A stretch of 64,000 nt of DNA, from positions 1,893-65,892 of the IMG/VR virus record IMGVR_UViG_3300017714_000004, one strand, 5' to 3'. The DNA comes from a virus. Taxonomy: Duplodnaviria; Caudoviricetes. This document shows, in pieces, positions 1 through 64,000 of the stretch (within the stretch, counting starts at the first letter, position 1; each line of letters begins with the position of its first letter). The position numbers and the translations under genes are program-made. Under the pieces are notes generated by a model. It had not been told where the DNA came from, did no database searches, and saw nothing but the letters and a program-made list of their open reading frames with translations.

Positions 1-689
1 TTGTGTGCTAGTTTCAACAAGCGGGTCTGACCGTTCCATTCAGTAACCTCTCCTTCCATAACATAGTCTGCAAAGGTTTGGGTCACCACTTCTCCAATGG
101 CATAATGCTGTTCTTCATTTTCTTCCGTCTCTGGTTCCATAGTTAATTCGTACTGGAATGCAGACTCTTCTTCTACTTGGTCTATCATAGGGATGCCAGT
201 GTCGAAATCTTCGTCTGAGAATTCGAATAACTCGCACTGCATACGGAATTGAGGTAGTTGTGATAACTGGTAGAAAGGAGTTTCTGTCTCGACTCTCTTT
301 ACCTCGAACAAAGACTCTGATAGAGGAAGGAATATTAAGTCACCTTCACGTGGACGGAACTCGTACTCAGAGAGGCGGTCTCCAATCAATTCTCTCCATC
401 GTCGACGTGCAATGACAAAGGTTGCTTGGTCTCGCAATTCGATACCAAATTTGGTGAACAGATCACCCTCTCCATCAAAAGCATCACCGTTCTCAATGTA
501 CACTTCTACTTTATATGCGTCTGAGAACTGAGACTGAATGCTGTCTAGGAATATGTCTTCTCTTTCGACAACCTCTCTTGGTAGGTAATATACATCCTGA
601 CCATAGAACTGGATTGATTCGATTAAAAGATCTTCATAGAGCGATTGTTCTGCTCTACTTTTTGTAGTGATATATGGATTGGTGGCCAT
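1..689 (-). CDS. 14: Neck protein gp14 (runs off the window start)
   Basis: Not in the ORF track. Hand translation from ATG at 689 gives MATNPYITTKSRAEQSLYEDLLIESIQFYGQDVYYLPRE...FTKFGIELRDQATF...PREGDLIFLP...FYQL, typical of gp14; it directly follows gp13. Confidence 0.9.
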   Translation of the reverse strand, partial: MATNPYITTKSRAEQSLYEDLLIESIQFYGQDVYYLPREVVEREDIFLDSIQSQFSDAYKVEVYIENGDAFDGEGDLFTKFGIELRDQATFVIARRRWRELIGDRLSEYEFRPREGDLIFLPLSESLFEVKRVETETPFYQLSQLPQFRMQCELFEFSDEDFDTGIPMIDQVEEESAFQYELTMEPETEENEEQHYAIGEVVTQTFADYVMEGEVTEWNGQTRLLKLAH

Positions 690-692
690 GCT

Positions 693-1463
693 TTACCCCA
701 TAAAGAAGATTGGACCTTCATCTTCCTCGTTACGGAATTTCTCCATGATTTTCTCTATCTCTTGTAGAGAGTCTTCATAGATCTGACGAGCGTTGACTGT
801 AATACCGCCAGGCAAAGTCATACCATCAAATTTAGTTAGGTTTGTTCCCCATTGACGTTTAATCAATGCGGTTGAATATTCTTTGAGGAATCGATGATTC
901 CATAGCGAGTTATATTCGTTTACTGTTTCGTCTGGATTTCTAATACCGTAGACTTCAAATATTACATAGTCATCTAGTTTAAGATTCGTTTTAGAAACAT
1001 GTAAGTTAATTCTATTGTACTGTCGGTCAAAAGTAATTTGTGGATGACCGCCTAGTTTCATGTCCAATAATGATAGTTGTTGTTGCATCTGCTCGTAGTG
1101 TGCTAGATCACCCAATAGACCACCACCATTGGCGAAGTCACTAATGGTATGGGACATGAACTGCCACGAGTCACTGAACCATCCGTTGTGAGCATTACTA
1201 AAACTCATAGGGATCATTCTTACTACTGCACTTAGATCCAGACTGTCGCTTAAATCTACTGACTGGTTATCAATATCGGTCTGAGTCAATTGATGTTTTA
1301 GGTAATATCTCTTAGAACCGTCCGGATGATTTTCACGAAACCACTGTAATGCTTCGTCGATACGATCGTCGAGTTGTTCTTCATCGATATTAACTTCGAC
1401 TACCGGATGCCCTAGAGCACGAAGGCAGTAATCGATTAAATCTTCTCTACTTGTTGAATACAT
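693..1463 (-). CDS. 13: Neck protein gp13
   Basis: LIDYCLRALGHPVVEVNIDEEQLDDRIDEAL N-terminus and KRQWGTNLTKFDGMTLPGGITVN C-terminal motif of T4-like gp13. Confidence 0.93.
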   Translation of the reverse strand: MYSTSREDLIDYCLRALGHPVVEVNIDEEQLDDRIDEALQWFRENHPDGSKRYYLKHQLTQTDIDNQSVDLSDSLDLSAVVRMIPMSFSNAHNGWFSDSWQFMSHTISDFANGGGLLGDLAHYEQMQQQLSLLDMKLGGHPQITFDRQYNRINLHVSKTNLKLDDYVIFEVYGIRNPDETVNEYNSLWNHRFLKEYSTALIKRQWGTNLTKFDGMTLPGGITVNARQIYEDSLQEIEKIMEKFRNEEDEGPIFFMG

Positions 1464-1491
1464 GACTATAGTCCAATATTGGTTGCCTTAC

Positions 1492-1511
1492 TATTTATAC
1501 GTTTATTTATA
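1492..1511 (-). promoter_or_regulatory. Two tandem T4-type late promoters (TATAAATA)
   Basis: TATTTATA on the + strand at 1492-1499 and 1504-1511, just upstream of the gp13 start. Confidence 0.8.
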
Positions 1512-1525
1512 TCAAAAATAAATAT

Positions 1526-1551
1526 AAAAAAAGGGGACCGAAGTCCCCTTT
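1526..1551 (-). terminator. Rho-independent terminator with UUCG tetraloop
   Basis: Minus strand reads AAAGGGGAC-TTCG-GTCCCC-TTTTTTT, downstream of the 761-aa gene. Confidence 0.88.
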
Positions 1552-1573
1552 CATATCTTGGTCGAAACCTAGA

Positions 1574-3859
1574 TTAGTTTACAACTGTACCATTCACATC
1601 GTATACATCGATACGGTAGTGAGATGGAGCCTGTCCACCTAGTTCGTTTGCATCCGATGAAGATGCAACGTGTAGAGATGATGCAGTTTCTGCTTCATCA
1701 ATCTTAATCTCACCAGTAGTAGAGTTATAAGTGATACATAGACCACCAGATAGAGCTGTCTTAGTACGCTCTGGAGTCCAGTACTTATTAGTACTTCCTT
1801 CTGAGACGTTATCTGTATCCCATGCTAGGATTGCAGATGTAGATGACTCTAGAGAAGTCAATCGAGTACCGTGTCCAGCAACCGCACCTGTTAGAGTGCT
1901 GTCAGCAGATTGGAACTCAGCAACGATTTCTGCAAGAGAGTTTAGTGCAGTTGCGTCTGTGTTAGACAATACATTAGAAATCTGAGACTGTAGTCCAGCT
2001 TCCGCAGATGTCGCACGAGTTTCTTCAGCGTCAATCGAACTCTGTAGTGCGCTATCAGCAGAACTACGAGTAGATGCTTCTGCATCAATGTTTGCCTGTA
2101 GACCACTAACATCACCACCTGTAGAAGATGTCAATGCATCGATGTTAGACTGTAGAGTAGCCTCAGCACCTTCCGCACGTGACTTCTCAGTCGCAATTTC
2201 CGCAGAGTTAGCATTATCACCAGCGGTAATTGCAGCACCGTTGATGTTGATGTAGCCTAGAAGTTGTGAACCAAGGTTAGATCGAGTTGTTGCTTCTGCA
2301 TCAATGTTTGCCTGTAGTGCAACATCACCAGCACCACGTGCAGACTCTTCAGCAGTTAGGTCCGCTTCGAGTGCAGTGATGTTGTTCTCAGCAGTAGTCA
2401 ATCGACCACCGTTTGCCGTGATAACACCAGATAGGGATGCGTCAGCAGTTTCAAATGCAGATACAATCTCAACCAATGTGTCTAGAGACGCAGGGGAACC
2501 AGAAATAATAGTACTGACCTGATTCTGTAGACCAATGATGTCAGACTCTAAAGCAGCATCAGCAGAACTACGTGCAGATGTTTCTGACACGATGTTCGCA
2601 GCGTTAACTGCTTCTGCACTTGCCGCACGTCCTGCTTCCGCATTAATCTGTGCTTGTAGACCAGATACGTCACCGGACTGAAGTACTTCAAGAGCGTCTA
2701 TCTCTGCTTGTAGAGCTGCGTCAGCAGAACTACGTGTACTTGCTTCCGAACTAACGGCCGCAATTCGAGCAGCAACTTCTGCGTCATGATCAGTTTGACT
2801 TGCTTTGGTTCCAATGGATGTTGCTACTGTCGCAGAGAAGTTCGCGTCGTCACCAAGTGCCGCAGCTAGTTCGTTCAACGTATCCAATGCCGCAGGGGCA
2901 GCGTCTACAGTTGCCGCAACAACACCATCAACATATCCTTTGTTAGCAGCTTGTCCAACGTCTGTCGGAGTATCAACTCTAACATCCGAACCACTTAGCA
3001 TGACAATACCGTCTTGGAAGTCGAATGTTCCGCCAGGACCAGTAGCAGTTATTGAACCACCAGATGCAATCTGAAGTTGATCTGTTGCCAAACGGCCACT
3101 TACTAGATCGGTCCACTCATAGTCTGTACCAGTCCACTTGACGAATTCGCCAGCATTAGCAGTAGAAATGTTTAAGTGTTGATCGACCTCTGTCTTAGTG
3201 GCATTACCGAAACCACTACCAGTGATTGTTGACGAACCGAAGTTTACTATAGAACCTTCGAAATCGACAGTTCCCGTTTGAACTTTTAGGTCATCTGCTT
3301 CAATGTGATCAATGAATCCACGAGCAGCATAAACATCATTAGCGTTCTTGATGTTGTTACTATCCATGTCAAGTTCAGCAGTCATCTGAATATCAGTTGA
3401 ACCTGAAGATGTGCTGATACCAGAAGTACGTGAGTTTGCAGCAGCAATTGCCGCAGCGTTTGCTGCTTCAGCTGTAGTAGCACGAGTTTCTTCAGCGGTA
3501 ACTGACGCAGTTAATGTAGCAATGTCAGTTGGTGTTGCAACGCCGTTTGTTAGAGTAGTATTGATTGTTGCAATGTCAGATGCGTTCTGAGCAACAGAAC
3601 CTGTTAGAGTGCTGTCCGCACCTTCGAATGCAGTTACGATTTCTTGCAATGTATCCAGAGTTTCTGGAGACGTACCTAGAATCGCGGTAACTTGCGACTG
3701 TAGGTCCGCGATGTCAGCAGCAGTTAAACTTGCTACCGCATCTTGGATGGCCCCTGCGACAACCTTGCCGTCTGCGCCAATAACAGTAACGTCGTTGATT
3801 GATAGTTCTCCAACTATGTCAGCTCCGTTCTGAATTCTAAACTTTTTGTTAGTACTCAT
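1574..3859 (-). CDS. Acidic coiled-coil fibre/whisker protein (761 aa)
   Basis: Ala/Asp/Glu-rich helical repeats, four LD(T/S)LxE(I/L)xxA(F/L)-type motifs typical of phage fibres and a DTDNVSEGSTNKYWT motif; sits at the wac position upstream of gp13. Confidence 0.7.
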   Translation of the reverse strand: MSTNKKFRIQNGADIVGELSINDVTVIGADGKVVAGAIQDAVASLTAADIADLQSQVTAILGTSPETLDTLQEIVTAFEGADSTLTGSVAQNASDIATINTTLTNGVATPTDIATLTASVTAEETRATTAEAANAAAIAAANSRTSGISTSSGSTDIQMTAELDMDSNNIKNANDVYAARGFIDHIEADDLKVQTGTVDFEGSIVNFGSSTITGSGFGNATKTEVDQHLNISTANAGEFVKWTGTDYEWTDLVSGRLATDQLQIASGGSITATGPGGTFDFQDGIVMLSGSDVRVDTPTDVGQAANKGYVDGVVAATVDAAPAALDTLNELAAALGDDANFSATVATSIGTKASQTDHDAEVAARIAAVSSEASTRSSADAALQAEIDALEVLQSGDVSGLQAQINAEAGRAASAEAVNAANIVSETSARSSADAALESDIIGLQNQVSTIISGSPASLDTLVEIVSAFETADASLSGVITANGGRLTTAENNITALEADLTAEESARGAGDVALQANIDAEATTRSNLGSQLLGYININGAAITAGDNANSAEIATEKSRAEGAEATLQSNIDALTSSTGGDVSGLQANIDAEASTRSSADSALQSSIDAEETRATSAEAGLQSQISNVLSNTDATALNSLAEIVAEFQSADSTLTGAVAGHGTRLTSLESSTSAILAWDTDNVSEGSTNKYWTPERTKTALSGGLCITYNSTTGEIKIDEAETASSLHVASSSDANELGGQAPSHYRIDVYDVNGTVVN

Positions 3860-3892
3860 TAGTTTATACCTTTTAGAATATATTAGAGAAGT

Positions 3893-3915
3893 GGGGGTAG
3901 ACTGATTCTACCCCC
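3893..3915. terminator. Intergenic GC-rich hairpin (weak terminator or mRNA stabiliser)
   Basis: GGGGGTAGA-CTGAT-TCTACCCCC between the two fibre genes; the U-tract is poor. Confidence 0.5.
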
Positions 3916-3922
3916 GACGTTA

Positions 3923-6900
3923 TTATGCGTCGACGTATGTCGCAGATACAGATACTACCGCACCAGCGTCTACAGCCGTGTAAGTCAATTCAACACTTGA
4001 ACCGTTAACCTGTACGTCTGTGTCACCCAATAGTGAGGAACCAGTGTATAGGATACCATATTCAGTAATGAACGCGTTTGTGCCGTTGTGTATAACTAGA
4101 CATTCGCGAGTCTCGAACTCACCGTTCAATTCTGTAGTAACTACGTACTTAGCAGAACGATAAGTTGTCTTATTGAATGCAGAAACTACTGTAGCAGAAG
4201 TTCCGGCAACAACATCATTACCCTGTTCGAATACCTTGATGTTATCCGCAAGAGTCTCCAGACCGACAGACTTAGGATCAAGTACACCAACTGAGTTAGT
4301 AGACTGAGCGATAACAACCGCTTGTGTACCAACTGGAAGTGCAGCGTTGAACGTGATAGTCTGGTTAGCAGCATCAATCGAGTAGTGAACCGATGGATCC
4401 TGAATAACACCACCAACGAATACGATCGCGTTCTGATCTTGCGTGTAGAAGTTCAGAGCGAAAGTAGACTGCGCACCGTCACCAGACATAGTCTGACGTT
4501 GTGCGTTGTTGAATGCCAACTGAGTTGGATCTTGTAGAGACATTCCGTCTAGAGTGTTATTTACACGTAATACGTAACCGTTCTTACCGTCGTATGCTGT
4601 ATCAGATACGTCTGCTAGTTCCAACATGGTCTTAGCAGTGTCGATTGAGAATACACCAGTTGATTGGTCGTATGACGCTTTACCAGCACCAGCGACATCT
4701 GTTAGAGATACTGAAGCGCGAGCAAGTGCATCGCTGAAGAACTTCTTAGTACCTTCTACTAGATCGTCTGTAGAGAACTGTGAGATATGCTGTGCAGCAA
4801 GACCCGCATCCATCTGACCTTTGTTCACTGCATCAGCAGCGTCAGTACCAGTTGCAACACCGGAAACTTTGTTTCCACCCATTGCTAGGTCGCCAGTCAT
4901 TGAATCGCCAGACCTCTGGACACGTCCATCAATCTGAGTTTGTAGTGCGGCATCAGCAGCAGCGAACTCACCACGGACTGCATTATCACCAGCGACTCGA
5001 TCAGTAATTTCCTGAGCAAGACCTGAAGCGTTAGTTGCGATATCCGTCTGGTTCTGAGCAACTAGACCAGCAAGAGAACCGTCTGCGCTTTGGAAAGCGG
5101 CAACGATTTCTGTCAATGAATCTAGAGCGGCAGAGTCAGTGTTCGAAGTGATGAAATCGATTTGAGTCTGTAGTGAACCTTCAACACCTTGCGCACGACT
5201 TGCCTCATCTGAGATAGCAGTTGCGTTAGTGGTGATTAGTACACCTAGAGCAGCTTCAGCGTCCGACGCACGAGTTACTTCACCAGATAGGTTAGTTGTT
5301 AAAACACCTTCTGCGGCAGTTGCACGTACGACTTCAGCGTCGATTTGTGATTGTAGGTTGTTAACTTGTGAGTTACGAGTTGTATCAACCGCTTTGATTG
5401 CAGCGTCTAACTTCTTGTCTGCATCTGTTAGAGATGAAGATAGGTCAATGTAGTTAGTACCACTTGGAGCAGCGTATGTTCCGTCTGCGTTGACACCAGC
5501 GGCAATCTGTGTTGCAGTCATCTCTGTCTCAAGTACAGTAGTACGTGAGTCTAGAGCGTTATCAGCATTTGCACGAGTAGTTGCTTCAGTAGTGATCTTA
5601 CCGTCTAGTACGTTATCTGCGTTTTCACGTAGAGTTGCTTCGTTAGCAACGATACCGTCTGCGTAAAGTTTTGCTGCAGCTTCTGCGTCATCTGCTTCGT
5701 TTTCTGCGTAAGTTTGTGCAGATGCAAGAACAACTGCGTCACGTGCGATGTAGTCTGCTTGATCTGTGTTACGATCAGCAGCTAGATCAATACGGATCTG
5801 ACTGTCAGCAGCGATGCGGTCAGCAATTTCAGAAACAAGTGCGTCTGAATCTGCATCTGCACGAGCAACAGCAGCCGCAAGACCAGATGTATTAGTATCT
5901 GTCTCACCGTGTACTTCGTTGATTGCACCAACTAGAGTTTGAGCAACTGTGTCTAGAACTTCTGAAGAAGAACCGATCTTAGCTTCTAGAGAATCGATGT
6001 CTGATTCGTTAACTGTTAGACGACCACCTTGTAGAGCCTGTTCAGTTTCTAGTGCACCAGCACGAGTTTCTAGAGAAGTCGCACGACCTTCGACAGCGTC
6101 CATTTCAACTTCTAGAGTACCAACACGACCTGTGTTAGAATCTGCTTGACCGTGTAATTCGTTTACGGCTGCAGTTACGTCTGTAGCAACTGTTAGAAGA
6201 GTTGAAGTACCCATCTGAGTCTGTAGTGTATCTACGTGACCTTCTTCTGTAGTCATTCGTGACTCTAGGGAAGTTGCACGTCCTTCTACTGTATCCATTT
6301 CAGATTGTAGAGTATCGACATTGGCTTCTTCTGTAGTAACACGAGCTTCTAGAGAAGTTAGATCAGCAGCTTCGCCATCGATCTCTGAGTGCAGTTCGTT
6401 GATTGCAGCAGAGATGTTAGTAGCGACAGTTGCCAACGTTGCAGAACCTTGCTTGGCTTGCAGTGCGTCAATTTCACTTTCGTTAACTGTTAGACGACCA
6501 CCCTGTGCTGTTTGCTCAGTTTCGAGATCAGTAGCACGAGTCTCTAGTGCAGTTGCACGTCCTTCTACTGCGTCCATTTCAGACTGTAGAGTATCAACAT
6601 GTCCTGCTTCGACATCTAGTTCAGAGTGTAGTTCGTTGATTGCAGCAGTAGTAGTTCCAGCTACAGTTTGTAGAAGTGTAGAACCAACTTTCGCTTCTAG
6701 TGAATCAATGTCTGATTCATTTACTGATAGACGACCGTCTTGTTCTACGTCTTTTGCTTCAGTAGAAGTTGAGCGACTTTCTAGTGCAGTTGCACGAGCT
6801 TCAACGTCAGTTGCACGTACTTCTAGTGCATCGATGTCTGTTTCAGCAGTAGTCAATCGACCAGAGTTTGAATCAATGATACCCTGAATGTCTGAGTCCG

Positions 6901-9838
6901 CATCTTCAAACGCAGCTACGATTTCTTGTAGAGTGTCTAGAGTCTGTGGAGATGTACCGATGATTGCATCGACTCGACCTGTTACGGTGTCAACGTCTGT
7001 GCGGATTCCACCTTCAATACCAGTGGCACGAACGATTTCCGCATCCAACTGTGATTGTAGGTCTGTAACGTCACCAGCTTGTAGGTTTTGTAATGCAAGA
7101 ATGTCAGAATCGTTTGAAGTGACTTGTGCTTGAACACTATCCACGTCAGTACGTAGACCACCTTCAATACCAAGTGCACGGTTGCGTTCTGCAATAATCG
7201 CGTTTTCATTTACTAGTTCAGCAGCTGTTGCACGAATAACTTCAGCAGTGATTTGTGCTTGGTTGTCTGAGTGATCAGCAGCTTGCAATACTTGTAGAGC
7301 AAGAATGTCTGAATCATTTGCAGTGATTTGTGATTGGTTAGAATCAACGTCTGTACGTAGACCAGCTTCGACACCAGTTGCACGTGTAGTTTCTGCTGCA
7401 ATTGCTGTTGCGTTTACTAGTTCTGCGGCAGTTGCACGTACGACTTCTGCGTCGATTGCGTCTTGTAGATCGTCAACATCACTACCTACTAGGTTCTGTA
7501 GAGCAAGGATGTCTGAGTCGTTACCAGTTACTTGAGTTTGTAGAGAATCTACAGAAGTCTGTAGACCTGCTTCAACACCACCGGCTCTTGCAGTTTCAGC
7601 AAGAATCTGTGCTTGTAGATCGGAATCTACTGCGTTGAAGTCGTCTTCTACTAAGTCCAAACGAGTGCTTAGAGCACCTTCAGCGGCAAGTGCACGAGTA
7701 CGTTCTACTACGATGTTACCAGCGTTAGTTGAAACTCCTGAAGTGTTTGTGTTAGTGTCTGTACGTAGACCAGCTTCTACCGCTTCTGCACGTTGCTTTT
7801 CAGTAACGACTGCTGCTGCGTTAGTTGCTTCAACACCAGATGCACGTAGAATTTCTGCATCCAATTGGTCTTGTAGGTCATCAACGTCGATTGTAGTGTT
7901 TGCATTCAATGCATCGATCTGACCTTGTAGGTTAGTATCGCCTGATGCACGAGCAACTTCTTCTGCACGTAGATCGGTTTCATTCTGTGAAGAAAGAACC
8001 TGAACTGCGTCCATCTCGCCTTCTAGTACAGTAGTACGTAGAGCGACTGCTTCTTCGGCAGCTTCAGCACGTGCTTTTTCAATTGCAACTTCTGCATCTG
8101 TGTAAGCAAATGATTGAGACTTAACAGTTTGGATGCGAGAAGTAACAGTGTTACCTACAGTCCCGTCAACCGATGCGTCACCGATTAGAGCAGCGTCTTG
8201 CGCGTCAGCATGTGCCTGAGCAGCTGCTTGATGTGAATCTGCCTCTGCGTCTGTGTATGCTTTTGCAGCTGCAAGAACGTCGTCTGTATCAACTTGTAGA
8301 TCAACTACTAACTGATCAATCTGAGACTGTAGACCAGTGTCAGCGGTTGAACGAGTTGATGCTTCAGTGTTGATGTTAGTTTGTAGAACACCTTCCGCTG
8401 TTTCTGCACGTAACTTCTCAGTTGAGATTGCAGTAGTGTTAGACGATACTAGTGCAGAGATGTCGCTGTCTGCGTCTTGGAACGCACCAACGATTTCTGT
8501 TAGTGAGTCTAGAGCAGCTGGATCAGTGTTGTTTGTGATGAAGTCAACTTGTGATTGTAGGTTTGCGTCACCAGCAATACGAGCAGCTTCTTCTGTATCG
8601 ATGTTACCCTGTAGAGTAGTATCACCCGCAGCACGGTCAATAAGTTCTTGATCGATACGTGCGTTGATGTCTGAGTCTTCAGCGATTCGTGCAGAGTTTT
8701 CGATTGCTACAGAGTTGCTTGCTTCGATGATTGCTTCTGCTTTTGCAGTTGCGATGCGATCAGTAACAGTATTACTAGTAGTACCGTCTACAGTTGCATC
8801 TCCAACAAGAAGATCATCATGTGCCTTTGCAGATGCTAGAGTAGCAGCGTCACCGGCAATAATATCTGCACCTAGATCGGTACGGACTTGTGTGTCAGCA
8901 ACAGCACGTGCAAGAATTTCATCTGTGATGTTCTGCGCGTTTGCAGCTTCTGCACCAGTAGCACGAGTAATTTCAGAGTCTAAACGACCTTCGATTCGTA
9001 CTTCTTCATTAGTTGCACGAGTAACTTCAGCAGTAATCTGATTCTGTAGAGAAGTCGATAGACCTTCTTCAGTAGAGATTCGAGCAGCAAGTGCCGATTC
9101 TGCTTGTGTTGCACGAGTCGTTTCTTGACCAATCTGTACAGCAAGTGCTGATTCCGCAGATTGTGCACGTGCAATTTCTACACTTACACGGTCATTGATT
9201 TCTGTTTCTTTATTGACTGCGCGAGTTACTTCATTGCTGATTGCTGAAGAGTTTGCAATGATTGAAGCGGATAGTGCGTCATCAGCATCTTGGAATGCTT
9301 CAATGATTTCTGCGAACGAGTCTAATGCAGCTGAATCAGTGTTGTTTAGTAGTAAATCAATACGACCAGACAATACACTATCAGCAGACTGATAGGCTAC
9401 TTCGATAGAATCTTCACGTGCCTTTGCACGTACTTCTTCTGCATCAATGTTTGCTTGCAATGCAACGTCTGCCAAACCACGTGTAGAGGCTTCAGCGTCA
9501 ATGTTAGATTGTAATAGTGTTTCTGCTACTGTCGCACGATTAGTTTCTACTGCTACCGCACTTGCGATATCAGCTGCAACAGCAGTCTTAGCTCTTTCAG
9601 GTGTGAAATATTGGTTAGCCCCTTCTTGCAAGTCGTCCGTAGAGAACGATGCGAAGAACGCGTCTGCACCAATCTTCTTTAATGAGTCTGTACCGACATC
9701 ATATAGAAGGGTGAAACACGATGATGGATCTACCATACCTGTAAGGGTTGATTGTCCCTGTACCGCACTTTCGTCAAGCTTGGTATTGATTACCGCCTTG
9801 TCCGCTAGAGCAGGGGATTTAATCTGCCTAAATGCCAT
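3923..9838 (-). CDS. Giant acidic coiled-coil fibre protein (1971 aa)
   Basis: Long heptad-like AEVTRATAAE/LQSQID repeats, four LD(S/T)xxEI(V/I)xAF motifs, four A(I/V)NE(L/V)H motifs, STDDLxEG motifs and beta-rich C-terminal domains. Confidence 0.72.
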   Translation of the reverse strand: MAFRQIKSPALADKAVINTKLDESAVQGQSTLTGMVDPSSCFTLLYDVGTDSLKKIGADAFFASFSTDDLQEGANQYFTPERAKTAVAADIASAVAVETNRATVAETLLQSNIDAEASTRGLADVALQANIDAEEVRAKAREDSIEVAYQSADSVLSGRIDLLLNNTDSAALDSFAEIIEAFQDADDALSASIIANSSAISNEVTRAVNKETEINDRVSVEIARAQSAESALAVQIGQETTRATQAESALAARISTEEGLSTSLQNQITAEVTRATNEEVRIEGRLDSEITRATGAEAANAQNITDEILARAVADTQVRTDLGADIIAGDAATLASAKAHDDLLVGDATVDGTTSNTVTDRIATAKAEAIIEASNSVAIENSARIAEDSDINARIDQELIDRAAGDTTLQGNIDTEEAARIAGDANLQSQVDFITNNTDPAALDSLTEIVGAFQDADSDISALVSSNTTAISTEKLRAETAEGVLQTNINTEASTRSTADTGLQSQIDQLVVDLQVDTDDVLAAAKAYTDAEADSHQAAAQAHADAQDAALIGDASVDGTVGNTVTSRIQTVKSQSFAYTDAEVAIEKARAEAAEEAVALRTTVLEGEMDAVQVLSSQNETDLRAEEVARASGDTNLQGQIDALNANTTIDVDDLQDQLDAEILRASGVEATNAAAVVTEKQRAEAVEAGLRTDTNTNTSGVSTNAGNIVVERTRALAAEGALSTRLDLVEDDFNAVDSDLQAQILAETARAGGVEAGLQTSVDSLQTQVTGNDSDILALQNLVGSDVDDLQDAIDAEVVRATAAELVNATAIAAETTRATGVEAGLRTDVDSNQSQITANDSDILALQVLQAADHSDNQAQITAEVIRATAAELVNENAIIAERNRALGIEGGLRTDVDSVQAQVTSNDSDILALQNLQAGDVTDLQSQLDAEIVRATGIEGGIRTDVDTVTGRVDAIIGTSPQTLDTLQEIVAAFEDADSDIQGIIDSNSGRLTTAETDIDALEVRATDVEARATALESRSTSTEAKDVEQDGRLSVNESDIDSLEAKVGSTLLQTVAGTTTAAINELHSELDVEAGHVDTLQSEMDAVEGRATALETRATDLETEQTAQGGRLTVNESEIDALQAKQGSATLATVATNISAAINELHSEIDGEAADLTSLEARVTTEEANVDTLQSEMDTVEGRATSLESRMTTEEGHVDTLQTQMGTSTLLTVATDVTAAVNELHGQADSNTGRVGTLEVEMDAVEGRATSLETRAGALETEQALQGGRLTVNESDIDSLEAKIGSSSEVLDTVAQTLVGAINEVHGETDTNTSGLAAAVARADADSDALVSEIADRIAADSQIRIDLAADRNTDQADYIARDAVVLASAQTYAENEADDAEAAAKLYADGIVANEATLRENADNVLDGKITTEATTRANADNALDSRTTVLETEMTATQIAAGVNADGTYAAPSGTNYIDLSSSLTDADKKLDAAIKAVDTTRNSQVNNLQSQIDAEVVRATAAEGVLTTNLSGEVTRASDAEAALGVLITTNATAISDEASRAQGVEGSLQTQIDFITSNTDSAALDSLTEIVAAFQSADGSLAGLVAQNQTDIATNASGLAQEITDRVAGDNAVRGEFAAADAALQTQIDGRVQRSGDSMTGDLAMGGNKVSGVATGTDAADAVNKGQMDAGLAAQHISQFSTDDLVEGTKKFFSDALARASVSLTDVAGAGKASYDQSTGVFSIDTAKTMLELADVSDTAYDGKNGYVLRVNNTLDGMSLQDPTQLAFNNAQRQTMSGDGAQSTFALNFYTQDQNAIVFVGGVIQDPSVHYSIDAANQTITFNAALPVGTQAVVIAQSTNSVGVLDPKSVGLETLADNIKVFEQGNDVVAGTSATVVSAFNKTTYRSAKYVVTTELNGEFETRECLVIHNGTNAFITEYGILYTGSSLLGDTDVQVNGSSVELTYTAVDAGAVVSVSATYVDA

Positions 9839-9910
9839 TAGGTTATCTCCTAGGTTGTGTTTTATGAGGTTGTTTTAGAATTGTAATATAATTAAACGTT
9901 TAATAATATA

Positions 9911-10270
9911 CTAACGAAATTTGATATAGATGTCCGTTCCGGCTGGAGGGATTTCAAAGAATTGTATAGTATTGCCAATGGTTTCATAAATCTCTTCAGG
10001 ATGCTGAAGAACATCATTTACCCATACATCAATCAAGTCATCGCGAGTCGGTATACCATTTAACTCGAATAGTGCAGTGTCGCCCACAGCAGTGATCGAT
10101 TGTGCTTCAGGAATCACTGTACGGTCATTGGTTGATGATGAGGTACCTTCAATATAATCAAACAAATTTGTCTCTTGTCCAGGCGTGACAGATACTTCAT
10201 CTTGCTTTTGTTTAGCCAAGTTGAATAAACTTTCTGCGAGAACCCTATTAAAAGATTTGTTGTTGATCAT
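9911..10270 (-). CDS. Small virion structural protein (119 aa)
   Basis: C-terminal DVWVNDVLQHP...TIQFFEIPPAGTDIYI resembles the VFVGGVIQDP...TITFNAALPVGT domain of the 1971-aa fibre; it has its own late promoter. Confidence 0.6.
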   Translation of the reverse strand: MINNKSFNRVLAESLFNLAKQKQDEVSVTPGQETNLFDYIEGTSSSTNDRTVIPEAQSITAVGDTALFELNGIPTRDDLIDVWVNDVLQHPEEIYETIGNTIQFFEIPPAGTDIYIKFR

Positions 10271-10306
10271 ATTGATGTAATACTAAGGATGGTTAATATA
10301 CCCTTT

Positions 10307-10314
10307 TATTTATA
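10307..10314 (-). promoter_or_regulatory. T4-type late promoter
   Basis: TATTTATA on + (TATAAATA on -), about 37 nt upstream of the ORF starting at 10270. Confidence 0.8.
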
Positions 10315-10345
10315 CATGAAATGTTCTTTGCTTTGAAGATTTATT

Positions 10346-11224
10346 TTACTGTCTGAACTGTAATAACTGTTGCAATAATTCGGTAACATCTTGTAGATCA
10401 CTGTCTAGAGAATCTAATCTAGAATTCAGTGTATCTATTTCAACTTGAGTAGCAACATTACTGCCGTTCAGTGTATAAGGACCGGAGAGTTGAACTCCAG
10501 ATTGGTCCATAACAAGTATATCATCATTTTGGTGTTGTATTTTAAACTGACTATCATTGAAACCTAAATGTTTAATGATTGTGTCAGTACCATTATGATA
10601 AAAACGAGTTTCTTCGTTGGTGCCCACAATAAAGGCGAAGTGGTCATCTATGATGAGGTCGTTTCCAAAAGAAACGCCAGTGGAGTTGTAGGCTGCTACT
10701 TGAACAACTTGTTCATCGCCTACAGTGTGTGTTAGGGAAATAGTTTCCCCGTCATTCGCAACGTAGTCTATTCCTTGATGGAGCAAGACACCGTTGAGAT
10801 ATACTTGAATTCTTGACGGACTGTTTGGGTCTGGGTCATACTGTAATACGTTTGTAGAGTCGTCTGGACCCGTTATGACATCAAGAGTTCCGTCAGAGGT
10901 GTAGATGTATGCGTTAAATGTAGTTGTCGCAGAGAGACTCTCATCTCCTACAGCGCCAATCTCTACAATTGTTTGAACGCCACCATCATACTCACGTTTG
11001 ATATAAAGTTTACCGTCCTGAGTATTTATACCAATCTCGCCTAGTTTCAGTTCTTCGATACTAGGAATATCACCAAGACCATCAAATGTCTTGATGTTTG
11101 CACCAATGCTCTGTACGACATTGCTAATAGGTCGTCCGACAGTGACACGCTTAACTTGAGTTCCAGAACCGAACCCACTAATAGATGCTACCCCTGATAC
11201 ACCACCGACTCTTCTTATAGGCAT
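10346..11224 (-). CDS. Fibre-associated structural protein (292 aa)
   Basis: PSIEELKLGEIGINTQDGKLYIK motif typical of tail-fibre N-terminal (Mtd-N-like) segments, a QVYLNGVLL..GIDY domain and a C-terminal coiled coil. Confidence 0.6.
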   Translation of the reverse strand: MPIRRVGGVSGVASISGFGSGTQVKRVTVGRPISNVVQSIGANIKTFDGLGDIPSIEELKLGEIGINTQDGKLYIKREYDGGVQTIVEIGAVGDESLSATTTFNAYIYTSDGTLDVITGPDDSTNVLQYDPDPNSPSRIQVYLNGVLLHQGIDYVANDGETISLTHTVGDEQVVQVAAYNSTGVSFGNDLIIDDHFAFIVGTNEETRFYHNGTDTIIKHLGFNDSQFKIQHQNDDILVMDQSGVQLSGPYTLNGSNVATQVEIDTLNSRLDSLDSDLQDVTELLQQLLQFRQ

Positions 11225-11228
11225 ATTA

Positions 11229-11579
11229 TTACCTTGTTACCGAAGGGTTGACTTTTATCTTGCCTTCTAGTATCCTTTCTATGATAGTGGTGCCTTCTTC
11301 GTCATTGAAACTTATTTCGACATCATAGACATATCTACCACGAGTTATCAATTGATCAGTCTGTAGATTGGTTAGGGATAGTGTAACGATTCCCTCTATG
11401 GCGGGAGAGGGTATTACAGCAGTGAAATTAATAGACTCTTCACTTCTATAGGTTTTTTTCATCTTTGCGGATGCTGAGTAACCGTTAAGGTCTTTCTTTG
11501 AACCATCGGGATTAACTAACTCTATTTGAAGAGCTAGGTCTGCACCTTGGTCTATTGTGAAATCTTCGTAAGTTGCCAT
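11229..11579 (-). CDS. Virion structural protein, BppU-like beta-sandwich (116 aa)
   Basis: IDQGAD...DLNGYSASAKMKK...GRYVYDVEI...RILEGKIKVNPSVTR pattern common in T4-like virion proteins. Confidence 0.65.
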   Translation of the reverse strand: MATYEDFTIDQGADLALQIELVNPDGSKKDLNGYSASAKMKKTYRSEESINFTAVIPSPAIEGIVTLSLTNLQTDQLITRGRYVYDVEISFNDEEGTTIIERILEGKIKVNPSVTR

Positions 11580-11580
11580 A

Positions 11581-11647
11581 TTCCTCAGAACCTTAAACTG
11601 TTTATAAAACTTCTAACTCTATTTATAACAGTTTAAGGTTTGAAGAA
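11581..11647 (-). promoter_or_regulatory. Late promoter (11620-11627) inside a long inverted repeat that can occlude the RBS
   Basis: AACCTTAAACTGT (11589-11601) is the reverse complement of ACAGTTTAAGGTT (11628-11640); pairing extends over the GAGGA Shine-Dalgarno at 11582-11586. Confidence 0.7.
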
Positions 11648-11657
11648 AATGTTATTT

Positions 11658-12365
11658 TTAGTCTTCAGATTCAATATCTGCAAGAACCATTGCACGGAAA
11701 CCTTCGGATGCTTCTGAGTGATCAAAAACATATGAAACCGTGACACGCCAATCGTCTGTAGACGCAGCGTGATACATTACTTTATCAGATTCACCATAGT
11801 GACCAAAGTATGCTGCCTTACAAGTCCATTCGCCTGGCTTGTCCTGACAACGAACAACTTTTTTCGTCTCTGGGTGAATGTACTCAAAGTAACCTGAACC
11901 ATCTTCTGAGTAAGAGAAGATTAGATTGAAGCCTGGAGCATTTGCATTATTGTGCCATGAGATAAATCCTTTTGGTGGATATACTGCGGCAAGTGCATTA
12001 TGCTTGACTGACAAAAAGTTCATCATCTTATCGTTTAAGTCACGTAGGTGATGAGTCATGTCACGTTTGAAAAGTGGATCTGCGTCCTTCTCAAACATCA
12101 TGTGTGCTTTATCTGAAAGTTTAAAGTTGTAACCAACAAGTTCGTCTGGGAAACCTTCGTGTCCTTGACCCTGTGCAACGATCTCATCCATATGAACTGG
12201 TCCAACAAAGTATGGACGCTGTCGAATGTGTTGTGCAGAGGATAGGTGACAGTTCTCTTCGAAACCTTTCATGGTATGCAACTTGGCGTATTCGTTTAGA
12301 ATCTCAAGAAGTTCAGGGTTATTAACCTCGATGTGCTTGAGATATTGGTCGTTTACCTGTGTCAT
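11658..12365 (-). CDS. Putative 2OG-Fe(II)/cupin-fold oxygenase (235 aa)
   Basis: YPPKGFISWHNN...YHAAST...RVTVSY fits a double-stranded beta-helix with H-x-N, a distal H and a conserved R. Confidence 0.55.
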   Translation of the reverse strand: MTQVNDQYLKHIEVNNPELLEILNEYAKLHTMKGFEENCHLSSAQHIRQRPYFVGPVHMDEIVAQGQGHEGFPDELVGYNFKLSDKAHMMFEKDADPLFKRDMTHHLRDLNDKMMNFLSVKHNALAAVYPPKGFISWHNNANAPGFNLIFSYSEDGSGYFEYIHPETKKVVRCQDKPGEWTCKAAYFGHYGESDKVMYHAASTDDWRVTVSYVFDHSEASEGFRAMVLADIESED

Positions 12366-13099
12366 ACGATTGGAGTATCCTTATTTAAACCTGCCGAGAA
12401 GTGACGTAGTATCACTGGTCCCGTTTCAGGTTTTGTTATCGCCCAATTAAGAGCGTTGTAATAATTCCACCTCAAGTCGTCATCAAAGATACCAACCTTG
12501 AGGTCCTTATATTTTTCTTCTTTCTCGACTAACCACCAAAGAGAAAATTGGTCCCAAGACTTGAGACTGTCAATATACCCTTCTGGCCACCAAGTATCGT
12601 TCATTTGCCTGAACGTCAAATCCCACCAGTCATTCATGAATTCACGAACAATTGGTTTGGTCATATCATATAAACATACACCACCGCATAATGTAAACTT
12701 CGCACTACCTTCTGGAGTATCAAAGTCTCTTTCTGCGTAAATATAGTCACGATCATCTGTCAATGCAGAGAAGACCACATCATGGTCTTTCATTTCATCC
12801 CAAACCTTGATAATGTCTTCATGCTCACATTCCATGTCGGCATCAATATACATTGTCAAGTCATACGGAGATTTTGCCATCCCCCATAGTTTAGCGCGGT
12901 AGTGGTCATCACAGAATATAATATCATCTGCTACTTCTCTACCACGGTCATCAATAAATCGTTCTTCTGTAACAATACAGATCTTACATTCTTCTTCAGG
13001 TTCATAATAGTCCCTGAGAGACTCTGCAAGATTTAATCCGTACAAATAAAAGTTTCGTTTCTTGGACGAAACAATTATAAATCCTTTAGTCTTTTCCAT
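12362..13099 (-). CDS. GT-A fold glycosyltransferase (245 aa)
   Basis: AKSPYDLTMYIDADM (DxD), GGVCLY, WDQFSLW and ILRHFS motifs typical of nucleotide-diphospho-sugar (GT8-like) transferases. Confidence 0.8.
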   Translation of the reverse strand: MEKTKGFIIVSSKKRNFYLYGLNLAESLRDYYEPEEECKICIVTEERFIDDRGREVADDIIFCDDHYRAKLWGMAKSPYDLTMYIDADMECEHEDIIKVWDEMKDHDVVFSALTDDRDYIYAERDFDTPEGSAKFTLCGGVCLYDMTKPIVREFMNDWWDLTFRQMNDTWWPEGYIDSLKSWDQFSLWWLVEKEEKYKDLKVGIFDDDLRWNYYNALNWAITKPETGPVILRHFSAGLNKDTPIV

Positions 13100-13547
13100 T
13101 AGTCTCGGCCTCTAGTTGGTCTTGTAGAATCATGATTGAGTACATGTCGACTTCAATCTTAGATTTTGCACGACGCAATTTTGCCTTCAACTTGCGGTTT
13201 TTGGAACTTTTAATATCATCTACTTCAAAAGCTTCCATTTTATAATTGAAGAGTTTTTCAAGTTTGCGTGCTTTGTCATGTTCCTCATCACGCATCTTCT
13301 CTTCTTCTGCCTGTGCCTTCTTGCGAATAACGCGATCGGTTGTTTCCTTATCAATCGCATCAGCACCTAAGGCCTCGACTACTTCATTAAACAGTTCGTT
13401 TTCAACACCGTTCTTATCATGCCGATGTAAAAACATTTGTTGGGCGGTTACTCTACCCACATCATCTTCAAGTTCTAAAATACAGTTTAGTTCTTTCTTT
13501 TCGTCTGTTTCCCAGAACGCATTATTCATCCATTGCTTACGACTCAT
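13086..13547 (-). CDS. Hypothetical protein (153 aa)
   Basis: Clean ORF with a GGAG RBS, overlapping the start of the glycosyltransferase; charged helical C-terminus. Confidence 0.75.
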   Translation of the reverse strand: MSRKQWMNNAFWETDEKKELNCILELEDDVGRVTAQQMFLHRHDKNGVENELFNEVVEALGADAIDKETTDRVIRKKAQAEEEKMRDEEHDKARKLEKLFNYKMEAFEVDDIKSSKNRKLKAKLRRAKSKIEVDMYSIMILQDQLEAETNGKD

Positions 13548-13602
13548 TAAATATCTCCAGAGATTTCAATTCAAATTATAATGTATATAGTGTTGAGATA
13601 AA

Positions 13603-13624
13603 GCGGGTCAAATGAATGACCCGC
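13603..13624 (-). terminator. Terminator-like hairpin after the 1585-aa gene
   Basis: Minus strand reads GCGGGTCA-TTCATT-TGACCCGC followed by TTTAT. Confidence 0.6.
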
Positions 13625-13656
13625 CTTGTTCTCATATTATACCATACTTAGAGCGA

Positions 13657-16600
13657 TTATGCAACCCTACAGTATAGTGTGTAGACTTCTGGAGTATGTA
13701 CTAGAGTGTCACTAATCGTTGCACCAACATAGTTACCTAGGAAGGAGCGTGAGTAGTTGCCACCGAAGTTGCGTGAGTAGTTACCAGTAAATCCGCGTGA
13801 GTAGTTACCAGTGAAGTCACCTACGTATGTAGATACACGATCACGTGAGTAAGTACCGGAGTATGCAGAACTACGGATTCTTGAGTAAGCAGATACACGG
13901 ACACGTGAGTAGTTACCTACGAAATCACGTGAGTAGTTGCCTACAAAGTCACCGACGAAGTCACGAGCATATGCTCCTGTGTACTCACCAGCAAACGTTC
14001 TTGCATAGTTTCCAGTAAAGTCACCAGCAAAGTCACGAGTATATTGACCAGAGAACCCACGAGAGTAGTTACCAGTAAACGTTCTTGCATAGGTTCCTGT
14101 GTATTCACCAACATAGTTTCTTGCGTAGTTACCTACGTAGTTTCCACCAAATTGTCGTGAGTAAGTTCCAGAGTAAGCACCAGTGTATTCACCAACAAAG
14201 GTTCTTGCATAGTTACCTACGTAATCACCAGCGAAGCCACGTGCGTAGTTTCCTACGTAGTTTCCACCGAAGTCGCGAGTATAATTACCAACATAGTTTC
14301 CACCGAAGTCACCAACATAATCACCGATGAAGTTACCAGCGTAGTTACGTGAGTATTGACCAGAGAACGTTCTTGTGTAGTTACCAGTGAAGTCACCAGC
14401 AAAGTTGGTTACACGATCACGAGCATATGCTGAACTACGGTTACGAGTGTATACCGAAATTCGGTTACGTACGTATGCAGAGTAACGAGTACGTGTAGAT
14501 GTACGAGTATACTCACCAGTGTAGTTACCAGCGAAATCGCCTGCGTATCCACGAGCATAGTTACCTACGTAATCACCAGCGTATCCACGAGCATAGTTTC
14601 CTACGAAGTTGCCAGCAAAGTTAGTTACGCGATCTCTTGTGAAATCTCCAACGTAGTTAGTGATACGAGTTCTTGCATAAGCAGAACCACGGTTACGAGT
14701 CGAGGTACGAGTCGAGGTACGTGTGAAGTCACCAATGTAGTTAGTGATACGAGTACGTGCATAAGCAGAGTAACGAGTACGTGTAGAAGTTCGAGTAGAA
14801 GTTCTTGCGTAGTTTCCTACGAAGTTACCAGCAAAGTTAGTTACACGGTTACGAGTAAAGTCACCAACATAGTTAGTTACACGAGTTCTTGCGTATGCAG
14901 AGTAACGAGTACGTGTAGAAGTTCGAGTACTTGTACGAGCATAGTTACCGACATAGTCGCCAGCGTATCCTAGAGTACGAGTATAGTTACCAGTGTAGTC
15001 ACCAGCATAGTATCCAGTACGTGTGTAGTTACCAGTTGCAGTTCTTGTTCGTGTTGATGTACGAGCATAGTTACCAGTATAGTTACCAGTGCGTGTGCGA
15101 GAGTAATCACCGGCATAGTACAATGTTGCGGCCCGATTACGTGAGTAATCTCCAGCGTATGAGAACGCACGGTTACGAGCGTAATCTCCAGCAAAGTTGC
15201 CTGTGAAGTTAGTTACACGGTCACGAGCGTAATCTCCAGCATATGATGCTGCACGTGTGCGAGAGTAATCACCGGCATAGTTACCAGCATATGATGCTGC
15301 ACGGTTACGAGCGTAATCTCCAGCATATGATGCTGCACGTGTGCGACCATAGTTACCAACAAAGTCTCCGGTATAGTTAGTAGCACGAGTACGACCATAG
15401 TTACCAGTATATGTTACGCCACGAGTGTAGTTACCAGTATAATAAGAAGATACGGAACGATTACGTGTGTAAGTTGCTGATCCGGTACTGGTTCGTGTGT
15501 AAGTTGTTGTTGTGGTGAAGTTTCCGGCATAACTAGTTGTGCCTGGGTCCCAAGAAACACCCCATCGCTGGTAACTAGATCCGCTTCGGAGAGTACCACG
15601 GGTATACGTCTTACCATTATATAAAATAACAGTTGTACTAGAAGAAACCGTACCACCCAATCCGTCAGAAGAGCCGTAGCTTATATTGTAATCGCCCTCC
15701 AACCTAATTTTAAGTTCAATTCGGTTACTATATGAGTTAACACCCCAGTAAGTTGAGCCACCTTTACCATCTAAATAAACATCATTTCTATAGGTGCCGC
15801 CACCAATTGAACTACGTGTTGAATATGCGGTACGAGTAAAGTTACCAGCGTAATATAAGTTACGACTATAGTTACCAGTATATGATGTTCCGTTAGAAGA
15901 AGTTCTAGTGTAGTCAAGCGTTGCAGCACGTCCTCTAGAGTAATCTCCAGCAAAGTTACCAGTAAAGTTGGTTGCGCGGTTACGCGAGTAGTTACCAACA
16001 TAAGATGCGGCACGAGTACGACCATAGTTACCAGTATATGTCGCATTACGTGTACGAGTAGATGTACGTCCGTAGTTACCAACATAAGATGCGGCACGAG
16101 TACGACCGTAGTTTCCTACGAAGTTACCTGCGTAGTTAGTAGCACGAGTACGGCCATAGTTACCAGTATAGTTACCAGTACGTGTACGTCCGTAGTTACC
16201 AGTGTATGTTACACCTTCAGCACGAGTACGTCCGTAGTTTCCTACGTATGAGAATGCACGGTTACGAGCATAATCACCAACATAGTTACCCGCATAATAC
16301 AATGTACGTGTATAGTTTAGTGTACGCGTTGATGTACGTGTTGAGTTACGTGTGTAGTCGTATGTTTGATAGCGAGTACGTGTTGAAGTTCTTGCGTAAT
16401 TTCCCACATAATCGCCAGCATAGTTACCAGCATATCCACGAGCATAGTTACCAACAAAATCACCTGTGAACGTTGTTGCATAGTTACCAACAAAATCACC
16501 AGCAAAGTTAGTTACACGGTCACGTGAATAGTTACCTACGTAATCACCAGCATAGTTACCAGCGTATCCACGTGCGTAGTTACCAACAAAGTCGCCAGTA

Positions 16601-18414
16601 AATGTGGTTGCATAGTTACCTACGAAGTTACCACCATAGTTTCCTACGAATGTTCTTGCATAGTTACCTACGAAATCACCAGTAAAGGTAGTTGCGTAGT
16701 TGCCTACGAAGTTTCCGGCAAAGTTAGTGACGCGATCACGAGTATATGCAGAATAGCGAGTACGAGTTGACGTACGGGCATATGCTGAATAACGTGTACG
16801 AGTAGATGTACGAGTAGAAACACGAGCGTAGTTACCAACATAATCACCAGCATAACCACGAGAGTAGTTGCCTGCGAAGCCACGTGAGTAGTTACCCACG
16901 AATCCACGAGCGTAGTTACCTACGAAGTTACCAGCGAAGTTAGTAACTCGATTGCGTGTGTATGATGAAACACGTGCACGAGAGAAAACGCCTGCGAAGT
17001 TTGTTACACGGTCACGTGTGTAATTAGTTATACGAGTACGGGTGTAGTCTGCTGAGTAAGCAGATGTACGAGTTCGAGTACTAGTACGTGCATAAGTTGA
17101 TACACGGTTGCGTGTGTAGGTACCGGCATATGCAGATACACGGTTACGGGAATAAGTTCCTGAGTAAGTTCCGGTGTATGCTGACACACGAGTACGAGTG
17201 TAGTCTGCTGTGTAAGCAGAACTGCGTGTACGTGAGTAAGTACCTGTGTAAGTTGATACACGACCACGAGTATAAGAAGAAACTCTATTGCGTGAGAATG
17301 TACCAGTAAATGGTGTGATTCGGTTTCGGACATATGTAGAAACACGTGAACGGTTGTAAGTACCGGCAAAATAACCAGTAAATGCAGTTAGTCTGTTACG
17401 TGTATATGATGAAACGCGAGTTCTTGCGTAGTTGCCTACATAGTCACGAGCATAGTTTCCTACGAAGTCACGTGAATACGCTCCCGTATATTCTCCAACA
17501 AACGTACGTGAGAAAGTATCTACACTATTACGAGTATATGTTGAAATACGGTTACGAGTATATGCAGAGATTCTTGTACGTGTGTAAGCTGAGTTACGTG
17601 TACGAGAGTATGCAACGTCGACAATAGTACGACGGGTGTTAGAGGCAGAACCTCGTGGTACCCATGTACCTGCTAGAGTTGGAGCACCTTGTGCAGATGA
17701 ACGCAACTGGTATGAACCAATCGCACCTGCTGTTGCTCGGAGTGACTTAGCGCGTTGACCAAGTGTATACTTGATTTCCGCGTCTGACATTTCTTTAAAA
17801 CCGCTGAATGATGAAGTACCATCATAGTCGGTTGCAACTGGACGTGTAGTGGTAACACCGGCTGGTGGTGTTGCCAAAGTAACTTTCTTCCAGATGTGGT
17901 ATTGAGTTGTTGTACCGTCACCATGAGTATCGGAGAACACACCATCGATGTGTTTGGTCCAATCACTGCCTGGCGAGGACGTTGAAAGTTCATATGCACC
18001 CTGAAGACCTAGGGTCTCCACATTCTTTAGTGCACGATTTGTGAGATTATCTAAATCCGAGTCTACCATTTCGTAGAAGCCAGGATTAGAATTATCTGCA
18101 TAATAACCGACAGGACGGGCAAAATCAGAACCAGTCTCACTTGCAGAACCGCCAACCTGTTTCAAGGTTGTGGTTACACTCGTACCAGTGATAGCAGACA
18201 TCGGGTGTGTTCCCGCTGGTTCGTTGTAGAAAGTATCTACAAATGAACCGATGTTTGTACCATTGGTTAGACTGATGTCACCGACATCACCAGCAGAGGC
18301 CTCTGCAAGTGCTTCACCCACTTTTACCGCAAGATACATTTCTTGCGCTGGAGTGAATTCCTGTAGGTCACCATCGGTATTCTTAATTTTTAGTGGTATA
18401 CTAGATGCTGACAC
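13657..18414 (-). CDS. Mirror-repeat fibre protein (1585 aa), predicted giant antiparallel beta-hairpin
   Basis: About 268-aa N-terminal domain, two ~600-aa arms of tetrapeptides ([YF]xG[ND], YxRx, Rx[ST]x, STRT) and a ~90-aa non-repetitive centre; late promoter upstream. Confidence 0.8.
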   Translation of the reverse strand: MSASSIPLKIKNTDGDLQEFTPAQEMYLAVKVGEALAEASAGDVGDISLTNGTNIGSFVDTFYNEPAGTHPMSAITGTSVTTTLKQVGGSASETGSDFARPVGYYADNSNPGFYEMVDSDLDNLTNRALKNVETLGLQGAYELSTSSPGSDWTKHIDGVFSDTHGDGTTTQYHIWKKVTLATPPAGVTTTRPVATDYDGTSSFSGFKEMSDAEIKYTLGQRAKSLRATAGAIGSYQLRSSAQGAPTLAGTWVPRGSASNTRRTIVDVAYSRTRNSAYTRTRISAYTRNRISTYTRNSVDTFSRTFVGEYTGAYSRDFVGNYARDYVGNYARTRVSSYTRNRLTAFTGYFAGTYNRSRVSTYVRNRITPFTGTFSRNRVSSYTRGRVSTYTGTYSRTRSSAYTADYTRTRVSAYTGTYSGTYSRNRVSAYAGTYTRNRVSTYARTSTRTRTSAYSADYTRTRITNYTRDRVTNFAGVFSRARVSSYTRNRVTNFAGNFVGNYARGFVGNYSRGFAGNYSRGYAGDYVGNYARVSTRTSTRTRYSAYARTSTRTRYSAYTRDRVTNFAGNFVGNYATTFTGDFVGNYARTFVGNYGGNFVGNYATTFTGDFVGNYARGYAGNYAGDYVGNYSRDRVTNFAGDFVGNYATTFTGDFVGNYARGYAGNYAGDYVGNYARTSTRTRYQTYDYTRNSTRTSTRTLNYTRTLYYAGNYVGDYARNRAFSYVGNYGRTRAEGVTYTGNYGRTRTGNYTGNYGRTRATNYAGNFVGNYGRTRAASYVGNYGRTSTRTRNATYTGNYGRTRAASYVGNYSRNRATNFTGNFAGDYSRGRAATLDYTRTSSNGTSYTGNYSRNLYYAGNFTRTAYSTRSSIGGGTYRNDVYLDGKGGSTYWGVNSYSNRIELKIRLEGDYNISYGSSDGLGGTVSSSTTVILYNGKTYTRGTLRSGSSYQRWGVSWDPGTTSYAGNFTTTTTYTRTSTGSATYTRNRSVSSYYTGNYTRGVTYTGNYGRTRATNYTGDFVGNYGRTRAASYAGDYARNRAASYAGNYAGDYSRTRAASYAGDYARDRVTNFTGNFAGDYARNRAFSYAGDYSRNRAATLYYAGDYSRTRTGNYTGNYARTSTRTRTATGNYTRTGYYAGDYTGNYTRTLGYAGDYVGNYARTSTRTSTRTRYSAYARTRVTNYVGDFTRNRVTNFAGNFVGNYARTSTRTSTRTRYSAYARTRITNYIGDFTRTSTRTSTRNRGSAYARTRITNYVGDFTRDRVTNFAGNFVGNYARGYAGDYVGNYARGYAGDFAGNYTGEYTRTSTRTRYSAYVRNRISVYTRNRSSAYARDRVTNFAGDFTGNYTRTFSGQYSRNYAGNFIGDYVGDFGGNYVGNYTRDFGGNYVGNYARGFAGDYVGNYARTFVGEYTGAYSGTYSRQFGGNYVGNYARNYVGEYTGTYARTFTGNYSRGFSGQYTRDFAGDFTGNYARTFAGEYTGAYARDFVGDFVGNYSRDFVGNYSRVRVSAYSRIRSSAYSGTYSRDRVSTYVGDFTGNYSRGFTGNYSRNFGGNYSRSFLGNYVGATISDTLVHTPEVYTLYCRVA
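13720..17610 (-). repeat. Coding 12-nt-period tetrapeptide repeat region (two arms: ~15810-17610 and 13720-15531)
   Basis: Recurrent gtagttacc / acgagt motifs on +, encoding GNY / TR units. Confidence 0.9.
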
Positions 18415-18465
18415 GATATCGTCTCTCTTTAGCTAAAGTTAAAGTTTATTGGTTAATGACCCCTT

Positions 18466-18473
18466 TATTTATA
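18466..18473 (-). promoter_or_regulatory. T4-type late promoter
   Basis: TATTTATA on +, about 52 nt upstream of the 1585-aa gene start. Confidence 0.8.
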
Positions 18474-18475
18474 AC

Positions 18476-18514
18476 AAAAAAAATGTGCATAAACGGGGTC
18501 TACGCACATTTTTT
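18476..18514. terminator. Terminator-like hairpin
   Basis: AAAAAAATGTGC...GCACATTTTTT inverted repeat flanked by A/T tracts, downstream of the chaperone gene. Confidence 0.55.
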
Positions 18515-18567
18515 AAAAAATATTTACTTTACTTATAATATTCTAATTTCAGAGATTAATTAAATAA

Positions 18568-19020
18568 TTATTGTGGGGGTTCTGGCCAGTTAACATCTTC
18601 CATAGATTCGATACCAGATAGATTTCCCATGATATCGCGCAACTCTTGACGATATCCCCTCCATGCATTTAGCATATCATCTGACAGCCCCGCATCTGGA
18701 AGTTGAGTCCAGTCGGTACGAGATATTGCTTGATCTCTTTGAGATCGAACTGCTCCCTCGAATGAGTTGCTATCAAAAGACCATTGACTTTTATCCCATC
18801 GATAAAAGGGTGATGGTTTAATTGGTCTTTTAGACCATCCATTATCCCAGTAATTATTTTTACCAAAATTGACCCAGTCTTCACCCTCGTTGGTTATATC
18901 TCTAACGACCATATCGTCAATGACATCTCCATCACTTGGTCCGTCTACAGCTATAGACATAACTGAAGTTGACCTAACCTCACCAGTTTCTCTATCTACG
19001 TATGCTAAAATTTTACTCAT
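18568..19020 (-). CDS. Tail fibre assembly chaperone (150 aa)
   Basis: C-terminal RSQRDQAISRTDWTQLPDA...WRGYRQELRDI...WPEPP, the hallmark of phage tail assembly chaperones. Confidence 0.85.
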   Translation of the reverse strand: MSKILAYVDRETGEVRSTSVMSIAVDGPSDGDVIDDMVVRDITNEGEDWVNFGKNNYWDNGWSKRPIKPSPFYRWDKSQWSFDSNSFEGAVRSQRDQAISRTDWTQLPDAGLSDDMLNAWRGYRQELRDIMGNLSGIESMEDVNWPEPPQ

Positions 19021-19035
19021 TTCTATTTCCTATAA

Positions 19036-20460
19036 TTAAGGGGATGGTATACCGCCGCCACCGCCAAAGTTTGGTGGTAAGGTCGGGGTATAACTTGTTG
19101 TTGTTGGAGTATATGTAATATTTGTGCTTCGTTGTGCGGTTGCTCCCGCAGGATCAGATACTAATATATTTAATGTGAAGGAAGCTGCTTGCGCGCCAGG
19201 TGTCAATTGGATTTCATTACCTACGGTCTGAACAAAAACTCCGTTTGTACTTCCAGTGGTGGTATATGATACTGTCAATGCCTGACCTTCAGGGTCCATA
19301 AATAATGGAGTAATGGCAGTAGTTGCTCCAGAAGTTAGTGCATATGATGAATCTATACCACTGACATATTGAGGAGCAGCATTTGTACTAGCAGCAGTAT
19401 GCGTCATTGTTGTGTTTATATCAACATCGTTAATACCATCTGATCCAGTAATAGTTAATGTAAAGTCCGCATCATCATCCCCCGCCGTTACACGAATAGT
19501 GGTCCCATTATTCCAAATGTAAATCGTTGCTCCACCTAAAGTTCCAGTAGTGGAAGTTGACAATGTAATACCACCACCTTCAGGATCGATGAACAGTGGA
19601 GATATATCAACATACCCACCTTGAGGTATATTATATGATGATGCAATACCTCCTTGATAACTAGGGGCGCTATTTGTACCTGTCGTAGTGCCACCCGTTG
19701 GAGATGAATTGTCTCCATTAAATCTACCGATAATCCATTGCTGTCCTGACGAATTATGGCCTGGAAATTGCCAGGCGGGTTGATAGAAAGTTATAGTATT
19801 TGTGGCTCCTCTCCATTTACCACTAGCCACCCATCCGAAAAACATTGGTATAGTCTGAATCGGAAAATGCATAAGATTAGATAGACAGATCCAGTAATTG
19901 AATATGTCATCTGATGCACCGAAAGTGGCCACGTTATGATTATTATACGGAGTACTAGAAGTATTTACTTGCACAGTACCGACAATATCAAAGGTTGTCT
20001 CGACACCTGTTGCAAAAGAAACTGTCCCGTCGGGAGCATAAACTTCAAGACCATAATCACTTGCACTTGGAGATGTTACGCTAGGTTTGATGAGTACCCA
20101 CTCCACTTTAGGGGTTATCTTACCCACGTTAGGTGCAGTGATTGCGTAAGTAGAATAGTCCAGAACAGGATTGAAACCCATATCAATAACTGGATCTGAT
20201 AAGTTCACATAAGCACTCACACCAAAAAACTGAGTGGCAGTTCCACTACTTCCAGCAATATGCCATCCAGAAGAATCATTTTTATTAACGTTTATAGGTC
20301 GACCAAAAAGTAAAGCACCATCCTCATAGTCATCCGTCGAAAATGGTATTGCATCTCCAGCATCAGCAATACCATAAGACATAACCTGAAAGTTCTTATA
20401 TACGTCATCAACAATTATATTGCCGTCTTCGTTTCGAATTTCTATTCCGTAAGTACTCAT
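19036..20460 (-). CDS. Putative receptor-binding/tail-tip protein with two cadherin/Ig-like repeats
   Basis: Likely start is MSTYGIEIRN at 20460 (ATGA overlap with the upstream gene). It has YG(I/L)E motifs and two NxAPxY..GI..SY...PLFxDPEG...FTLxI..SD repeats. Confidence 0.6.
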   Translation of the reverse strand: MSTYGIEIRNEDGNIIVDDVYKNFQVMSYGIADAGDAIPFSTDDYEDGALLFGRPINVNKNDSSGWHIAGSSGTATQFFGVSAYVNLSDPVIDMGFNPVLDYSTYAITAPNVGKITPKVEWVLIKPSVTSPSASDYGLEVYAPDGTVSFATGVETTFDIVGTVQVNTSSTPYNNHNVATFGASDDIFNYWICLSNLMHFPIQTIPMFFGWVASGKWRGATNTITFYQPAWQFPGHNSSGQQWIIGRFNGDNSSPTGGTTTGTNSAPSYQGGIASSYNIPQGGYVDISPLFIDPEGGGITLSTSTTGTLGGATIYIWNNGTTIRVTAGDDDADFTLTITGSDGINDVDINTTMTHTAASTNAAPQYVSGIDSSYALTSGATTAITPLFMDPEGQALTVSYTTTGSTNGVFVQTVGNEIQLTPGAQAASFTLNILVSDPAGATAQRSTNITYTPTTTSYTPTLPPNFGGGGGIPSP

Positions 20461-20852
20461 CCCTTTCTCACTATCCAATAATATGCGTCATATTTATCAT
20501 TTCTTTTTAAAACAAAACTACCATTCTGTCTACTTTCTATTGAAGCATTTCCTACCATAATAGAAGCTGGAGCTACAATGGCGATATCTTGTATGCTACT
20601 ATTAACAAAATCTGGGACGTTTACTGTTATTTCTATTAATTCTCCGTATACAAACCAAGCCGGGGCTGCGCCAACACCAGTTAAAAGGTTACCTAAAGGA
20701 TTAGTGACCCAGCCTGGATTAGCAGCAGCTGCCGAATCATATTTATTATTGTCTGCTGATACAAGTCCGTAAGATACTAAAGATCCTAACGTGCTAGTTG
20801 TTGATACTATTTTATCATTAGAACTATTGAATACTTCTAATCCATAACTCAT
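20457..20852 (-). CDS. Small tail-tip protein (131 aa)
   Basis: The MSYGLEVFNS N-terminus parallels the next gene; coupled by ATGA overlaps on both sides. Confidence 0.55.
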   Translation of the reverse strand: MSYGLEVFNSSNDKIVSTTSTLGSLVSYGLVSADNNKYDSAAAANPGWVTNPLGNLLTGVGAAPAWFVYGELIEITVNVPDFVNSSIQDIAIVAPASIMVGNASIESRQNGSFVLKRNDKYDAYYWIVRKG

Positions 20853-23800
20853 GATAGTTTACCTAGTTTAACACGCAGGCCTGTTTCTTCATTAGTAGAT
20901 GTTGCGTCATAAATTCTGATATTATCCCCAGTAAGAACCATTCTTTCTCCTGAAGAAGTATATCCGGTAGCTTCTGTAGTATCTATACCTGTCGCATCAC
21001 CACCGATAACTAAAGTTTCTGCGACAGTAGCAATTCTAGTATTTAGTTCTTCGGCTATTAAAGAGTCTACTTCGATAGTATTTGCAGAGATAAACCCACC
21101 ATCGATGACTGTTGCACCACCATCGTCTCGACTCAGGGCACCTTGTGTGTTCGTAAAGGTTACCAAGCCGTCGAATGAGTATGACTTAAATGGGGGGCTG
21201 AACAATAGGTTACCGGAAGCAGTTGTCGCAGTTCGACCTCCCACAGTATCTTCTACTGCAAAGAATCTTGCCGCCCATAGACTTCCGGTTAGGTCTGTGT
21301 CTTGCGGTGGAGAGATAGACCATTCATCTGTTAGTCCAGTAAATGTGCCGTCAGTGCCGACTGTTCCGGTTCCTATGAAATTGAAACTGGTTGCGGTTGG
21401 AGTGGCAGGGCCGTCAGTTGTTCCGTCTCCGACAAGATAGTAGACATAACCGTTCTCTTGTTGAGGTATAGCACTTGGATCTACTGTGCCTGGTTGTCCG
21501 TCCGTTGAAATCTTTACTGGTTCCGACCAAGTCAGTGTCGCGTCTGTTCCAGTAAGACCTTGCGTAGTTGCCGTTGCACGACATAACCACAATGGGTCGA
21601 GATCTGTATTGGATTCTTGTGGATCTTCTGTCCATCCACCAGACAAGTTCTCTACGAGATCATTGGTGAAACTATATGTCGCACCTACTGGACCCCAAAG
21701 ACCACCACTTGCTGCTGGTTTGTTCGCACTTCTTTTATAAACAGATGCGGAGAAGGTCGAGTAACCATCCTCACCGTTGTTGTGATCTTCATATGGTGCA
21801 GACCATGTACCACCCTCTTCAACACCCGTGTCTCCGTCTGTGGCAAATTGATATTCTACTGCCCAGATCTTACCATCTGGTGCTTCATCTGCTGGAATTT
21901 CTGCAACGGTGTCGTACCATCCGTCTGGTGGAACTAACGAGTTACCGTCTATGGTTAGAGTGCCACTAGATGTAACATTCACAGCGGCAGCCTCTGCTTG
22001 TGTTCTTGTTACGGCATCCGCCCCGAAGTTTACGAAACCACCTGTCGGACTCGATGGGGTTGTGGTTGTTCTTTGAACAATAACTGCTCTGAATGTGGAT
22101 CGACCATCACGACCAGAACCACCGGCGGTCGTTACGTCTGGTGTTGACCAAACGATAACGTCATCGACTATGATTGGGTCTGTGCTGGTACCGGAGTTCG
22201 GTTGCGTCGAAGCAATACCTGACGACACGTACAACTTCATGTTTGCGTCGTTTTCGTCTGGATTCTCCGGTACGGTCTTAGACCATCCACTTGGTTGTGT
22301 AAATGTCTTAGTTGAGAAGTCGAAACTACCACCTGAAGGTTTGCCTGCGTTGTTTGCAAGACTAGTATTCGACCACTTATAAACACTTAACTGAACGAAA
22401 CTGAATCCATCCTCTGCATCAACCGCATAGTTCATCACTAGTTTAGGCGCGCTGAAGGTTAATGTGTTGTCCGTACCAAGATACCCGATAAGACTCGCGG
22501 TCGTTCTGACTTCATATAGATTCAATGGATTTTCTAGGTCTAGTGCTGGCGGTTCCTCATACCAACTACCATCCGTGACGCCAGAAACGACCTCCGTGTC
22601 ACCTATCTTTTCAAAACGATCGTCTGTGAAATTGTATGTCACACCGTTGTTATCTGGGATCGGGCTTGGCAGTGTTGCGGATCGTGTGTATAGACCCTTG
22701 GAGTATGTTGACACACTCTCGATAATACCCAGAGTAGGTTCACTCCATCCGTCCGTGACTGCGTAATCTGTTCCAGTATCACCGATGACACTGAACGCAT
22801 AGGTAGATGACCATACGTCACCTGATCCTTCTGGGATACCTTCGAACCAAACACCCGACTCATTTGCAACGGAGTCTAGTGGATCGCCACCGAATACCTC
22901 GTTACCGAAGTCGAAGAAACCACCTTCTGGTTTAGATGGAGTTGGGATAGCGTCACCGACTTTCCATCCGGCTGGTTTAGGAACCTTGCGGTATACTGCC
23001 TTCTCGAAGATGGACTTACCGTTTTGTCCGTCCAGACCCGTAGAGGTCTTGACTGGATTAGTCCAGCTGATGTTTGTGTCTTCACCTGTAGGATCAGATA
23101 GTTCCGCATTAGTTGCGATACCGGAACTAACGTATAGGTCTCCGGTTGGATTACCATCTTCGTCTTGGGCTAGAGGGGGAACGATAGACCATCCTGCCGG
23201 TGGAGTCAGTGTCTGGTCTCCGAAATCAAATGACCCACCTGTTGGTGCAGTCAATGATGTTGTGGATCTCTTGAAGACAGAAACCTGTGCGTATGAATCA
23301 CCGTTGTTAGCATCAACGATGCCACCCAACTTATATGGCTCTGACCAATCTGTCGCGGTGATCGTTCCCTGTTGCGATAGGTAATCTCTGAATAGGAAGT
23401 TACATGCCCATAGGTCATCATCACCCGCTGGGATAGTGCCTGACCAATCCGAAGGTGGAGTTAGTGTGGCTGTAGGGAAGTCGAACGTACCGCCGCTAGG
23501 TGTCGTCGGTTGAGTTGGAGACCTCTGGTAGATTGTCGCTTGATAGAAAGAGGTTCCGTTTTCGCCTGGGTCAGTTGGACCACCACCGCCACCACTGGCG
23601 TCTTCTAGGTTAGTCCAATTGGTTCCGTCCCACTTTAAGACGTGTCCAACTAAAACATTAGAGGTTAACTGTACGTCACTTAGATCATCTAGTGATCCAG
23701 CACCCAAGTCACCAGCATTAGCTAGTTTTACCCAAGACCCTGCGTGGGCGAAATATCCAGCACCTGTCGCATGTACATGCGCGAACATACCGTGATAGGC

Positions 23801-24067
23801 AGACGCGCTTGGTAAGTCTGATTCAGTAGGGAATACATTACTGTATAGAATTTTGTTACTGCCAAGATCTAAGTCAGCACCTTCGATAACAGCACGAACT
23901 GCATCTGCGTCTAGACCAACATCAAAGTTATCTAAAGCAGATTGTATCAGAGCATTAACTTCATCTTCTGTTAGTTTAGATAAATCTATTTCTGAAAAGT
24001 TTTGATTAATTTTCAGAATAGCAGCATTAATATTATCTGCAAGATTGACTACTTGTATATTACTCAT
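20849..24067 (-). CDS. Tail fibre protein with tandem ~100-aa repeats (1072 aa)
   Basis: N-terminal INAAILKINQNF baseplate-anchor motif, about seven YxRS..P..PxGGxF(D/N)F...PxGW...LW...WSxP domains and a C-terminal ERMVLTGDNIRIYD...LRVKLG. Confidence 0.75.
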   Translation of the reverse strand: MSNIQVVNLADNINAAILKINQNFSEIDLSKLTEDEVNALIQSALDNFDVGLDADAVRAVIEGADLDLGSNKILYSNVFPTESDLPSASAYHGMFAHVHATGAGYFAHAGSWVKLANAGDLGAGSLDDLSDVQLTSNVLVGHVLKWDGTNWTNLEDASGGGGGPTDPGENGTSFYQATIYQRSPTQPTTPSGGTFDFPTATLTPPSDWSGTIPAGDDDLWACNFLFRDYLSQQGTITATDWSEPYKLGGIVDANNGDSYAQVSVFKRSTTSLTAPTGGSFDFGDQTLTPPAGWSIVPPLAQDEDGNPTGDLYVSSGIATNAELSDPTGEDTNISWTNPVKTSTGLDGQNGKSIFEKAVYRKVPKPAGWKVGDAIPTPSKPEGGFFDFGNEVFGGDPLDSVANESGVWFEGIPEGSGDVWSSTYAFSVIGDTGTDYAVTDGWSEPTLGIIESVSTYSKGLYTRSATLPSPIPDNNGVTYNFTDDRFEKIGDTEVVSGVTDGSWYEEPPALDLENPLNLYEVRTTASLIGYLGTDNTLTFSAPKLVMNYAVDAEDGFSFVQLSVYKWSNTSLANNAGKPSGGSFDFSTKTFTQPSGWSKTVPENPDENDANMKLYVSSGIASTQPNSGTSTDPIIVDDVIVWSTPDVTTAGGSGRDGRSTFRAVIVQRTTTTPSSPTGGFVNFGADAVTRTQAEAAAVNVTSSGTLTIDGNSLVPPDGWYDTVAEIPADEAPDGKIWAVEYQFATDGDTGVEEGGTWSAPYEDHNNGEDGYSTFSASVYKRSANKPAASGGLWGPVGATYSFTNDLVENLSGGWTEDPQESNTDLDPLWLCRATATTQGLTGTDATLTWSEPVKISTDGQPGTVDPSAIPQQENGYVYYLVGDGTTDGPATPTATSFNFIGTGTVGTDGTFTGLTDEWSISPPQDTDLTGSLWAARFFAVEDTVGGRTATTASGNLLFSPPFKSYSFDGLVTFTNTQGALSRDDGGATVIDGGFISANTIEVDSLIAEELNTRIATVAETLVIGGDATGIDTTEATGYTSSGERMVLTGDNIRIYDATSTNEETGLRVKLGKLS

Positions 24068-24293
24068 TTTTATCCTCTACTAAACGAAAGAGCAAATCTT
24101 TTATTTGAGACATGTCGTCTTTCAGACTCTTGACTTCTTCGGTTAATGTGTTAATATGTTCTTGCTTTTCGTTGTTTATTTTACTTAATTTTCTTGCAGT
24201 ATTTATTTCATTCTTGTTGGTATTTAGTATAGCTCCAGAACGCTTATCCCGCACTAGATTCATATGACCGTCTACCTTTATATGATTATTCAT
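24060..24293 (-). CDS. Small coiled-coil protein (77 aa)
   Basis: KVDGHMNLVRDKRSGAILN...LKDDMSQIKDLL; this type commonly follows the large baseplate-associated protein in marine T4-like phages. Confidence 0.7.
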   Translation of the reverse strand: MNNHIKVDGHMNLVRDKRSGAILNTNKNEINTARKLSKINNEKQEHINTLTEEVKSLKDDMSQIKDLLFRLVEDKNE

Positions 24294-24295
24294 AA

Positions 24296-27200
24296 TTAGT
24301 TCTGCTGCGGATCGCCTTCATCACCACCGTCACCACCGCCGCCCGGCGTGTCACCGTCTCCAGGCGTAGATGTAAAACCTTCACCAACGATCATCTTGAC
24401 TTCTCTGCTGAACGTTGAACCACGTAGAGTGCTGGTTGCTGTAACAGTAGCGTCAGTACCCTGCGGAACATTTGCAACGGTGAACGACGCGAAATCTCCA
24501 CGGTTAAGTGTTACAGTAGTTCCTGAATTAGTCCATGCGAGTCCGAAGGTTACGTTGATAGTGCTGTCCTGTTCAGATCCCCACATCATATGGAAGTCGA
24601 CAGAACTGTTTGCATCAACTGTCAACACTTGATCTGGAACGGTCGCGCCATCATGGAAGTTTTTAGGTTTAGTCGAATCCAGTGAATAGTATGTTAGAAT
24701 AGGATCTTGGTCATAAACAAAACCATCATCTGCATTCAAAAGAACCAACTGAGACTCAAGTGAGTCATCAACCAATGGGGCACCCTCTAGAGTATAGCTA
24801 ACATCTAATGGTATAGAGGTAGTTCCTGTAAGGGTGGTTCCATTGTCTAGACTATTGTCTGGACTAATGAATATTTCTATTCTTACTGTACCAGTGATGG
24901 CAACTTCTGGATCTAGATGTAGTGAATCGACAGTCCACGGTGCACCATTATCAAGCGAGTTGTTATGTTCATCGATAACGAGTCCATGCCCGCCCCAAGT
25001 AATCATGTTACCGCTAGAGTCAAGTTCACCAACATCAACGGAAATAACTTCCTGATAACCTATGTCTGCACCAGTACCTACGTTTCTTAGTTCTGCTCTA
25101 GGAGTGGCCTGGGTTGCAAAAGCACCAGAGTAAACAGGTAGTGCTACATCGTCAACATGAGTGATTCTGAAACCACACTCAAAAATCTCTCCCACTTCTA
25201 CTGGTCTATCCAACCACTTACCTGTGGCCAGGATAGTACTTCCTGTTAGAGAATCGTCCCCAACATTGACACTTCCTTTTTTAGGGTCATTGGTGTATAG
25301 TTGGAAATCACCATTATTATCGAACTTAGCAAACAATCGAACTCTTCGTGTACCTTGATGCCAGTACTCATCCGGAGTCATGTAATTATTGGTATCTGAT
25401 TCTGGATTGTACTGACTTAGGATACGAGGAGCGCCTGTGATAGATACCGAAGTTGGTAATTGACTTATCTCAGGGAATGCAACTGCTGATAAAGAAGTTC
25501 CTGTATCGTCGTTATCTTCACCACTGCCACCACCGGACGTGTCATCATTACCACCACCGGACGTGTCATCATTACCACCACCACCGGACGTGTCATCATT
25601 ATTTGACGTGTTAGTACCAGCGGTACCACCTGTTATCAAAGCGATTGCACGTAAATCTCTAATTACTGGAGACTTAGAAGAGTTATTAGATTGCATCACA
25701 ATCTTCACTTGGAAGACAGAGAATTGATCTGTATTGATTGTGTACTCATAGTCACGGAAAGTTGATGGATTGTCATCTGAAGGCATAGAGTTATCTGCTA
25801 ATGCTTCTACCCATAAAGGTTCGGTTTCAAGAGTATCTTCGTCTACTGCTGTTTTAACATAAACATCAAAGTCAGCACCTGCTGGTCTGTTCGCAGCGAA
25901 TATGATTTTTAGTCCCAGTGATGATTCATCAATCACTACTGGAATTGTAATGTGCTGTGCCGCGTCATCTGTATCAATGACATTCTCTAGAGTCAATGCA
26001 GAGGTTCTCTGCAAATCAATTAGAGGCGATACTTTAGTATCTGAGGTGCTCATGTTCAGGATCATCTTCATTGTAGGAGAAGAAGAGTTGTCGCTTGAAG
26101 CCACAACACTAGGGACCTGATTAGAGTTAAAGTCATTTAAGAATACAGTTTCTTCATTCCCTATTGCCATATTGAATGCAGCGGTAGTACGACCATTGCT
26201 ATTGCCATATGAAGTAGCATTTGTCTTTCTGACCTTTGATGATATACTTGTCGAGTTAGGAATAAGTGTCTGTATTTGTGGTACAAACTGGTCAAAGTAA
26301 ACTTGTTGTGATGCAACTATTGCAGAACCACCACCAGATATAGAAGAAGAAGCTTGTTGGTTAGTTGCTAGTTGTATACTATATCCTTCCCATGTAGGAG
26401 AGAGGACTTCGTGACTAGCATTTAACGCAGAAGCTGGAATACCAGATACTTCAGATGCTCCTGATATAGTGACCGTATTACCATCACTGAATCCATGTCC
26501 TTCATGAGTCACTTGTATAATACTTGAACCCAAGACGGTGTTTATTGGATTGCTCTCTAAAGCAGTCTTCGGTAGCATACCGTTGTCAAGAACTACTGAA
26601 CCGCTTGTCTGGAACTCTGCACGGTCTAACTTAAACATAAGGTCTTTAGTTTGATCCGGAGTCCATGTGAATCCGTTCTGTGAAAGGAATAGTGAACCTA
26701 ATGTAGGTTGCTTGGTTATTCTATCTTCACGACTTCCGAATACATTCTGATATGTCTCTGCGACATATACATTGTACTCTACCGACTCTGCAAGTAATAC
26801 TATACAGTATTCTTCACCACTTGTCAAGTATACTGGCTCATCAAATTCAACTACAGTTGGAGAGCCTTGTACATCCTCAATTGTTTCAGGATTGGTTGCA
26901 AGAACAATCTCATCAGGGTTGATGAACTTGACGCCGCCAGGCATAATACTGCTAGTTGGTATTCCATTCTCTACTGGACGAATCTGTACCTGTAGTGGAA
27001 TAACGCTGTCTTTAGTTTCAACGTAAATGTGTGCCCTAGTGATATACAAACCATTAGGGTTTTCAATCTGGTCAACATAGAAAGTCTGCGCCAATGGATC
27101 TCTTCGACCACGGACTCTTTCTATGACGCGAGTGGAACGTACTGTTCTCTGAACACTCTCGATAGATCCAGATGATGTGTATGATGCACGAGTAGTTGAT

Positions 27201-30200
27201 AGTGCCTCATTTTCATTGTTTTCACTTACGTCAAGAAGCTTAAACTCTTGAGTACCTGTCCTGAAGCTGATATCACTTGTGTTAGGTAGGAAGAAACTAC
27301 CGACTATCTCTCCTTTACTATCTGTCTGTAGTGCACTCTTTCCACCCAGAGCAGACGGATATTCTGTTTCATTTGCATACTCGCTACCAAATTCTGTTGG
27401 ACTGTCAGAGAACCTTGATTCTGAAGATTCTTGTCGGACCCAATCTTCCATAGGTAAACCACCGAAGTATGCGAACACCTTAGTGTTAGGACGCAATCCT
27501 TTCGCAGAGAACTTGATTCTACGAGATCGCATGAACGGAATGATTTCTATGTCTGCAACCTGTTCACCAATGAAGTCTTGTATGCTTCGAGTAGTTTCTC
27601 TGAAGGACACATCTCTTGGCATTGTTGTGAATAGGTTGTTGCCACTACGCAGTCTGAAGTTTCGATCACGTATAGTAGGATTGTTCCATAGGTCTGCTTC
27701 GAAGTTTTCGAAACGACGTACTGTGGTCTGCATGATTGGTGGTAGAGTACGAGTCTCGACCCACTCATCTGAAGACGGTGACAGTTCTAAGTGACCTGTT
27801 TGAGTTATTACTGCAAACGGGTTGATATTCATTGTACTAGTAGCAAGTACTTGTGATACTAAATTCTCATGTAAGAAGGGCAGTGTTACTACGTCACCAC
27901 TTTTTGCCGAAGTTTCGGTAGCAAAATTATCTGGACTATATTCAAGTCGAATAGAGTTCTCACGGAAAGACGGTTTCAAGTGACCCTGTGAGTCGATAGA
28001 AGCACGATATTCTGGATTGTCAATGTCTGAGAAAGTGAATGAACTAAAGTTGTCTGCAATGAATCCTGCTTTGGTTCTTGCGTTACCATTTTCATCAAGC
28101 ACGACCAGTGAATTAGTGCTGGACTCTAACAGACTCAAGGTGGTTAGTTCAAACAAGTCTGTTACTCGTTGCTCCAACTTACCGATATCTTTCATTGTGA
28201 ATCGTTTGTTTGGAATGAAAGTACTTGTTAGATCTGAACTTGAGAAAGTATAAGGGTTTAATACAAACTTGTATAGAGCCAGAGAGCCTGTTGGGATTTC
28301 TGGTTCACGTGGATTAATATTTGGTTCGCCTTGGATGACCTGTAGTTCACCAAATCCAACACTTCCTCGGCTGTCGGTTGCGTTTGCAACCAAAATATCG
28401 ATACGAGGTAGGTAGTACTTAACCTGATCGATAGTTACAGAAGATGAGTTCTGAGGTAGCTCAGTGATATTAAATTCGTTCCCTTCAGCGTCTGGTGGCG
28501 TTCGGACAGGACGGAAGTCCAATACGTCTCGTAGAGAGATTACTTGTCCACCAGAAGTTGTATGATTAGGAATGTTTTCGTAATCTTCTCCTTGATATGA
28601 GCTACATGCAAAGTATCGTCCGCTGTTATCATGAGCAAAATATTCATATTCTACTTCTACTTGAACATTAGAACCAGTAGGTATTTTATATCCACCCTTG
28701 ATATTTGCCTGACCATTGTCATAGAAGTTATCTCTCTGACCACCATCCAAGATAAACTGGTTGGTTATATCAGTTTCAGCTTCACCATTCTTATGTGTTA
28801 CTGAGGTGATAGAGATTACATCTGGATTACTTAAAAATAATGGTCTTGCTTCTTGATCTGAATTAGGAAGAGAAAAAGTCTCTGTCACAGAGGTACGGGT
28901 CTTTTTTCGAGGACCTGAACTTACTGATTGGTATGTAGCAACAACATAGTTTGTATCTGGTTCTAGACCAGTATATGAACCATCTGTAGTAGAAACCGCA
29001 GCGATAGGTCCGTCTTGTTGCGCAATAACCCAATCCGGATATTCTACTCCACTCAGGGATAAGTCACCGTTAGAATCTGACGACACGGATTTCCAGCTTT
29101 GGACTGTGAAATTTGCTGATTCAATAGTATTTGCTTTAGGACTATTCTTAGGTAATGGGAACAGTAAGCTATTCTCAGAAGTACCGTAAAGAGTGGAGTC
29201 CCCATCAAGTAAAGGTATAGTGTTAGTTGTTCGTGAATCATACAGAGAATCTACGTTGGAGAAGTTTTCTGTTCCAATCTTATCACCATCGTTGTTTCTA
29301 ATGGCATCCATTCGAATGTTGAATAGATATAATCTATATCCTTTAGAGTCTTGTTGGACTCCTCGAACATTAGCATATCCAATAAAGTCAGATCCGTTCT
29401 GCAATCGAACTTCTCCGAAATAGTCTAGTCTACCAAAACCTTGAGTAGTAGTTGGGTCGATATAGACATAGTTACCATATGTTGCTGGTACAGATTCGTT
29501 CGAGAAAGTTACGGTGCCTCTTGACTTAGGAACTTCTATTTCGTCTTGTCCAATATCTAAACGATATCCGTCGACATACGCGATACCCTTGGTAACGTCT
29601 AGAGTTAGGTTGTCCTCATTCTCAGAATCTTTAAAGATTGATTTGAACTCTTCTACTACATAGTTGCCTGATTCTTCTTTTGTTCTTTGTGCAAGCAAAT
29701 CATTGATTTTGTTATATGAATCAAACGTGTTTACTTCGCGGGTAATATTACCTTCAACTACACGTGCAATGAATACGAAGTTTTCTTCGACAGCTACTTG
29801 ACTACGGGTTGTTGGAATTAGTTTGATCTGATATCGATCAGCGCCTGGGGCAGTCGCATCTGGAACATCACCTTGGTTGTCGTACAGGTCTTCGTTGTCA
29901 TCTACTGTGATAACTTTCTGTTCGATTCGGAAACCAATGTCATCGGTAGGAGTATGACTATACTTGTCGATGAATGCACTGCCACCTTCCATAAACACAA
30001 AGTGACCTTCAACGAAGAAGTCACCTGAAGCAAAGTATGCCTTCGTTCCACGACCCGCTGATGGGATGACACCATCGTCAGCAACTGACAGTTGTTTAAT
30101 TGTGTTGTGTATTGTACACGTCAGAACTTCGTTTTTTAATACTCTTGCAGACTTTTTTGTATCTGCAACATTAATAGTATCAGTGTACTGTACGTAAAGA

Positions 30201-30562
30201 GTGGTTGGATCTGGGTTCTCAGAATCAGATGATACTACTACTTCCAGAACCTTGAATTCTAAACCAGATGCGCTGGTGAAAATCTCACCGACTGCATTGA
30301 AGTCCAAAGCACTACTACTGTCTAGGCGAATGTATTCAATACTAGTATCTACTGTCGCACCGCCTGGATTAATTAATGCGCCTTCCTTGAATAAGTTACG
30401 TCCAAATCGAGAAATCTCTTCGTGAAGGATTGTCTGAGATTCAATTAATTCTCTTGCCTGTAGTGCTCGTCCAGAATTAAACAATACACGATGATAACCA
30501 TCTTCAGCGTTGTAGAAATCGCGGTATGTTTCTTTGAACGTTTTGTTTGTAAAATCTGCCAT
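24296..30562 (-). CDS. Large virion structural protein, DUF4815-like (2088 aa)
   Basis: YHRVLFNSGRALQARELIESQ, APGADRYQI, RTKEESGNY, DPLAQTF, GSLFLSQNGFTW and DLRAIAL motifs of the cyanophage-type large baseplate/tail protein. Confidence 0.85.
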   Translation of the reverse strand: MADFTNKTFKETYRDFYNAEDGYHRVLFNSGRALQARELIESQTILHEEISRFGRNLFKEGALINPGGATVDTSIEYIRLDSSSALDFNAVGEIFTSASGLEFKVLEVVVSSDSENPDPTTLYVQYTDTINVADTKKSARVLKNEVLTCTIHNTIKQLSVADDGVIPSAGRGTKAYFASGDFFVEGHFVFMEGGSAFIDKYSHTPTDDIGFRIEQKVITVDDNEDLYDNQGDVPDATAPGADRYQIKLIPTTRSQVAVEENFVFIARVVEGNITREVNTFDSYNKINDLLAQRTKEESGNYVVEEFKSIFKDSENEDNLTLDVTKGIAYVDGYRLDIGQDEIEVPKSRGTVTFSNESVPATYGNYVYIDPTTTQGFGRLDYFGEVRLQNGSDFIGYANVRGVQQDSKGYRLYLFNIRMDAIRNNDGDKIGTENFSNVDSLYDSRTTNTIPLLDGDSTLYGTSENSLLFPLPKNSPKANTIESANFTVQSWKSVSSDSNGDLSLSGVEYPDWVIAQQDGPIAAVSTTDGSYTGLEPDTNYVVATYQSVSSGPRKKTRTSVTETFSLPNSDQEARPLFLSNPDVISITSVTHKNGEAETDITNQFILDGGQRDNFYDNGQANIKGGYKIPTGSNVQVEVEYEYFAHDNSGRYFACSSYQGEDYENIPNHTTSGGQVISLRDVLDFRPVRTPPDAEGNEFNITELPQNSSSVTIDQVKYYLPRIDILVANATDSRGSVGFGELQVIQGEPNINPREPEIPTGSLALYKFVLNPYTFSSSDLTSTFIPNKRFTMKDIGKLEQRVTDLFELTTLSLLESSTNSLVVLDENGNARTKAGFIADNFSSFTFSDIDNPEYRASIDSQGHLKPSFRENSIRLEYSPDNFATETSAKSGDVVTLPFLHENLVSQVLATSTMNINPFAVITQTGHLELSPSSDEWVETRTLPPIMQTTVRRFENFEADLWNNPTIRDRNFRLRSGNNLFTTMPRDVSFRETTRSIQDFIGEQVADIEIIPFMRSRRIKFSAKGLRPNTKVFAYFGGLPMEDWVRQESSESRFSDSPTEFGSEYANETEYPSALGGKSALQTDSKGEIVGSFFLPNTSDISFRTGTQEFKLLDVSENNENEALSTTRASYTSSGSIESVQRTVRSTRVIERVRGRRDPLAQTFYVDQIENPNGLYITRAHIYVETKDSVIPLQVQIRPVENGIPTSSIMPGGVKFINPDEIVLATNPETIEDVQGSPTVVEFDEPVYLTSGEEYCIVLLAESVEYNVYVAETYQNVFGSREDRITKQPTLGSLFLSQNGFTWTPDQTKDLMFKLDRAEFQTSGSVVLDNGMLPKTALESNPINTVLGSSIIQVTHEGHGFSDGNTVTISGASEVSGIPASALNASHEVLSPTWEGYSIQLATNQQASSSISGGGSAIVASQQVYFDQFVPQIQTLIPNSTSISSKVRKTNATSYGNSNGRTTAAFNMAIGNEETVFLNDFNSNQVPSVVASSDNSSSPTMKMILNMSTSDTKVSPLIDLQRTSALTLENVIDTDDAAQHITIPVVIDESSLGLKIIFAANRPAGADFDVYVKTAVDEDTLETEPLWVEALADNSMPSDDNPSTFRDYEYTINTDQFSVFQVKIVMQSNNSSKSPVIRDLRAIALITGGTAGTNTSNNDDTSGGGGNDDTSGGGNDDTSGGGSGEDNDDTGTSLSAVAFPEISQLPTSVSITGAPRILSQYNPESDTNNYMTPDEYWHQGTRRVRLFAKFDNNGDFQLYTNDPKKGSVNVGDDSLTGSTILATGKWLDRPVEVGEIFECGFRITHVDDVALPVYSGAFATQATPRAELRNVGTGADIGYQEVISVDVGELDSSGNMITWGGHGLVIDEHNNSLDNGAPWTVDSLHLDPEVAITGTVRIEIFISPDNSLDNGTTLTGTTSIPLDVSYTLEGAPLVDDSLESQLVLLNADDGFVYDQDPILTYYSLDSTKPKNFHDGATVPDQVLTVDANSSVDFHMMWGSEQDSTINVTFGLAWTNSGTTVTLNRGDFASFTVANVPQGTDATVTATSTLRGSTFSREVKMIVGEGFTSTPGDGDTPGGGGDGGDEGDPQQN
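25528..25602. repeat. Three tandem copies of CCACCACCGGACGTGTCATCATTA (NDDTSGGG linker)
   Basis: Direct repeats visible in both DNA and protein. Confidence 0.85.
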
Positions 30563-30570
30563 GATTAATC

Positions 30571-31962
30571 CTAAACGGTGATTACTATCTTAATGTCTTC
30601 TTGTTGTTCTGGGTCACGTCGAATTCTGTGACGACTCTCAATGTACATGACATTTCCGGAGAATCTGTCTATACCATTGACCAGAGATATGCTTTCGATA
30701 TCCCCTGTAAGCACTATTCCTGCTTGGACTAATGCCTCACCCACTTGGAATGGTTTGAATCCTGTAGATTCATTTTGATGATAGAATACTTCTTTGTCTA
30801 CCGACTGATTAACATATGCCTTGGCACCAGATATAGAGCCAGTGACTACCTTACCTGATTCAAACGGTGAGCTATTCACTAAAGTAATAGAAGGTAGGGT
30901 CTTGATAGATGCTCCAACGAAAGGAGTACCGTCTGGTTGAAGAGGGTTTTTAATCAGACCCATCTGTCGGAATGTATTGAATGTAATAAAAGTACCGCCA
31001 ACGTCACCATCTGGTTTGATGTTTGTCATAACTGAACTTGTTTTCAAATCATCTATTGGATCGAATCCCAGTCCTGCTTGACTAGTCACTACTGCACGAG
31101 CAGTACTCGTAGTTACACCACCAATGATTTCAAAAGATGCGTGAGTGTATCCACTACCATAACTAGTCATTTTGATTTTAGTTATTGCACCAGTATTTGG
31201 ATCTATCTCTGCCACTGCGACAGCGCCAGTACCGTCACCGTGAATATTAATAGTAGGGACATTAGTATGTCCAGTCCCTGCATCAATAATAGTTGCACGT
31301 AGTATCTGTCCACCAATGGCTTCATCTCTGACTGTAGTTTGCAAGTCTTCGATGGAGTCGCCTGTAGGTAGATCAATCTCTGCCTTCTGTACTGGGATAT
31401 GATTTGACGATAGGTACTGATAGATATTTTCTGGTCTTAAAGAGAATGAATATTTCCAAATATAACCGTCAGCAGTTTCGAATGGTTTCCACCACTCGCG
31501 AACGTTAAACATCGGTGCGTTAGGATCAGTCTCTGGACTCATAGGTGCATGTAGTCCCCAGTTAGGTTCTATGATAGACTGCTTCTTAGTACCGTCGATA
31601 TTCAAACCAGTTTCTAAACATATGTAAACTTCTTTGGCGTCATTCATGACATACCAAGGAGTCCAAGGTTCTACGATATCGGATGAGGTAGTATCGTCCC
31701 AACCAGTGTATTCTGAACCAGATGACCAGTTAACCCTTTTAGCTACAAAGGTAGAACCTTCAATCTTTTTGATTGACTGTAGTGCATTTCGAAACTCTCT
31801 CTCATCAAAAGGGCAGTCGACTGGTGGGACTACTGTATCTTGTTCATTGAAAGTATCTGACTTTGAGATACCAATGTAGTATTCATTGTCGGTGTTAGCG
31901 ATATCTAATAAAAGATCTCTAGCTAACTTACGACTAAGTGTTTGTCTTACTATTGCTGGCAT
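30571..31962 (-). CDS. 8: Baseplate wedge protein gp8
   Basis: RVNWSSG...YVMNDAKEVYICL...TADGYIWKY...FRQMGLIKNP...SGNVMYIESR...QEDIKIVI. Confidence 0.9.
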   Translation of the reverse strand: MPAIVRQTLSRKLARDLLLDIANTDNEYYIGISKSDTFNEQDTVVPPVDCPFDEREFRNALQSIKKIEGSTFVAKRVNWSSGSEYTGWDDTTSSDIVEPWTPWYVMNDAKEVYICLETGLNIDGTKKQSIIEPNWGLHAPMSPETDPNAPMFNVREWWKPFETADGYIWKYSFSLRPENIYQYLSSNHIPVQKAEIDLPTGDSIEDLQTTVRDEAIGGQILRATIIDAGTGHTNVPTINIHGDGTGAVAVAEIDPNTGAITKIKMTSYGSGYTHASFEIIGGVTTSTARAVVTSQAGLGFDPIDDLKTSSVMTNIKPDGDVGGTFITFNTFRQMGLIKNPLQPDGTPFVGASIKTLPSITLVNSSPFESGKVVTGSISGAKAYVNQSVDKEVFYHQNESTGFKPFQVGEALVQAGIVLTGDIESISLVNGIDRFSGNVMYIESRHRIRRDPEQQEDIKIVITV

Positions 31963-31998
31963 TGTTTTTTCCCACGCATGTTAGAAATATTCTTCTTA

Positions 31999-32006
31999 TA
32001 TTTATA
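31999..32006 (-). promoter_or_regulatory. T4-type late promoter
   Basis: TATTTATA on +, upstream of gp8. Confidence 0.8.
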
Positions 32007-32012
32007 ACGATT

Positions 32013-32891
32013 TTATGACTCGTTTATAAATTTGTTTATCCAAGTCTGCTTTTGGTGCTGATTCATTAACAAATCTTTGTATATAACTGGTAATTCGTAT
32101 GGACTGCTTCTCCATTGAGGAACATGTTTGAGTGCTTCATCACGCATAGGTTGCAAGTAATCCTCATAGCTATGTACCTTCTGAGCACTACCTTCGGTAG
32201 TTCTGTCAATACAATACAAATCACTTGACATGGTTAAGAAGTAACAGATGTTTCCCTTCTGGTGTTCTGCTAATAACTTGTAGGTGTATGCGTGATCTTC
32301 TCCGTTACCAATATCTTCGTTCATTTTTATTTGTGCAGACTTACGACTCTGCAACATAATGAAGTCAACTGACACTGGACGCTCATCAATAAACAGATGA
32401 CTTTCTTGAGGACCGACGTTTTGAGTCACGGCACACATAGAGGTACCCCATACACTGGCGTGGTAGTTATCATTAACCCACCAGTAATGTCCTTGCTCTA
32501 GTGGAAAGTTACATAAACAATCACATGGTACCACACCTAGAACATCAATGCAAGGATAATGCTTATAATGATTCCACAGCGACTGTAAGTACGACGGATA
32601 TAAAAAATCATCTCCATCGATCTGAGATACAAAATCACAGTCACTTTCTAGAAATACATCTAGACATGCATTTTTACCACGGCCTGGTTTACCATTACTT
32701 TCCGTATTGACTACACGGAATGGTAGATTAAGTGCGCATACATCTTCATAGTATCCTTCATGAATACTATTTACAACGATCACCACTTCCCATTCTATTG
32801 GGCTTATCTTTATTACATTATTAACCGACTTAACAAGTCTCGCCAACTTCGGAACATCATTCGAGGTCAGCAACGTTGTCATCAATTTCAT
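32013..32891 (-). CDS. GT2-like glycosyltransferase (292 aa)
   Basis: EVVIVVN...SNGKPGRGKNACL...QIDGDDFLYP (DxD) and a GED motif. Confidence 0.82.
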   Translation of the reverse strand: MKLMTTLLTSNDVPKLARLVKSVNNVIKISPIEWEVVIVVNSIHEGYYEDVCALNLPFRVVNTESNGKPGRGKNACLDVFLESDCDFVSQIDGDDFLYPSYLQSLWNHYKHYPCIDVLGVVPCDCLCNFPLEQGHYWWVNDNYHASVWGTSMCAVTQNVGPQESHLFIDERPVSVDFIMLQSRKSAQIKMNEDIGNGEDHAYTYKLLAEHQKGNICYFLTMSSDLYCIDRTTEGSAQKVHSYEDYLQPMRDEALKHVPQWRSSPYELPVIYKDLLMNQHQKQTWINKFINES

Positions 32892-33445
32892 TATTCTGCT
32901 CCGAAGAAGAACGTCTGAAATAATCTACCGTCGTATTGATTTGTACCAAAGCCAGGAACTACACTTCTATGATAATACATTGCATCATATATTACAAGTC
33001 TATTGTATATATTTTTTGATTCTGCAACAATATCCCAGTCACCTTCAATCAACTGAAATTCATTGAAGTCGACTGGACAGGAATCTTCATGCTTCATGAT
33101 TCCCGTTGGTCTATGTTTATAGATTGCAGTGCCAGAGTCTAGAGGCGCATCTGGGGTGAGATATATTACCGCAGCGAACTGCATTCGATCGTGGTGAATC
33201 CACGTCTTGCAAGTTTCGGTAGTATATTGGAAGGAAGTGTTGTATTCATCTAATGGAAAGTAAGTTATAGTTTTACCTATAATATGTTCCATTGATGCTA
33301 TCATCGAATCGACGTAACCACCGTCATTAGTACATGGTGCTGTTCTTACGCCAGGATAGTTACCTGTCACATCAAAGGTTTGACTTAAAGCATAACCCCG
33401 AACTGAATCGGGGTCTGCATAGAAATTATCAATAATTGTAAACAT
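32891..33445 (-). CDS. 2OG-Fe(II) oxygenase (DUF6445/prolyl-hydroxylase-like, 184 aa)
   Basis: IIDNFYADPD...NYPGVRT...WIHHD (HxD)...AAVIYL...NRLVIY...YHRS...RLFQTFF. Confidence 0.8.
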   Translation of the reverse strand: MFTIIDNFYADPDSVRGYALSQTFDVTGNYPGVRTAPCTNDGGYVDSMIASMEHIIGKTITYFPLDEYNTSFQYTTETCKTWIHHDRMQFAAVIYLTPDAPLDSGTAIYKHRPTGIMKHEDSCPVDFNEFQLIEGDWDIVAESKNIYNRLVIYDAMYYHRSVVPGFGTNQYDGRLFQTFFFGAE

Positions 33446-33467
33446 AATATACCTGTGTTGTATGGGG

Positions 33468-36400
33468 TTATAATGCCCCTATCTTAACTCTTGGGAAGGT
33501 GTTGACAGCATCGAATATTGAAATATTGTCAGCTCCAAATTCCATCCTTGCACCACTTGTAGCTGTATTTAGAAGACCACTAAGATCTAAAAATCCTTGG
33601 TTATTGGTCAACTCATCAAAGGAAGAGTTAGTAGTAGTTTCTATTCTATCTACTGTGGCACGGAACACCCGTCCACTATTAATGTGCCAGTATACATCAC
33701 CAATGAAAACTGTATCAACAGTACGGAAAGACCTTATCTGTGAAGACGCTGTGGCGTTTACGTTAGAAGGGAATGTGGTGTTTGTATCAAATATTACTGC
33801 GTTACCAAATCCACCAACCGGACCTTGTCCACCTTGGGTACCGGCAACACCTTGTCCACCTTGGACACCAATTGGACCGTCTGGACCTTGTCCACCTTGC
33901 TCACCCTGAGAACCAGTTGCTCCGGCAGCACCAGTATTACCTTTGACACCTTGTGCGCCTGTGTCTCCTGTTGCACCTTTAGTTCCTTGTGCACCTTGGT
34001 CACCTGTGTTACCTTTGACACCTTGGGCACCTGTGTCTCCTGTTGCACCTTTATTTCCTTGAGCACCTTGGTCACCTGTGTTACCTTTGGTTCCTTGGGC
34101 GCCTTGGTCACCAGTATTACCTTTAGCTCCTTGTGCGCCTTGGTCACCAGTATTACCTTTAGCTCCTTGTGCACCTGTGTCTCCTGTTGCACCTTTAACA
34201 CCCTGATTACCAACTGGACCTTGTCCACCTTGAGGACCGTTATTACCCGTCTGACCTTTTATTCCCTGATTACCAATTGGACCCTGTTCTCCTTGTGGTC
34301 CATTATTACCAGTCTGTCCCTTGATACCTTGGTTGCCGACAGGACCTTGTCCACCCTGTGGTCCGTTATTACCTGTCTGACCTTTAATGCCCTGATTACC
34401 GACAGGACCTTGTTCACCTTGAGGACCATTGTTACCTGTTTGTCCTTTTATACCTTGGTTACCAACGGGTCCTTGTCCACCTTGAGGACCATTGTTACCA
34501 GTCTGTCCTTTGATGCCCTGATTACCAACCGGGCCCTGTTCACCCTGTGGTCCGTTGTCACCAGTTTGTCCTTTAACACCTTGGTTACCGACTTCACCTT
34601 GAGCGCCCTGTGGACCATTATTACCTGTCTGTCCTTTAACACCTTGGTTACCGACTTCACCTTGAGCACCCTGTGGTCCATTATTACCAGTTTGACCCTT
34701 GACACCTTGAGCACCAACTGGACCCTGTTCCCCTTGAGGACCATTGTCACCAGTTTGACCTTTAACACCTTGGTTACCAACTGGACCCTGACCGCCTTGA
34801 GGACCGTTATTACCCGTCTGACCTTTGATACCTTGGTTACCAACTGGACCTTGTTCACCTTGAGGACCATTGTTACCAACGGCACCTTGGAAACCAACTG
34901 CTCCCTGTGAACCTTGTTCACCCTGATTACCAACTAAACCTTGCGCTCCTTGGAAACCTACTGGACCCTGATTACCTTGTTCGCCTTGAGGTCCTACTAG
35001 ACCTTGTGCGCCATCAGCACCCTGAGCACCTTTCTCTCCATCAGCACCTTGTGGACCATTGTCACCAGTTTGTCCTTTAACACCTTGGTTACCAATTGGA
35101 CCCTGTTCCCCTTGAGGACCATTGTTACCAGTTTGACCTTGCTCACCCTGTGGTCCAGTATCTCCATCAGCACCTTGAGGTCCTACTAGACCTTGTGCAC
35201 CAGTTTCACCTTGTGCACCTTTTTCTCCGTCAGCACCTTGGGCACCAACCAGACCTTGAGCACCATCTGCTCCTTGTGGTCCAGTATCTCCGTCAGCACC
35301 TTGAGGTCCTACAAGACCTTGAGCACCAGTTTCACCTTGTGCACCTTTTTCTCCATCCGCACCTTGAGGACCAACATTACCAACTTGACCCTGTGGACCA
35401 GCGACACCTTGTGGACCGTCTGCTCCTTGTGGTCCAGTATCTCCATCTGCTCCTTGAGGACCGGCATCGCCTGGGTTACCTTGTGGACCCACTGGGCCTG
35501 GAGTTGTACCCGCTGGACCTTGAGGGCCTGGGTCTCCTTCAAGTCCTTGCGGACCTACTGGGCCTGGAGTAGTACCTGCTGGACCTTTAGGGCCTGGATC
35601 TCCTTGAAGTCCAGTACCACCCTGCGCTCCAGTTGCTCCGGCAGCACCTGTAGAACCTGTAGAACCTGTTACACCTGTTGCACCTAATGGGCCTGGGTTA
35701 CCCTGAAGTCCGGCAACACCTTGAGCACCAACATCACCAGTAGCACCTTTATCTCCAACATTACCCTGAAGTCCGGCAGCACCTTGAGCACCAACTGCAC
35801 CAGTAGCACCTTTATCTCCAACATTACCTTGAATTCCAGCAGCACCTTGTGCGCCAGCAGAACCTTGTGGTCCTAATTCACCGACATTACCTTGAATACC
35901 AATAGCACCTTGAGCACCATCTGCGCCTTGTGCACCAACTGCACCAGCATTGCCTTGCAAACCAGTAGCACCAGTTACACCAGTAGAACCAGTGGCACCT
36001 TGCTCTCCAGCATTACCTTGGAGACCACGGAAACCTTGAGAACCTTGTTCACCTTGAGGACCGACTTCACCTACATTACCTTGAATTCCAGCAGCACCTT
36101 GTGCGCCAGCAGAACCTTGTGGTCCTAATTCACCAACATTACCTTGGACCCCTTGTGGTCCAACTGCCCCTGCATTACCTTGTGGTCCGACTTCACCTAC
36201 ATTACCCTGTAGGCCTACATTACCCTGAACACCTTGTATACCTTGAGGTCCAGTCTCGCCAGGATTACCTTGGAGACCAATAGCACCCTGTGATCCAGTC
36301 TCTCCTTGAGGACCAGTTTCGCCTGGGTTACCTTGAAGACCAATAACACCCTGAGAACCCTGTTCTCCTTGTGCTCCAGTTTCGCCTGGGTTGCCTTGTA

Positions 36401-37301
36401 AACCAATTATTCCTTGCGGTCCAGCTTCACCTTGCGGACCAGTCTCGCCAGGATTACCCTGAAGACCAATAACACCCTGAGAACCTTGCTCCCCTTGTGG
36501 TCCAGTCTCGCCAGGATTTCCCTGAAGACCAATGATACCTTGAGCACCTTGTTCACCCTGTGGTCCAGTTTCGCCTGGGTTACCTTGGAGACCTATGATT
36601 CCCTGTGGACCTTGTTCACCCTGTGCTCCAGTTTCGCCTGGGTTACCCTGAAGTCCGATTATACCTTGTGGTCCGGTCTCTCCTTGAGGTCCAGTTTCGC
36701 CAGGATTACCCTGAAGACCAGTTTCACCTTGAGCACCAGTTTCACCTTGAGGACCAGTCTCGCCAGGATTACCTTGGAGACCAGTTATACCCTGCGGACC
36801 TTGATTTCCTTGAGGTCCGGTTTCGCCTGGGTTACCTTGAAGTCCAGTTATACCCTGTGGTCCGACTGCACCTTGTGGTCCTATTGGGCCTGGCGTAGTA
36901 CCTTGTGGTCCGACTTCACCTTGTGCACCTTGTGGACCAACTCCCCCCTGTAGACCGACTCCACCTTGTGGACCGAGTTCGCCTGGGTCTCCTTGAGGTC
37001 CCTTTTCACCAATGTCTGTGTTGTCAATGATTTCTTGGATGTTAGAAACTCGTGCATCCAAGTTAGTAATATCATTAGCATTATCGGTAATTTTGCTAGG
37101 GTCTACCCCATTAAGGGCTTCCAGAACTTCGGTATCGACCAGATTGCTGATAAATTCTGGAGTGATACCATCACCGCCACCAATATCAACCTGAGAGTAT
37201 AGTTCCTCAAAGTTTTGATTTATTTTTTCACTGGCTTCGCGGAGAGTGTCACCACTTCCGTCGTTCGCAGAACCGCCAGTATTTAGAATTTTTCTCGACA
37301 T
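33468..37301 (-). CDS. Collagen-like baseplate-anchored fibre (1277 aa)
   Basis: gp9/gp10-like N-terminus [27 protein letters not shown], about 1070 aa of Gly-X-Y and a C-terminal [13 protein letters not shown]...RVKIG. Confidence 0.9.
33798..37010 (-). repeat. Gly-X-Y collagen repeat (~357 triplets by span) with 18-aa super-repeats
   Basis: 9-nt periodic acc/tcc on +; blocks such as [18 protein letters not shown] and [21 protein letters not shown]. Confidence 0.95.
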
Positions 37302-37313
37302 TATAGGTTTCCG

Positions 37314-38273
37314 TTATGTGTGGTCTGATGCGTCTAGGGTTTCGTATTCTTGAGATAGGTCTAAACCTTCATCATCCAAAGTTGGTGGTCTTACGCCAGC
37401 CCAATCTGCGACTGTTACGAAATCATCAGCCAACTGTTGCAGAGATACATTTTCGTATCTGTCCAAAGTCTCTAGAGAACTTACAATGATACCTGAACCC
37501 TCATCCTTTTGTGCTTGTGTTCTAACATCTACTGCATCATTCTCTTCCATAGTAAGTAGAGAATAGGTAGGTTGTACATGTGTACCTAGTGCAGTTGCTT
37601 CAAGTAGTATAGCATAATTAGGAATTTCTAATGGGTCTACGGTTAATCCTGCCTTTAAATCAACACTTGCAACTGATTGTGTTTCTGTTTCGGCAGCAAG
37701 GTAGAACCCAGCTGGGTGTATCAACTTAGTATATAGTGTTTCATAATCACTCAAGGACATACCTGTTTTCAAAAGAACTGAAAATATCTGGTATTTCTTA
37801 TCGTCCTGTATATACCTCAATGACTGAGGTCCAATTAATGAACCGCCAGGCTTGTCATTTAATATGAAGATGTTTTTCTTAGGATAACTTATTTCTACAT
37901 CTTCACCATAAAATGCTTTAAAAAACTGTTCGGTTGAGATACCTGTACCCTTAGCGCGGTAAAGGTCAACAAGAAGTCTTGCCATCAACCGTGGACTCTG
38001 ATAGAATGATGACGTTTCTAGTCCGTCACTTATCTCTCCTATCAGTTGATCCAAATAACTTAATTCGGTGCTAGAGATACTTCTCACATCAAACAAGTTA
38101 TGAATTTTTTGGGTTATAGAAGTATTACCTTCCTCTCCAGTGCTCTCGTAGTACTTCTCTATAAACGAAATTAGTTTAGGATATTCATCTACGAAAAACT
38201 CCGGCAATACCTGAGATACCTGACTCTGGTAGAACTTGGGAGCACTTCTGTATTGTCTGGATATGTTAGACAT
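37314..38273 (-). CDS. 7: Baseplate wedge protein, short gp7-like (319 aa)
   Basis: LPEFFVDEYPKLISFIEKYY...LYRAKGT...FFKAFYGE...YQIFS...LIHPAGF; lies between gp6 and gp8. Confidence 0.7.
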   Translation of the reverse strand: MSNISRQYRSAPKFYQSQVSQVLPEFFVDEYPKLISFIEKYYESTGEEGNTSITQKIHNLFDVRSISSTELSYLDQLIGEISDGLETSSFYQSPRLMARLLVDLYRAKGTGISTEQFFKAFYGEDVEISYPKKNIFILNDKPGGSLIGPQSLRYIQDDKKYQIFSVLLKTGMSLSDYETLYTKLIHPAGFYLAAETETQSVASVDLKAGLTVDPLEIPNYAILLEATALGTHVQPTYSLLTMEENDAVDVRTQAQKDEGSGIIVSSLETLDRYENVSLQQLADDFVTVADWAGVRPPTLDDEGLDLSQEYETLDASDHT

Positions 38274-40132
38274 TATTGTATAACCCTAGTTGCCCCTGCA
38301 TCTATATAACCAGTAGTCGACGATACACTCTCATCTAATGTTATGATGTAATTACGTAGTGGACTAATTGTGCTCTGGTTCGCAGGCACTGCTGATAATC
38401 GAATACCAGTTCCTACATAACCGTCCTTGTCAATACGTATTGAATTAAGTAGTATGGTTCCCTTCACTGGATCGTATGTGCCAATGTTATTAATCATGAC
38501 TGCGCCATCAAGGTCCAATAGTTGTAATTGAGTTGAACCCAATAGGTTTTTGATTACAACGTTCTTGCCATCTGATTTAAACACTGAAGAGTTTATTATA
38601 TGGTCATCCTTGTCTGGTTCTGCAAGCAAGAATGGGAATTTAATTGTGTGATCTTTTTCTATGTACGATAGTAGTGGTCTACCCAGCGCATTCTTTGATT
38701 CTTCGATTGCTTTAATCTGACTATCAAGGTCAATTCGTTGCTGTACCTTAACTGACATCTTAGAGTTAAGTATCGCAGAAGACAATGAATCTACCTGAGT
38801 TAATAGATTAGAACGACGGAAGACTGATTCAAATGTACCTAAAACGCTATCCATATAATCTCTAATGAATGCGTCGACTTGAGCCTGTAATGCTTCGGTA
38901 GAGGAAGGACTCTTTAGTGGGTCGATATTAAATACTGTAGTCAACTCTAAGAACGTCATCTCTGGTTCAACGAACTCTGTATCGATGGACATAATAGATA
39001 GGTTGGATGTCAGCTGGTCTTTGATATTCTGTTTAACTTCTTCTTCGACCGAAGGCGCTACTCCATCTAAGAAATTAAGACTGACAAATACCTTTCCGAA
39101 TTGTCGTGGTATATTATCATTACCACCCCATGCAATGACATCACGTATGAAGTTACCATAGTTTTTTGATATCAATGCAGTATAATCGTCTGCTGTAACT
39201 AATCTGTTCTGTGCGGCAAATGACCTAGGTGCGTTTAGTTTGATTGATTCTACGTTTTCTTTCTCTGCACCGCCACCACTTGCAGCGATAACTGATACCT
39301 GAATAGGTTGACCATCAACGGTAGTTGAAGTACTGAACACCTCTGCACCGTTTGCTTCTGAACCACGGGACGTGATATAAGTTACTTCTATTCGGTTACC
39401 AGCGCGTGGCGCAGTACCTAAGATATTACCGTCGCTAAAGAATAACTCGTACTGACCATTAGCAGTCTCTCGTAGAATGAATACTTTAGAGTCAGAGTTT
39501 ACTGTAGTAACATTGTTGATGTCAGAGAATCTCTGGAATCTGTTAGACAGATAGTTATCGTATACTTTAACATTAACAGTAGATACATCTAGCGTGTCGT
39601 CTGGCAGTACATATACACCACCTTCTTCACCGACAAGGAATGTCTTTGTTTTAGTAGATCCTTCCCGTACAGTTATTCGCGAATCATTAGAGAAGTCTTT
39701 GAATACGTAGTTCCCATTATCGAACTGTGCTGTGCATTGCTCTTGAGTAGTGAACGTATATACCGACGTACCCAAAGAAGAGGTGAACTCTGTACCGATA
39801 GGTAGAGACAATGAAGCAGGACCTGTAGTATGACCTACAATTGATAGTGATAGAATGGCAGACGATGCAGTACGTGACTTAGGAATGTAACCTAGTGACT
39901 CTGCATGTGATACAACCGATGATCGTAACTGTGCGGACCCAAGAAAGGATTCGTTAATCGCCATGTTGGCAACCAGACCATTGATATGTGTGTTGTGTGC
40001 CAATACATCTAGTATATTAGATAGACCACTTGCGGTAAAGTCGTAATCTTGAAATTCTGTTTGCTGTTCTAGATACGTTTGTAGTTGAGACTTTATCGAA
40101 AAGAAGTCTAACTCTGAATTTTGTATAGCCAT
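38273..40132 (-). CDS. 6: Baseplate wedge protein gp6
   Basis: LDFFSIKSQL...FQDYDFTASGLSNILDVLAHNTH...SAQLRSSVVSHA...AQNRLVTADDY. Confidence 0.95.
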   Translation of the reverse strand: MAIQNSELDFFSIKSQLQTYLEQQTEFQDYDFTASGLSNILDVLAHNTHINGLVANMAINESFLGSAQLRSSVVSHAESLGYIPKSRTASSAILSLSIVGHTTGPASLSLPIGTEFTSSLGTSVYTFTTQEQCTAQFDNGNYVFKDFSNDSRITVREGSTKTKTFLVGEEGGVYVLPDDTLDVSTVNVKVYDNYLSNRFQRFSDINNVTTVNSDSKVFILRETANGQYELFFSDGNILGTAPRAGNRIEVTYITSRGSEANGAEVFSTSTTVDGQPIQVSVIAASGGGAEKENVESIKLNAPRSFAAQNRLVTADDYTALISKNYGNFIRDVIAWGGNDNIPRQFGKVFVSLNFLDGVAPSVEEEVKQNIKDQLTSNLSIMSIDTEFVEPEMTFLELTTVFNIDPLKSPSSTEALQAQVDAFIRDYMDSVLGTFESVFRRSNLLTQVDSLSSAILNSKMSVKVQQRIDLDSQIKAIEESKNALGRPLLSYIEKDHTIKFPFLLAEPDKDDHIINSSVFKSDGKNVVIKNLLGSTQLQLLDLDGAVMINNIGTYDPVKGTILLNSIRIDKDGYVGTGIRLSAVPANQSTISPLRNYIITLDESVSSTTGYIDAGATRVIQ

Positions 40133-40582
40133 TTATCTGGTCCTTGCAATGTTTAAATTCAACGTAACAACTTTTTGGGTATTCACCACTTCAAAAACTA
40201 TAGTCACATCTAAGGAATTGCCGTCTGGATTTACCAAACTTCTAATGTTTTGTATCCTTGCTCTGGGTTCGAACTTCTCTAGGGCATAACTAATATTAGC
40301 ACTAACGTCCTCTACTTCTAAATCTGTAGATAGACTGAAAAGAAGATCGTATAGGTTAGCACCATAATATGGTCTGTATGGAAGTTCTCCATGATTAGTC
40401 ATAAGAAGATTCTTTACAGACTGCAATACCGCCGCGGCATCTGTCTTTTTATAGATGCCACCAGTAGGGGATGCTTCGAATGTACAGTCTATATCTGAAT
40501 AGGTACGAGTAACCGAAGTCGTAATCGGAGTCTTCTGTAAATTACCATCCTGTATAGAAAAATTTCTTTTTGCCGAACCCAT
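40133..40582 (-). CDS. 25: Baseplate wedge protein gp25
   Basis: YSDID...AVLQSVKNLLMTNHGELPYRPYYGANL...EKFEPR. Confidence 0.92.
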   Translation of the reverse strand: MGSAKRNFSIQDGNLQKTPITTSVTRTYSDIDCTFEASPTGGIYKKTDAAAVLQSVKNLLMTNHGELPYRPYYGANLYDLLFSLSTDLEVEDVSANISYALEKFEPRARIQNIRSLVNPDGNSLDVTIVFEVVNTQKVVTLNLNIARTR

Positions 40583-40614
40583 ATCGATTATCCATCGTTA
40601 TATACTTTTTCTAC

Positions 40615-40622
40615 TATTTATA
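40615..40622 (-). promoter_or_regulatory. T4-type late promoter
   Basis: TATTTATA on +, upstream of gp25. Confidence 0.8.
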
Positions 40623-40639
40623 CAGAAACTGAAGCCTTC

Positions 40640-42256
40640 TTATACAAGACCTTCAAGAAATTCCTGATATTCCTCTTCTGTCATATTATCAAAGTCGGGT
40701 ATATCATCATCACTGAGACTGGGAAGAGTAACTTGCGGTCTATCATGTGACGCGAGTATATCTCCCGTAAGGACAGGAGGCAACACTCCTAGTGCTGATA
40801 ATTTGTCTAAACCTGGCAGTGGGATCTCTAATGGAAGTCCTATCAACTCAAGTACGTCACAGAAAGTGAGAGTGAGGAAGTCTAGAAGTTTACCTAGACC
40901 AATTGCATCAAGGAACTTCTTAATCTTCTTCAACCATATGTTGAACAGTTCCTTCATAGTGATAATCTTCCAGTCTCTAGCCGCAGTACATATCTGGTTT
41001 ATCTTATCTTCGAGGCACTGCACCTTACCTTCGATCTCTCCACCCATGATATCTTGTATACTGATATCAAAAGGTGATGGTAAAGGTATTGACAATTCCA
41101 TAATCTGTGATACAATATCACCCTGCAACTTTGCTAGTTGATCTTCGAGTTCTTTCTGTGCATCAAAGTTATTGATCTTGTCTTCTATCTCTGTTGCCTT
41201 GTCCTTGGCGTCCTGTTCTAAGTCAGCGATTTCCTGTTCTACATCAAAGTTCTGTAGTTTTTCTATATCGCCCGTGATACGGTCCATCTCTTCTTGATAC
41301 TTTGCGACGACCTGATCTATAACTGCACGTACCCATGCTGCCATATCAAATGAGAGAGGGATAGGTAGATCGGGTAACCCTAATGCATCCCATATCTCCT
41401 TGAACATACCAATCAATTTATCTAATAGTTTGAAGAGCGACATTGTACACCACTCCATGATCTCATTCTTTATGTACGACCATGTAAGTTTTGCCTTCCA
41501 CTCTGCACACTCTACACCGAACTCACCATCAAAGTAACGATACTGCTCAGGTACAAGTGCATACACTGCATCAATGATCTGTGACCTTTGGTCTTCCAGC
41601 TCATCCATTGCAGAGTTATATGCGTCCTCTTGTAACTTACCGGATTCAAAATCTTGTTGCAATGTTTCTAGTTTTGTGGTATACTCTTCAGTGATACCAG
41701 CAATTTGTTGTTTAAGTTCCTCTTGGTATTCTGGTTCCATGATGCGTAATGCATCAATAGTTAATCCTAGCACCGGAACGGAAAACGATACAGGAACAAT
41801 CTTCGATATCATCTCCATCATCTTCACGGGAATGTAGATATGAAACTCTTGTACCAGTTCGGTGAATGCGTCCTCTGCCTCTTTCTCTAACTGCCGAACC
41901 TTACCCTTATCCCACCATGGCGTAAACAAGTCGGAGATAGTTTCAATAGTTTCTTCAATATCCTTGATTGTATCTTCTAACTCTGATATAATACCAAATG
42001 GATCTTCGCCATTCTCTAGTGCATCTATCTGTGCTTGAACCCGTGCACGTTCTTCTCCCACCTTCTCCTTCATCTCGTTCTCTAGATTCTGGATACGCTC
42101 GAGGGTTTCCCTAGTGTCCGTCTGCGCTTGGGTTTTCAGTTCTTCTATCTGCGCCTGTATGTCACTAGGTATCGCAGTGATCTGATTGAACATGTTGGTG
42201 AGGTCCGCCTTGGTTGGTAGACCTGAAGGTGGACATGGAAGAGCAATGGTTGTCAT
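40640..42256 (-). CDS. Hypothetical helical protein coupled to gp5 (538 aa)
   Basis: ORF overlaps the gp5 stop; acidic coiled coils alternate with amphipathic W/L-rich segments. Confidence 0.75.
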   Translation of the reverse strand: MTTIALPCPPSGLPTKADLTNMFNQITAIPSDIQAQIEELKTQAQTDTRETLERIQNLENEMKEKVGEERARVQAQIDALENGEDPFGIISELEDTIKDIEETIETISDLFTPWWDKGKVRQLEKEAEDAFTELVQEFHIYIPVKMMEMISKIVPVSFSVPVLGLTIDALRIMEPEYQEELKQQIAGITEEYTTKLETLQQDFESGKLQEDAYNSAMDELEDQRSQIIDAVYALVPEQYRYFDGEFGVECAEWKAKLTWSYIKNEIMEWCTMSLFKLLDKLIGMFKEIWDALGLPDLPIPLSFDMAAWVRAVIDQVVAKYQEEMDRITGDIEKLQNFDVEQEIADLEQDAKDKATEIEDKINNFDAQKELEDQLAKLQGDIVSQIMELSIPLPSPFDISIQDIMGGEIEGKVQCLEDKINQICTAARDWKIITMKELFNIWLKKIKKFLDAIGLGKLLDFLTLTFCDVLELIGLPLEIPLPGLDKLSALGVLPPVLTGDILASHDRPQVTLPSLSDDDIPDFDNMTEEEYQEFLEGLV

Positions 42257-42915
42257 CCCAACTTAACCTTGTTCCCTGCGCGTACTGTAACGGTATCTGT
42301 ACCTGTTACTGAGACATTCTTTGCAGACACCGTAGCCTTCTCTACTGCGTTAACCACAACATTCTCCCCTGCGATCGTAGCATTACCTACAACGGTAATA
42401 AGACAATTACCTTTCACGACAAGAGTATCGTCTACTTCAATGACGGTTATACGTGAACCATCTGGCTGTATCTCGTAATACGTATCCGATCTATGTTGTT
42501 CGCGGATACGTTCCTTGCCTTCAGTGTCGTCCCACTCTTTATAGTGACCACTATCTGTCTGATACACTTTGTTGTGTGGGTAGTTCTCTAGTGCCTTGGA
42601 GTTCGTGTCCCCTTCTTTAGGTACAGTACCAATCACCATAGGCAACTGAGAGTTCTGTCCGTCAAGGAATATACCGAACACCTGTGTACCCACGAGGATA
42701 CCTAGGTTCTGTCCTTTACCTTCGTGGACACCATGAGTAATAGGTACAACTATCTGTGCCCAAGGTAGGTCTGCGTCATCGATCTCATCGTATACACCGT
42801 ACACGTTGACCTTGACTCGACCCAACTGCAAAGGGTCATTCTCTATATCAACAACCCTGCCTAGGAACCAACGTGATTGGTCCCCATAAAATTCAATATA
42901 ATCTTTAGGTATCAT
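42253..42915 (-). CDS. 5: Baseplate hub/spike gp5 (OB fold plus short beta-helix, no lysozyme domain)
   Basis: WFLGRVVDIENDPLQLGRVKV...LPWAQ...VFGIFLDG...PMVIG; YPHNKVYQTDSGHYKEWDDTEGKERIREQHRS. Confidence 0.9.
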   Translation of the reverse strand: MIPKDYIEFYGDQSRWFLGRVVDIENDPLQLGRVKVNVYGVYDEIDDADLPWAQIVVPITHGVHEGKGQNLGILVGTQVFGIFLDGQNSQLPMVIGTVPKEGDTNSKALENYPHNKVYQTDSGHYKEWDDTEGKERIREQHRSDTYYEIQPDGSRITVIEVDDTLVVKGNCLITVVGNATIAGENVVVNAVEKATVSAKNVSVTGTDTVTVRAGNKVKLG

Positions 42916-44222
42916 TCTACATCACCTTCTGATAATTTCAAGCATGATAAAGATGCAGTGTACTCTTCCCTATTAAAGGAATGCTTTGCTGCGAATATTA
43001 AGAAATCCCCTGACTTTCTATTGTCGTAAAAGTAATCAGTATCTTCGGGTGCTTGGTTGCGCATGAACCTGACCGCAATCTTTCGTCCGGTAGTCATATG
43101 TGCAGTGCCATCCAGAAAATCTACTCCGTTGACTATGATTGACAGTGGATTGTTTTTAATTAGATTGTCGATAGCACGATTAATAGTGTTTAACTTATAG
43201 TGACCTTTCGCACTTTGGTGGTACGATGATTCTTCATCATACGCATCCGTTGAACCTACCTGTGTTATTGTCCTAGACGGAAACTCATTGAATGACTTAT
43301 TATCTACCTTGTACTCATCACTGTAATGGTACTTCGATTCTGGCATGATATCGATGACATCCTTCTGTACATCAAATACATAATGGTTCTTGAGTTCTTC
43401 GTCATCCTTCTTGGTAGGGTTCAAGTAATTGTACTCTGCACCAACTAACCCTTTCTTTATAAGAGATAGTAGGTTATCTGTATCAGAGAATTTGTATCCC
43501 TTGATAACTCTCCGGTGTGAAGGCATCAATGGATTACCAGTGGACATAAGTGCTTCACCATATGAGTATGGCATATCTGCATTAATGACGGGTGCTGATA
43601 TAAGTGTCTTTAGGTCGACGAACATTAGTTCATCGTTTACTAGGGTAGATAGAAGGTAAAACGGGTACCCTTCTGTGGTACACGACATGTTCTTAATCCA
43701 ACACATGGCTTCGATTGGTGTTAGGTTAGGTACAATCAACTTCATCTTCTTCTGTGTGTTATCAGTAGAAAGTAACTCTTTACCCAGAAAACTTGAAGAG
43801 ATGCCTTTAAGGATTTCGGATGGGTTATCGGAGTATGACTTATTGACGTTTATCAGACTGGATATAAATCCGATGTCTTCTATCAGGTGCAACACAAAGA
43901 ACTCAGAATTGTCATTTAGCTTGGTCGATGCTATGACGGTGTCTAGGTAGAATGTTTTGGAAACAGGTTCACTTTCATCTCGTGTGCTCTGTAATACTAC
44001 CTCTACCTTCTCACCCCCACCGATGTTAGCACTCGCCATGACATCCTTATCATCTGCGAAAGTAATCGCAGCGGTTAGATAAGGTTTATCGATGTGTTCA
44101 TAGATGTCTATGTTACTGACGTTAGCAGTGATATTGATAATCCGGTCACCGATTTTTTCGGACTGTATCGTGACGGACTGTATCGATACTGATTCAGCGG
44201 CATCTGTAGTTACGGAAGTCAT
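42912..44222 (-). CDS. Baseplate hub protein, gp27-like (436 aa)
   Basis: NIDIYEHIDKPYLTA...IVPNLTPIEAMCWI...SGDFLIFAAKHSF; located between gp53 and gp5. Confidence 0.65.
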   Translation of the reverse strand: MTSVTTDAAESVSIQSVTIQSEKIGDRIINITANVSNIDIYEHIDKPYLTAAITFADDKDVMASANIGGGEKVEVVLQSTRDESEPVSKTFYLDTVIASTKLNDNSEFFVLHLIEDIGFISSLINVNKSYSDNPSEILKGISSSFLGKELLSTDNTQKKMKLIVPNLTPIEAMCWIKNMSCTTEGYPFYLLSTLVNDELMFVDLKTLISAPVINADMPYSYGEALMSTGNPLMPSHRRVIKGYKFSDTDNLLSLIKKGLVGAEYNYLNPTKKDDEELKNHYVFDVQKDVIDIMPESKYHYSDEYKVDNKSFNEFPSRTITQVGSTDAYDEESSYHQSAKGHYKLNTINRAIDNLIKNNPLSIIVNGVDFLDGTAHMTTGRKIAVRFMRNQAPEDTDYFYDNRKSGDFLIFAAKHSFNREEYTASLSCLKLSEGDVE

Positions 44223-44938
44223 TATGATTTAATCGCTTTCATGAATGCACTGACCACAGTATTAATTGAATCTGGTTTGACTACTCGAATTTGCTTTAAA
44301 GAATCATTCGTTTTTTCATATTCTTCCAAGAAGGTTGTTTTGATAACGTCTTGAGGTATAGGTTCGTATGGGTTGATGTCCACACGTTCACCGTTTTTTG
44401 TATAGTGATGTGCTGAGAGATGTTCTGCAACAACTGCATCGACCGTGAAGTCCGGAAACACCAAACCTTTATCAACGTCCTCTATCAACTCTCCTACCGC
44501 AAAGGTGCCGTCTGTCTCTACCGTCAGTTGTCCTAAGTCCAAATCCTTGTATACGATTGTACCCACCGCCTCACTAGTGAACCCCCTGATAACCGTTCCT
44601 ACATTGAGGCGACTGGTCATATCAGCACGAAGGACTAGAGTAGTATTAGGATGGTTCTTCTTGGCAATCTTCACTAAATCCTTTTGGGACACTGGCCACC
44701 CCTGTTCCCTTAACTTAGGGTTCATTAGGTACAACACCCAATGTAACTGAGGATCATTGTACAGGGAGAATGCAACGTTATCAGCACGTTCACCATTTGC
44801 TATATAATAGTCTTGGTAGAACGATGTTGACAGTCTAACCTCATCCATCACTTCTGCGTATGCTGTTAGGTTGACTGCTACAGCGGACTCACCATTAAAG
44901 TTATAGTTGATCTTAGGAAATGATTTAAAATATGCCAT
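44222..44938 (-). CDS. 53: Baseplate wedge protein gp53
   Basis: YFKSFPKINY...GERADNVAFSLYNDPQLHWVLYLMN...WP...EYE..NDSLKQIRV. Confidence 0.9.
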   Translation of the reverse strand: MAYFKSFPKINYNFNGESAVAVNLTAYAEVMDEVRLSTSFYQDYYIANGERADNVAFSLYNDPQLHWVLYLMNPKLREQGWPVSQKDLVKIAKKNHPNTTLVLRADMTSRLNVGTVIRGFTSEAVGTIVYKDLDLGQLTVETDGTFAVGELIEDVDKGLVFPDFTVDAVVAEHLSAHHYTKNGERVDINPYEPIPQDVIKTTFLEEYEKTNDSLKQIRVVKPDSINTVVSAFMKAIKS

Positions 44939-46059
44939 TAGTAACCCTCAAAAATATCTTGCTTGTTCAATGTGGTCTCTTCAGTGAAGTTCAATGAGAG
45001 GTCGATTTCGACAGGTTCGCCATCACGATGGAATGCCATAGACGATGGGTTGAAGTTGGTAGTAATACTAGTTAGGTAACACGACTTTATCTTAGGTCCT
45101 ATAGCGAAGGAGCTTCCGTTTTCATCAACATATTCTGTTTTGATAATGAATGGGTGTGGATACTTGAATCCAACACTGATATCAGCGCCACTATCATCAC
45201 CCTTAAAGTTGATAGACTCCGGATAAGCATAGAATCGAAATCGTTTGATGATTGCACGTATCTCTGCTGCCTCTTTAGAGTTCTTTGCAATGAACTTGAA
45301 TTGGAAGGCAAACTGTCGTACCGCAACACCACGGAATAAGGTACGAATGTTAGGGTCAGCGGTTACACGTAATGCCGCAGCTGCTCCGTCCCCTACTTCG
45401 GTAGGTCCACGTTTTGCTAGTTTAGCAAGACCTAGTTTTCCTAAACTGTTTGCTCCTGTCTGACTAGTACCCTTGAATAGGTCAATAAAGTCTCCAAGTG
45501 CATTACCAAGTATATCCCCTGCACCACCATTCGCACCCTCTAGTGCGCTACCCAAGAGTGCACCTGCCGAACCTAGACTAGGACTATCATAAGTAAGGGT
45601 GTCCGTGGATCCGAATGAAATAGGTAGATAGACCGATATCTTCTTGGTAGTTAATGGCATATTAACACCAGGCGATATAGTAAGAGGTTTATTATCACCA
45701 TCAGCAGTAGGTGGATCGGTTTCCTTTGTACCAGAGTCTTCATTCTCTCCAGTGTTTTCTGTCGGAGCATCTTTCTTCGGTGCAACGTCCTCGCCTTTGG
45801 TAATGGACACCACGCCCTTTCCAAAAGCTTTGAGAACATCTCCTAATGATTGACTTCCGTCCAGCTTAGGACCTGTGATCAACTGAGGGACAAAAGTAAC
45901 CTTTGCTCCATATCTGTTAGTATCGGATATAGGATACACCAAAGGTTTGTGTGCAGTACCATCGTCGGACGCCTTAGAATCGGTCTTAGACGTTTTGATA
46001 GTAGATATCTGCTCTGCCGGAGTCGCTGGGTCACTTATTGTGTTTTCTTCATCTGCCAT
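44938..46059 (-). CDS. 48: Baseplate tail-tube cap gp48
   Basis: ISVYLP...DPNIRTLFRGVAVRQFAFQFKFIAKNSKEA...YPHPF...CYLTSITTNF...IDLSLNFTE. Confidence 0.85.
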   Translation of the reverse strand: MADEENTISDPATPAEQISTIKTSKTDSKASDDGTAHKPLVYPISDTNRYGAKVTFVPQLITGPKLDGSQSLGDVLKAFGKGVVSITKGEDVAPKKDAPTENTGENEDSGTKETDPPTADGDNKPLTISPGVNMPLTTKKISVYLPISFGSTDTLTYDSPSLGSAGALLGSALEGANGGAGDILGNALGDFIDLFKGTSQTGANSLGKLGLAKLAKRGPTEVGDGAAAALRVTADPNIRTLFRGVAVRQFAFQFKFIAKNSKEAAEIRAIIKRFRFYAYPESINFKGDDSGADISVGFKYPHPFIIKTEYVDENGSSFAIGPKIKSCYLTSITTNFNPSSMAFHRDGEPVEIDLSLNFTEETTLNKQDIFEGY

Positions 46060-46076
46060 GGTCTGTAACCTATGTT

Positions 46077-46101
46077 TATAAATACTTTGATACTATTTAT
46101 A
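46077..46101. promoter_or_regulatory. Pair of opposed late promoters at the strand switch
   Basis: TATAAATA on + at 46077-46084 and on - at 46094-46101. Confidence 0.85.
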
Positions 46102-46122
46102 CAGAAACGATGAAGATATAAA

Positions 46123-46722
46123 ATGAATCTAGTAGACGACAGTAAGTTCCTGACCGAAGGTTGGTCATATGATGAAGGGCACGTATTGCCTGACGCTACT
46201 AGTTGTAGAATCATCCATATCATATTGAAGATGACACGTTCTAGAAACGTGTTGGAAATAGGGTTCAATTATGGACACAGCGCATTCACGTTTCTAAATG
46301 TAGATACCAATGTCAAGTATCATTCGGTAGACATAGGGCAACACGAGTACACCTTGGTGAATGCTAATAAGCTCAAAGAAATGTATCCTGATAGGTTCGT
46401 GTTCAGTCACATGAGTTCTCACGATTTGGAACCACGTACCCTCGACCTATACGATATGGTGTTCGTTGATGGTGACCATAGCATCGAAGGTATGTCAAAG
46501 GACTTGAACCTATGCAACGAAGCAAGGGTCGAGTACATTCTATTTGATGATTACGTCAGTAGTCTATCGATGGACGAAAGAGTAGAGTCGCCGAACCCCA
46601 AGAGATTGATACATCATTACCTGTCCAAACCAGACTTTCCTTACAAGAAAGTACATGATTTCGCTTATCCTTCTAGTGACAGGGTCAACCACATGGTGTT
46701 ATTAAAACGTGAAGACATATAA
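46123..46722 (+). CDS. Class I SAM-dependent methyltransferase (Methyltransf_24-like)
   Basis: VLEIGFNYGHSA (motif I), SVDI, YDMVFVDGDHS and ILFDDY. Confidence 0.85.
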   Translation: MNLVDDSKFLTEGWSYDEGHVLPDATSCRIIHIILKMTRSRNVLEIGFNYGHSAFTFLNVDTNVKYHSVDIGQHEYTLVNANKLKEMYPDRFVFSHMSSHDLEPRTLDLYDMVFVDGDHSIEGMSKDLNLCNEARVEYILFDDYVSSLSMDERVESPNPKRLIHHYLSKPDFPYKKVHDFAYPSSDRVNHMVLLKREDI

Positions 46723-47227
46723 AGGACGGTACAAACCAAAGAACCCAGCCAAGTATGCTGGGGATGTAGACAATGTCGTCTACCGTTCGGGTTGGGAACG
46801 ACATGTTATGAAATGGTGTGACGACAGTCTGGACGTGGTACAATGGATGTCCGAAGAGTTGGTCATCCCTTACATCTGTGAGACTGATAAGAAGCCACAT
46901 CGATACTTCATGGACTTCGTCATCAAGTACAAGTCTGGACGTGTTGTACTGGTCGAGGTCAAACCCCACAAGCAGACCCTACGTCCTGAACGCAAGCAGG
47001 GAAAGTCCCGTCACACTCTATTGAATGAGGGTATGACCTACATCAAGAACCAATCCAAGTGGAAGGCAGCATCCGAATATGCGAAGGATAGAGGGTACCA
47101 CTTTGAGATCTGGACAGAGAACGAACTCACCGCTATGGGTATCATGCCCAAGTCTACCCAACGTATGCGTACCAAGAAACCGTTAAAGAAATTACCCCCC
47201 TTTCGTAGTAAAAAGAAGAGCCGTTGA
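46709..47227 (+). CDS. 4: Head completion protein gp4
   Basis: YKGRYKPKNPAKYAGD...VVYRSGWE...WMSEELVIPY...HRYFMDF...EVKP...NQSKWKAA; GTG start. Confidence 0.92.
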   Translation: MKTYKGRYKPKNPAKYAGDVDNVVYRSGWERHVMKWCDDSLDVVQWMSEELVIPYICETDKKPHRYFMDFVIKYKSGRVVLVEVKPHKQTLRPERKQGKSRHTLLNEGMTYIKNQSKWKAASEYAKDRGYHFEIWTENELTAMGIMPKSTQRMRTKKPLKKLPPFRSKKKSR

Positions 47228-47276
47228 TTAATCAACAAATAAAGAGTTGACTAGTCAACAAAATAACGTATAAATA
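47223..47276 (+). promoter_or_regulatory. Two 14-bp palindromes followed by a late promoter
   Basis: GTTGATTAATCAAC (47223-47236), GTTGACTAGTCAAC (47246-47259) and TATAAATA (47269-47276). Confidence 0.7.
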
Positions 47277-47303
47277 GAAGTAAGAATTTTAACGGATACT
47301 TCG

Positions 47304-47894
47304 ATGTCTAACATATTCCAAAGATTAGAACTACAAGCGTTCCGTGCCGGTATTACACCGCGCACGAAAGAGTCCCGTGATTGGTTTCGTAAAAAGATCA
47401 AGAACATGCGTAGTATCAAACGTGAATCATTGATGAAAGAAGACCCGTTGAAGCAAACGAGTAAAGAGATCGTCGGTGGTATGTACATGTTCTTCTACGA
47501 TCCTAAACATAAGGATACGCTACCGTACTATGATACATTTCCATTGGTCATTGTAGTGGGTCCAGCAGAAGGTGGGTTCTATGGGTTGAACCTACATTAT
47601 CTACCTCCTATCCTACGTGCTAAGATGCTGGACGCATTGATGGACATTACATCGAATACTAAATTCAACGACTCTACACGATTCAAGATGTCGTATGAGT
47701 TGTTGGTCAAGTCAAGTAAGTTGAAGTACTTTCAACCATGTTTCAAGCACTACCTGAACGAACACGTGCAGAGTAAGTTTTCTATGGTACCGGCACCGGA
47801 ATGGGAGATTGCTACCTTCTTACCGACCGCAGACTTCCGTAAGGCAAACTCTAAGAAAGTATACTACGACTCCAAGAAAATGATAGGCGATTAA
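47304..47894 (+). CDS. 2: DNA end protector protein gp2
   Basis: MYMFFYDPKHKDTLPYYDTFPL...GLNLHYLPP..RA...CFKHYL...FLPTADF. Confidence 0.93.
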   Translation: MSNIFQRLELQAFRAGITPRTKESRDWFRKKIKNMRSIKRESLMKEDPLKQTSKEIVGGMYMFFYDPKHKDTLPYYDTFPLVIVVGPAEGGFYGLNLHYLPPILRAKMLDALMDITSNTKFNDSTRFKMSYELLVKSSKLKYFQPCFKHYLNEHVQSKFSMVPAPEWEIATFLPTADFRKANSKKVYYDSKKMIGD

Positions 47895-47897
47895 TCG

Positions 47898-48620
47898 ATG
47901 GCGGGAATAGAAGATTTAAAAAGCAAACTTATATCTAAGAATGGTATGGCGATGTCCAACCAGTATTCTGTAGAAATGCCCTCAGAGGTAGGAAATTCAG
48001 ACCTTGGTGGTGTTGTGACTAAACTCAAAGGAATGTCGAGTAGTACTGCTAACCTATTGTGCAAAAGTGTATCGATGCCTGGTAAACAGATTGCTACCTT
48101 AGATCGACAGATGGGTATCTTTAATGAGAAGATAGTTAACGGGTTCATAGTAGACGATGTCACAATGACCTTCTATGCATTGAACGACTATGGTGTAAAA
48201 AAGTATTTCGACTCATGGCGTTCTGCTATGGTAGGTGAGTACACTGTACCTAAAGAAGAACCAGCCGAAGAGGAAGAGGGAGAACCTAAACCTCCTAAAC
48301 CAACTCCTCTACCCAAGGGTACTGTTGGATACAAAGACGATTACGTTGCTCCGATAAAGATACATCAACTGAGAAAACCTATAGCAAGAGTCGGGTTCGA
48401 TATAGGACCTTTCAGTATAGACTTCGACCTATTGGGAGCATCTATTTACAGCGTAGAGTTGATAGACGCATTTCCAACAACAATTACTAGCATCGAACTG
48501 ACCAATGAAGCGGACGGGTTGGTAGAAGTTAGTGTAACATTCTCCTATACCAATTGGAGAGTCATCAAAGATGAACGAGGATTAGGAGAATTTAAACTGA
48601 GTTTGGGTTCAATATTTTAA
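47898..48620 (+). CDS. 54: Tail tube initiator, gp54-like
   Basis: GMAMSNQYSV...LCKSVSMPG...VTMTFY...YFDSW...LIDAFPTTITSIEL...VTFSYTNW (gp19/gp54 fold). Confidence 0.75.
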   Translation: MAGIEDLKSKLISKNGMAMSNQYSVEMPSEVGNSDLGGVVTKLKGMSSSTANLLCKSVSMPGKQIATLDRQMGIFNEKIVNGFIVDDVTMTFYALNDYGVKKYFDSWRSAMVGEYTVPKEEPAEEEEGEPKPPKPTPLPKGTVGYKDDYVAPIKIHQLRKPIARVGFDIGPFSIDFDLLGASIYSVELIDAFPTTITSIELTNEADGLVEVSVTFSYTNWRVIKDERGLGEFKLSLGSIF

Positions 48621-48636
48621 ATTATAGGATTACATA

Positions 48637-49344
48637 ATGGCATTACCTAAGTTAAACGCATCACCAACATATGAATTAAACGTACCATCTACAGGACAAC
48701 TAGTTACTTTCAGACCCTTCCTAGTGAAGGAACAAAAGAATCTATTGATTGCAATAGAGACACAAGAGAGGCGCGACATGATGCGAGCCATTGTGAGAAC
48801 TATTGAGTCCTGTGTAGAAGAGACAATGAAGGACTTGACTATTTTCGATGTGGACTATATGTTCACTAAGATACGTGCAAAGTCTGTCGGGGAAACTGCA
48901 ACACTGATTATTCCATGTGAAGAATGTAATCAAGGTTCCGAAGTACCGATAGAACTAGAAAGGATTATGCTACAGGGAGAAGTGGTTGATAATAAGCTTA
49001 TTGAGTTGACAGACGATATTTCTGTACAGATGAGATACCCGACCTATGCGGACTTTATGGACAATGATAAGTTGTTTCAAGATACTTCTTTGACTGAGAC
49101 TATTTTGGAAATGGTGATGACTTGTATAGCATCAATCAACACCTTAGAAGAGAAGTTCTCTACAAAGGATGAACCACGAGAAGAACTAGTCAACTTTGTA
49201 GAATCTATGTCAGCCGAACAGTTTGAAAAGGTGACAGAGTTTGTGAACGGAATACCGACAATAAAACAAGAAGCGGACTTTGTATGTGACCATTGCGGTC
49301 ATCACAACGATCGTATACTAAAAGGAATGGATGATTTTTTTTAA
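48637..49344 (+). CDS. 26: Baseplate hub assembly protein gp26
   Basis: MALPKL..PTYEL.VPSTG..V.FRPFLVKEQK...IRAKSVGE...C..C...MRYP...CDHC...GMDDFF. Confidence 0.92.
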   Translation: MALPKLNASPTYELNVPSTGQLVTFRPFLVKEQKNLLIAIETQERRDMMRAIVRTIESCVEETMKDLTIFDVDYMFTKIRAKSVGETATLIIPCEECNQGSEVPIELERIMLQGEVVDNKLIELTDDISVQMRYPTYADFMDNDKLFQDTSLTETILEMVMTCIASINTLEEKFSTKDEPREELVNFVESMSAEQFEKVTEFVNGIPTIKQEADFVCDHCGHHNDRILKGMDDFF

Positions 49345-49526
49345 TAAATCTCTCCCATGATAACTTGGCAAACTACTATCAAGTTAACTTCCAACTAATG
49401 AACAATTACAGTTACTCATTAGATGAAGTGGAAAGTATGTTGCCTTGGGAGAGAGAGATTTACTTGAGTATGTTAATCGATGATATTAAAGAAAAAAACG
49501 AGAGAGCAAAACAACAACAAGGTTAA
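49335..49526 (+). CDS. 51: Baseplate hub assembly catalyst gp51 (no clear own start; possibly reached by a -1 frameshift from gp26)
   Basis: Hand translation of the -1 frame: FFLINLSHDNLANYYQVNFQLMNNYSYSLDEVESMLPWEREIYLSMLIDDIKEKNERAKQQQG; YSL.E.E.M.PWEREIY is the gp51 hallmark. Confidence 0.8.
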   Translation, partial: FFLINLSHDNLANYYQVNFQLMNNYSYSLDEVESMLPWEREIYLSMLIDDIKEKNERAKQQQG

Positions 49527-49529
49527 ACC

Positions 49530-51149
49530 ATGGCACTTTCAACACTAGCAGATACTTTAAGATCACAAAACACGCAACTGGTCAACATCAATGATGGTAT
49601 CAGTAGTATTGATGCATCTTTCTCTAAATGGTTTGTTGCACAAGAACAGGCAAGACTAGAAGACCTAGAACGCGAACGAGATAACGCCGCGGCATCTGGG
49701 GGTGGTGGTTCTGGTGGTGGTCGAACCGGATCCGGTGGTTCTGGTGGCGGAGGCGGTGGTGGTGCTGGAGGCATGTTTGCTGGAATAGGTGCTGCATTAG
49801 GTTTGGGTAGACTGAGTGGGGGTCTTGCTAAAGCAGGTATCTTCGGTCTTACTCAGATGATGTCCGAAACTCTAGGTACTGCTGTCGCAGAAATGACTGG
49901 GGATAATGAACTAGGTGCCGCAGCCGCGAATGCTGCTAAGTTCGGTGGTATAGGTGCATTGTTCGGAAAGAGATTCGCAGTACTGGGTGCAGTCGCGGGA
50001 GCGTTTGCTACTCCAGAAAACATAGAAATGTTAGGGGAAATTGGAGATACTTTAGGACAGAGAGGAAAAGAAGTAAAGGATGCACTCGCTGGATTGAATA
50101 TAGCATTACCATCTTTGTCAGATGTTTACAAAACACTTGCGGACGGTAGTCATGAAATACTAAGTGGAGTTAATTCATTACTCAAGGGTGACGTTCAAGG
50201 TATGGCTGAAAACGTAACTGGTTTTGCAGCGGTCGGTGGTATTGCTAATGCAGCGAACTTGAAATTGAACAAGAAACTGAATGCAGGGAAACCTCCTACG
50301 CCTACCAACCCAGCATCATCTATGACTAAACAGGAAAGAATAACCGCGAACAATAAGACTGCATCTAACCTGAGTAAAAAGAAATTAAAAGCACTTGCAG
50401 ATAAGGGAATTACTGTAGACAAGGGTGGAATGAAACAGAACGGAAAGTTCATGTCCGCTGATAAGATGGATGATGCATTGAAAAGTGTTAAGGCGCCTAC
50501 TTCGGGTCAAGCAAAAGGTTTGGCAGCCGCAATGGCGAAATACAAGAACTTTGGTAAGTTCATGAAATTACCTATAGTAGGTCAACTTGCATCTGTCGGT
50601 ACCATTGGATTAGTATTAGCAAACGATGACTTGTCTGCCTCAGAAAAAGCAGCAGAAATCGCTGGAGCATTGGGTGGTATCGGTGGTGGTACTCTTGGTG
50701 CACTTGCAGGAGCAACACTAGGTACTACTGTCGGGGGACCCTTCGGTACTGTTGCTGGCGGATTAGTCGGTGGTATACTGGGTGGTTTCTCAGGGGATTA
50801 CTTAGCGAAAAACATTGCAGAGTGGATGATAGGTGGTGGCGGTGAACTAATAGACACCATGAAAGAAATTACTACAATGGGTGGTGGCGGTGCTGCTACT
50901 GCTGTTGGTGGTAGTAGTGGTGTAACTGGTGCACCGCCTGCAATGAAGATGCCAACCGCAACTGGTGCGCAGATTAAAGACGGTACTACACAATCACAGG
51001 CACTCGCTGGACTGGGTGGTGGCGGGACAACCGTAGTTGCTCCATCGTCATCTAATGTTTCCAATACAAGTAGTAACACAAGTCTAGTATCAGGTGCAGT
51101 CATGTCATACGATAGTTACGACCCACTATCAGGCACCAGAGCCTCATAA
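49530..51149 (+). CDS. Tape-measure/hub protein candidate (gp29 position, 539 aa)
   Basis: Follows gp26/gp51; Gly/Ala-rich hydrophobic helices (GALAGATLG...GGLVGGILGG) and a C-terminal TTVVAPSSSNV motif. Confidence 0.6.
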   Translation: MALSTLADTLRSQNTQLVNINDGISSIDASFSKWFVAQEQARLEDLERERDNAAASGGGGSGGGRTGSGGSGGGGGGGAGGMFAGIGAALGLGRLSGGLAKAGIFGLTQMMSETLGTAVAEMTGDNELGAAAANAAKFGGIGALFGKRFAVLGAVAGAFATPENIEMLGEIGDTLGQRGKEVKDALAGLNIALPSLSDVYKTLADGSHEILSGVNSLLKGDVQGMAENVTGFAAVGGIANAANLKLNKKLNAGKPPTPTNPASSMTKQERITANNKTASNLSKKKLKALADKGITVDKGGMKQNGKFMSADKMDDALKSVKAPTSGQAKGLAAAMAKYKNFGKFMKLPIVGQLASVGTIGLVLANDDLSASEKAAEIAGALGGIGGGTLGALAGATLGTTVGGPFGTVAGGLVGGILGGFSGDYLAKNIAEWMIGGGGELIDTMKEITTMGGGGAATAVGGSSGVTGAPPAMKMPTATGAQIKDGTTQSQALAGLGGGGTTVVAPSSSNVSNTSSNTSLVSGAVMSYDSYDPLSGTRAS

Positions 51150-51173
51150 AAAAAGGGGGACCGAAGTCCCCCC
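51148..51173 (-). terminator. Rho-independent terminator with UUCG loop after gene 32
   Basis: Minus strand reads GGGGGAC-TTCG-GTCCCCC-TTTTTTT at the convergence of the two transcription units. Confidence 0.9.
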
Positions 51174-51196
51174 AAATCTATCAACTGTAATATATC

Positions 51197-52141
51197 TTAC
51201 TCTTCGGCAGCCATCTGCGCGAAGTATGATAGTGTGTCATCCGCAGCTGCGACAGCAGCAACCGGAGCAGGAGCAGCTGCAACAATAGTAGGTTCAGAAG
51301 AAGTGTCCCACGGTGGAGCCTCTTCCGCACTTGCAAGTGCTTCGTTCTTCAAAGTTGAACCGGCACCAGTCGCAAGACCTAGTACTGTCTCTAACTTCTG
51401 CTTCAACTCATCGTAAGACTTGAACCACTTTGCATCGTGTGCATTCGGATAGTCTGGTACTATGAATTCGTTCAAGTCATACAGTGTATTGTACACTGCT
51501 TCAAGTTGAGTCTCATCAGCACCCAAGAACTGAGAAGGTGACTTAAAGTCTGACTTATCATAGTTACGGTATCCCGCAACGTTACGAATCTTCAGTTCGA
51601 AGTCCGCACCGCCCCAGAAATCAAAAGGATTGACCGGAGTCTCGCCTGGGAATTCTGGTTGCATCTGGTCCATGATCTTATCAAAGATCTTCTTACCGAA
51701 CTCGTAGATGAATGACTTGCCATTGTTGGCAGGGTTTGCAGGGTCGTTAATAACTTGAATGTTAGTAACGTAGTGTAGACGACGCTTCTGGCGACGTGCA
51801 GTTTCTTTGTCTTCTTCGATGCCTGAGTTCCACAGACGTGAGTTCAACTCACCTAATGGATCGTTCTGACCTAGGGTCGTTAGTGAACGCTCGATGTACC
51901 ACTGTCCGGTTGGACCCTTGAATGCGTGATCCCAGTAGCGAACCCACGGTAGGTCTTGACCTTCAGTAGCAGGAAGAAAACGAATCACGGCGTAACCATT
52001 ACCTTGTTCATCAACGGTAGGTTTCCACTTGCGATCGTCTTGGTATTTGTTGGTGTTAGATGCTTGACCGGATGCTTCGGTAGCAGCGGTGACAAGCTTA
52101 GAGATGTCCATAGACTTGGACTTTAGATTTGCAAAAGACAT
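51197..52141 (-). CDS. 32: Single-stranded DNA-binding protein gp32
   Basis: DDRKWKP..D..GNGYAVIRFLPA...HAFKGPTGQWYIE.SLTT...GKKIFDKI...NPFDFW.GADF.LKIR...NYDKSDF...LSYFAQMA. Confidence 0.97.
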   Translation of the reverse strand: MSFANLKSKSMDISKLVTAATEASGQASNTNKYQDDRKWKPTVDEQGNGYAVIRFLPATEGQDLPWVRYWDHAFKGPTGQWYIERSLTTLGQNDPLGELNSRLWNSGIEEDKETARRQKRRLHYVTNIQVINDPANPANNGKSFIYEFGKKIFDKIMDQMQPEFPGETPVNPFDFWGGADFELKIRNVAGYRNYDKSDFKSPSQFLGADETQLEAVYNTLYDLNEFIVPDYPNAHDAKWFKSYDELKQKLETVLGLATGAGSTLKNEALASAEEAPPWDTSSEPTIVAAAPAPVAAVAAADDTLSYFAQMAAEE

Positions 52142-52204
52142 AATATTTCCTTAAATATAAACTTAAATATAAACAATGTATGAGATTACCCATAAGGGCA
52201 TAAC

Positions 52205-52212
52205 TATTTATA
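52205..52212 (-). promoter_or_regulatory. T4-type late promoter upstream of gene 32
   Basis: TATTTATA on +, overlapping the gp33 stop. Confidence 0.65.
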
Positions 52213-52444
52213 CGTCTAGTGTGTTCTGCTTTGGCAGAAAATTCAACTGACGTGCTTCACTCTCAAGATGTTCGACGATAGTTGGAGACAAGTACTTCTT
52301 GATGTCTTCCAGCTCTAATCCGTTCTTCTCACAGAGATGTACAATGGAATCCATGTACGACATTCTGTTTTGAAATACGAAACTTTCGATCATCGCAGAG
52401 AATGATTTCTTGGTTAGGAACTTCTCTTCAGTTTTCTCATCCAT
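52208..52444 (-). CDS. 33: Late transcription coactivator gp33
   Basis: FSAMIE...SYMDSIVHLCEKNGLELE...LS..I.E.LE.EA..LNFLPK. Confidence 0.88.
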   Translation of the reverse strand: MDEKTEEKFLTKKSFSAMIESFVFQNRMSYMDSIVHLCEKNGLELEDIKKYLSPTIVEHLESEARQLNFLPKQNTLDV

Positions 52445-52697
52445 TGATTACCTCAATCGCTCTGACATTATCAACGCGGAATGACCGCCATGATTGCTTG
52501 TCGATTGCGAATGCGCGAATCACAGATTTGTTAACTGAGAAGTCGTCCACTACTGCAACTTTGGATTCAGACAATTCAGGCATATAGTCAGTTTGGAGAG
52601 TACAAGGCATAACGCGTTCCTCACCATTGACTTTACTAAAAGTCACCTGAAGGACATTGTCCCGTAGTTGACTAACGATACTATCATAATTAAACAT
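52437..52697 (-). CDS. Small SH3/WYL_2-like beta-barrel protein
   Basis: Likely start MFNYD at 52697 (GGAG RBS); VTFSKVNGEERVMPCTL...DKQSWRSFRVDNV motif. Confidence 0.75.
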   Translation of the reverse strand: MFNYDSIVSQLRDNVLQVTFSKVNGEERVMPCTLQTDYMPELSESKVAVVDDFSVNKSVIRAFAIDKQSWRSFRVDNVRAIEVING

Positions 52698-52707
52698 TGA
52701 CTCCTCC

Positions 52708-53016
52708 TTAGAATCGTTCAAATTCAGCGTCCTCCGCTGTTGCTTCTTCTTCAGACGCCTCTGAGTGTACTGCTTCAAGAAACTCTTCGCTACCATCTAG
52801 TACCGCAATGGTGTGTTCGAATGCTTCAAGTGTAGCGAGAACGTTCTTACGCGTCTCATCCTCTTCATCTAGACTCGCATAATCTTTACCAAAAGATTCT
52901 AGAGTATCTAGATAAACGCAACGCAAAAACTCACGTGAGATGAGCTCTACATCGTTACGGGTATATTGACCTAAATCAATTAGGTTCTCAGGCATTGGTG
53001 TGGACATTAATTCCAT
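52708..53016 (-). CDS. Hypothetical acidic protein
   Basis: ORF packed in the gene run; no recognisable motif. Confidence 0.65.
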   Translation of the reverse strand: MELMSTPMPENLIDLGQYTRNDVELISREFLRCVYLDTLESFGKDYASLDEEDETRKNVLATLEAFEHTIAVLDGSEEFLEAVHSEASEEEATAEDAEFERF

Positions 53017-53231
53017 TCCTCGTTGTGGGTTGATTGACGGACATCGGAGAAGAGATTGTTAACGAACTTATCTTCATCTCCCCAGCGTACATCGGATTTA
53101 TAGTCTTGACGATCAAGACCTACTACTTCGTTCGCTAGACGTTGGTTTGACTTGCGAACCTTACTACGCTTCTGGATCTTGAGTGCTGCCGCACGAACCA
53201 TTGCGTAACGTACTTCTTTACTTACTGCCAT
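53007..53231 (-). CDS. Hypothetical protein (74 aa)
   Basis: ORF with an AAGG RBS, in the gene run. Confidence 0.6.
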   Translation of the reverse strand: MAVSKEVRYAMVRAAALKIQKRSKVRKSNQRLANEVVGLDRQDYKSDVRWGDEDKFVNNLFSDVRQSTHNEEWN

Positions 53232-53232
53232 A

Positions 53233-53261
53233 ATTATACCTTATATGTAGGGGGTTGTCAA
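53233..53261 (-). promoter_or_regulatory. Sigma70-type promoter
   Basis: Minus strand reads TTGACA-17 nt-TATAAT, a perfect consensus, upstream of the block leading to genes 33/32. Confidence 0.7.
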
Positions 53262-53265
53262 GTGG

Positions 53266-53448
53266 CTAGAATCCATTATTTGGATACAGTTCATCTTTGG
53301 TTAACTGACCGCGTTTCTTCGACTCCTTCTTACGGTCGACGTGGGTAGAGGCGCGATTGAATCGCCCCGCATACTTCGCGACCGGATTCGACCGCTTGGT
53401 AGATTTCTTCTTCATTGTCATATGCCTCGTTTTCCCATGGCTGATCAC
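53266..53448 (-). CDS. Small basic hypothetical protein
   Basis: NPVAKY..RFN....H.DRKK motif seen in small phage proteins; the true start is probably an internal ATG. Confidence 0.5.
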   Translation of the reverse strand: MISHGKTRHMTMKKKSTKRSNPVAKYAGRFNRASTHVDRKKESKKRGQLTKDELYPNNGF

Positions 53449-53821
53449 AGTACTTCATATTCTCATACTCTTGACCATCGAATATCCATTTATAAGACAT
53501 CACACCTTCATTCAGAGTTAGTCCAGTATGAATCAATCGACCACTTAGTATCTGTACTGCATGAATCATCTCATGGGCAATGTTGATTTTCATTTGTTTC
53601 TCATCGACCCGTTTGCCTTCGAAGTACTCAGCGATAGAGATATCAACTTGATCCTCATCGCCGTCAACTAGTCCAGCGAACGTACCTAGCTCTTCTACAA
53701 ACTCAAGTTCAACATAGCCGGGTAGATTAGATATCCCTAGGAACTCTGCCACCTTGTGAACATAGGTGGACATCTCATAACTAGGGGACTCAGAAATATC
53801 AACATTGACCGCATACTTCAT
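53330..53821 (-). CDS. Putative zinc metallopeptidase (HEMIH)
   Basis: Likely start MKYAVN at 53821; IAHEMIHAVQ and Y.DQPWENEAY motifs. Confidence 0.7.
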   Translation of the reverse strand: MKYAVNVDISESPSYEMSTYVHKVAEFLGISNLPGYVELEFVEELGTFAGLVDGDEDQVDISIAEYFEGKRVDEKQMKINIAHEMIHAVQILSGRLIHTGLTLNEGVMSYKWIFDGQEYENMKYCDQPWENEAYDNEEEIYQAVESGREVCGAIQSRLYPRRP

Positions 53822-53822
53822 A

Positions 53823-54128
53823 TTAGTTATCCGACCTAATACCAGCATCATAGTTGTCATCGCTGTCGTAATCGAACAGAGTAGACCAGACACGAAGTTT
53901 GAACAACTTTTCTGTTCTCGCCTCCTCAACAGCAGTGTACGACACTACTTCCCATTGTTGTAACAACTCAATCATGCAAACAAGGTCGCCGACCTCTTTA
54001 GCAAGTAGAGACAGGTTGTGTTGATCCTGACCGAACCGCTTTACCTTCGACACTCTTTGAATGACCTCGGCACATTCTTCTTGCAGAATGGTGAGCAGTT
54101 CGGTACAGCTATCGTTATGTCGTAACAT
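53823..54128 (-). CDS. MazG-like NTP pyrophosphohydrolase
   Basis: LQEECAEVIQ..SK..RFG...L.KEVGDL (EExxE...ExxD). Confidence 0.75.
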   Translation of the reverse strand: MLRHNDSCTELLTILQEECAEVIQRVSKVKRFGQDQHNLSLLAKEVGDLVCMIELLQQWEVVSYTAVEEARTEKLFKLRVWSTLFDYDSDDNYDAGIRSDN

Positions 54129-54448
54129 TAAAACTCCACTCGATCATGGAAAGGAACCGCACCGGAGAACTCAGCTCCAGTAATCTCACGAACTTTGTTT
54201 CTAAAACGACTGTCAGAAGTAGCGACGAACGTACCACCCATCATCGGACGTTCTTCACATAGATAGGTTGGACGTACGAAACAGGTGCCGCGAGCGTAAC
54301 CATCGACCAACTCAACCGCAGGGCGACCCACGGTTGGTTCGAAAGGACCTTCGACGTTCACTATAGTCACTTCAGTGAATCGTGAACTCATACCACCAGC
54401 AGAAGAGTCGCGGTTATCTGCTCGATAAATGTTTGCAATTATACCCAT
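54128..54448 (-). CDS. Conserved phage hypothetical protein (106 aa)
   Basis: EGPFEP...MMGGTFVATSDSRF...GAVPFHDRVE. Confidence 0.7.
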   Translation of the reverse strand: MGIIANIYRADNRDSSAGGMSSRFTEVTIVNVEGPFEPTVGRPAVELVDGYARGTCFVRPTYLCEERPMMGGTFVATSDSRFRNKVREITGAEFSGAVPFHDRVEF

Positions 54449-54458
54449 ATCAGTATTC

Positions 54459-54650
54459 CTAGTGAAAGGTTGCTTGTTGAAACTCTAGTTCTTGTTCGAT
54501 GAGACTCATCATCTCATCGTTGTTAAGACCTATAGCAGACAATGTTTCTATTGCGGTGTTAGAGTCGATAACATCATCAAGAAAAGAATCTATGACATCA
54601 CGAACCGCCTCACCAATCTCGCCAGTGGCGAACCACGCTACATTACTCAT
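54459..54650 (-). CDS. Hypothetical protein (63 aa)
   Basis: ATGA-coupled ORF in the early gene run. Confidence 0.6.
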   Translation of the reverse strand: MSNVAWFATGEIGEAVRDVIDSFLDDVIDSNTAIETLSAIGLNNDEMMSLIEQELEFQQATFH

Positions 54651-54883
54651 GACTTAGCCTTAACAACTTTATTGTTTTTGAACTCAGTACCAACTGGACC
54701 GACCAACTTACCGACCAACCAGAAGTCTTCTGCTTGCAATTTAGAAACGTCGTTAGAGTAACCTTCTTGAACGAAGTCTGGACCTAACTCGTTGTAGTTG
54801 TTAAGGAAATGAACAGCAGCTTCGACAGTGTCGAAAGTCTGTGCATGGTGATTGTTTGACATTTTGGGTTTTGCGTAGAACAT
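54647..54883 (-). CDS. Hypothetical protein (78 aa)
   Basis: First ORF after a promoter, with a GAGAG RBS. Confidence 0.65.
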   Translation of the reverse strand: MFYAKPKMSNNHHAQTFDTVEAAVHFLNNYNELGPDFVQEGYSNDVSKLQAEDFWLVGKLVGPVGTEFKNNKVVKAKS

Positions 54884-54907
54884 AATTTAAATCTCTCTCT
54901 TCATTAG

Positions 54908-54947
54908 TTTATGTAGCCATTGTACCTGTTTTTGAAACATTTGTCAA
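54908..54947 (-). promoter_or_regulatory. Early promoter copy 1
   Basis: TTGACA-17-TACAAT-GGCTACATAAA. Confidence 0.8.
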
Positions 54948-54956
54948 GGGCTTTGC

Positions 54957-55118
54957 TTAATTTTTTTTAGCAATTGCATGTAAATATTCACGTTTCAGAA
55001 ACCACTTGTATTTTGCAAAGTAATCCTTTGCCTTGTAGTCTGGACGTTTACCTGTGTAGAGTTCAACCTCATCACAGTGCTCGAACCACATTAGATTACA
55101 CCAACGTCTAAAAGTCAT
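54957..55118 (-). CDS. Small hypothetical protein
   Basis: Likely start MTFRRWC at 55118; YF..YKWFLKREY motif. Confidence 0.6.
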   Translation of the reverse strand: MTFRRWCNLMWFEHCDEVELYTGKRPDYKAKDYFAKYKWFLKREYLHAIAKKN

Positions 55119-55119
55119 A

Positions 55120-55503
55120 TTATGCCACCAACTGATAAGGTTTGTTGAACTGCCCGACGTTGATGTCGATGTAGTGACTTCTGAAGAAGTAGTCAGTCGC
55201 GCTGTCGTCTTCACAGAAGAAGTCAGGCCCTTCCATAGCAGCCTTTAACTCAGTTAAGAACGCAACAACTTCTTCGTTGTCGTAGTTTTCAGCAATCCAG
55301 TACGGATTGACCTGAACGTAGTCACGAGGACCGTACTCACTGACAGGTAACGCTCCGATGATATCGAGAGCACCACTCTTAATGTTACACACCAAACTGC
55401 TGTGATGACGAATGGCAAGAGTGCCTTTCATGTTGTACTTCTTGAGGACCGCTTTGATCGCGGGGGTTAATTTCTTTTTATCTTCTTGACTTACATATGC
55501 CAT
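55120..55503 (-). CDS. Conserved early phage protein
   Basis: Start MAYVSQEDKK at 55503; C-terminal D.SATDYF...YIDINVG...KPY. Confidence 0.7.
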   Translation of the reverse strand: MAYVSQEDKKKLTPAIKAVLKKYNMKGTLAIRHHSSLVCNIKSGALDIIGALPVSEYGPRDYVQVNPYWIAENYDNEEVVAFLTELKAAMEGPDFFCEDDSATDYFFRSHYIDINVGQFNKPYQLVA

Positions 55504-55524
55504 AACAAATTTCTCTCTCATTAA

Positions 55525-55563
55525 TTTATGTAGCTATTATAACAAATTCTGAATAATAGTCAA
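55525..55563 (-). promoter_or_regulatory. Early promoter copy 2
   Basis: TTGACT-16-TATAAT-AGCTACATAAA with an extended -10 TG. Confidence 0.8.
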
Positions 55564-55574
55564 CACTTTTTTAG

Positions 55575-55757
55575 CTATTTCTTAGACCGATTTGATATAA
55601 GGGTATTCCAAAAAGTTCTTAACCAACCACCCTCTTCCCACATCAATGGTATGCGCTCTCCCAGTTCTTTCTCTTCTTCCATGTGTAGGTTGACGTATAA
55701 CAGCAAAGCGAGGAACCCAAACAAACCAAAACCGATTATGTCGTAAACCAGTTCCAT
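55575..55757 (-). CDS. Small membrane protein
   Basis: Hydrophobic IIGFGLFGFLALLLYV segment. Confidence 0.55.
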   Translation of the reverse strand: MELVYDIIGFGLFGFLALLLYVNLHMEEEKELGERIPLMWEEGGWLRTFWNTLISNRSKK

Positions 55758-55957
55758 TACTTCACCCACACATGGTTGTATTTCGTAGGAAGAACTTCAC
55801 ACGTGTAGCTATCGTTCTCAGCATAGTTGATAACCTTGACACACTCTCCAGTCATATTGCTAACATGAACATCGGGCATATCAATAACAGCAGTACAATA
55901 AACAAGGGCAAGGGATACAGCAACAAGACTAAAAACAGTTTCAGACAAACCTTTCAT
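55757..55957 (-). CDS. Small membrane-anchored protein
   Basis: N-terminal hydrophobic helix, then PDVHVS..TGECVKV...C..LP.KY.HVWV; GGAG RBS. Confidence 0.65.
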   Translation of the reverse strand: MKGLSETVFSLVAVSLALVYCTAVIDMPDVHVSNMTGECVKVINYAENDSYTCEVLPTKYNHVWVK

Positions 55958-55966
55958 ATTAACTCC

Positions 55967-56593
55967 TTATGCGACAATTTTTATAGGGGCACGGTCAACT
56001 GCTTTCAACCATGCTTCAGGTGATTTGATGATAGGTCTGGAAACTCGTAACTTTTTTTCACGGAAACATTTCTTCAATGCCTTAGCTTCCTCTCGACCTA
56101 GAAATCTTGAGACCAATCGAATCAGACACTCACGGAATCGATAGTCATGTTTACTGAACCCAGCAGCATGTGCGAGTTCATGTAAGACAACATACTTGTT
56201 CATGCCACTATCACTCAATCGAATGAGATCACCATAACAGACACCTGACAAAGAGTTTGATCTCATCTGTTCGATCTGGATAGTCTTACATGCAGATCTC
56301 AGTCCAATCGCTGGATCATTTTTATGATTGAAATTCTCCCACAATTTAGATTTTAGTACACGTTTTGCAAACGACTGACATTCTTTCAATGTGAGTTCTT
56401 TTGTTACGTGAGGGTAGTTGGCTTCGAATTTCCATTCTGCATTATAAGTCTTGCTCCTCTCAGAATCTTTCCATCCATGAGCATTCTTTCGAACTACATA
56501 CTGATAATACTTGTATGCGATTTCTTCATCCATCACTTTGATAGCATCAGTGTAGTAGTGACGGTATTTTTCATGCCAAACTCGATAACCCAT
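55967..56593 (-). CDS. Putative zincin metallopeptidase (HELAH, SprT-like)
   Basis: VVLHELAHAAG...HDYRF motif. Confidence 0.7.
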   Translation of the reverse strand: MGYRVWHEKYRHYYTDAIKVMDEEIAYKYYQYVVRKNAHGWKDSERSKTYNAEWKFEANYPHVTKELTLKECQSFAKRVLKSKLWENFNHKNDPAIGLRSACKTIQIEQMRSNSLSGVCYGDLIRLSDSGMNKYVVLHELAHAAGFSKHDYRFRECLIRLVSRFLGREEAKALKKCFREKKLRVSRPIIKSPEAWLKAVDRAPIKIVA

Positions 56594-56603
56594 AAATCTC
56601 TCT

Positions 56604-56798
56604 CTAAATTATATCAAAGGACATTGTGTGCATTATGCGTCTTCCCTTCGAGGAAGTTACACTTTTATCACCCGACCACATGTCTATAACGTGGCCACAT
56701 GTAGTCACCATCTCATCTTCATTAGACGTTAAGATTTCGAAGTCTCTAACTATCTCTTGATTAGTGGTAATCGTTAATCCAATGCATCTGATCTTCAT
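56604..56798 (-). CDS. Hypothetical protein (64 aa)
   Basis: First ORF after promoter copy 3. Confidence 0.55.
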   Translation of the reverse strand: MKIRCIGLTITTNQEIVRDFEILTSNEDEMVTTCGHVIDMWSGDKSVTSSKGRRIMHTMSFDII

Positions 56799-56816
56799 TT
56801 CTCTTCCTTCTTTGAC

Positions 56817-56855
56817 TTTATGTAGCTATTATACCACAGTGAGTATTAGAGTCAA
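56817..56855 (-). promoter_or_regulatory. Early promoter copy 3
   Basis: TTGACT-16-TATAAT-AGCTACATAAA. Confidence 0.8.
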
Positions 56856-56859
56856 GGGC

Positions 56860-57210
56860 CTATGTGACCTTTTTTCTCTTAGAAGGCGTCTTTTTCTTGA
56901 CCGGAGTTTTCTTTTTGGTCACGGCAGGTTTTTTGGCTGCGACAGTTTTACGCGGCTTCCTTTTGGGTTTGACCGCAGTTTTCTTCGGCATCACAAATTC
57001 TTTTCGAAGGAACTCATTAACAGAAAGACCGCAGTTTCTCAACTCCTTTTGGAAACGAGTGATATCTTCCATCCACCACCCGTGTGGAGTTTCTAAGAAC
57101 TGACCGTAGTGGTCCATGATTTCATTAGCGAGTCGGTTGCACTCTTCGGTGTCCTTGTCGTAAAGGTACCGGACCTTTCGGTCATAATTCAGTTTAACGA
57201 TCTTAGGCAT
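56860..57210 (-). CDS. Hypothetical protein with histone-H1-like Lys-rich tail (116 aa)
   Basis: C-terminal PKKTAVKPKRKPRKTVAAKKPAVTKKKTPVKKK; GGAGAG RBS. Confidence 0.65.
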   Translation of the reverse strand: MPKIVKLNYDRKVRYLYDKDTEECNRLANEIMDHYGQFLETPHGWWMEDITRFQKELRNCGLSVNEFLRKEFVMPKKTAVKPKRKPRKTVAAKKPAVTKKKTPVKKKTPSKRKKVT

Positions 57211-57219
57211 TGTCTCTCC

Positions 57220-57441
57220 CTAGATTAGTTTGTAGACTTTCTTCATGGTGTACTCGCGAGCAGACGCAAACGGTGCCTCGAACCAATCTGAGGAACCCAT
57301 CACTTGAGGAGCAATACCATACTTCAAATATGCATTGACCAACTCAGCAACGTTGTTCGATTCGCACACAGGGCGCATCTCGTGTTCATCGTAAAGACGA
57401 ATCTCAGAACCGTCTTCAGTACAAGAAATATAATCTATCAT
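57220..57441 (-). CDS. Hypothetical protein (73 aa)
   Basis: ATGA-coupled ORF. Confidence 0.6.
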   Translation of the reverse strand: MIDYISCTEDGSEIRLYDEHEMRPVCESNNVAELVNAYLKYGIAPQVMGSSDWFEAPFASAREYTMKKVYKLI

Positions 57442-57650
57442 GCTACTTCTCCAAAAAATATACCAATGGGTGAACCGTTAGGACTACGGTATCCGATCTC
57501 ATGAATATCATCAACTCGAACCTCTTCACGGTAACCGTCTTCCCATTTTATTTCGACACTGTCGCGACCAACTTGACGATCGATTAGACCGTGTGCGATG
57601 GGGTACATGGCACCCCAGTTACCTTCGACTTTCTGACCGATTAAATTCAT
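57438..57650 (-). CDS. Hypothetical protein (70 aa)
   Basis: ATGA-coupled ORF. Confidence 0.6.
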   Translation of the reverse strand: MNLIGQKVEGNWGAMYPIAHGLIDRQVGRDSVEIKWEDGYREEVRVDDIHEIGYRSPNGSPIGIFFGEVA

Positions 57651-57919
57651 GCGGCTTCTCCTATAAATGCATAGCGAGGGTTCTTACAAAACATTCCGAC
57701 TTCGTCGAAACCCATCAAACAAAAACCGTCTAAAGGATCGGTACCTGCCTCATACTCGACCAGTTCGAAACCGGCACGGAAAGTTTTAACGTCTTTGATG
57801 TCTACTGGGATAACTGTCATGGCGACATCGTACTCTTCCTGTGTTAGGAAGGTAGCGTCTTCGTTGGTTTCTGTGTTGTCTGTCCAGTTCTCATTAGTCA
57901 TAATCAAATCTCTCTTCAT
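57647..57919 (-). CDS. Hypothetical protein
   Basis: First ORF after promoter copy 4; the start may be the internal MTNEN. Confidence 0.6.
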   Translation of the reverse strand: MKRDLIMTNENWTDNTETNEDATFLTQEEYDVAMTVIPVDIKDVKTFRAGFELVEYEAGTDPLDGFCLMGFDEVGMFCKNPRYAFIGEAA

Positions 57920-57922
57920 TAA

Positions 57923-57962
57923 TTTATGTAGCTATTATAGCATATTAAGAGATAAAACGCAA
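57923..57962 (-). promoter_or_regulatory. Early promoter copy 4
   Basis: TTGCGT-17-TATAAT-AGCTACATAAA. Confidence 0.75.
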
Positions 57963-58037
57963 GGGCATTAGCCAAAATAAATGGCTTATTTTTAGAACTT
58001 TTTGGCATAAGGATATAACTTTTTCGTATAAGGGACG

Positions 58038-58100
58038 AAAAAAAGAGGGGAGTCGTCCACGTACCTATCAGTCGGAATCTTCGAAAGACGGTCTCCCCTT
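58038..58100 (-). terminator. Terminator-like stem with large structured loop
   Basis: AGGGGAG..CGTC-(~30 nt)-GACG.CTCCCCT followed by a T tract. Confidence 0.5.
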
Positions 58101-58105
58101 TAAAA

Positions 58106-58471
58106 CTATGCTTCTTTATCAATGTCCCACTTAACGACTGGCTTACCGCGCATGTACGCAATGAGGGATTCACGTCGTTTAAAGTCTTCTAGCCATGGAG
58201 CGTTAGTTCTTTCCGCATCCAAGAACACGCCATTGGTTATGACCACGGGTACAAGTATTGACATGTGGACAATGATGCTCACCGGAATACTGTAACCAAA
58301 CCATCCGAAGTAAAACATGGCAATAAGACCGAAGAACGCACTCCACATAGTAAACAACACTATCATGAGGTAAGATTGCAGAACAGGTTCATTGATGAAC
58401 CTAAGTGGATTGAAACGGAGATCCATGATGGACCGCCAACTTGTAACTACAAAGTTTAGAAATTTAATCAT
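58106..58471 (-). CDS. Membrane protein (121 aa)
   Basis: Two hydrophobic helices (YLMIVLFTMWSAFFGLIAMFYF; IPVSIIVHMSILVPVVI). Confidence 0.7.
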   Translation of the reverse strand: MIKFLNFVVTSWRSIMDLRFNPLRFINEPVLQSYLMIVLFTMWSAFFGLIAMFYFGWFGYSIPVSIIVHMSILVPVVITNGVFLDAERTNAPWLEDFKRRESLIAYMRGKPVVKWDIDKEA

Positions 58472-58485
58472 AACAGTTTCCTATA

Positions 58486-58944
58486 TTAAGTTATTCCAGT
58501 ACCGCCACACATGTAGCAGTCTTCGTCCTCGTAATCGTCATACCCATAACCCGAACACTCTTGACATGTCTCATCGAGATCTTCATCGGAGTAGTCGAAC
58601 ATGTCTTCGGCGTTTTCCATCACCATCAACTGAGGATTGAAAGTGACCATCTTGGTGGTCATCTCCACAATGCGATCTATGGCAACATGGAAAAAGTCGT
58701 TCTCATACTTACCTTCATAGAGTCGACCCGTCGTGTAGGGTAGGACGCACTCAAACAACTCCTTATCGATCGCGCTTTTCTCGCGTAGGAACTTTAGGGC
58801 ACCGGACGTATTGTTACCCATACCGTTGTTGTAGAAGTCGTATTGCAGACGACCGGCCGAGCGGATCATCTCACCAGCGACAGTGTCACACTTGCCTTCG
58901 TTAGGTACCAACTCTGCAAAGATTCGATCAAAAGTATTACTCAT
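58486..58944 (-). CDS. Hypothetical protein with C-terminal CxxCxGxG zinc finger
   Basis: LVPNEGKCDTVAGEMIR...YDFYNNG N-terminal domain, then CQECSGYG...CYMCGGTG. Confidence 0.7.
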   Translation of the reverse strand: MSNTFDRIFAELVPNEGKCDTVAGEMIRSAGRLQYDFYNNGMGNNTSGALKFLREKSAIDKELFECVLPYTTGRLYEGKYENDFFHVAIDRIVEMTTKMVTFNPQLMVMENAEDMFDYSDEDLDETCQECSGYGYDDYEDEDCYMCGGTGIT

Positions 58945-58954
58945 AATAAATTCC

Positions 58955-59062
58955 TTAGTAGACGTAGGGTTCGACTGGGTGACCAGCCGCGAGCATCATT
59001 CCAGAATAAATGAAACCCCAAATCACAACTTGACCAAAAACAAACTCAGTTAACTGACTCAT
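58955..59062 (-). CDS. Tiny hydrophobic protein (35 aa)
   Basis: Hand translation MSQLTEFVFGQVVIWGFIYSGMMLAAGHPVEPYVY; fills the gap between neighbouring genes and has a GAGGAG RBS. Confidence 0.45.
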   Translation of the reverse strand: MSQLTEFVFGQVVIWGFIYSGMMLAAGHPVEPYVY

Positions 59063-59250
59063 TACGCATACTCCTCTTGATACTCATCGTAAGTCAAGTA
59101 CATGTCAGTGGTAGGATTAAGGTAGGCACCTTCACGTGCATCATAATACAAAGCACGTTGACCATCATAAAAGAATGGACCTTCAAGACCTTCACGTTCA
59201 ACGTACTGAGCGCGAAACTCTGGAGTGATGTTTAAAACTCGATAACCCAT
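59062..59250 (-). CDS. Hypothetical protein
   Basis: Start MGYRVL at 59250; GLEGPFFY...YYD.REG.Y..P.TD.Y motif. Confidence 0.65.
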   Translation of the reverse strand: MGYRVLNITPEFRAQYVEREGLEGPFFYDGQRALYYDAREGAYLNPTTDMYLTYDEYQEEYA

Positions 59251-59271
59251 AAAAACCTCTCTCAACTCGAC

Positions 59272-59312
59272 TTTATGTAGCTATTGTACCACATGTTTCT
59301 ACAACATGTCAA
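59272..59312 (-). promoter_or_regulatory. Early promoter copy 5
   Basis: TTGACA-18-TACAAT-AGCTACATAAA; the spacer is palindromic. Confidence 0.8.
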
Positions 59313-59335
59313 GGCATTATGCTAAATTATTTAAA

Positions 59336-60058
59336 TTATTTTATGGCGATGGCACCCACAAAGAGATGGTTCTGCCAGAAGGGTTGAATCTTGGTGGCAC
59401 AGAATCCCGCAGTCATGCAGAGTGAATGTAGATCATTCCAAGTTGAACACTTCATCATAGAACGGAGTTCACGTTCCTTAGATAACAAGTCTTCTGCTTC
59501 GAAGTTTTTAGACTTGTGATCATAGAACTGAAACGTCATGATTTCTTGGAGACGAGCATCTCTCGCCATAGTCTTCTCTGCAAATATGAATGCACCACCT
59601 GTGTTTAAACCAGCATATATCTTCTTCACTAAGTCACGTCGCGAACGTGGTGGCATGAACTGTAGAGTGAATAGAGAGGTGACGAGAGAACAGTTAGCGA
59701 ACGTTGCGTTACGCACATCCATATTATGGAAGTCTACATCACCCAGACCCTCATTATCAATCTGCTTGTGGCGAGAGTTCATGTTGTCAACAAATCCTTC
59801 CGCATACTCGATACCTGAGTAGTGCGCCAGAGGTGCGAATCGATTGTTCTGTTTCATCATCTCATAGATGGTCTTGCCCGTCGAACAACCGATGTCGACA
59901 ACGTCAGTTAGATCCTCGACAAAGTATTCGGATAACTTTATGACATCGTGATGTAGATTGCTGTACCCGCGAATAGAGTTCTCGATGTGATTATCGAATC
60001 CTTCCTCACGGTGGGCAAAACTAAAGTCTGGTTTGTTATAACTCTCTCTATCTTTCAT
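59336..60058 (-). CDS. cmoA: CmoA-like carboxy-SAM synthase
   Basis: DFSF...FDNHIENSIRGY...VVDIGCSTG...SLFTLQF...IYAGLNTGGAFIFAEK match CmoA motifs. Confidence 0.8.
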   Translation of the reverse strand: MKDRESYNKPDFSFAHREEGFDNHIENSIRGYSNLHHDVIKLSEYFVEDLTDVVDIGCSTGKTIYEMMKQNNRFAPLAHYSGIEYAEGFVDNMNSRHKQIDNEGLGDVDFHNMDVRNATFANCSLVTSLFTLQFMPPRSRRDLVKKIYAGLNTGGAFIFAEKTMARDARLQEIMTFQFYDHKSKNFEAEDLLSKERELRSMMKCSTWNDLHSLCMTAGFCATKIQPFWQNHLFVGAIAIK

Positions 60059-61196
60059 TGTACACCTTCAATACGTTCTCATAGACTGACTCAGCAATCT
60101 GTTTCATCATCAATGGTGGAACCATACGACCGATACGCTCTGCCTTCTGATTCCATTTACCCGTCAGTTTAAAGTCATCGGGAAGTGACATTATACGCTT
60201 TAATTCCCCTAGTGTCAACTTGCGAGACTCAGACCAATGAAATGCACCAGCGGTTGTATCCCCGTTACCCATTGCAGTCAATGTAGGTGCAGGCGCCTCT
60301 AGAGACACACGCTTGAGGTTGAAGTGATGACCCTTGGGATGATAATCACCACCAGTCAAAACTTTATCGGGGAACGTTGGCATTAGAGATCCAGTGTCTT
60401 TCCAGTACGCGGTTCTCTCAAACTTCTCCGTCAGATACTTAACTTCTTCTTCGTCATACTCCAGATCGACTAAAGCATCCTTGAGTGGTATGGCGGTTCT
60501 TGCTGGTTCTGGAAACAAGTGATTCATGGTCAAGAAGTTTAGTCCCACTTCATCCGCAACGTCTTGGCGTACTGCAATAAAGATGACACGACTACGCGTC
60601 TGGGATACACCATAGTAGCGAGAGTCCATGACTTCGGATACCACTTCATACCCAATGTTCTCGAACTCATTGAGGATACGATTGTAGTACTCTTTTGCCT
60701 CACCGATCGTGAGACCTTTAACATTCTCTGCAACGATGACTTTGGGTTGAATCTCGTTTGCCACACGTAGGAACTCAAAGAACAGATCTTCGATGTTCTC
60801 TACAATCTTACCATCGCTGTAGGACTTAGTCTGTCCCCACCCGTCAGAGTGTTTACCGTCAGATGAATGAGACAGTTTACCCGCGACAGAGAATGCAGAG
60901 CATGGAGGCGAACCGTCGAGGATATCCAACTCACCCTTCTCAAGACCAACAAGGTCCAGAAAGTCTTGACCTGTTAGTTCTTTGATGTCGTTCGGGACGA
61001 TAGGTGTGTCGGGATAGTTTTCTTTGTAGGTGACTCGTGCCTCTTCTACAAACTCATTGATGGCGAGAATGTCCGCACCCGCAAGGCGGTAACCTGTAGA
61101 AGATCCACCGCCCCCCGCGAACGTAGAAACGACTTTGAACTTTTTCTGGGATGCCGCGTCATAGACATCTTGTAAATTGTACGGGTTATAACTCAT
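60048..61196 (-). CDS. DNA cytosine-C5 methyltransferase family protein, probable carboxymethyltransferase
   Basis: FAGGGG (I), GSPPCSAFS (IV), ENVKG (VI) and QTRSRV (VIII); motif X reads GRMVPP instead of GNAVPP. Confidence 0.85.
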   Translation of the reverse strand: MSYNPYNLQDVYDAASQKKFKVVSTFAGGGGSSTGYRLAGADILAINEFVEEARVTYKENYPDTPIVPNDIKELTGQDFLDLVGLEKGELDILDGSPPCSAFSVAGKLSHSSDGKHSDGWGQTKSYSDGKIVENIEDLFFEFLRVANEIQPKVIVAENVKGLTIGEAKEYYNRILNEFENIGYEVVSEVMDSRYYGVSQTRSRVIFIAVRQDVADEVGLNFLTMNHLFPEPARTAIPLKDALVDLEYDEEEVKYLTEKFERTAYWKDTGSLMPTFPDKVLTGGDYHPKGHHFNLKRVSLEAPAPTLTAMGNGDTTAGAFHWSESRKLTLGELKRIMSLPDDFKLTGKWNQKAERIGRMVPPLMMKQIAESVYENVLKVYNER

Positions 61197-61221
61197 AATA
61201 TACCTTCATTTATTAACAGAC

Positions 61222-61250
61222 ATTATACAGTATATAGCATTGTCTGTCAA
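61222..61250 (-). promoter_or_regulatory. Sigma70-type promoter for the MTase-cmoA pair
   Basis: TTGACA-17-TATAAT, a perfect consensus. Confidence 0.8.
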
Positions 61251-62113
61251 GTGATAAAATCAGATAGGTCGGACACAAAGGTTTGTTGATAGTGATCGCG
61301 ACATAGGTCCATGACCCTGTTCCGACGTTTCCAGTTGATCTGGGTATCGAGCAACAATGACTCGAACAGTTTGTCTATTTGAGAACCCAACTGTAAATTG
61401 ATGTGAGGTTTTACATTACCAAAGAGTTTTTCGATCTCGTACTCTTCGCGTATGATGTTCTTCTGGTGTGGCGTGTTCAGTTCTTGCCATGAGAACTGCA
61501 TAAGATAGTCACGGACTCGTTGGTCACCCCACGGAGCAATATGGATCTTACCGTACATCTCCGCAACTTTGTTGTGGGTCGCAATACCAGCACAGTGTCC
61601 ATTGAGATACGCTTCACGGAACTCATTCCAGTTGACGCGTTTGTCTCCACTCTCTTTACACCACTTCACATAGTTACGCTTCTTTTTAAAAGAAGAGTAC
61701 CGTTGGGTTGCTTTACGAGACGCACCAAAGTATGCATCTGCGACCCATCCAGTGACCGAATACTTTTCGACCATGGCGTCATAAACATAAAGAAAAGGAT
61801 ATGCGGCTGCCTCGAACTCAGACTTTTTACGACAACCTAGTTCGACCAGTCGTTGGAAGTCTTGTTTGATGTTTGCGGTTGGTATGATGACCGGAGTGAA
61901 TTCCCACCCCATAGTATCTGCTACGTCACGTGCCTTGACAAAGTCATAGGACTCATGATTGTCCAGAGTGAAACTGTATGCGTGGACCTTGCGTCCAGCA
62001 TCCTGTGCGCTGATACCTACAGATATAGAATCGACACCGCCGGACAGTAGTAGTCCGACAGTGTCGTCTGTTACGTGAGTATCGATGTGATCAGTAATAA
62101 AGTCTCGTATCAT
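61247..62113 (-). CDS. Asparagine-synthetase-like ATP-dependent amide ligase (synthetase domain only)
   Basis: VGLLLSGGVDS PP-loop, TGWVADAYFG, APW...VRDY and KNIIR; no glutaminase domain. Confidence 0.75.
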   Translation of the reverse strand: MIRDFITDHIDTHVTDDTVGLLLSGGVDSISVGISAQDAGRKVHAYSFTLDNHESYDFVKARDVADTMGWEFTPVIIPTANIKQDFQRLVELGCRKKSEFEAAAYPFLYVYDAMVEKYSVTGWVADAYFGASRKATQRYSSFKKKRNYVKWCKESGDKRVNWNEFREAYLNGHCAGIATHNKVAEMYGKIHIAPWGDQRVRDYLMQFSWQELNTPHQKNIIREEYEIEKLFGNVKPHINLQLGSQIDKLFESLLLDTQINWKRRNRVMDLCRDHYQQTFVSDLSDFIT

Positions 62114-62121
62114 GCATCTAC

Positions 62122-63687
62122 TTATGCGGCGACTTCAAGTAACGTTTCACGTTCTGCGCGAAAGGACAGGTACTCATCAAAAGTGTACTTGTTAGACTTC
62201 TCATTGTTACATGAACCGCATAATATACGCAAGTTATCGGGAGTAGTAACACCACCCACATCGACTCCCCAAGAGTGAGGGATATCGTGGTCACCTTGAA
62301 CTTCGTTTGCCTCTAAAGGAACTGAACAAGATTCGCACTGACGATTGACTTCAACATAACGATTGTGGATATCTTGGTCACTGAACGTACGGAGACCATC
62401 TAATACCACAATACCGAACTCTTCGTAACGACCAGCAAATCGTGTCATCATCTGAGAGATTGTGAATCGTGTCTTACTCAAGTGATTGTGCACACCCAAG
62501 TACTTACTGAATGCAGCAGAAATAGTCCACTCATCGCTGCTGTCCTTGATCCACGCACCCAAGGTGTTGTCGCTCTTGATTTCCTCCAACATGTAAACCC
62601 ACGCACGGGCGAATGCCTTTGGATCTCTCACCACAAAGTTTTTTTGCTCTGATCGCAAAGCAGTGTCAATACTCATCAAGAATCGGGTGAGCGCAGTGAA
62701 GCTACCTTCGTTACGCTTTGCAGCCTTGATCTTAGTCGATGGATACTCATCGTAAATACTTGCGATAATATCTAACATCTTTATACTCGACTTGAGTGCA
62801 TTCTCAAACACGCGCTTCTCGCGGACGGTATACTTACCTGAATCGATAATAGAACCTTGCTCAAACATTTCATCAAGCTCATCGTCGCCACACGCAGCTG
62901 CGGCATCACCGTTAATGTTCATCTTCAACAAGCGAGAGGTCACAATGTCATACTTCAAGCGACCCGGCGCGAAACCAATGAATTTCGAATCAAGAAACAA
63001 TCGATGTGGAACAGTGTCTTGCTCATCGATTAGGCGCGATGTGTTACGAACCGCCTCTGCGATAACATTCTCATCTAGTGTATTGCGATGCTCCGCACGT
63101 GAGTGGTTTGAACCAGCATTACGGTTACGCGTCTCAATCGCATCCATGTTTGGTGTAGAGTTGTGATAAACAGTGAATAGCAGTTCTTCCTCTAACCAAC
63201 GGTTAAACGCAGCAGGATACGCCTCCAGAATTTCTTCAGCAGTCATACTAGCGATAGTTGTCTCACCACCGTGGTCATTGACAAAGTATGCCTGATTAGA
63301 CAACACGAACTGGTTACTCACGAACTCAGAGAAAGTTCGGCTGCGGTGACCACCGTCAGTAACACGTATTTGTAAACGCAGTTCACCGTCAGGTGTTGAG
63401 TAAACAGATACCGCAAGATTAGGTAAGTCATTACCCGTGAAGAAGGTCTCTGTGATACCTTGCTTCTTAGTCACCTTGTTCACATCTGGGCGATTAGTCT
63501 TAATAGACTTTATCACATATCCAAAGTGAATCAGTGCAAGGTACTCACGCACTGTAAGGATACGGCGTTCGCGAATACGGATACCGTTCTCATACTTGAA
63601 TTGGTTGTTCGGTGAGATGTCGGTGAATTTTGTTAAAACCGCACCAACATCAACTTCTCTGACTAAACTATCAAATAAAATGGTCAT
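62122..63687 (-). CDS. DUF262/ParB-like plus HNH nuclease (GmrSD-like architecture, 521 aa)
   Basis: VTDGGHRSRT (DGxxR) in the N-terminal domain; C-terminal CESC...DHDIPHS...GG.T..DNLRILCGSCNNEKS HNH motif. Confidence 0.72.
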   Translation of the reverse strand: MTILFDSLVREVDVGAVLTKFTDISPNNQFKYENGIRIRERRILTVREYLALIHFGYVIKSIKTNRPDVNKVTKKQGITETFFTGNDLPNLAVSVYSTPDGELRLQIRVTDGGHRSRTFSEFVSNQFVLSNQAYFVNDHGGETTIASMTAEEILEAYPAAFNRWLEEELLFTVYHNSTPNMDAIETRNRNAGSNHSRAEHRNTLDENVIAEAVRNTSRLIDEQDTVPHRLFLDSKFIGFAPGRLKYDIVTSRLLKMNINGDAAAACGDDELDEMFEQGSIIDSGKYTVREKRVFENALKSSIKMLDIIASIYDEYPSTKIKAAKRNEGSFTALTRFLMSIDTALRSEQKNFVVRDPKAFARAWVYMLEEIKSDNTLGAWIKDSSDEWTISAAFSKYLGVHNHLSKTRFTISQMMTRFAGRYEEFGIVVLDGLRTFSDQDIHNRYVEVNRQCESCSVPLEANEVQGDHDIPHSWGVDVGGVTTPDNLRILCGSCNNEKSNKYTFDEYLSFRAERETLLEVAA

Positions 63688-63710
63688 AATAAATAATCTC
63701 TTACTATTAA

Positions 63711-63751
63711 TTTATGTAGCTATAGTAACACATGTTTCTATAACATGTCAA
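63711..63751 (-). promoter_or_regulatory. Early promoter copy 6
   Basis: TTGACA-18-TACTAT-AGCTACATAAA; the spacer is nearly identical to copy 5. Confidence 0.78.
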
Positions 63752-63996
63752 GTGTTTTGCTCAATTATTTCCTTAATTTGTTTCTTGTTTAATTTCTTAA
63801 ACTTACGTCCTTTAGTAGACCAAGATTTCTTAGGCGTATTAAAGAGCTGGAAAACTCCAGTACGACGTGGTACGTAACCGACAAGGTCTGTACCTTTACT
63901 CACGTAGATGTGGTTGGTGATATTCTCCTCACCCCAATCGGTTATCTCTTCGCGCCACAGGAAACGACACGCTTCTTCAAGACTTATGATATTCAT
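63748..63996 (-). CDS. Hypothetical protein (82 aa)
   Basis: EITDW...NHIY...VGY...F..P...WS.KGRKF motif seen in small phage proteins. Confidence 0.6.
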   Translation of the reverse strand: MNIISLEEACRFLWREEITDWGEENITNHIYVSKGTDLVGYVPRRTGVFQLFNTPKKSWSTKGRKFKKLNKKQIKEIIEQNT

Positions 63997-64000
63997 ATTA

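What the first reader, a model, noticed from the sequence alone, without database searches (positions are those of the whole stretch)
13720..17610. A protein stem-loop: two ~600-aa arms in exact mirror register with a residue-pairing code
Seen (hand count): I split the 1585-aa protein into tetrapeptides from YSRT (nt 17610) forward and from YVGA (nt 13720) backward. Both arms have exactly 104 tetrads before the first 2-residue stutter. The following stutters are spaced 3,1,7,24,2,2,2 tetrads in both arms (N arm YD,LN,LY,VT,LD,TS,LY,AY; C arm read backwards LG,GY,GN,LY,VT,SY,AT,TT). In that register every Arg-initial tetrad (Rx[ST]x-type) of either arm faces an [FY]xG[NDEQ] tetrad of the other (57 of 57 by my count), and STRT tetrads also face Gly tetrads. 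The arms are complementary rather than copies, and the DNA is not an inverted repeat, so the symmetry is maintained at protein level. Inference: the chain folds back as one antiparallel beta-hairpin (Arg over Gly/Ser, aromatic ladders), up to about 200 nm if fully extended at ~0.33 nm per residue, perhaps trimerising as in the T4 gp37 needle but far longer. I know of no described fibre with this self-complementary code.
Basis: partly seen in the sequence, partly recalled or inferred. Interest (0 to 1): 0.95.

Follow-up and report, generated by a model that had tools for sequence, protein, structure and literature searches.

The report
Self-pairing hairpin fibre of a marine phage
A 1585-residue phage fibre protein is built from two 596-residue repeat arms that match each other in exact mirror order, and its relatives keep that match through many paired insertions and deletions, which points to a very long fold-back fibre of a kind not yet described.

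Summary
The gene at 13657-18414 (-) encodes an N-domain (1-268), an N arm (269-864), a variable tip (865-969), a C arm (970-1565) and a 20-residue tail.

With i+j=1831, all 57 Arg-initial tetrads and all 15 STRT tetrads face [FY]xG tetrads. All 8 two-residue stutters are mirrored. Shifted registers reach at best 35 good against 22 bad, and P is about 1e-13. The DNA is not an inverted repeat.

The decisive new evidence comes from relatives. In 20 of 21 complete relatives from viral contigs, with arms of 114-940 residues, one register spans both arms; over all 21, 1285 Arg/STRT tetrads face Gly tetrads and 4 do not. A plain MAFFT alignment shows indels mirrored in size and order.

All Arg lie on one face of each arm, and the stem indels of the three closest comparisons are all even. 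This fits a beta ladder and not a solenoid.

The tip is hypervariable. Nothing matched in Pfam, PHROGs, the PDB or the paper searches.

Best reading: a fold-back antiparallel beta fibre with its receptor-binding tip at the loop. Oligomeric state, length and atomic structure are untested; the structure predictions said nothing about the arms.

The parts
13657..18414 (-). Whole gene, 1585 aa, GTG start; fold-back fibre protein (P0001)
   Evidence: The start is confirmed by homologues that begin VSASSIPLK or MSASSIPLK at the same residue.
17611..18414 (-). N-terminal globular domain, residues 1-268; presumed attachment end
   Evidence: It is found in 93 of the 120 homologues compared. In homologue P0127 AlphaFold2 gives pLDDT above 90 for residues 1-280. 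There is no Pfam, PHROG, PDB or BFVD relative.
15823..17610 (-). N arm, residues 269-864: 145 tetrads plus 8 two-residue stutters
   Evidence: All 87 Arg are at odd positions. Net charge is +66.
15508..15822 (-). Tip (loop) domain, residues 865-969; hypervariable
   Evidence: No homologue was found among 120 hits. It is 25% identical in L003, whose N-domain is 98.9% identical, and the best match is 55% in L010.
13720..15507 (-). C arm, residues 970-1565; mirror complement of the N arm at i+j=1831
   Evidence: All 80 Arg are at even positions. Net charge is +47.
13660..13719 (-). C-terminal tail, residues 1566-1585 (TISD...EVYTLYCRVA); returns to the N-domain
   Evidence: The ETYTLYVRxA-type ending is conserved in most homologues. 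In the AlphaFold2 model of P0127, strand 686-722 is confident at its end (pLDDT 88-97) next to strand 260-294.
18568..19020 (-). Upstream tail-fibre assembly chaperone gene
   Evidence: phrog_4912 at 2e-12 and PF16778 at 1.3e-14. It stands upstream of the fibre gene in 36 of 45 loci at 28-50% identity. Which fibre it serves is not known.
11658..13547 (-). Three conserved downstream genes (153, 245 and 235 aa) of unknown function
   Evidence: tblastn finds them directly after the fibre gene in 32, 32 and 29 of 45 loci. They have no family or PDB match.

Best explanation
The protein is a fibre of a T4-like marine myovirus, and its shaft is one long fold-back.

The conserved N-terminal domain (1-268) sits at the proximal end. 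The chain runs out along the N arm (269-864) and forms a small hypervariable tip domain (865-969), presumably the receptor-binding end. It returns along the C arm (970-1565), and the last 20 residues dock back on the N-domain.

The arms are extended beta strands with a strict two-residue in/out alternation. One face carries Arg, Tyr/Phe, Gly and Ser in a four-residue pattern. The other face carries only small residues (Thr, Asn, Ala, Val, Ser, Asp).

The arms pair antiparallel with i+j constant, under these pairing rules. Arg never lies opposite Arg. An Arg-initial tetrad always faces an aromatic-x-Gly tetrad. Within those rungs a hydroxyl is conserved: Thr at position 3 goes with Phe, and Ala goes with Tyr.

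Shown: the mirror register, the pairing rules, their compensated evolution, the tip variability, and the location in a tail-fibre gene module.

Inferred: that the pairing is within one chain, that the strands form a beta ladder of about 160-200 nm, that several chains (probably three) bundle with the small-residue face inside, and that the tip binds the host.
For: Register and code in the window: 57 of 57 Arg tetrads and 15 of 15 STRT tetrads face [FY]xG, and 8 of 8 stutters are mirrored. P=1.35e-13. Arg:Arg is 0 at i+j=1831 and 1833, against 15-37 at the other odd registers.

Compensated evolution: I analysed 21 distinct complete homologues from the 43 viral-contig loci. In 20 of them one register runs from the N-domain boundary to the tip, for arms of 114-940 residues. 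At that register, summed over all 21, 1285 Arg/STRT tetrads face Gly tetrads and 4 do not, while the best shifted registers give about 60:40.

Plain MAFFT pairwise alignments, which know nothing of the mirror, give mirrored indel series. For L010 the N arm has -12,-16,-30,-4,+4,-2 and the C arm has -2,+4,-4,-30,-16,-12. For L003 the pairs are -2/+28 and +28/-2. Identity profiles are symmetric: for L003 they are 99 (N-domain), 100 (outer N arm), 90 (inner N arm), 30 (tip), 89 (inner C arm) and 100 (outer C arm).

In the 3347-aa homologue of phage C48C1, 9 of 9 phase breaks are mirrored at spacings that differ from the window's. Its continuous N arm is tiled by Gly-type C-arm segments separated by globular inserts.

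More distant homologues (about 33-46% identity) keep the rule with a different tetrad order. P0127 has 41 tetrads without exception, and P0007 and P0004 also keep it. In 13 of 64 proteins the register fixed only by the domain boundaries gives at least 6 tokens and no exception.

Beta character: all 167 arm Arg are on one parity per arm, and the stem indels of L003, L007 and L010 are all even.

Finer code: in Arg:Gly rungs, position-3 Thr goes with Phe in 17 of 17 cases and Ala goes with Tyr in 9 of 9 in the window. Pooled over 19 related proteins the counts are 251 of 253 and 81 of 83.

Termini together: the AlphaFold2 model of P0127 is confident for the N-domain and for the C-terminal strand that follows strand 260-294.

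Tip: it is hypervariable.

Context: the gene lies between a tail-fibre chaperone gene and baseplate and fibre genes.
Against: There is no structural evidence for the arms. AlphaFold2 gave pLDDT 30 for window residues 737-1097 as a single sequence. With a 64-row alignment it gave pLDDT below 50 for arm residues 292-690 of P0127.

Sequence covariation cannot tell pairing within a chain from pairing between chains.

One of the 21 close homologues (L020) has an unmatched 24-residue shortfall in the C arm.

Among the 68 more distant homologues with at least 10 Arg/STRT tetrads, the best single antiparallel segment beats the parallel control in 62, but by a factor of 2 or more in only 16. That segment holds 582 of their 1347 tokens.

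With the boundary-fixed register over 24 tetrads, the 64 proteins total 288 good against 188 bad. This is better than the shifted controls but far from clean, because many arms go out of phase after a few tetrads.

Arg-free relatives gave unclear results.

A net charge of +113 per chain on one face needs an explanation. Virion incorporation and host are unknown.
Confidence: 0.8

Rival explanations
1. The arms pair antiparallel but between chains. In one form, two extended chains lie head to tail, with N-domains at both ends and the tips in the middle. In another, the N arm of one subunit pairs with the C arm of its neighbour in an oligomer.
For: The same i+j rule and the same compensated indels would follow. 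Arg:Arg is zero at two adjacent registers, 1831 and 1833. That would fit two different neighbour strands, for example one from the same chain and one from another chain in a closed bundle.
Against: The conserved N-domain, the conserved tail and the hypervariable middle fit a fibre with one attachment end and one distal tip. A fully extended head-to-tail dimer would bury the variable domain in mid-rod. Mixed contacts within and between chains in a trimer of hairpins are not excluded, and they are compatible with the best explanation.
Confidence: 0.1
2. The repeats form a parallel beta-solenoid or triple beta-helix with local contacts only, and the mirror pattern is a by-product of repeat grammar.
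For: Octad-like units such as YxRxFxGN recall the gp5 VxGxxxxx repeat (passages of PMC3004832). Phage fibre shafts are usually parallel trimers.
Against: Repeat grammar alone does not reproduce the pattern. Constrained shuffles that keep the frame never reach zero mismatches, and shifted registers fail in the window and in all 21 close homologues. Mirrored indels in homologues have no reason to occur in a local-contact fold. The indels of L003, L007 and L010 take the even sizes 2, 4, 12, 16, 28 and 30, which would dephase any coil of fixed length.
Confidence: 0.03
3. The two arms do not touch each other. Each matches a third, two-fold symmetric partner, such as another virion protein or a host polymer.
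For: No call supports it directly. It is merely not excluded by sequence data.
Against: It would require a partner whose pattern changes in step in every phage lineage. The residue-level hydroxyl compensation between facing tetrads and the Arg:Arg avoidance at exactly two adjacent registers point to direct contact.
Confidence: 0.03
4. The mirror symmetry is a relic of an inverted DNA duplication.
For: None was found.
Against: DNA identity at the mirror offset is 29.7%, below that of many other offsets. Only 7 short imperfect inverted repeats were found. The reverse complement of the codons would not give the observed complementary classes, because the arms are complementary and not copies (read directly from the sequence).
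Confidence: 0.01

Closest known systems
Needle domain of the T4 long tail fibre protein gp37
   Same: It is the thin distal end of a phage fibre, about 150 x 25 A, with seven iron ions held by His residues of the trimer (passages of PMC3004832, and PMC6957217). From my own recall of Bartual et al. 2010, which I did not read here, each chain runs to the tip and returns, so the needle is built of up and down strands. It would work in a similar way to the window protein: fold-back strands and a receptor-binding tip at the turn.
   Different: In the window protein the fold-back is the whole shaft: 596 residues per arm in the window and up to 940 in a homologue. The two termini therefore meet. The arms contain no His at all, so there is no HxH metal motif. 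There is no sequence, Pfam or fold match. The four-residue Arg/aromatic/Gly code is not a gp37 feature.
Antiparallel coiled-coil arms of SMC/Rad50-type proteins (analogy recalled from general knowledge)
   Same: The architecture is the same. The N- and C-terminal parts meet at one end, a long intramolecular antiparallel two-strand arm follows, and a small domain sits at the apex. The two halves of the arm must stay matched in length.
   Different: Those arms are alpha-helical heptad coiled coils in chromosome proteins. The window protein has a strict two-residue beta alternation and no relation in sequence or function.
Triple-stranded beta-helix of T4 gp5 and related fibre shafts
   Same: Both are short, Gly-containing repeats in a phage tail protein. 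The gp5 octapeptide units build a prism 110 A long (passages of PMC3004832).
   Different: gp5 chains are parallel and intertwined with local contacts and a fixed eight-residue unit. The window protein has a four-residue period, indels of any even size, and long-range antiparallel complementarity.
Hypothetical protein WJE88074.1 of Phage C48C1 (OQ984149.1, Kyanoviridae), 3347 aa
   Same: It is a true homologue and the only record among 50,697 GenBank phage records that covers at least 80% of the query. It has the same gene order: chaperone gene, fibre gene, then the three small genes. It has the same mirror code, with an inner stem of 430 residues per arm.
   Different: It is twice as long. 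Its C arm is interrupted by globular inserts that act as bulges. It is annotated only as a hypothetical protein.
RNA stem-loop (formal analogy)
   Same: Both have two arms of one polymer that are complementary and not identical, read antiparallel, with compensatory changes and bulges in relatives.
   Different: The window molecule is a protein. The 'pairs' are side-chain classes on a beta ladder, and the rules are looser than base pairing: Gly:Gly-type rungs are allowed and only Arg:Arg-type rungs are forbidden.

Membership tests
T4 gp37 needle-type fibre tip | His-x-His motifs that coordinate iron along the needle | tested here: not met
   The composition of both arms lists no His at all. The motif itself comes from passages of PMC6957217.
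T4 gp37 needle-type fibre tip | Sequence or fold similarity to gp37 or related fibre families | tested here: not met
   Pfam gave 0 families at E<=1 and PHROGs gave 0. A PDB profile search gave only one hit at E=0.53, to an anti-sigma factor. Foldseek against the PDB and BFVD gave nothing at E<=0.001.
T4 gp37 needle-type fibre tip | Chain reverses at the distal tip so that up and down strands pair | tested here: met
   This is met at the level of sequence covariation only: a constant i+j register and mirrored indels. No structure is available.
T4 gp37 needle-type fibre tip | Homotrimer | not testable with these tools
   No trimer job was run.
Triple beta-helix / beta-solenoid fibre shaft (gp5C-like) | Fixed-length repeat unit with parallel, local contacts | tested here: not met
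   The period is 4, with runs of 2, 3 or 4 tetrads between YxRx units. The indels of L003, L007 and L010 are of 2, 4, 12, 16, 28 and 30 residues. The complementarity is long-range and antiparallel.
Phage tail fibre (generic) | Encoded in the tail-fibre/baseplate module next to a fibre assembly chaperone | tested here: met
   The chaperone gene at 18568-19020 matches phrog_4912 and PF16778. Baseplate wedge and fibre genes lie in the same window. The order is the same in C48C1.
Phage tail fibre (generic) | Present in virions and binds the host | not testable with these tools
   No proteomic or binding data were found. The hypervariable tip is only suggestive.
Unnamed family: N-domain + aromatic-every-fourth arms + ETYTLYVRxA tail | Conserved N-domain and C-terminal tail flanking repeat arms | tested here: met
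   The N-domain is present in 93 of the 120 hits compared, and the tail motif is present in most hits. In all, 205 proteins had E<=1e-3 and 136 were found in the representative library. Every source name given reads 'hypothetical protein' or gives gene coordinates only.

The most novel reading that the evidence does not exclude
This would be a new protein architecture: a two-stranded, in-register antiparallel beta ladder of 150 to more than 230 rungs, held by a small digital side-chain code. The code has three rules: Arg never faces Arg, an Arg tetrad always faces an aromatic-x-Gly tetrad, and each rung keeps one hydroxyl (Thr with Phe, Ala with Tyr).

It evolves as an RNA stem does. Relatives show compensatory rung flips, paired indels, and bulges that carry globular knobs, as in C48C1. 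Any inner part of the hairpin is one contiguous piece of gene. Phages could therefore swap the tip plus a matched length of stem as a nested cassette, which would tune fibre length and host range at once. That last step is my inference. The symmetric identity profiles fit it.

If true, it would give a natural and programmable rule set for building long beta ribbons.
Probability: 0.5. Interest if true: 0.95.

Novelty: categorically new. Interest (0 to 1): 0.9.

Why it matters
Phage fibres decide which cells a phage can infect. Their known shafts are parallel trimers: coiled coils, triple beta-helices and beta-spirals. This family is abundant in marine viral metagenomes and has no annotation. 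Its whole shaft appears to be a fold-back ladder with an explicit pairing code.

It makes several questions directly testable. One is how a beta ribbon hundreds of residues long is kept in register. Another is how fibre length evolves without breaking the fold. A third is whether cassette exchange of tip plus stem drives host-range change in ocean phages.

For protein design, the natural rules offer a ready-made vocabulary for long, register-specific beta pairing: Arg:aromatic/Gly pairing, hydroxyl compensation, and indels that are only even in length.

The function class, a phage adhesin fibre, is ordinary. The architecture is not.

Tried and rejected
AlphaFold2 on window residues 737-1097 as a single sequence gave mean pLDDT 30.1, which is useless.

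AlphaFold2 on the short homologue P0127 with a 64-row alignment folded the N-domain and the C-terminal strand well. It gave pLDDT below 50 for arm residues 292-690, so it says nothing about arm pairing.

Complex prediction on N-arm residues 269-348 against C-arm residues 1486-1565 returned no verdict, with score 0.00 against a mark of 0.32. The controls were not run. This is no evidence either way.

Foldseek of the P0127 model against the PDB and BFVD gave no hit at E<=0.001. Pfam, PHROGs and the PDB sequence searches found nothing for the fibre or for the three downstream genes. The Atlas search of the N-domain gave only unnamed viral clusters at a score of 0.81.

Megablast of window 18500-26500 against GenBank phages gave no match.

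Mutual information pooled over all positions is dominated by the periodicity and did not single out the register even for the window protein, so I dropped it as a code-free test. Pair tables for the small-residue face mostly reflect the position-2 / position-4 phase and added nothing.

Indels among P0004, P0006 and P0008 lie in their irregular inner parts and could not be read as matched or unmatched.

Arg-free relatives gave mixed results. P0025 against P0027 shows -36 in the N arm and -38 in the C arm. P0018 against P0017 has an unmatched -12, and P0042 against P0060 has an unmatched +114. I make no claim for them.

Seven paper searches found nothing on this repeat or on a whole-shaft fold-back fibre. 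From PMC6957217, PMC12143355, PMC1079782 and PMC3004832 I read matched passages only. Supplements were not opened and may hold proteomic lists that include relatives. Bartual et al. 2010 is recalled and was not read.

Full report
WHAT IS THERE

The finding lies inside one ORF, window 13657..18414 on the minus strand: 1585 aa with a GTG start.

The protein has five parts: an N-terminal domain (1-268), an N arm (269-864), a middle domain (865-969), a C arm (970-1565) and a 20-residue tail.

The window comes from a T4-like marine myovirus. It holds baseplate wedge genes (phrog_219, phrog_438), several fibre genes including a collagen-like one, and a tail-fibre assembly chaperone gene directly upstream of this gene. 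The nearest GenBank phage is Phage C48C1, filed under Kyanoviridae, whose gp6-like protein is 53% identical. Next is Pelagibacter phage HTVC008M at 33%. Megablast of 8 kb of the window found no near relative.

CHECK OF THE OBSERVATION

I sorted the tetrads into four classes: A ([FY]xRx), B (R-initial), C ([FY]xGx) and D (STRT). The 153 facing tokens are:
- B:C, 57 (32 in one orientation and 25 in the other)
- D:C, 15
- A:A, 37
- C:C, 12
- A:C or C:A, 15
- stutter:stutter, 8
- 9 involving an unclassed tetrad

No B or D tetrad faces anything but C.

Because both arms stutter at the same rungs, the whole pairing is ungapped in the sense that i+j=1831 for tetrad starts over all 596 residues.

Controls:
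- Token shifts of -12..+12 give at most 35 B:C with 22 mismatches, and at most 3 of 8 stutters aligned.
- 5,000 free shuffles give a maximum of 35.
- 20,000 shuffles that keep the A frame and 20,000 that permute only B/C/D slots never reach zero mismatches (minimum 6-7).
- The exact hypergeometric probability for the 84 B/C/D slots is 1.35e-13.

A class-free view agrees. Arg:Arg pairs number 0 at i+j=1831 and at 1833, and 15-37 at the twelve other odd registers from 1819 to 1845. At 1833 the Arg residues face an aromatic 110 times and Gly 57 times.

The symmetry is not in the DNA. N-arm DNA against the reverse complement of C-arm DNA is 29.7% identical at the mirror offset, against up to 36.2% elsewhere. 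Only seven short imperfect inverted repeats exist.

RELATIVES: THE DECISIVE EVIDENCE

The protein has no Pfam or PHROG family. It does have 205 relatives at E<=1e-3 in the large protein collection and 136 in the representative library. None carries an informative name.

A scan of viral contigs gave 43 loci. From these I obtained 21 distinct complete homologues of 677-2282 aa. The remaining loci were truncated, were duplicates, or my ORF pick fell on a neighbouring gene. L018, L019 and L033 are near-identical and do not count as independent.

In 20 of the 21, a single antiparallel register runs from the N-domain boundary to the middle domain. Arm lengths are 114, 248, 262, 398, 530, 562 ... 638 and 940 residues. 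At that register, summed over all 21, 1285 B/D tetrads face C and 4 do not. The best shifted register in each protein gives about 60:40. Arg:Arg pairs are 0-3 at s and 0-2 at s+2, against means of 5-37 elsewhere.

The segments were found by maximising a score that rewards B:C. However, the register they give is the one fixed independently by the two domain boundaries: s minus protein length is 242-247 in the 17 of the 21 proteins closest to the window, 255-256 in L023 and L042, which have a slightly longer N-domain, and shifted in L020, described below.

A test that knows nothing about the mirror is a plain MAFFT pairwise alignment of whole proteins.
- Window against L010: the N arm shows -12, -16, -30, -4, +4, -2, and the C arm shows -2, +4, -4, -30, -16, -12. 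The same events appear in reverse order at mirrored positions.
- Against L003: -2 and +28 in the N arm, +28 and -2 in the C arm.
- Against L007: -2 and -2.
- Against L018: +8, +24 and +108 in the N arm, with +108 and +32 in the C arm.

Block identities are symmetric. For L003 they are N-domain 99, outer N arm 100, inner N arm 90, middle domain 30, inner C arm 89 and outer C arm 100. For L017 the five blocks from outer N arm to outer C arm are 85, 31, 13, 33 and 83.

The one exception is L020. It lacks 24 residues in the C arm against its near-twin L018 (+84 instead of +108). This is either a tolerated bulge or an assembly error.

The 3347-aa homologue in Phage C48C1 is annotated only as a hypothetical protein and sits after a 'tail assembly chaperone' gene. 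It has an inner stem of 430 residues per arm at one register. That stem has nine phase breaks in the N arm, each mirrored in the C arm, at spacings different from the window's. Its outer N arm is continuous, whereas its C arm is cut by globular inserts. The Gly-type segments between the inserts, several of exactly 76 residues, tile the N arm end to end. This outer tiling is suggestive only, because that part of the N arm is highly periodic.

MORE DISTANT RELATIVES

Homologues at about 33-46% identity keep the rule with a different order of tetrads. That is compensation and not simple inheritance. P0127 (724 aa) has 41 tetrads without exception. P0007, P0004, P0139 and P0143 keep it over long stretches.

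With the register fixed only by alignment columns at the two domain boundaries, 13 of 64 proteins show at least 6 B/D tetrads and no exception in the first 24 tetrads. The totals are 288 good against 188 bad, compared with 79-211 good and 290-412 bad for shifts of 4 or 8 residues.

The result is weaker than in the close clade and I report it as such. Of the 68 proteins (the window protein and 67 distant hits) with at least 10 B/D tetrads, the best antiparallel segment beats the parallel control in 62, but by twofold or more in only 16. It holds 582 of their 1347 tokens. Arg-free and acidic relatives keep the aromatic-every-fourth arms, but I could not show mirrored evolution there.

WHAT KIND OF STRUCTURE

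All 87 Arg of the N arm are at odd positions and all 80 Arg of the C arm are at even positions.

The patterned face holds R, Y, F, G and S. The other face holds T, N, A, V, S, D and G, with almost no large residue. The arms contain no Lys, His, Cys, Met or Trp. Stutters are always two residues, and all stem indels in the three closest comparisons (L003, L007, L010) are even.

The only invariant period is therefore two residues. That is the signature of an extended beta strand, and a coil of fixed length would be dephased.

Arg:Arg avoidance at exactly two adjacent registers fits the direct and diagonal neighbours of an antiparallel ladder. It would also fit two different neighbour strands in a closed bundle. 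This is my inference.

A finer rule points to direct contact. In Arg:Gly rungs, Thr at position 3 of the Arg tetrad goes with Phe at position 1 of the partner in 17 of 17 cases, and Ala goes with Tyr in 9 of 9. Pooled over 19 related proteins the counts are 251 of 253 and 81 of 83. One hydroxyl is kept per rung, which favours i+j=1833 as the contact register. By my own arithmetic, the 17/0 and 0/9 table has an exact probability of about 3e-7, although block duplications inflate the counts.

The small-residue face is probably buried between chains, and the Arg/aromatic face is probably outside with large residues next to small ones. This too is inference. The net charge of +66 and +47 on the arms is unexplained and could serve binding to anionic surface polymers.

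TOPOLOGY AND FUNCTION

The N-domain is conserved: it is found in 93 of 120 hits and is 98.9% identical in L003. The tail is conserved as well. The middle domain has no detectable homologue among the 120 hits, is 25% identical in L003, and is at best 55% identical, in L010. This is the pattern of a fibre with a conserved attachment end and a fast-evolving receptor-binding tip, so the tip belongs at the loop.

AlphaFold2 on P0127 with 64 aligned relatives gives pLDDT above 90 for residues 1-280 and 88-97 for the last 30 residues, with long strands 260-294 and 686-722. This agrees with the two termini meeting. I could not inspect the contacts.

At 0.33 nm per residue the window's arms would span about 197 nm, or somewhat less if the strands are tilted or coiled (my own arithmetic). 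Oligomeric state was not tested.

COMPARISON WITH WHAT IS KNOWN

The nearest functional precedent is the gp37 needle of T4. It is about 150 x 25 A, with iron held by His (passages in PMC3004832 and PMC6957217). That its chain reverses at the tip is my recall of Bartual et al. 2010.

The window protein is not a member of that family. It has no His, no sequence or fold match, and the fold-back is the whole shaft.

The architecture resembles the SMC/Rad50 antiparallel coiled-coil arms, but in beta form (recalled analogy). The gp5-type triple beta-helix has a fixed octapeptide and parallel chains (PMC3004832 passages) and is excluded by the tests above.

I found no paper on this repeat or on such a fibre. 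The search covers open-access text only and no supplements.

VERDICT

The fold-back reading is supported by compensated evolution in relatives.

The physical details remain to be shown: whether pairing is within or between chains, whether the fibre is a trimer, how long it is, and what the exact contacts are. Both AlphaFold2 runs were uninformative about the arms, and the complex job gave no verdict.

Noticed in passing
window 11658-13547 (-): Three small genes (153, 245 and 235 aa) follow the fibre gene. They travel with it in 32, 32 and 29 of 45 related loci. The middle one is 85-100% identical in most loci, down to 56% in the most distant, even where the fibre has diverged far more. None has a Pfam, PHROG or PDB match. 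They may assemble or modify the fibre.
   Followed up: partly
L001 4477-14520 (Phage C48C1, OQ984149.1): This 3347-aa homologue has globular inserts in the C arm only. Several are spaced by Gly-type segments of exactly 76 residues that tile the uninterrupted N arm. It looks like a stem decorated with knobs, and one insert is duplicated.
   Followed up: partly
P0084, P0122, P0128, P0137; window 19036-20478 (-): A second protein family, with an N-terminus of the type M.YG[LI].[IV].G.D, carries the same Arg/Gly tetrad arms with an antiparallel signal, for example 32 against 9 for P0084, but has other end domains. The window's 480-aa protein starts with that N-terminal motif but has no such arms. 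The stem-loop may be a transferable module.
   Followed up: partly
L020 against L018 (viral contigs): L020 lacks 24 residues in the C arm that its near-twin L018 has, so its outer stem is shifted by 28 in i+j. It is the only unmatched arm-length change among the 21 close homologues. It is either a tolerated bulge or an assembly error.
   Followed up: partly
window 13720-17610 (-): The arms carry a net charge of +66 and +47, with 167 Arg, no Lys and no His, Cys, Met or Trp. Such a cationic rod is unusual and unexplained.
   Followed up: no
P0012, P0013, P0025, P0042, P0060 (homologues): Arg-free and strongly acidic relatives keep the N-domain, the ETYTLYVRxA tail and arms with an aromatic residue every fourth position. 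Whether their arms are also mirror-matched is unclear.
   Followed up: partly
window 18568-19020 (-) and related loci: The chaperone gene upstream is only 28-50% identical across loci, even where the fibre's N-domain is 99% identical. It varies about as fast as the fibre tip, but I saw no clear correlation with tip identity.
   Followed up: partly
window 33468-37301 (-): A 1277-aa collagen-like fibre gene matches many PHROG tail-fibre families. A 361-aa ORF on the opposite strand lies inside it at 33825-34910, and local GC rises to 0.52. The antisense ORF is probably an artefact of the Gly-X-Y codon repeat.
   Followed up: no

Follow-up and report, generated by a model that had tools for sequence, protein, structure and literature searches.

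Collagen-like tail fibres are known from phages, those of E. coli O157 prophages reportedly being an example, and many PHROG tail-fibre families have the same collagen repeats; annelid and vent-worm cuticle collagens carry hydroxyproline at the X position and galactosylated Thr at the Y position of the Gly-X-Y triplet. As presented in PMC8968730, Mimivirus encodes collagen-like fibre proteins, L230 (a bifunctional lysyl hydroxylase and glycosyltransferase) and the glucosyltransferase R699, and the Thr-rich collagen-like exosporium protein BclA of Bacillus is O-glycosylated. Iyer et al. 2010 predicted bacterial collagen-like and tail-collar proteins co-encoded with beta-hydroxylase/PhyH-type dioxygenases and sulfotransferases, and in the relevant part of that paper cyanophage dioxygenase arrays are taken for secondary-metabolite enzymes (PMC2938197). 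A literature search turned up no collagen-like tail fibre that is accompanied by an oxygenase and a glycosyltransferase (GT) of its own.

The window (the whole 64,000-nucleotide stretch of DNA analysed) comes from a marine T4-like myophage whose baseplate operon encodes a collagen-type fibre, then an oxygenase, then a GT2 enzyme. As in Mimivirus, one viral genome supplies a collagen-repeat surface fibre, a 2OG oxygenase and a GT-A glycosyltransferase; unlike Mimivirus, the host is a bacterium and not an amoeba, and unlike L230, the enzymes are separate and apparently translationally coupled genes within a baseplate operon. Judging from relatives, the two enzymes probably mature the fibre in a manner similar to the collagen processing of animals and giant viruses. 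The features of the locus are as follows.

40615..40622 (-), TATAAATA late-promoter-type motif upstream of the gp25-like gene (pattern scan)
40133..40582 (-), gp25-like baseplate wedge protein, 149 aa (PF04965, E 1.3e-12; phrog_261)
38273..40132 (-), gp6-like baseplate wedge protein, 619 aa (PF21379, E 2.4e-18; phrog_219, E 1.4e-130)
37314..38273 (-), short gp7-like baseplate wedge protein, 319 aa (PF23786 Baseplate_wedge, E 6.6e-15)
33468..37301 (-), collagen fibre ORF, 1277 aa (ORF call; Pfam Collagen)
37011..37301 (-), fibre N-terminal 97 aa, gp9/gp10-type baseplate anchor (PF07880; phrog_677)
33798..37010 (-), collagen shaft, residues 98-1168 (triplet count; Pfam Collagen)
36891-36893 (-), third shaft break, residue 137 (triplet analysis)
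35499..35567 (-), mid-shaft pair of one-residue breaks (GPAGTT-P-GP twice, 22 residues apart)
33468..33797 (-), fibre C-terminal non-collagen domain, 109 aa plus stop (family searches)
32891..33445 (-), DUF6445 2OG-Fe(II) oxygenase, 184 aa (PF20043, E 4.3e-12)
32013..32891 (-), GT2 (GT-A fold) glycosyltransferase, 292 aa (PF00535, E 3.5e-7)
31999..32006 (-), TATAAATA late-promoter-type motif inside the 50-bp GT-gp8 spacer (pattern scan)
30571..31962 (-), gp8-like baseplate wedge protein, 463 aa (phrog_438, E 3.1e-65)

The flanking matches agree with the preliminary description, which had placed the three genes between gp7 and gp8, with a translationally coupled GT2 and a late promoter restarting at gp8; the gp8-like protein, whose gene forms the downstream edge of a variable enzyme slot, scores below cut-off against PF09215 (E 2.3e-4). 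Fibre, oxygenase and GT2 genes follow one another head to tail: 22 bp separate the first two, and the oxygenase stop overlaps the GT ATG as TAATG, an arrangement that predicts translational coupling of the two enzymes within a late structural operon. The window holds 12 TATAAATA motifs against 2.7 expected, and 12 were reached in 0/100 shuffles. The closest such site 5' of the three genes on the same strand is that ahead of the gp25-like gene, and a scan across 30400-41000 found no terminator-like site; a single transcript probably runs from this motif through to the GT gene.

The fibre matches Pfam Collagen with an E-value of 4.6e-153. Its 356 Gly-X-Y triplets (previously put at about 357) form four runs (residues 98-136, 138-578, 580-600 and 602-1168), parted by three single-residue insertions that each read G-T-T-P-G-P, as described before, and the shaft is mostly assembled from 63-nt (7-triplet) modules. 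The extra residues of the mid-shaft break pair are 579 and 601, and the pair (GT[TE]PGP) recurs in 8/8 one-piece collagen fibres compared, which represent 4/19 of the oxygenase+GT2 class and 4/6 of the Capsule_synth class. The gp9/gp10-like anchor proposed earlier is borne out by PF07880 T4_gp9_10_N over residues 3-37 (E 6.4e-6, 26.8 bits, cut-off 25) and by phrog_677 'baseplate wedge tail fiber protein connector' (E 1.3e-14), and it is kept among relatives (37-83% identity) regardless of shaft type. The fibre thus resembles T4 gp9/gp10 in its N-terminal segment, but its shaft consists of ~1070 collagen residues instead of beta-structures; 1068 residues at ~0.29 nm would give about 300 nm, an arithmetic length that presupposes a continuous helix. 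Pfam and PHROG searches gave no significant family for the C-terminal 109-aa domain, presumed to be a trimerisation and/or receptor-binding tip, which varies in step with the enzyme set (identity is 47-72% among oxygenase+GT2 relatives and 32-45% in others). The Y position is filled by Q (154), T (60), V (40), K (26), A (18) and P (15), and the X position by P (70), A (66), N (54) and E (45). Gly-Pro-Gln is the commonest triplet (49 copies), and the Y-Pro, Y-Lys and Y-Thr triplets named in the preliminary description are all present (GNP 12, GDP 3; GVK 8, GIK 6, GAK 2; GET 16, GQT 12, GAT 10, GDT 6).

The HxD...H...R oxygenase recognised earlier belongs to DUF6445 and has the layout H84-x-D86...H159 plus R174, the metal and 2OG-binding set; H84, D86, H159, R149 and R174 are invariant across 41 homologues. 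Its AF2 model (pLDDT 95.9) is a complete DSBH oxygenase fold that most resembles protein prolyl hydroxylases, led by OGFOD1 (Z 14.3; 158 aligned at rmsd 2.6) and followed by P. putida PPHD (13.3), Trichoplax PHD (13.2) and PHD2 (12.5). Because the H84/D86/H159/R174 set is invariant and the predicted fold is nearest to protein prolyl hydroxylases, the oxygenase looks active. The fold and HxD...H triad are shared with collagen P4Hs (animal C-P4H, PBCV-1 vCPH, Bacillus anthracis P4H), for which an unfolded Gly-X-Y chain is likewise the presumed substrate, and the model superposes on PBCV-1 collagen P4H (Z 12.1), C-P4H-II (Z 11.2) and the hydroxylase domain of mimivirus L230 (Z 11.2, rmsd 2.3); HIF-type and ribosomal prolyl hydroxylases are structurally nearer. 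Unlike collagen P4Hs, the protein is DUF6445 and not 2OG-FeII_Oxy_3, and by Pfam and comparison with solved P4Hs it matches no P4H, falls outside the P4H and PLOD sequence families and is unrelated to L230 in sequence.

The GT exceeds the PF00535 cut-off of 23.3 with 30.7 bits and carries an invariant D92-G-D-D95; in structure it resembles generic GT2 enzymes of the polysaccharide and teichoic-acid kind. Many DUF6445 homologues are, like L230, fused to a glycosyltransferase: PF00535 is present in 23/35 longer homologues and in 12/25 sampled representatives. Either domain may come first in these fusions; some include TPR, and a giant virus supplies one of them. A DUF6445 gene also lies within ~1.3 kb at 5/10 loci with distant homologues of the window's GT, consistent with an oxygenase that works alongside GTs. 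BLASTP found no similarity between the window's GT and the GT2 parts of three fusion proteins. A predicted oxygenase-GT complex scored 0.52 (runs 0.47, 0.70 and 0.52; best of three controls 0.00) against a mark reached by 58/80 solved complexes and 2/110 mismatched pairs, scores of 0.60 or below accounting for only 7 of the 80 solved complexes and for both passing mismatches. Runs had at least 94% of contacts in common, with partner pLDDT of at least 88; the prediction is weakly suggestive of a complex.

Related loci were compared as 40 non-redundant rows, each a distinct gp8 sequence plus state, the window counted in. One or two enzyme genes lie between fibre and gp8 for 28/28 collagen fibres and 0/12 non-collagen fibres, the latter directly adjoining gp8 in 12/12 rows; in 5 of these 12 the contig stops within the fibre gene, leaving only the C-terminal 515-1076 aa visible. 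Fibre type and enzyme presence have each switched at least five times on the gp8 tree, and independent pairs agree in 5/5 cases (sign test p = 0.0625, the floor for five pairs, at which 0.05 is unreachable). The nearest named phage, C48C1, shares the fibre N-terminus (52% identity), has a shaft of helical repeats and lacks the enzymes. In the nearest relative overall, L031, gp6/7/8 are 93-94% identical to the window's, the fibre is a different, Thr/Arg/Lys-rich collagen, and a Capsule_synth protein replaces the two enzymes. Five enzyme sets, counted as non-homologous, occupy the slot: DUF6445 with GT2, DUF6445 alone, a 2OG-FeII_Oxy_4/3 oxygenase with a methyltransferase-type protein, the methyltransferase-type protein alone, and Capsule_synth alone. 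The 2OG-FeII_Oxy_4/3 enzyme matches OGFOD1 (E 7.6e-6) and Pseudomonas EF-Tu prolyl hydroxylase (E 1.5e-3) and is unrelated to DUF6445 (hhalign probability 0.4%), and by sequence comparison the slot reflects convergent recruitment, with two unrelated oxygenase families.

The linkage extends beyond these phages. At 19/31 loci from prokaryote genome contigs, a collagen-like gene (Gly-X-Y run of at least 8 triplets, same strand) lies just upstream of DUF6445, with such runs downstream at 0/31. At least eight cellular lineages are involved, including Pandoraea (11), Roseateles, Massilia and MAGs of Ignavibacteriae, Rhodobacteraceae, Saprospirales, Balneola and Poribacteria; adjacent GTs occur at three of the 19 loci, and at the Poribacteria locus a giant neighbour protein has a P4H peptide-substrate-binding TPR domain (E 2.7e-6). 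Collagen is missing at 5/24 prokaryotic loci where identity is 36% or higher and the upstream sequence spans 1.2 kb or more, and the 28-36% identical homologues of four cultured cyanophages lack any Gly-X-Y run within 6-7 kb, one homologue lying between gp55 and gp47; judged by these gene contexts, the family is not collagen-specific. Like BclA, the phage fibre would be a prokaryotic-type collagen filament on a particle surface with dedicated glycosyltransferases, and Y-Thr is frequent in it (60/356 triplets); unlike BclA, where glycosylation is hydroxylase-free, the phage collagen is a baseplate part and the oxygenase is the most constant partner in phage loci. The pairing of a dioxygenase with a Gly-rich collagen-like neighbour, with hydroxylation preceding a second modification, also recalls the systems set out in PMC2938197, which as described there differ in their dioxygenase families and in a second step of sulfation, not glycosylation.

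That a collagen maturation pathway is encoded, as the preliminary description proposed, is supported by this comparative linkage; its animal-style Y-Pro and Y-Lys targets are not conserved. In the oxygenase+GT2 class, represented by 19 distinct collagens, Y-Lys drops as low as 0 and Y-Pro as low as 1, so that Y-Lys, the L230 target, is missing from several collagens orthologous to the phage fibre, while Y-Thr is found in 19/19 (14-68 copies). Gly-Pro-Gln is found in 19/19 collagens at DUF6445-linked prokaryotic loci. Those of Pandoraea and Roseateles, at loci where no neighbouring GT turned up, consist essentially of G-x-Q alone, with at most one Y-Pro and with Y-Lys, Y-Thr, X-Asn and Ser all absent; X-Pro is therefore their sole remaining usual hydroxylation target. 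Only X-position Pro and Y-position Gln are hydroxylatable residues common to all DUF6445-linked collagens, and the collagens that accompany the OGFOD1-like oxygenase likewise contain 78-82 X-Pro, with Y-Pro limited to 0-2. Unlike the substrates of collagen P4Hs, the linked collagens nearly lack the Y-Pro of X-Pro-Gly, the X-Pro of Gly-Pro-Gln being the shared candidate. X-Pro and Y-Gln are just as abundant in oxygenase-less collagens, and composition therefore cannot single out the target.

We consider it probable that DUF6445 and GT2 are dedicated maturation enzymes of the phage's own collagen fibre. It is unlikely that they are instead cargo of a hypervariable host-recognition cassette, physically linked to the fibre and acting elsewhere, be it on another virion protein, the host envelope or O-antigen (excluding other phages) or a metabolite. 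Such cargo would suit the interpretation, given in PMC7029224, of GTs in structural and host-recognition regions of marine myophages as O-chain modifiers, and distant homologues of both enzymes do lie away from any collagen gene, which is absent within 8 kb at ten loci with 43-49% identical GT homologues. Fibre C-terminal domain, collagen type and enzymes change jointly, as a transferred block would, and the linkage could reflect a cassette moving as a block. Within the oxygenase+GT2 class, the enzymes are better conserved (oxygenase 71-86%, GT 73-89%) than gp8 (47-66%), with L105-107 set apart from that range as an exception (71-72%, 77-78% and 47-49%), which fits recent exchange. Cargo does not, however, account readily for the restriction of five enzyme sets to collagen shafts, the recruitment of two unrelated oxygenase families, DUF6445 directly 3' of collagen-like genes across cellular lineages, or the placement of coupled genes within a late structural operon.

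We also doubt, somewhat more strongly, that GT2 glycosylates shaft Thr/Ser directly while DUF6445 oxidises or hydroxylates a glycan or nucleotide-sugar precursor. A sugar-modifying or non-fibre role is conceivable given the collagen-free glycan clusters that harbour distant homologues: those of S-SSM7 and Sf-FS3, two of the four cyanophage homologues, lie among four or five GTs and a UDP-glucose dehydrogenase. Small-molecule and sugar-modifying oxygenases score nearly as high as the best structural match, 2-3 units under it (PolD Z 12.4, HalB 12.3, AviO1 11.5, HygX 11.3; EvdMO1 also within 11.3-12.4), the frequent fusions suit a glycan-centred role equally, and Y-Thr is universal in the class. 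Nevertheless, the four top matches are all protein prolyl hydroxylases, class B relatives (L054, L066, L052, L056) have DUF6445 after the collagen without a GT before gp8, the Pandoraea and Roseateles enzymes adjoin Thr/Ser-free collagens, and an unrelated OGFOD1-like protein hydroxylase takes the same slot elsewhere. A non-catalytic structural or assembly factor, for example a collagen trimerisation chaperone, would match the 'minor coat protein' label of phrog_1644 (E 8.8e-32) and of cyanophage homologues in RefSeq but is highly improbable given a complete oxygenase fold and a fully invariant metal/2OG-binding set in diverse homologues.

The dedicated maturation pathway draws strong comparative support from linkage, motifs and predicted folds, and from the gene content we infer its catalysis, substrate, target residue, step order and benefit as follows. 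A homotrimeric fibre would dock on the wedge through its gp9/gp10-type N-terminal plug and extend as a collagen triple helix, bent by a conserved double kink halfway along the shaft, to a small tip at the C-terminus. Oxygenase and GT2 would be produced late in infection together with the fibre, and the DUF6445 enzyme would hydroxylate still-unfolded collagen chains using Fe(II), 2-oxoglutarate and O2, most likely at the X-position proline of Gly-Pro-Gln; GT2 would then glycosylate either the new hydroxyl or shaft Thr/Ser, with a nucleotide sugar as donor. If this is true, the likely benefit to the phage would be a more stable, better hydrated or protease-resistant helix, or an altered host-recognition surface.

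The window covers 64 kb of a 65.9-kb record whose completeness is about 38% (CheckV). Its minus strand carries a T4-type structural module in which the collagen fibre and two enzyme genes stand between a gp7-like gene and gp8.

Structural module of the window, in gene order
First in order, minus strand: baseplate hub and tube genes
40133-40582, minus strand: gp25-like
38273-40132, minus strand: gp6-like
37314-38273, minus strand: short gp7-like wedge protein
33468-37301, minus strand: collagen fibre, 1277 aa
32891-33445, minus strand: oxygenase, 184 aa
32013-32891, minus strand: glycosyltransferase (GT), 292 aa
30571-31962, minus strand: gp8-like
24296-30562, minus strand: 2088-aa protein, phrog_358 (function unknown), after gp8 and followed by further fibre-like proteins

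The gp8-like protein is 65% identical to that of C48C1 (Kyanoviridae), the nearest named phage, which has no collagen cassette of this kind, and the interval 30571-33467 has no near-identity DNA match among named phages. NCBIfam was uninformative for oxygenase, GT and gp7. The 2088-aa protein contains Gly/Asp/Thr/Ser-rich low-complexity linkers (e.g. NDDTSGGGGNDDTSGGGNDDTSGGG) and is kept in all relatives, its first 600 aa being 50-82% identical. Outside the structural module, the window encodes a 521-aa protein whose C-terminal region is HNH/endonuclease VII-like (62122-63687, minus strand), a DNA methyltransferase (60048-61196, minus strand) and a tRNA-methyltransferase-like gene (59336-60058, minus strand).

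A TATAAATA motif sits in the 50-bp spacer ahead of gp8, in line with the late promoter restart that the preliminary description had placed there. Because the preceding same-strand copy lies upstream of gp25 and no terminator-like site was found between the two motifs, the fibre and both enzymes probably share one late transcript. The GT start codon overlaps the oxygenase stop codon (TAATG), which bears out the translational coupling proposed for this pair. A scan for sigma-70-type promoters was uninformative (24 sites against 21.6 expected).

The fibre contains 356 Gly-X-Y triplets in four runs (PF01391, E 4.6e-153), interrupted only by three single extra residues, each within G-T-T-P-G-P, and its shaft is built of 63-nt modules (7 triplets). 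It thus has the long repeat that PF01391 describes, and a trimeric triple helix is predicted. The first 97 residues hold the N-terminal motif of T4 gp9/gp10 (PF07880, residues 3-37, E 6.4e-6, 26.8 bits against a cut-off of 25), a match limited to the first 35 positions of the 175-position profile; the N-terminus also matches phrog_677 (E 1.3e-14). The last 109 residues matched no family. The preliminary description, with about 357 triplets, three GTTPGP breaks and a gp9/gp10-type anchor, was therefore accurate on the fibre apart from a single triplet.

Fibre architecture varies among related contigs, whose loci were fetched by profile or sequence scans and are numbered with an L. A mid-shaft pair of one-residue breaks, GPAGT[T/E]-P-GP, spaced by 22 residues (7 triplets plus 1; 35499-35567, minus strand, in the window), recurs in L002, L010, L031, L051, L096 and L099. 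It appears in one-piece fibres of both the class with oxygenase plus GT2 and the class with Capsule_synth (classes A and C in the table below), though their collagen compositions are very different; class-B fibres carry a 78-aa globular insert in its place, and the shafts of classes D and E are unbroken. The pair may serve as a hinge or for docking. In L021/L022, L054, L066, L077, L085, L086, L095 and L103, the fibre in the gp7-like/gp8 slot is split over three genes, encoding about 295 aa with the gp9/gp10-type N-terminus, about 400 aa without a family, and a collagen of 750-920 aa with the C-terminal domain; anchor and shaft thus need not be one polypeptide. In L018/L048, L033 and L035/L047, an additional gene is inserted between the gp7-like gene and the fibre; it encodes 224-488 aa and carries a PF24243 'phage tail tip' motif. 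The collagen frame is broken in L016 (3995-7958), where frameshift, repeat assembly error or decay are all possible.

The oxygenase has a single Pfam match, DUF6445 (PF20043; 46.9 bits, cut-off 24), and PHROGs labels it only 'minor coat protein'. H84-x-D86, H159, R149 and R174 are invariant in 41 homologues, supplying the HxD...H triad and the basic residue expected of the 2OG-Fe(II) superfamily, with a putative 2OG-binding arginine. The AF2 model (pLDDT 95.9) is a double-stranded beta-helix; 79 chains match it at Z of at least 8, and the top 50 entries listed are all 2OG-oxygenase-type folds. The best VIA-align matches are protein prolyl hydroxylases (OGFOD1, Z 14.3; P. putida PPHD, 13.3; Trichoplax PHD, 13.2; PHD2, 12.5), followed by several small-molecule oxygenases (Z 11-12.4), and the PBCV-1 collagen P4H scores 12.1, the mimivirus lysyl hydroxylase L230 11.2 and LH3 10.4. 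Foldseek gave a similar list of 160 matches at E ≤ 0.001, headed by an uncharacterised Roseovarius protein. Motif and model together point to a 2OG-dependent oxygenase as the predicted activity, and the HxD...H...R reading of the preliminary description agrees with the invariant H84, D86, H159 and R174 and with the modelled fold. Sequence searches of the PDB returned nothing significant (best E 0.92 with the single protein, 0.099, to PolD, with a profile). We rejected sequence membership of P4Hc/PF13640, given that DUF6445 is the only Pfam match and the PDB gave none, and likewise membership of the PLOD/L230 lysyl hydroxylases, which have no sequence match and rank in structure under the prolyl hydroxylases.

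The GT matches GT2 (PF00535; 30.7 bits, cut-off 23.3), and its D92-G-D94-D95 is invariant in 30 sequences; no PHROGs family and no significant PDB sequence match were found. Its model adopts a GT-A fold (pLDDT 92.3) closest to heparosan synthase, K4CP, SpsA and TarS (Z 15.6-14.6). R699 (Z 11.2) and LH3/ColGalT1 (Z 10.1) score below about 30 generic GT-A chains. A predicted oxygenase-GT complex scored 0.52 (runs 0.47, 0.70 and 0.52; best control 0.00), on a scale whose mark is passed by 58 of 80 solved complexes and 2 of 110 mismatched pairs, with only 7 of the 80 solved complexes, plus both passing mismatches, at 0.60 or under. The runs have at least 94% of their contacts in common and a partner pLDDT of at least 88, which hints that the two enzymes may form a complex.

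Scanning viral contigs with the oxygenase yielded 29 loci at 76-86% identity. The GT is adjacent in 29/29 (two GTs are cut by the contig end), and a collagen gene lies upstream in 28/29, the remaining locus starting inside the oxygenase. The oxygenase frame of L030 (3429-3979) is split into ORFs of 111 and 97 aa, for which frameshift, assembly error or decay are all possible. For the slot itself, a gp8 profile was used to take in 80 of 309 relatives. Loci with a visible fibre gene were classified, so that L006, L024, L028, L032, L038, L041, L044, L053, L055, L075, L082 and L091-L094, whose contigs stop short of the fibre or yielded no full-length gp8, fall outside the survey; identical gp8 sequences with the same state were merged, leaving 40 rows, window included. 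Such a survey of synteny had been proposed in the preliminary description; in it, one or two extra genes precede gp8 behind 28/28 collagen fibres and 0/12 non-collagen fibres. The latter all abut gp8 directly and have shafts of helical-repeat or other types, up to 1871 aa, 5 of the 12 being visible only as C-terminal pieces of 515-1076 aa.

Extra genes between collagen fibre and gp8 (class; genes; rows)
A; DUF6445 + GT2; 18 rows, window included
B; DUF6445 alone; 3 rows
C; Capsule_synth (PF05159) protein, 331-345 aa; 3 rows
D; 2OG-FeII_Oxy_4/3 oxygenase, 212-216 aa, + 428-440-aa protein; 3 rows
E; methyltransferase-type protein of class D, alone; 1 row

On the gp8 tree, fibre type and the presence of extra genes each change at least 5 times, and the type of extra gene at least 12 times; 5/5 independent pairs agree (p = 0.0625, the floor for five pairs). 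L031, the nearest relative of all (gp6/7/8 93-94% identical), belongs to class C. The 428-440-aa protein of class D combines a methyltransferase domain with a weak MptE-like region under the Pfam cut-off. By sequence, the class-D oxygenase resembles OGFOD1 (E 7.6e-6) and the Pseudomonas EF-Tu prolyl hydroxylase (E 1.5e-3), and profile comparison finds it unrelated to DUF6445 (probability 0.4%); two oxygenase families have therefore been placed independently behind collagen fibres. Between class-A contigs, the oxygenase (71-86%) and GT (73-89%) are more conserved than gp6/gp7/gp8 (47-74%), reflecting either strong selection on the enzymes or recent cassette exchange.

DUF6445 extends well beyond this phage clade, with 1828 representative homologues at E ≤ 1e-3. 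Many form the N- or C-terminal domain of a longer protein, some with TPR repeats and one from the giant virus Satyrvirus, and a GT2 domain is present in 23/35 longer matches and in 12/25 sampled representatives. We dropped the idea that oxygenase and GT arose as a split gene from such a GT2-DUF6445 fusion because the GT halves are not demonstrably orthologous (BLASTP of the GT against three fusions, both domain orders, E at least 1.2).

Prokaryote genome contigs scanned with an 8-sequence DUF6445 alignment gave 31 loci. A Gly-X-Y run of at least 8 triplets lies upstream on the same strand in 19/31 and downstream in 0/31; 4 of the 12 run-less loci have less than 800 nt of upstream sequence, and one 8-triplet run on the opposite strand occurs in a GC-rich genome. 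With the Collagen Pfam model matching 4/14 control genomes, we roughly estimate that chance adjacency would account for far less than one locus in 31. The collagen-linked loci come from 11 Pandoraea species, Roseateles and Massilia, from MAGs of Ignavibacteriae, Rhodobacteraceae, Saprospirales, Balneola and Poribacteria, and from one phage-like contig binned with a Porticoccaceae MAG. GT2 genes flank DUF6445 on both sides in the Ignavibacteriae locus, four GTs stand beside it in the Saprospirales locus, and its Poribacteria neighbour is a 1412-aa protein joining a P4H peptide-substrate-binding TPR domain to GT1 and methyltransferase domains. In Pandoraea and Roseateles a radical-SAM protein lies downstream of DUF6445, and in Pandoraea, the genus inspected for this feature, an ORF with what we read as a PP-loop-like motif lies upstream.

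The Pandoraea arrangement looks like a four-gene chromosomal cluster (L142, 3796-8113), and Roseateles (L150) and further Pandoraea species share its layout. Its members are a collagen-like protein of 345 aa, pure G-x-Q and built of 30-residue modules, the ORF with PP-loop-like SGGKDS, DUF6445, whose start overlaps that ORF, and the radical-SAM protein, and the cluster resembles a peptide-modification cluster around a collagen-like substrate. A 93-kb contig in a Porticoccaceae MAG (L138) carries collagen, oxygenase (79% identical), GT2 and a gp8-like gene. The contig probably belongs to a phage and was binned with a SAR92-type gammaproteobacterium, a slight hint that hosts of the phage clade need not be cyanobacteria.

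More distant homologues occur in other settings. Four cultured cyanophages encode DUF6445 homologues (28-36% identical) with no Gly-X-Y run within 6-7 kb: two in multi-GT clusters, one after tail-fibre genes beside another oxygenase, and one between gp55 and gp47. Ten loci with GT homologues (43-49% identical) have no collagen within 8 kb; in 5 of them a DUF6445 gene is close by, and the three records that contain this pair carry collagen-repeat ORFs elsewhere, which lends slight support to a link.

The reading we favour, at somewhat better than even confidence, is that the two enzymes mature the fibre chains made alongside them. Fibre and enzymes would be produced together late in infection; the oxygenase would hydroxylate the still-unfolded chains, and the GT would glycosylate either that new hydroxyl or Thr. 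Trimerisation would follow, starting at the C-terminal domain, and the gp9/gp10-type N-terminus would attach the chains to the wedge. The homologues in cyanophage GT clusters would suit a different role for the pair, as cassette cargo acting on another target such as the host envelope, or an oxygenase that modifies a sugar instead of a protein. We consider cargo unlikely and a sugar substrate improbable, as each is countered by class B, which has the oxygenase and no GT, by the GT-less Pandoraea loci and by the convergent recruitment of two oxygenase families. That the oxygenase-like protein is non-catalytic is scarcely credible.

Maturation of the fibre need not involve the residues first proposed. 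The preliminary description inferred a collagen maturation pathway acting at Y-position Pro and Lys; the slot linkage supports the pathway, and the proposed targets are kept across DUF6445-linked collagens in neither case. Y-Pro (GNP/GDP) makes up 15/356 triplets in the window fibre, ranges from 1 to 24 among 19 distinct class-A collagens and falls to 0-1 in Pandoraea and Roseateles; as a measure of site availability only, this led us to reject it as the conserved target. Y-Lys (GVK/GIK/GAK) was rejected on composition, ranging from 0 to 26 in class A and being 0 in several orthologous collagens and in 15/19 prokaryotic linked ones. X-Asn, which seemed distinctive inside the phage clade with 23-54 copies in class A, was rejected too because it numbers 0-1 in the linked collagens of Pandoraea and Roseateles, which are essentially pure G-x-Q (Y-Lys 0, Y-Thr 0). 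Always present in class A are, besides X-Asn, X-Pro (27-117), Y-Thr (14-68) and Y-Gln (102-225), and GPQ occurs in 19/19 prokaryotic linked collagens. Among residues with known hydroxylation chemistry, only X-Pro and, less plausibly, Gln are shared by all DUF6445-linked collagens. Because X-Pro is shared and the fold is prolyl-hydroxylase-like, our best guess, held at clearly less than even confidence, is the X-position Pro of Gly-Pro-Gln. X-Pro and Y-Gln are equally common in collagens without an oxygenase, and composition therefore permits this target and does not prove it.

Collagen composition follows the enzyme set. Class A/B collagens are acidic, with X positions rich in Ala and Asn and little X-Thr; those of classes C-E have 14-36% X-Thr and 11-23% Y-Arg, which would suit direct O-glycosylation of Thr by their enzymes. 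Collagens linked to the OGFOD1-like oxygenase of class D contain 78-82 X-Pro and 0-2 Y-Pro. Also at less than even confidence, DUF6445 as a whole could be an unrecognised, widespread family of hydroxylases for collagen-like proteins in bacteria, phages and giant viruses, directed at X-Pro of Gly-Pro-Gln and not at animal-type Y sites, and usually working with or fused to a GT.

Descriptions of prokaryotic and phage collagens usually present them as unmodified. The functionally closest known system is that of mimivirus, with its collagens, the L230 hydroxylase/GT and R699, followed by the PBCV-1 and Bacillus P4Hs and glycosylated BclA. The proposed logic is that of animal and mimivirus collagen maturation; unlike those systems, the genes reveal a different oxygenase family, a bacterial virus and a modular slot filled convergently, and the modified site is probably different. 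Passages of Iyer et al. (PMC2938197) predict that dioxygenases of other families act on the bacterial collagen-like proteins encoded beside them, and treat cyanophage dioxygenases as metabolite enzymes. Marine-phage '2OG oxygenase/P4H' and GT genes are usually taken for cryptic auxiliary metabolic genes (AMGs) or host-envelope modifiers, as in parts of PMC9301287 and PMC7029224. A literature search outside subscription journals and supplements, where an earlier description is possible, turned up no published collagen fibre of a bacteriophage accompanied by an oxygenase and a GT of its own, and no publication naming DUF6445.

For annotation, the survey offers a guide to a hypervariable baseplate slot, in which enzymes accompany every collagen shaft and no non-collagen shaft (40 rows from 80 of 309 relatives). 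If the maturation reading is true, DUF6445, so far a domain of unknown function (over 1800 representative homologues), would gain a concrete, testable substrate, a class of phage 'AMGs' would have a structural role, and two small enzymes of bacterial type (184 and 292 aa) might serve to modify recombinant collagens in E. coli. On the broader, more tentative reading of DUF6445 as a hydroxylase family for collagen-like proteins, the collagen shafts of marine T4-like phages would form, together with their maturation enzymes, an exchangeable baseplate-fibre module, evolved several times with non-homologous enzymes, and collagen hydroxylation and glycosylation would be a general prokaryotic and viral invention, convergent with the animal pathway.
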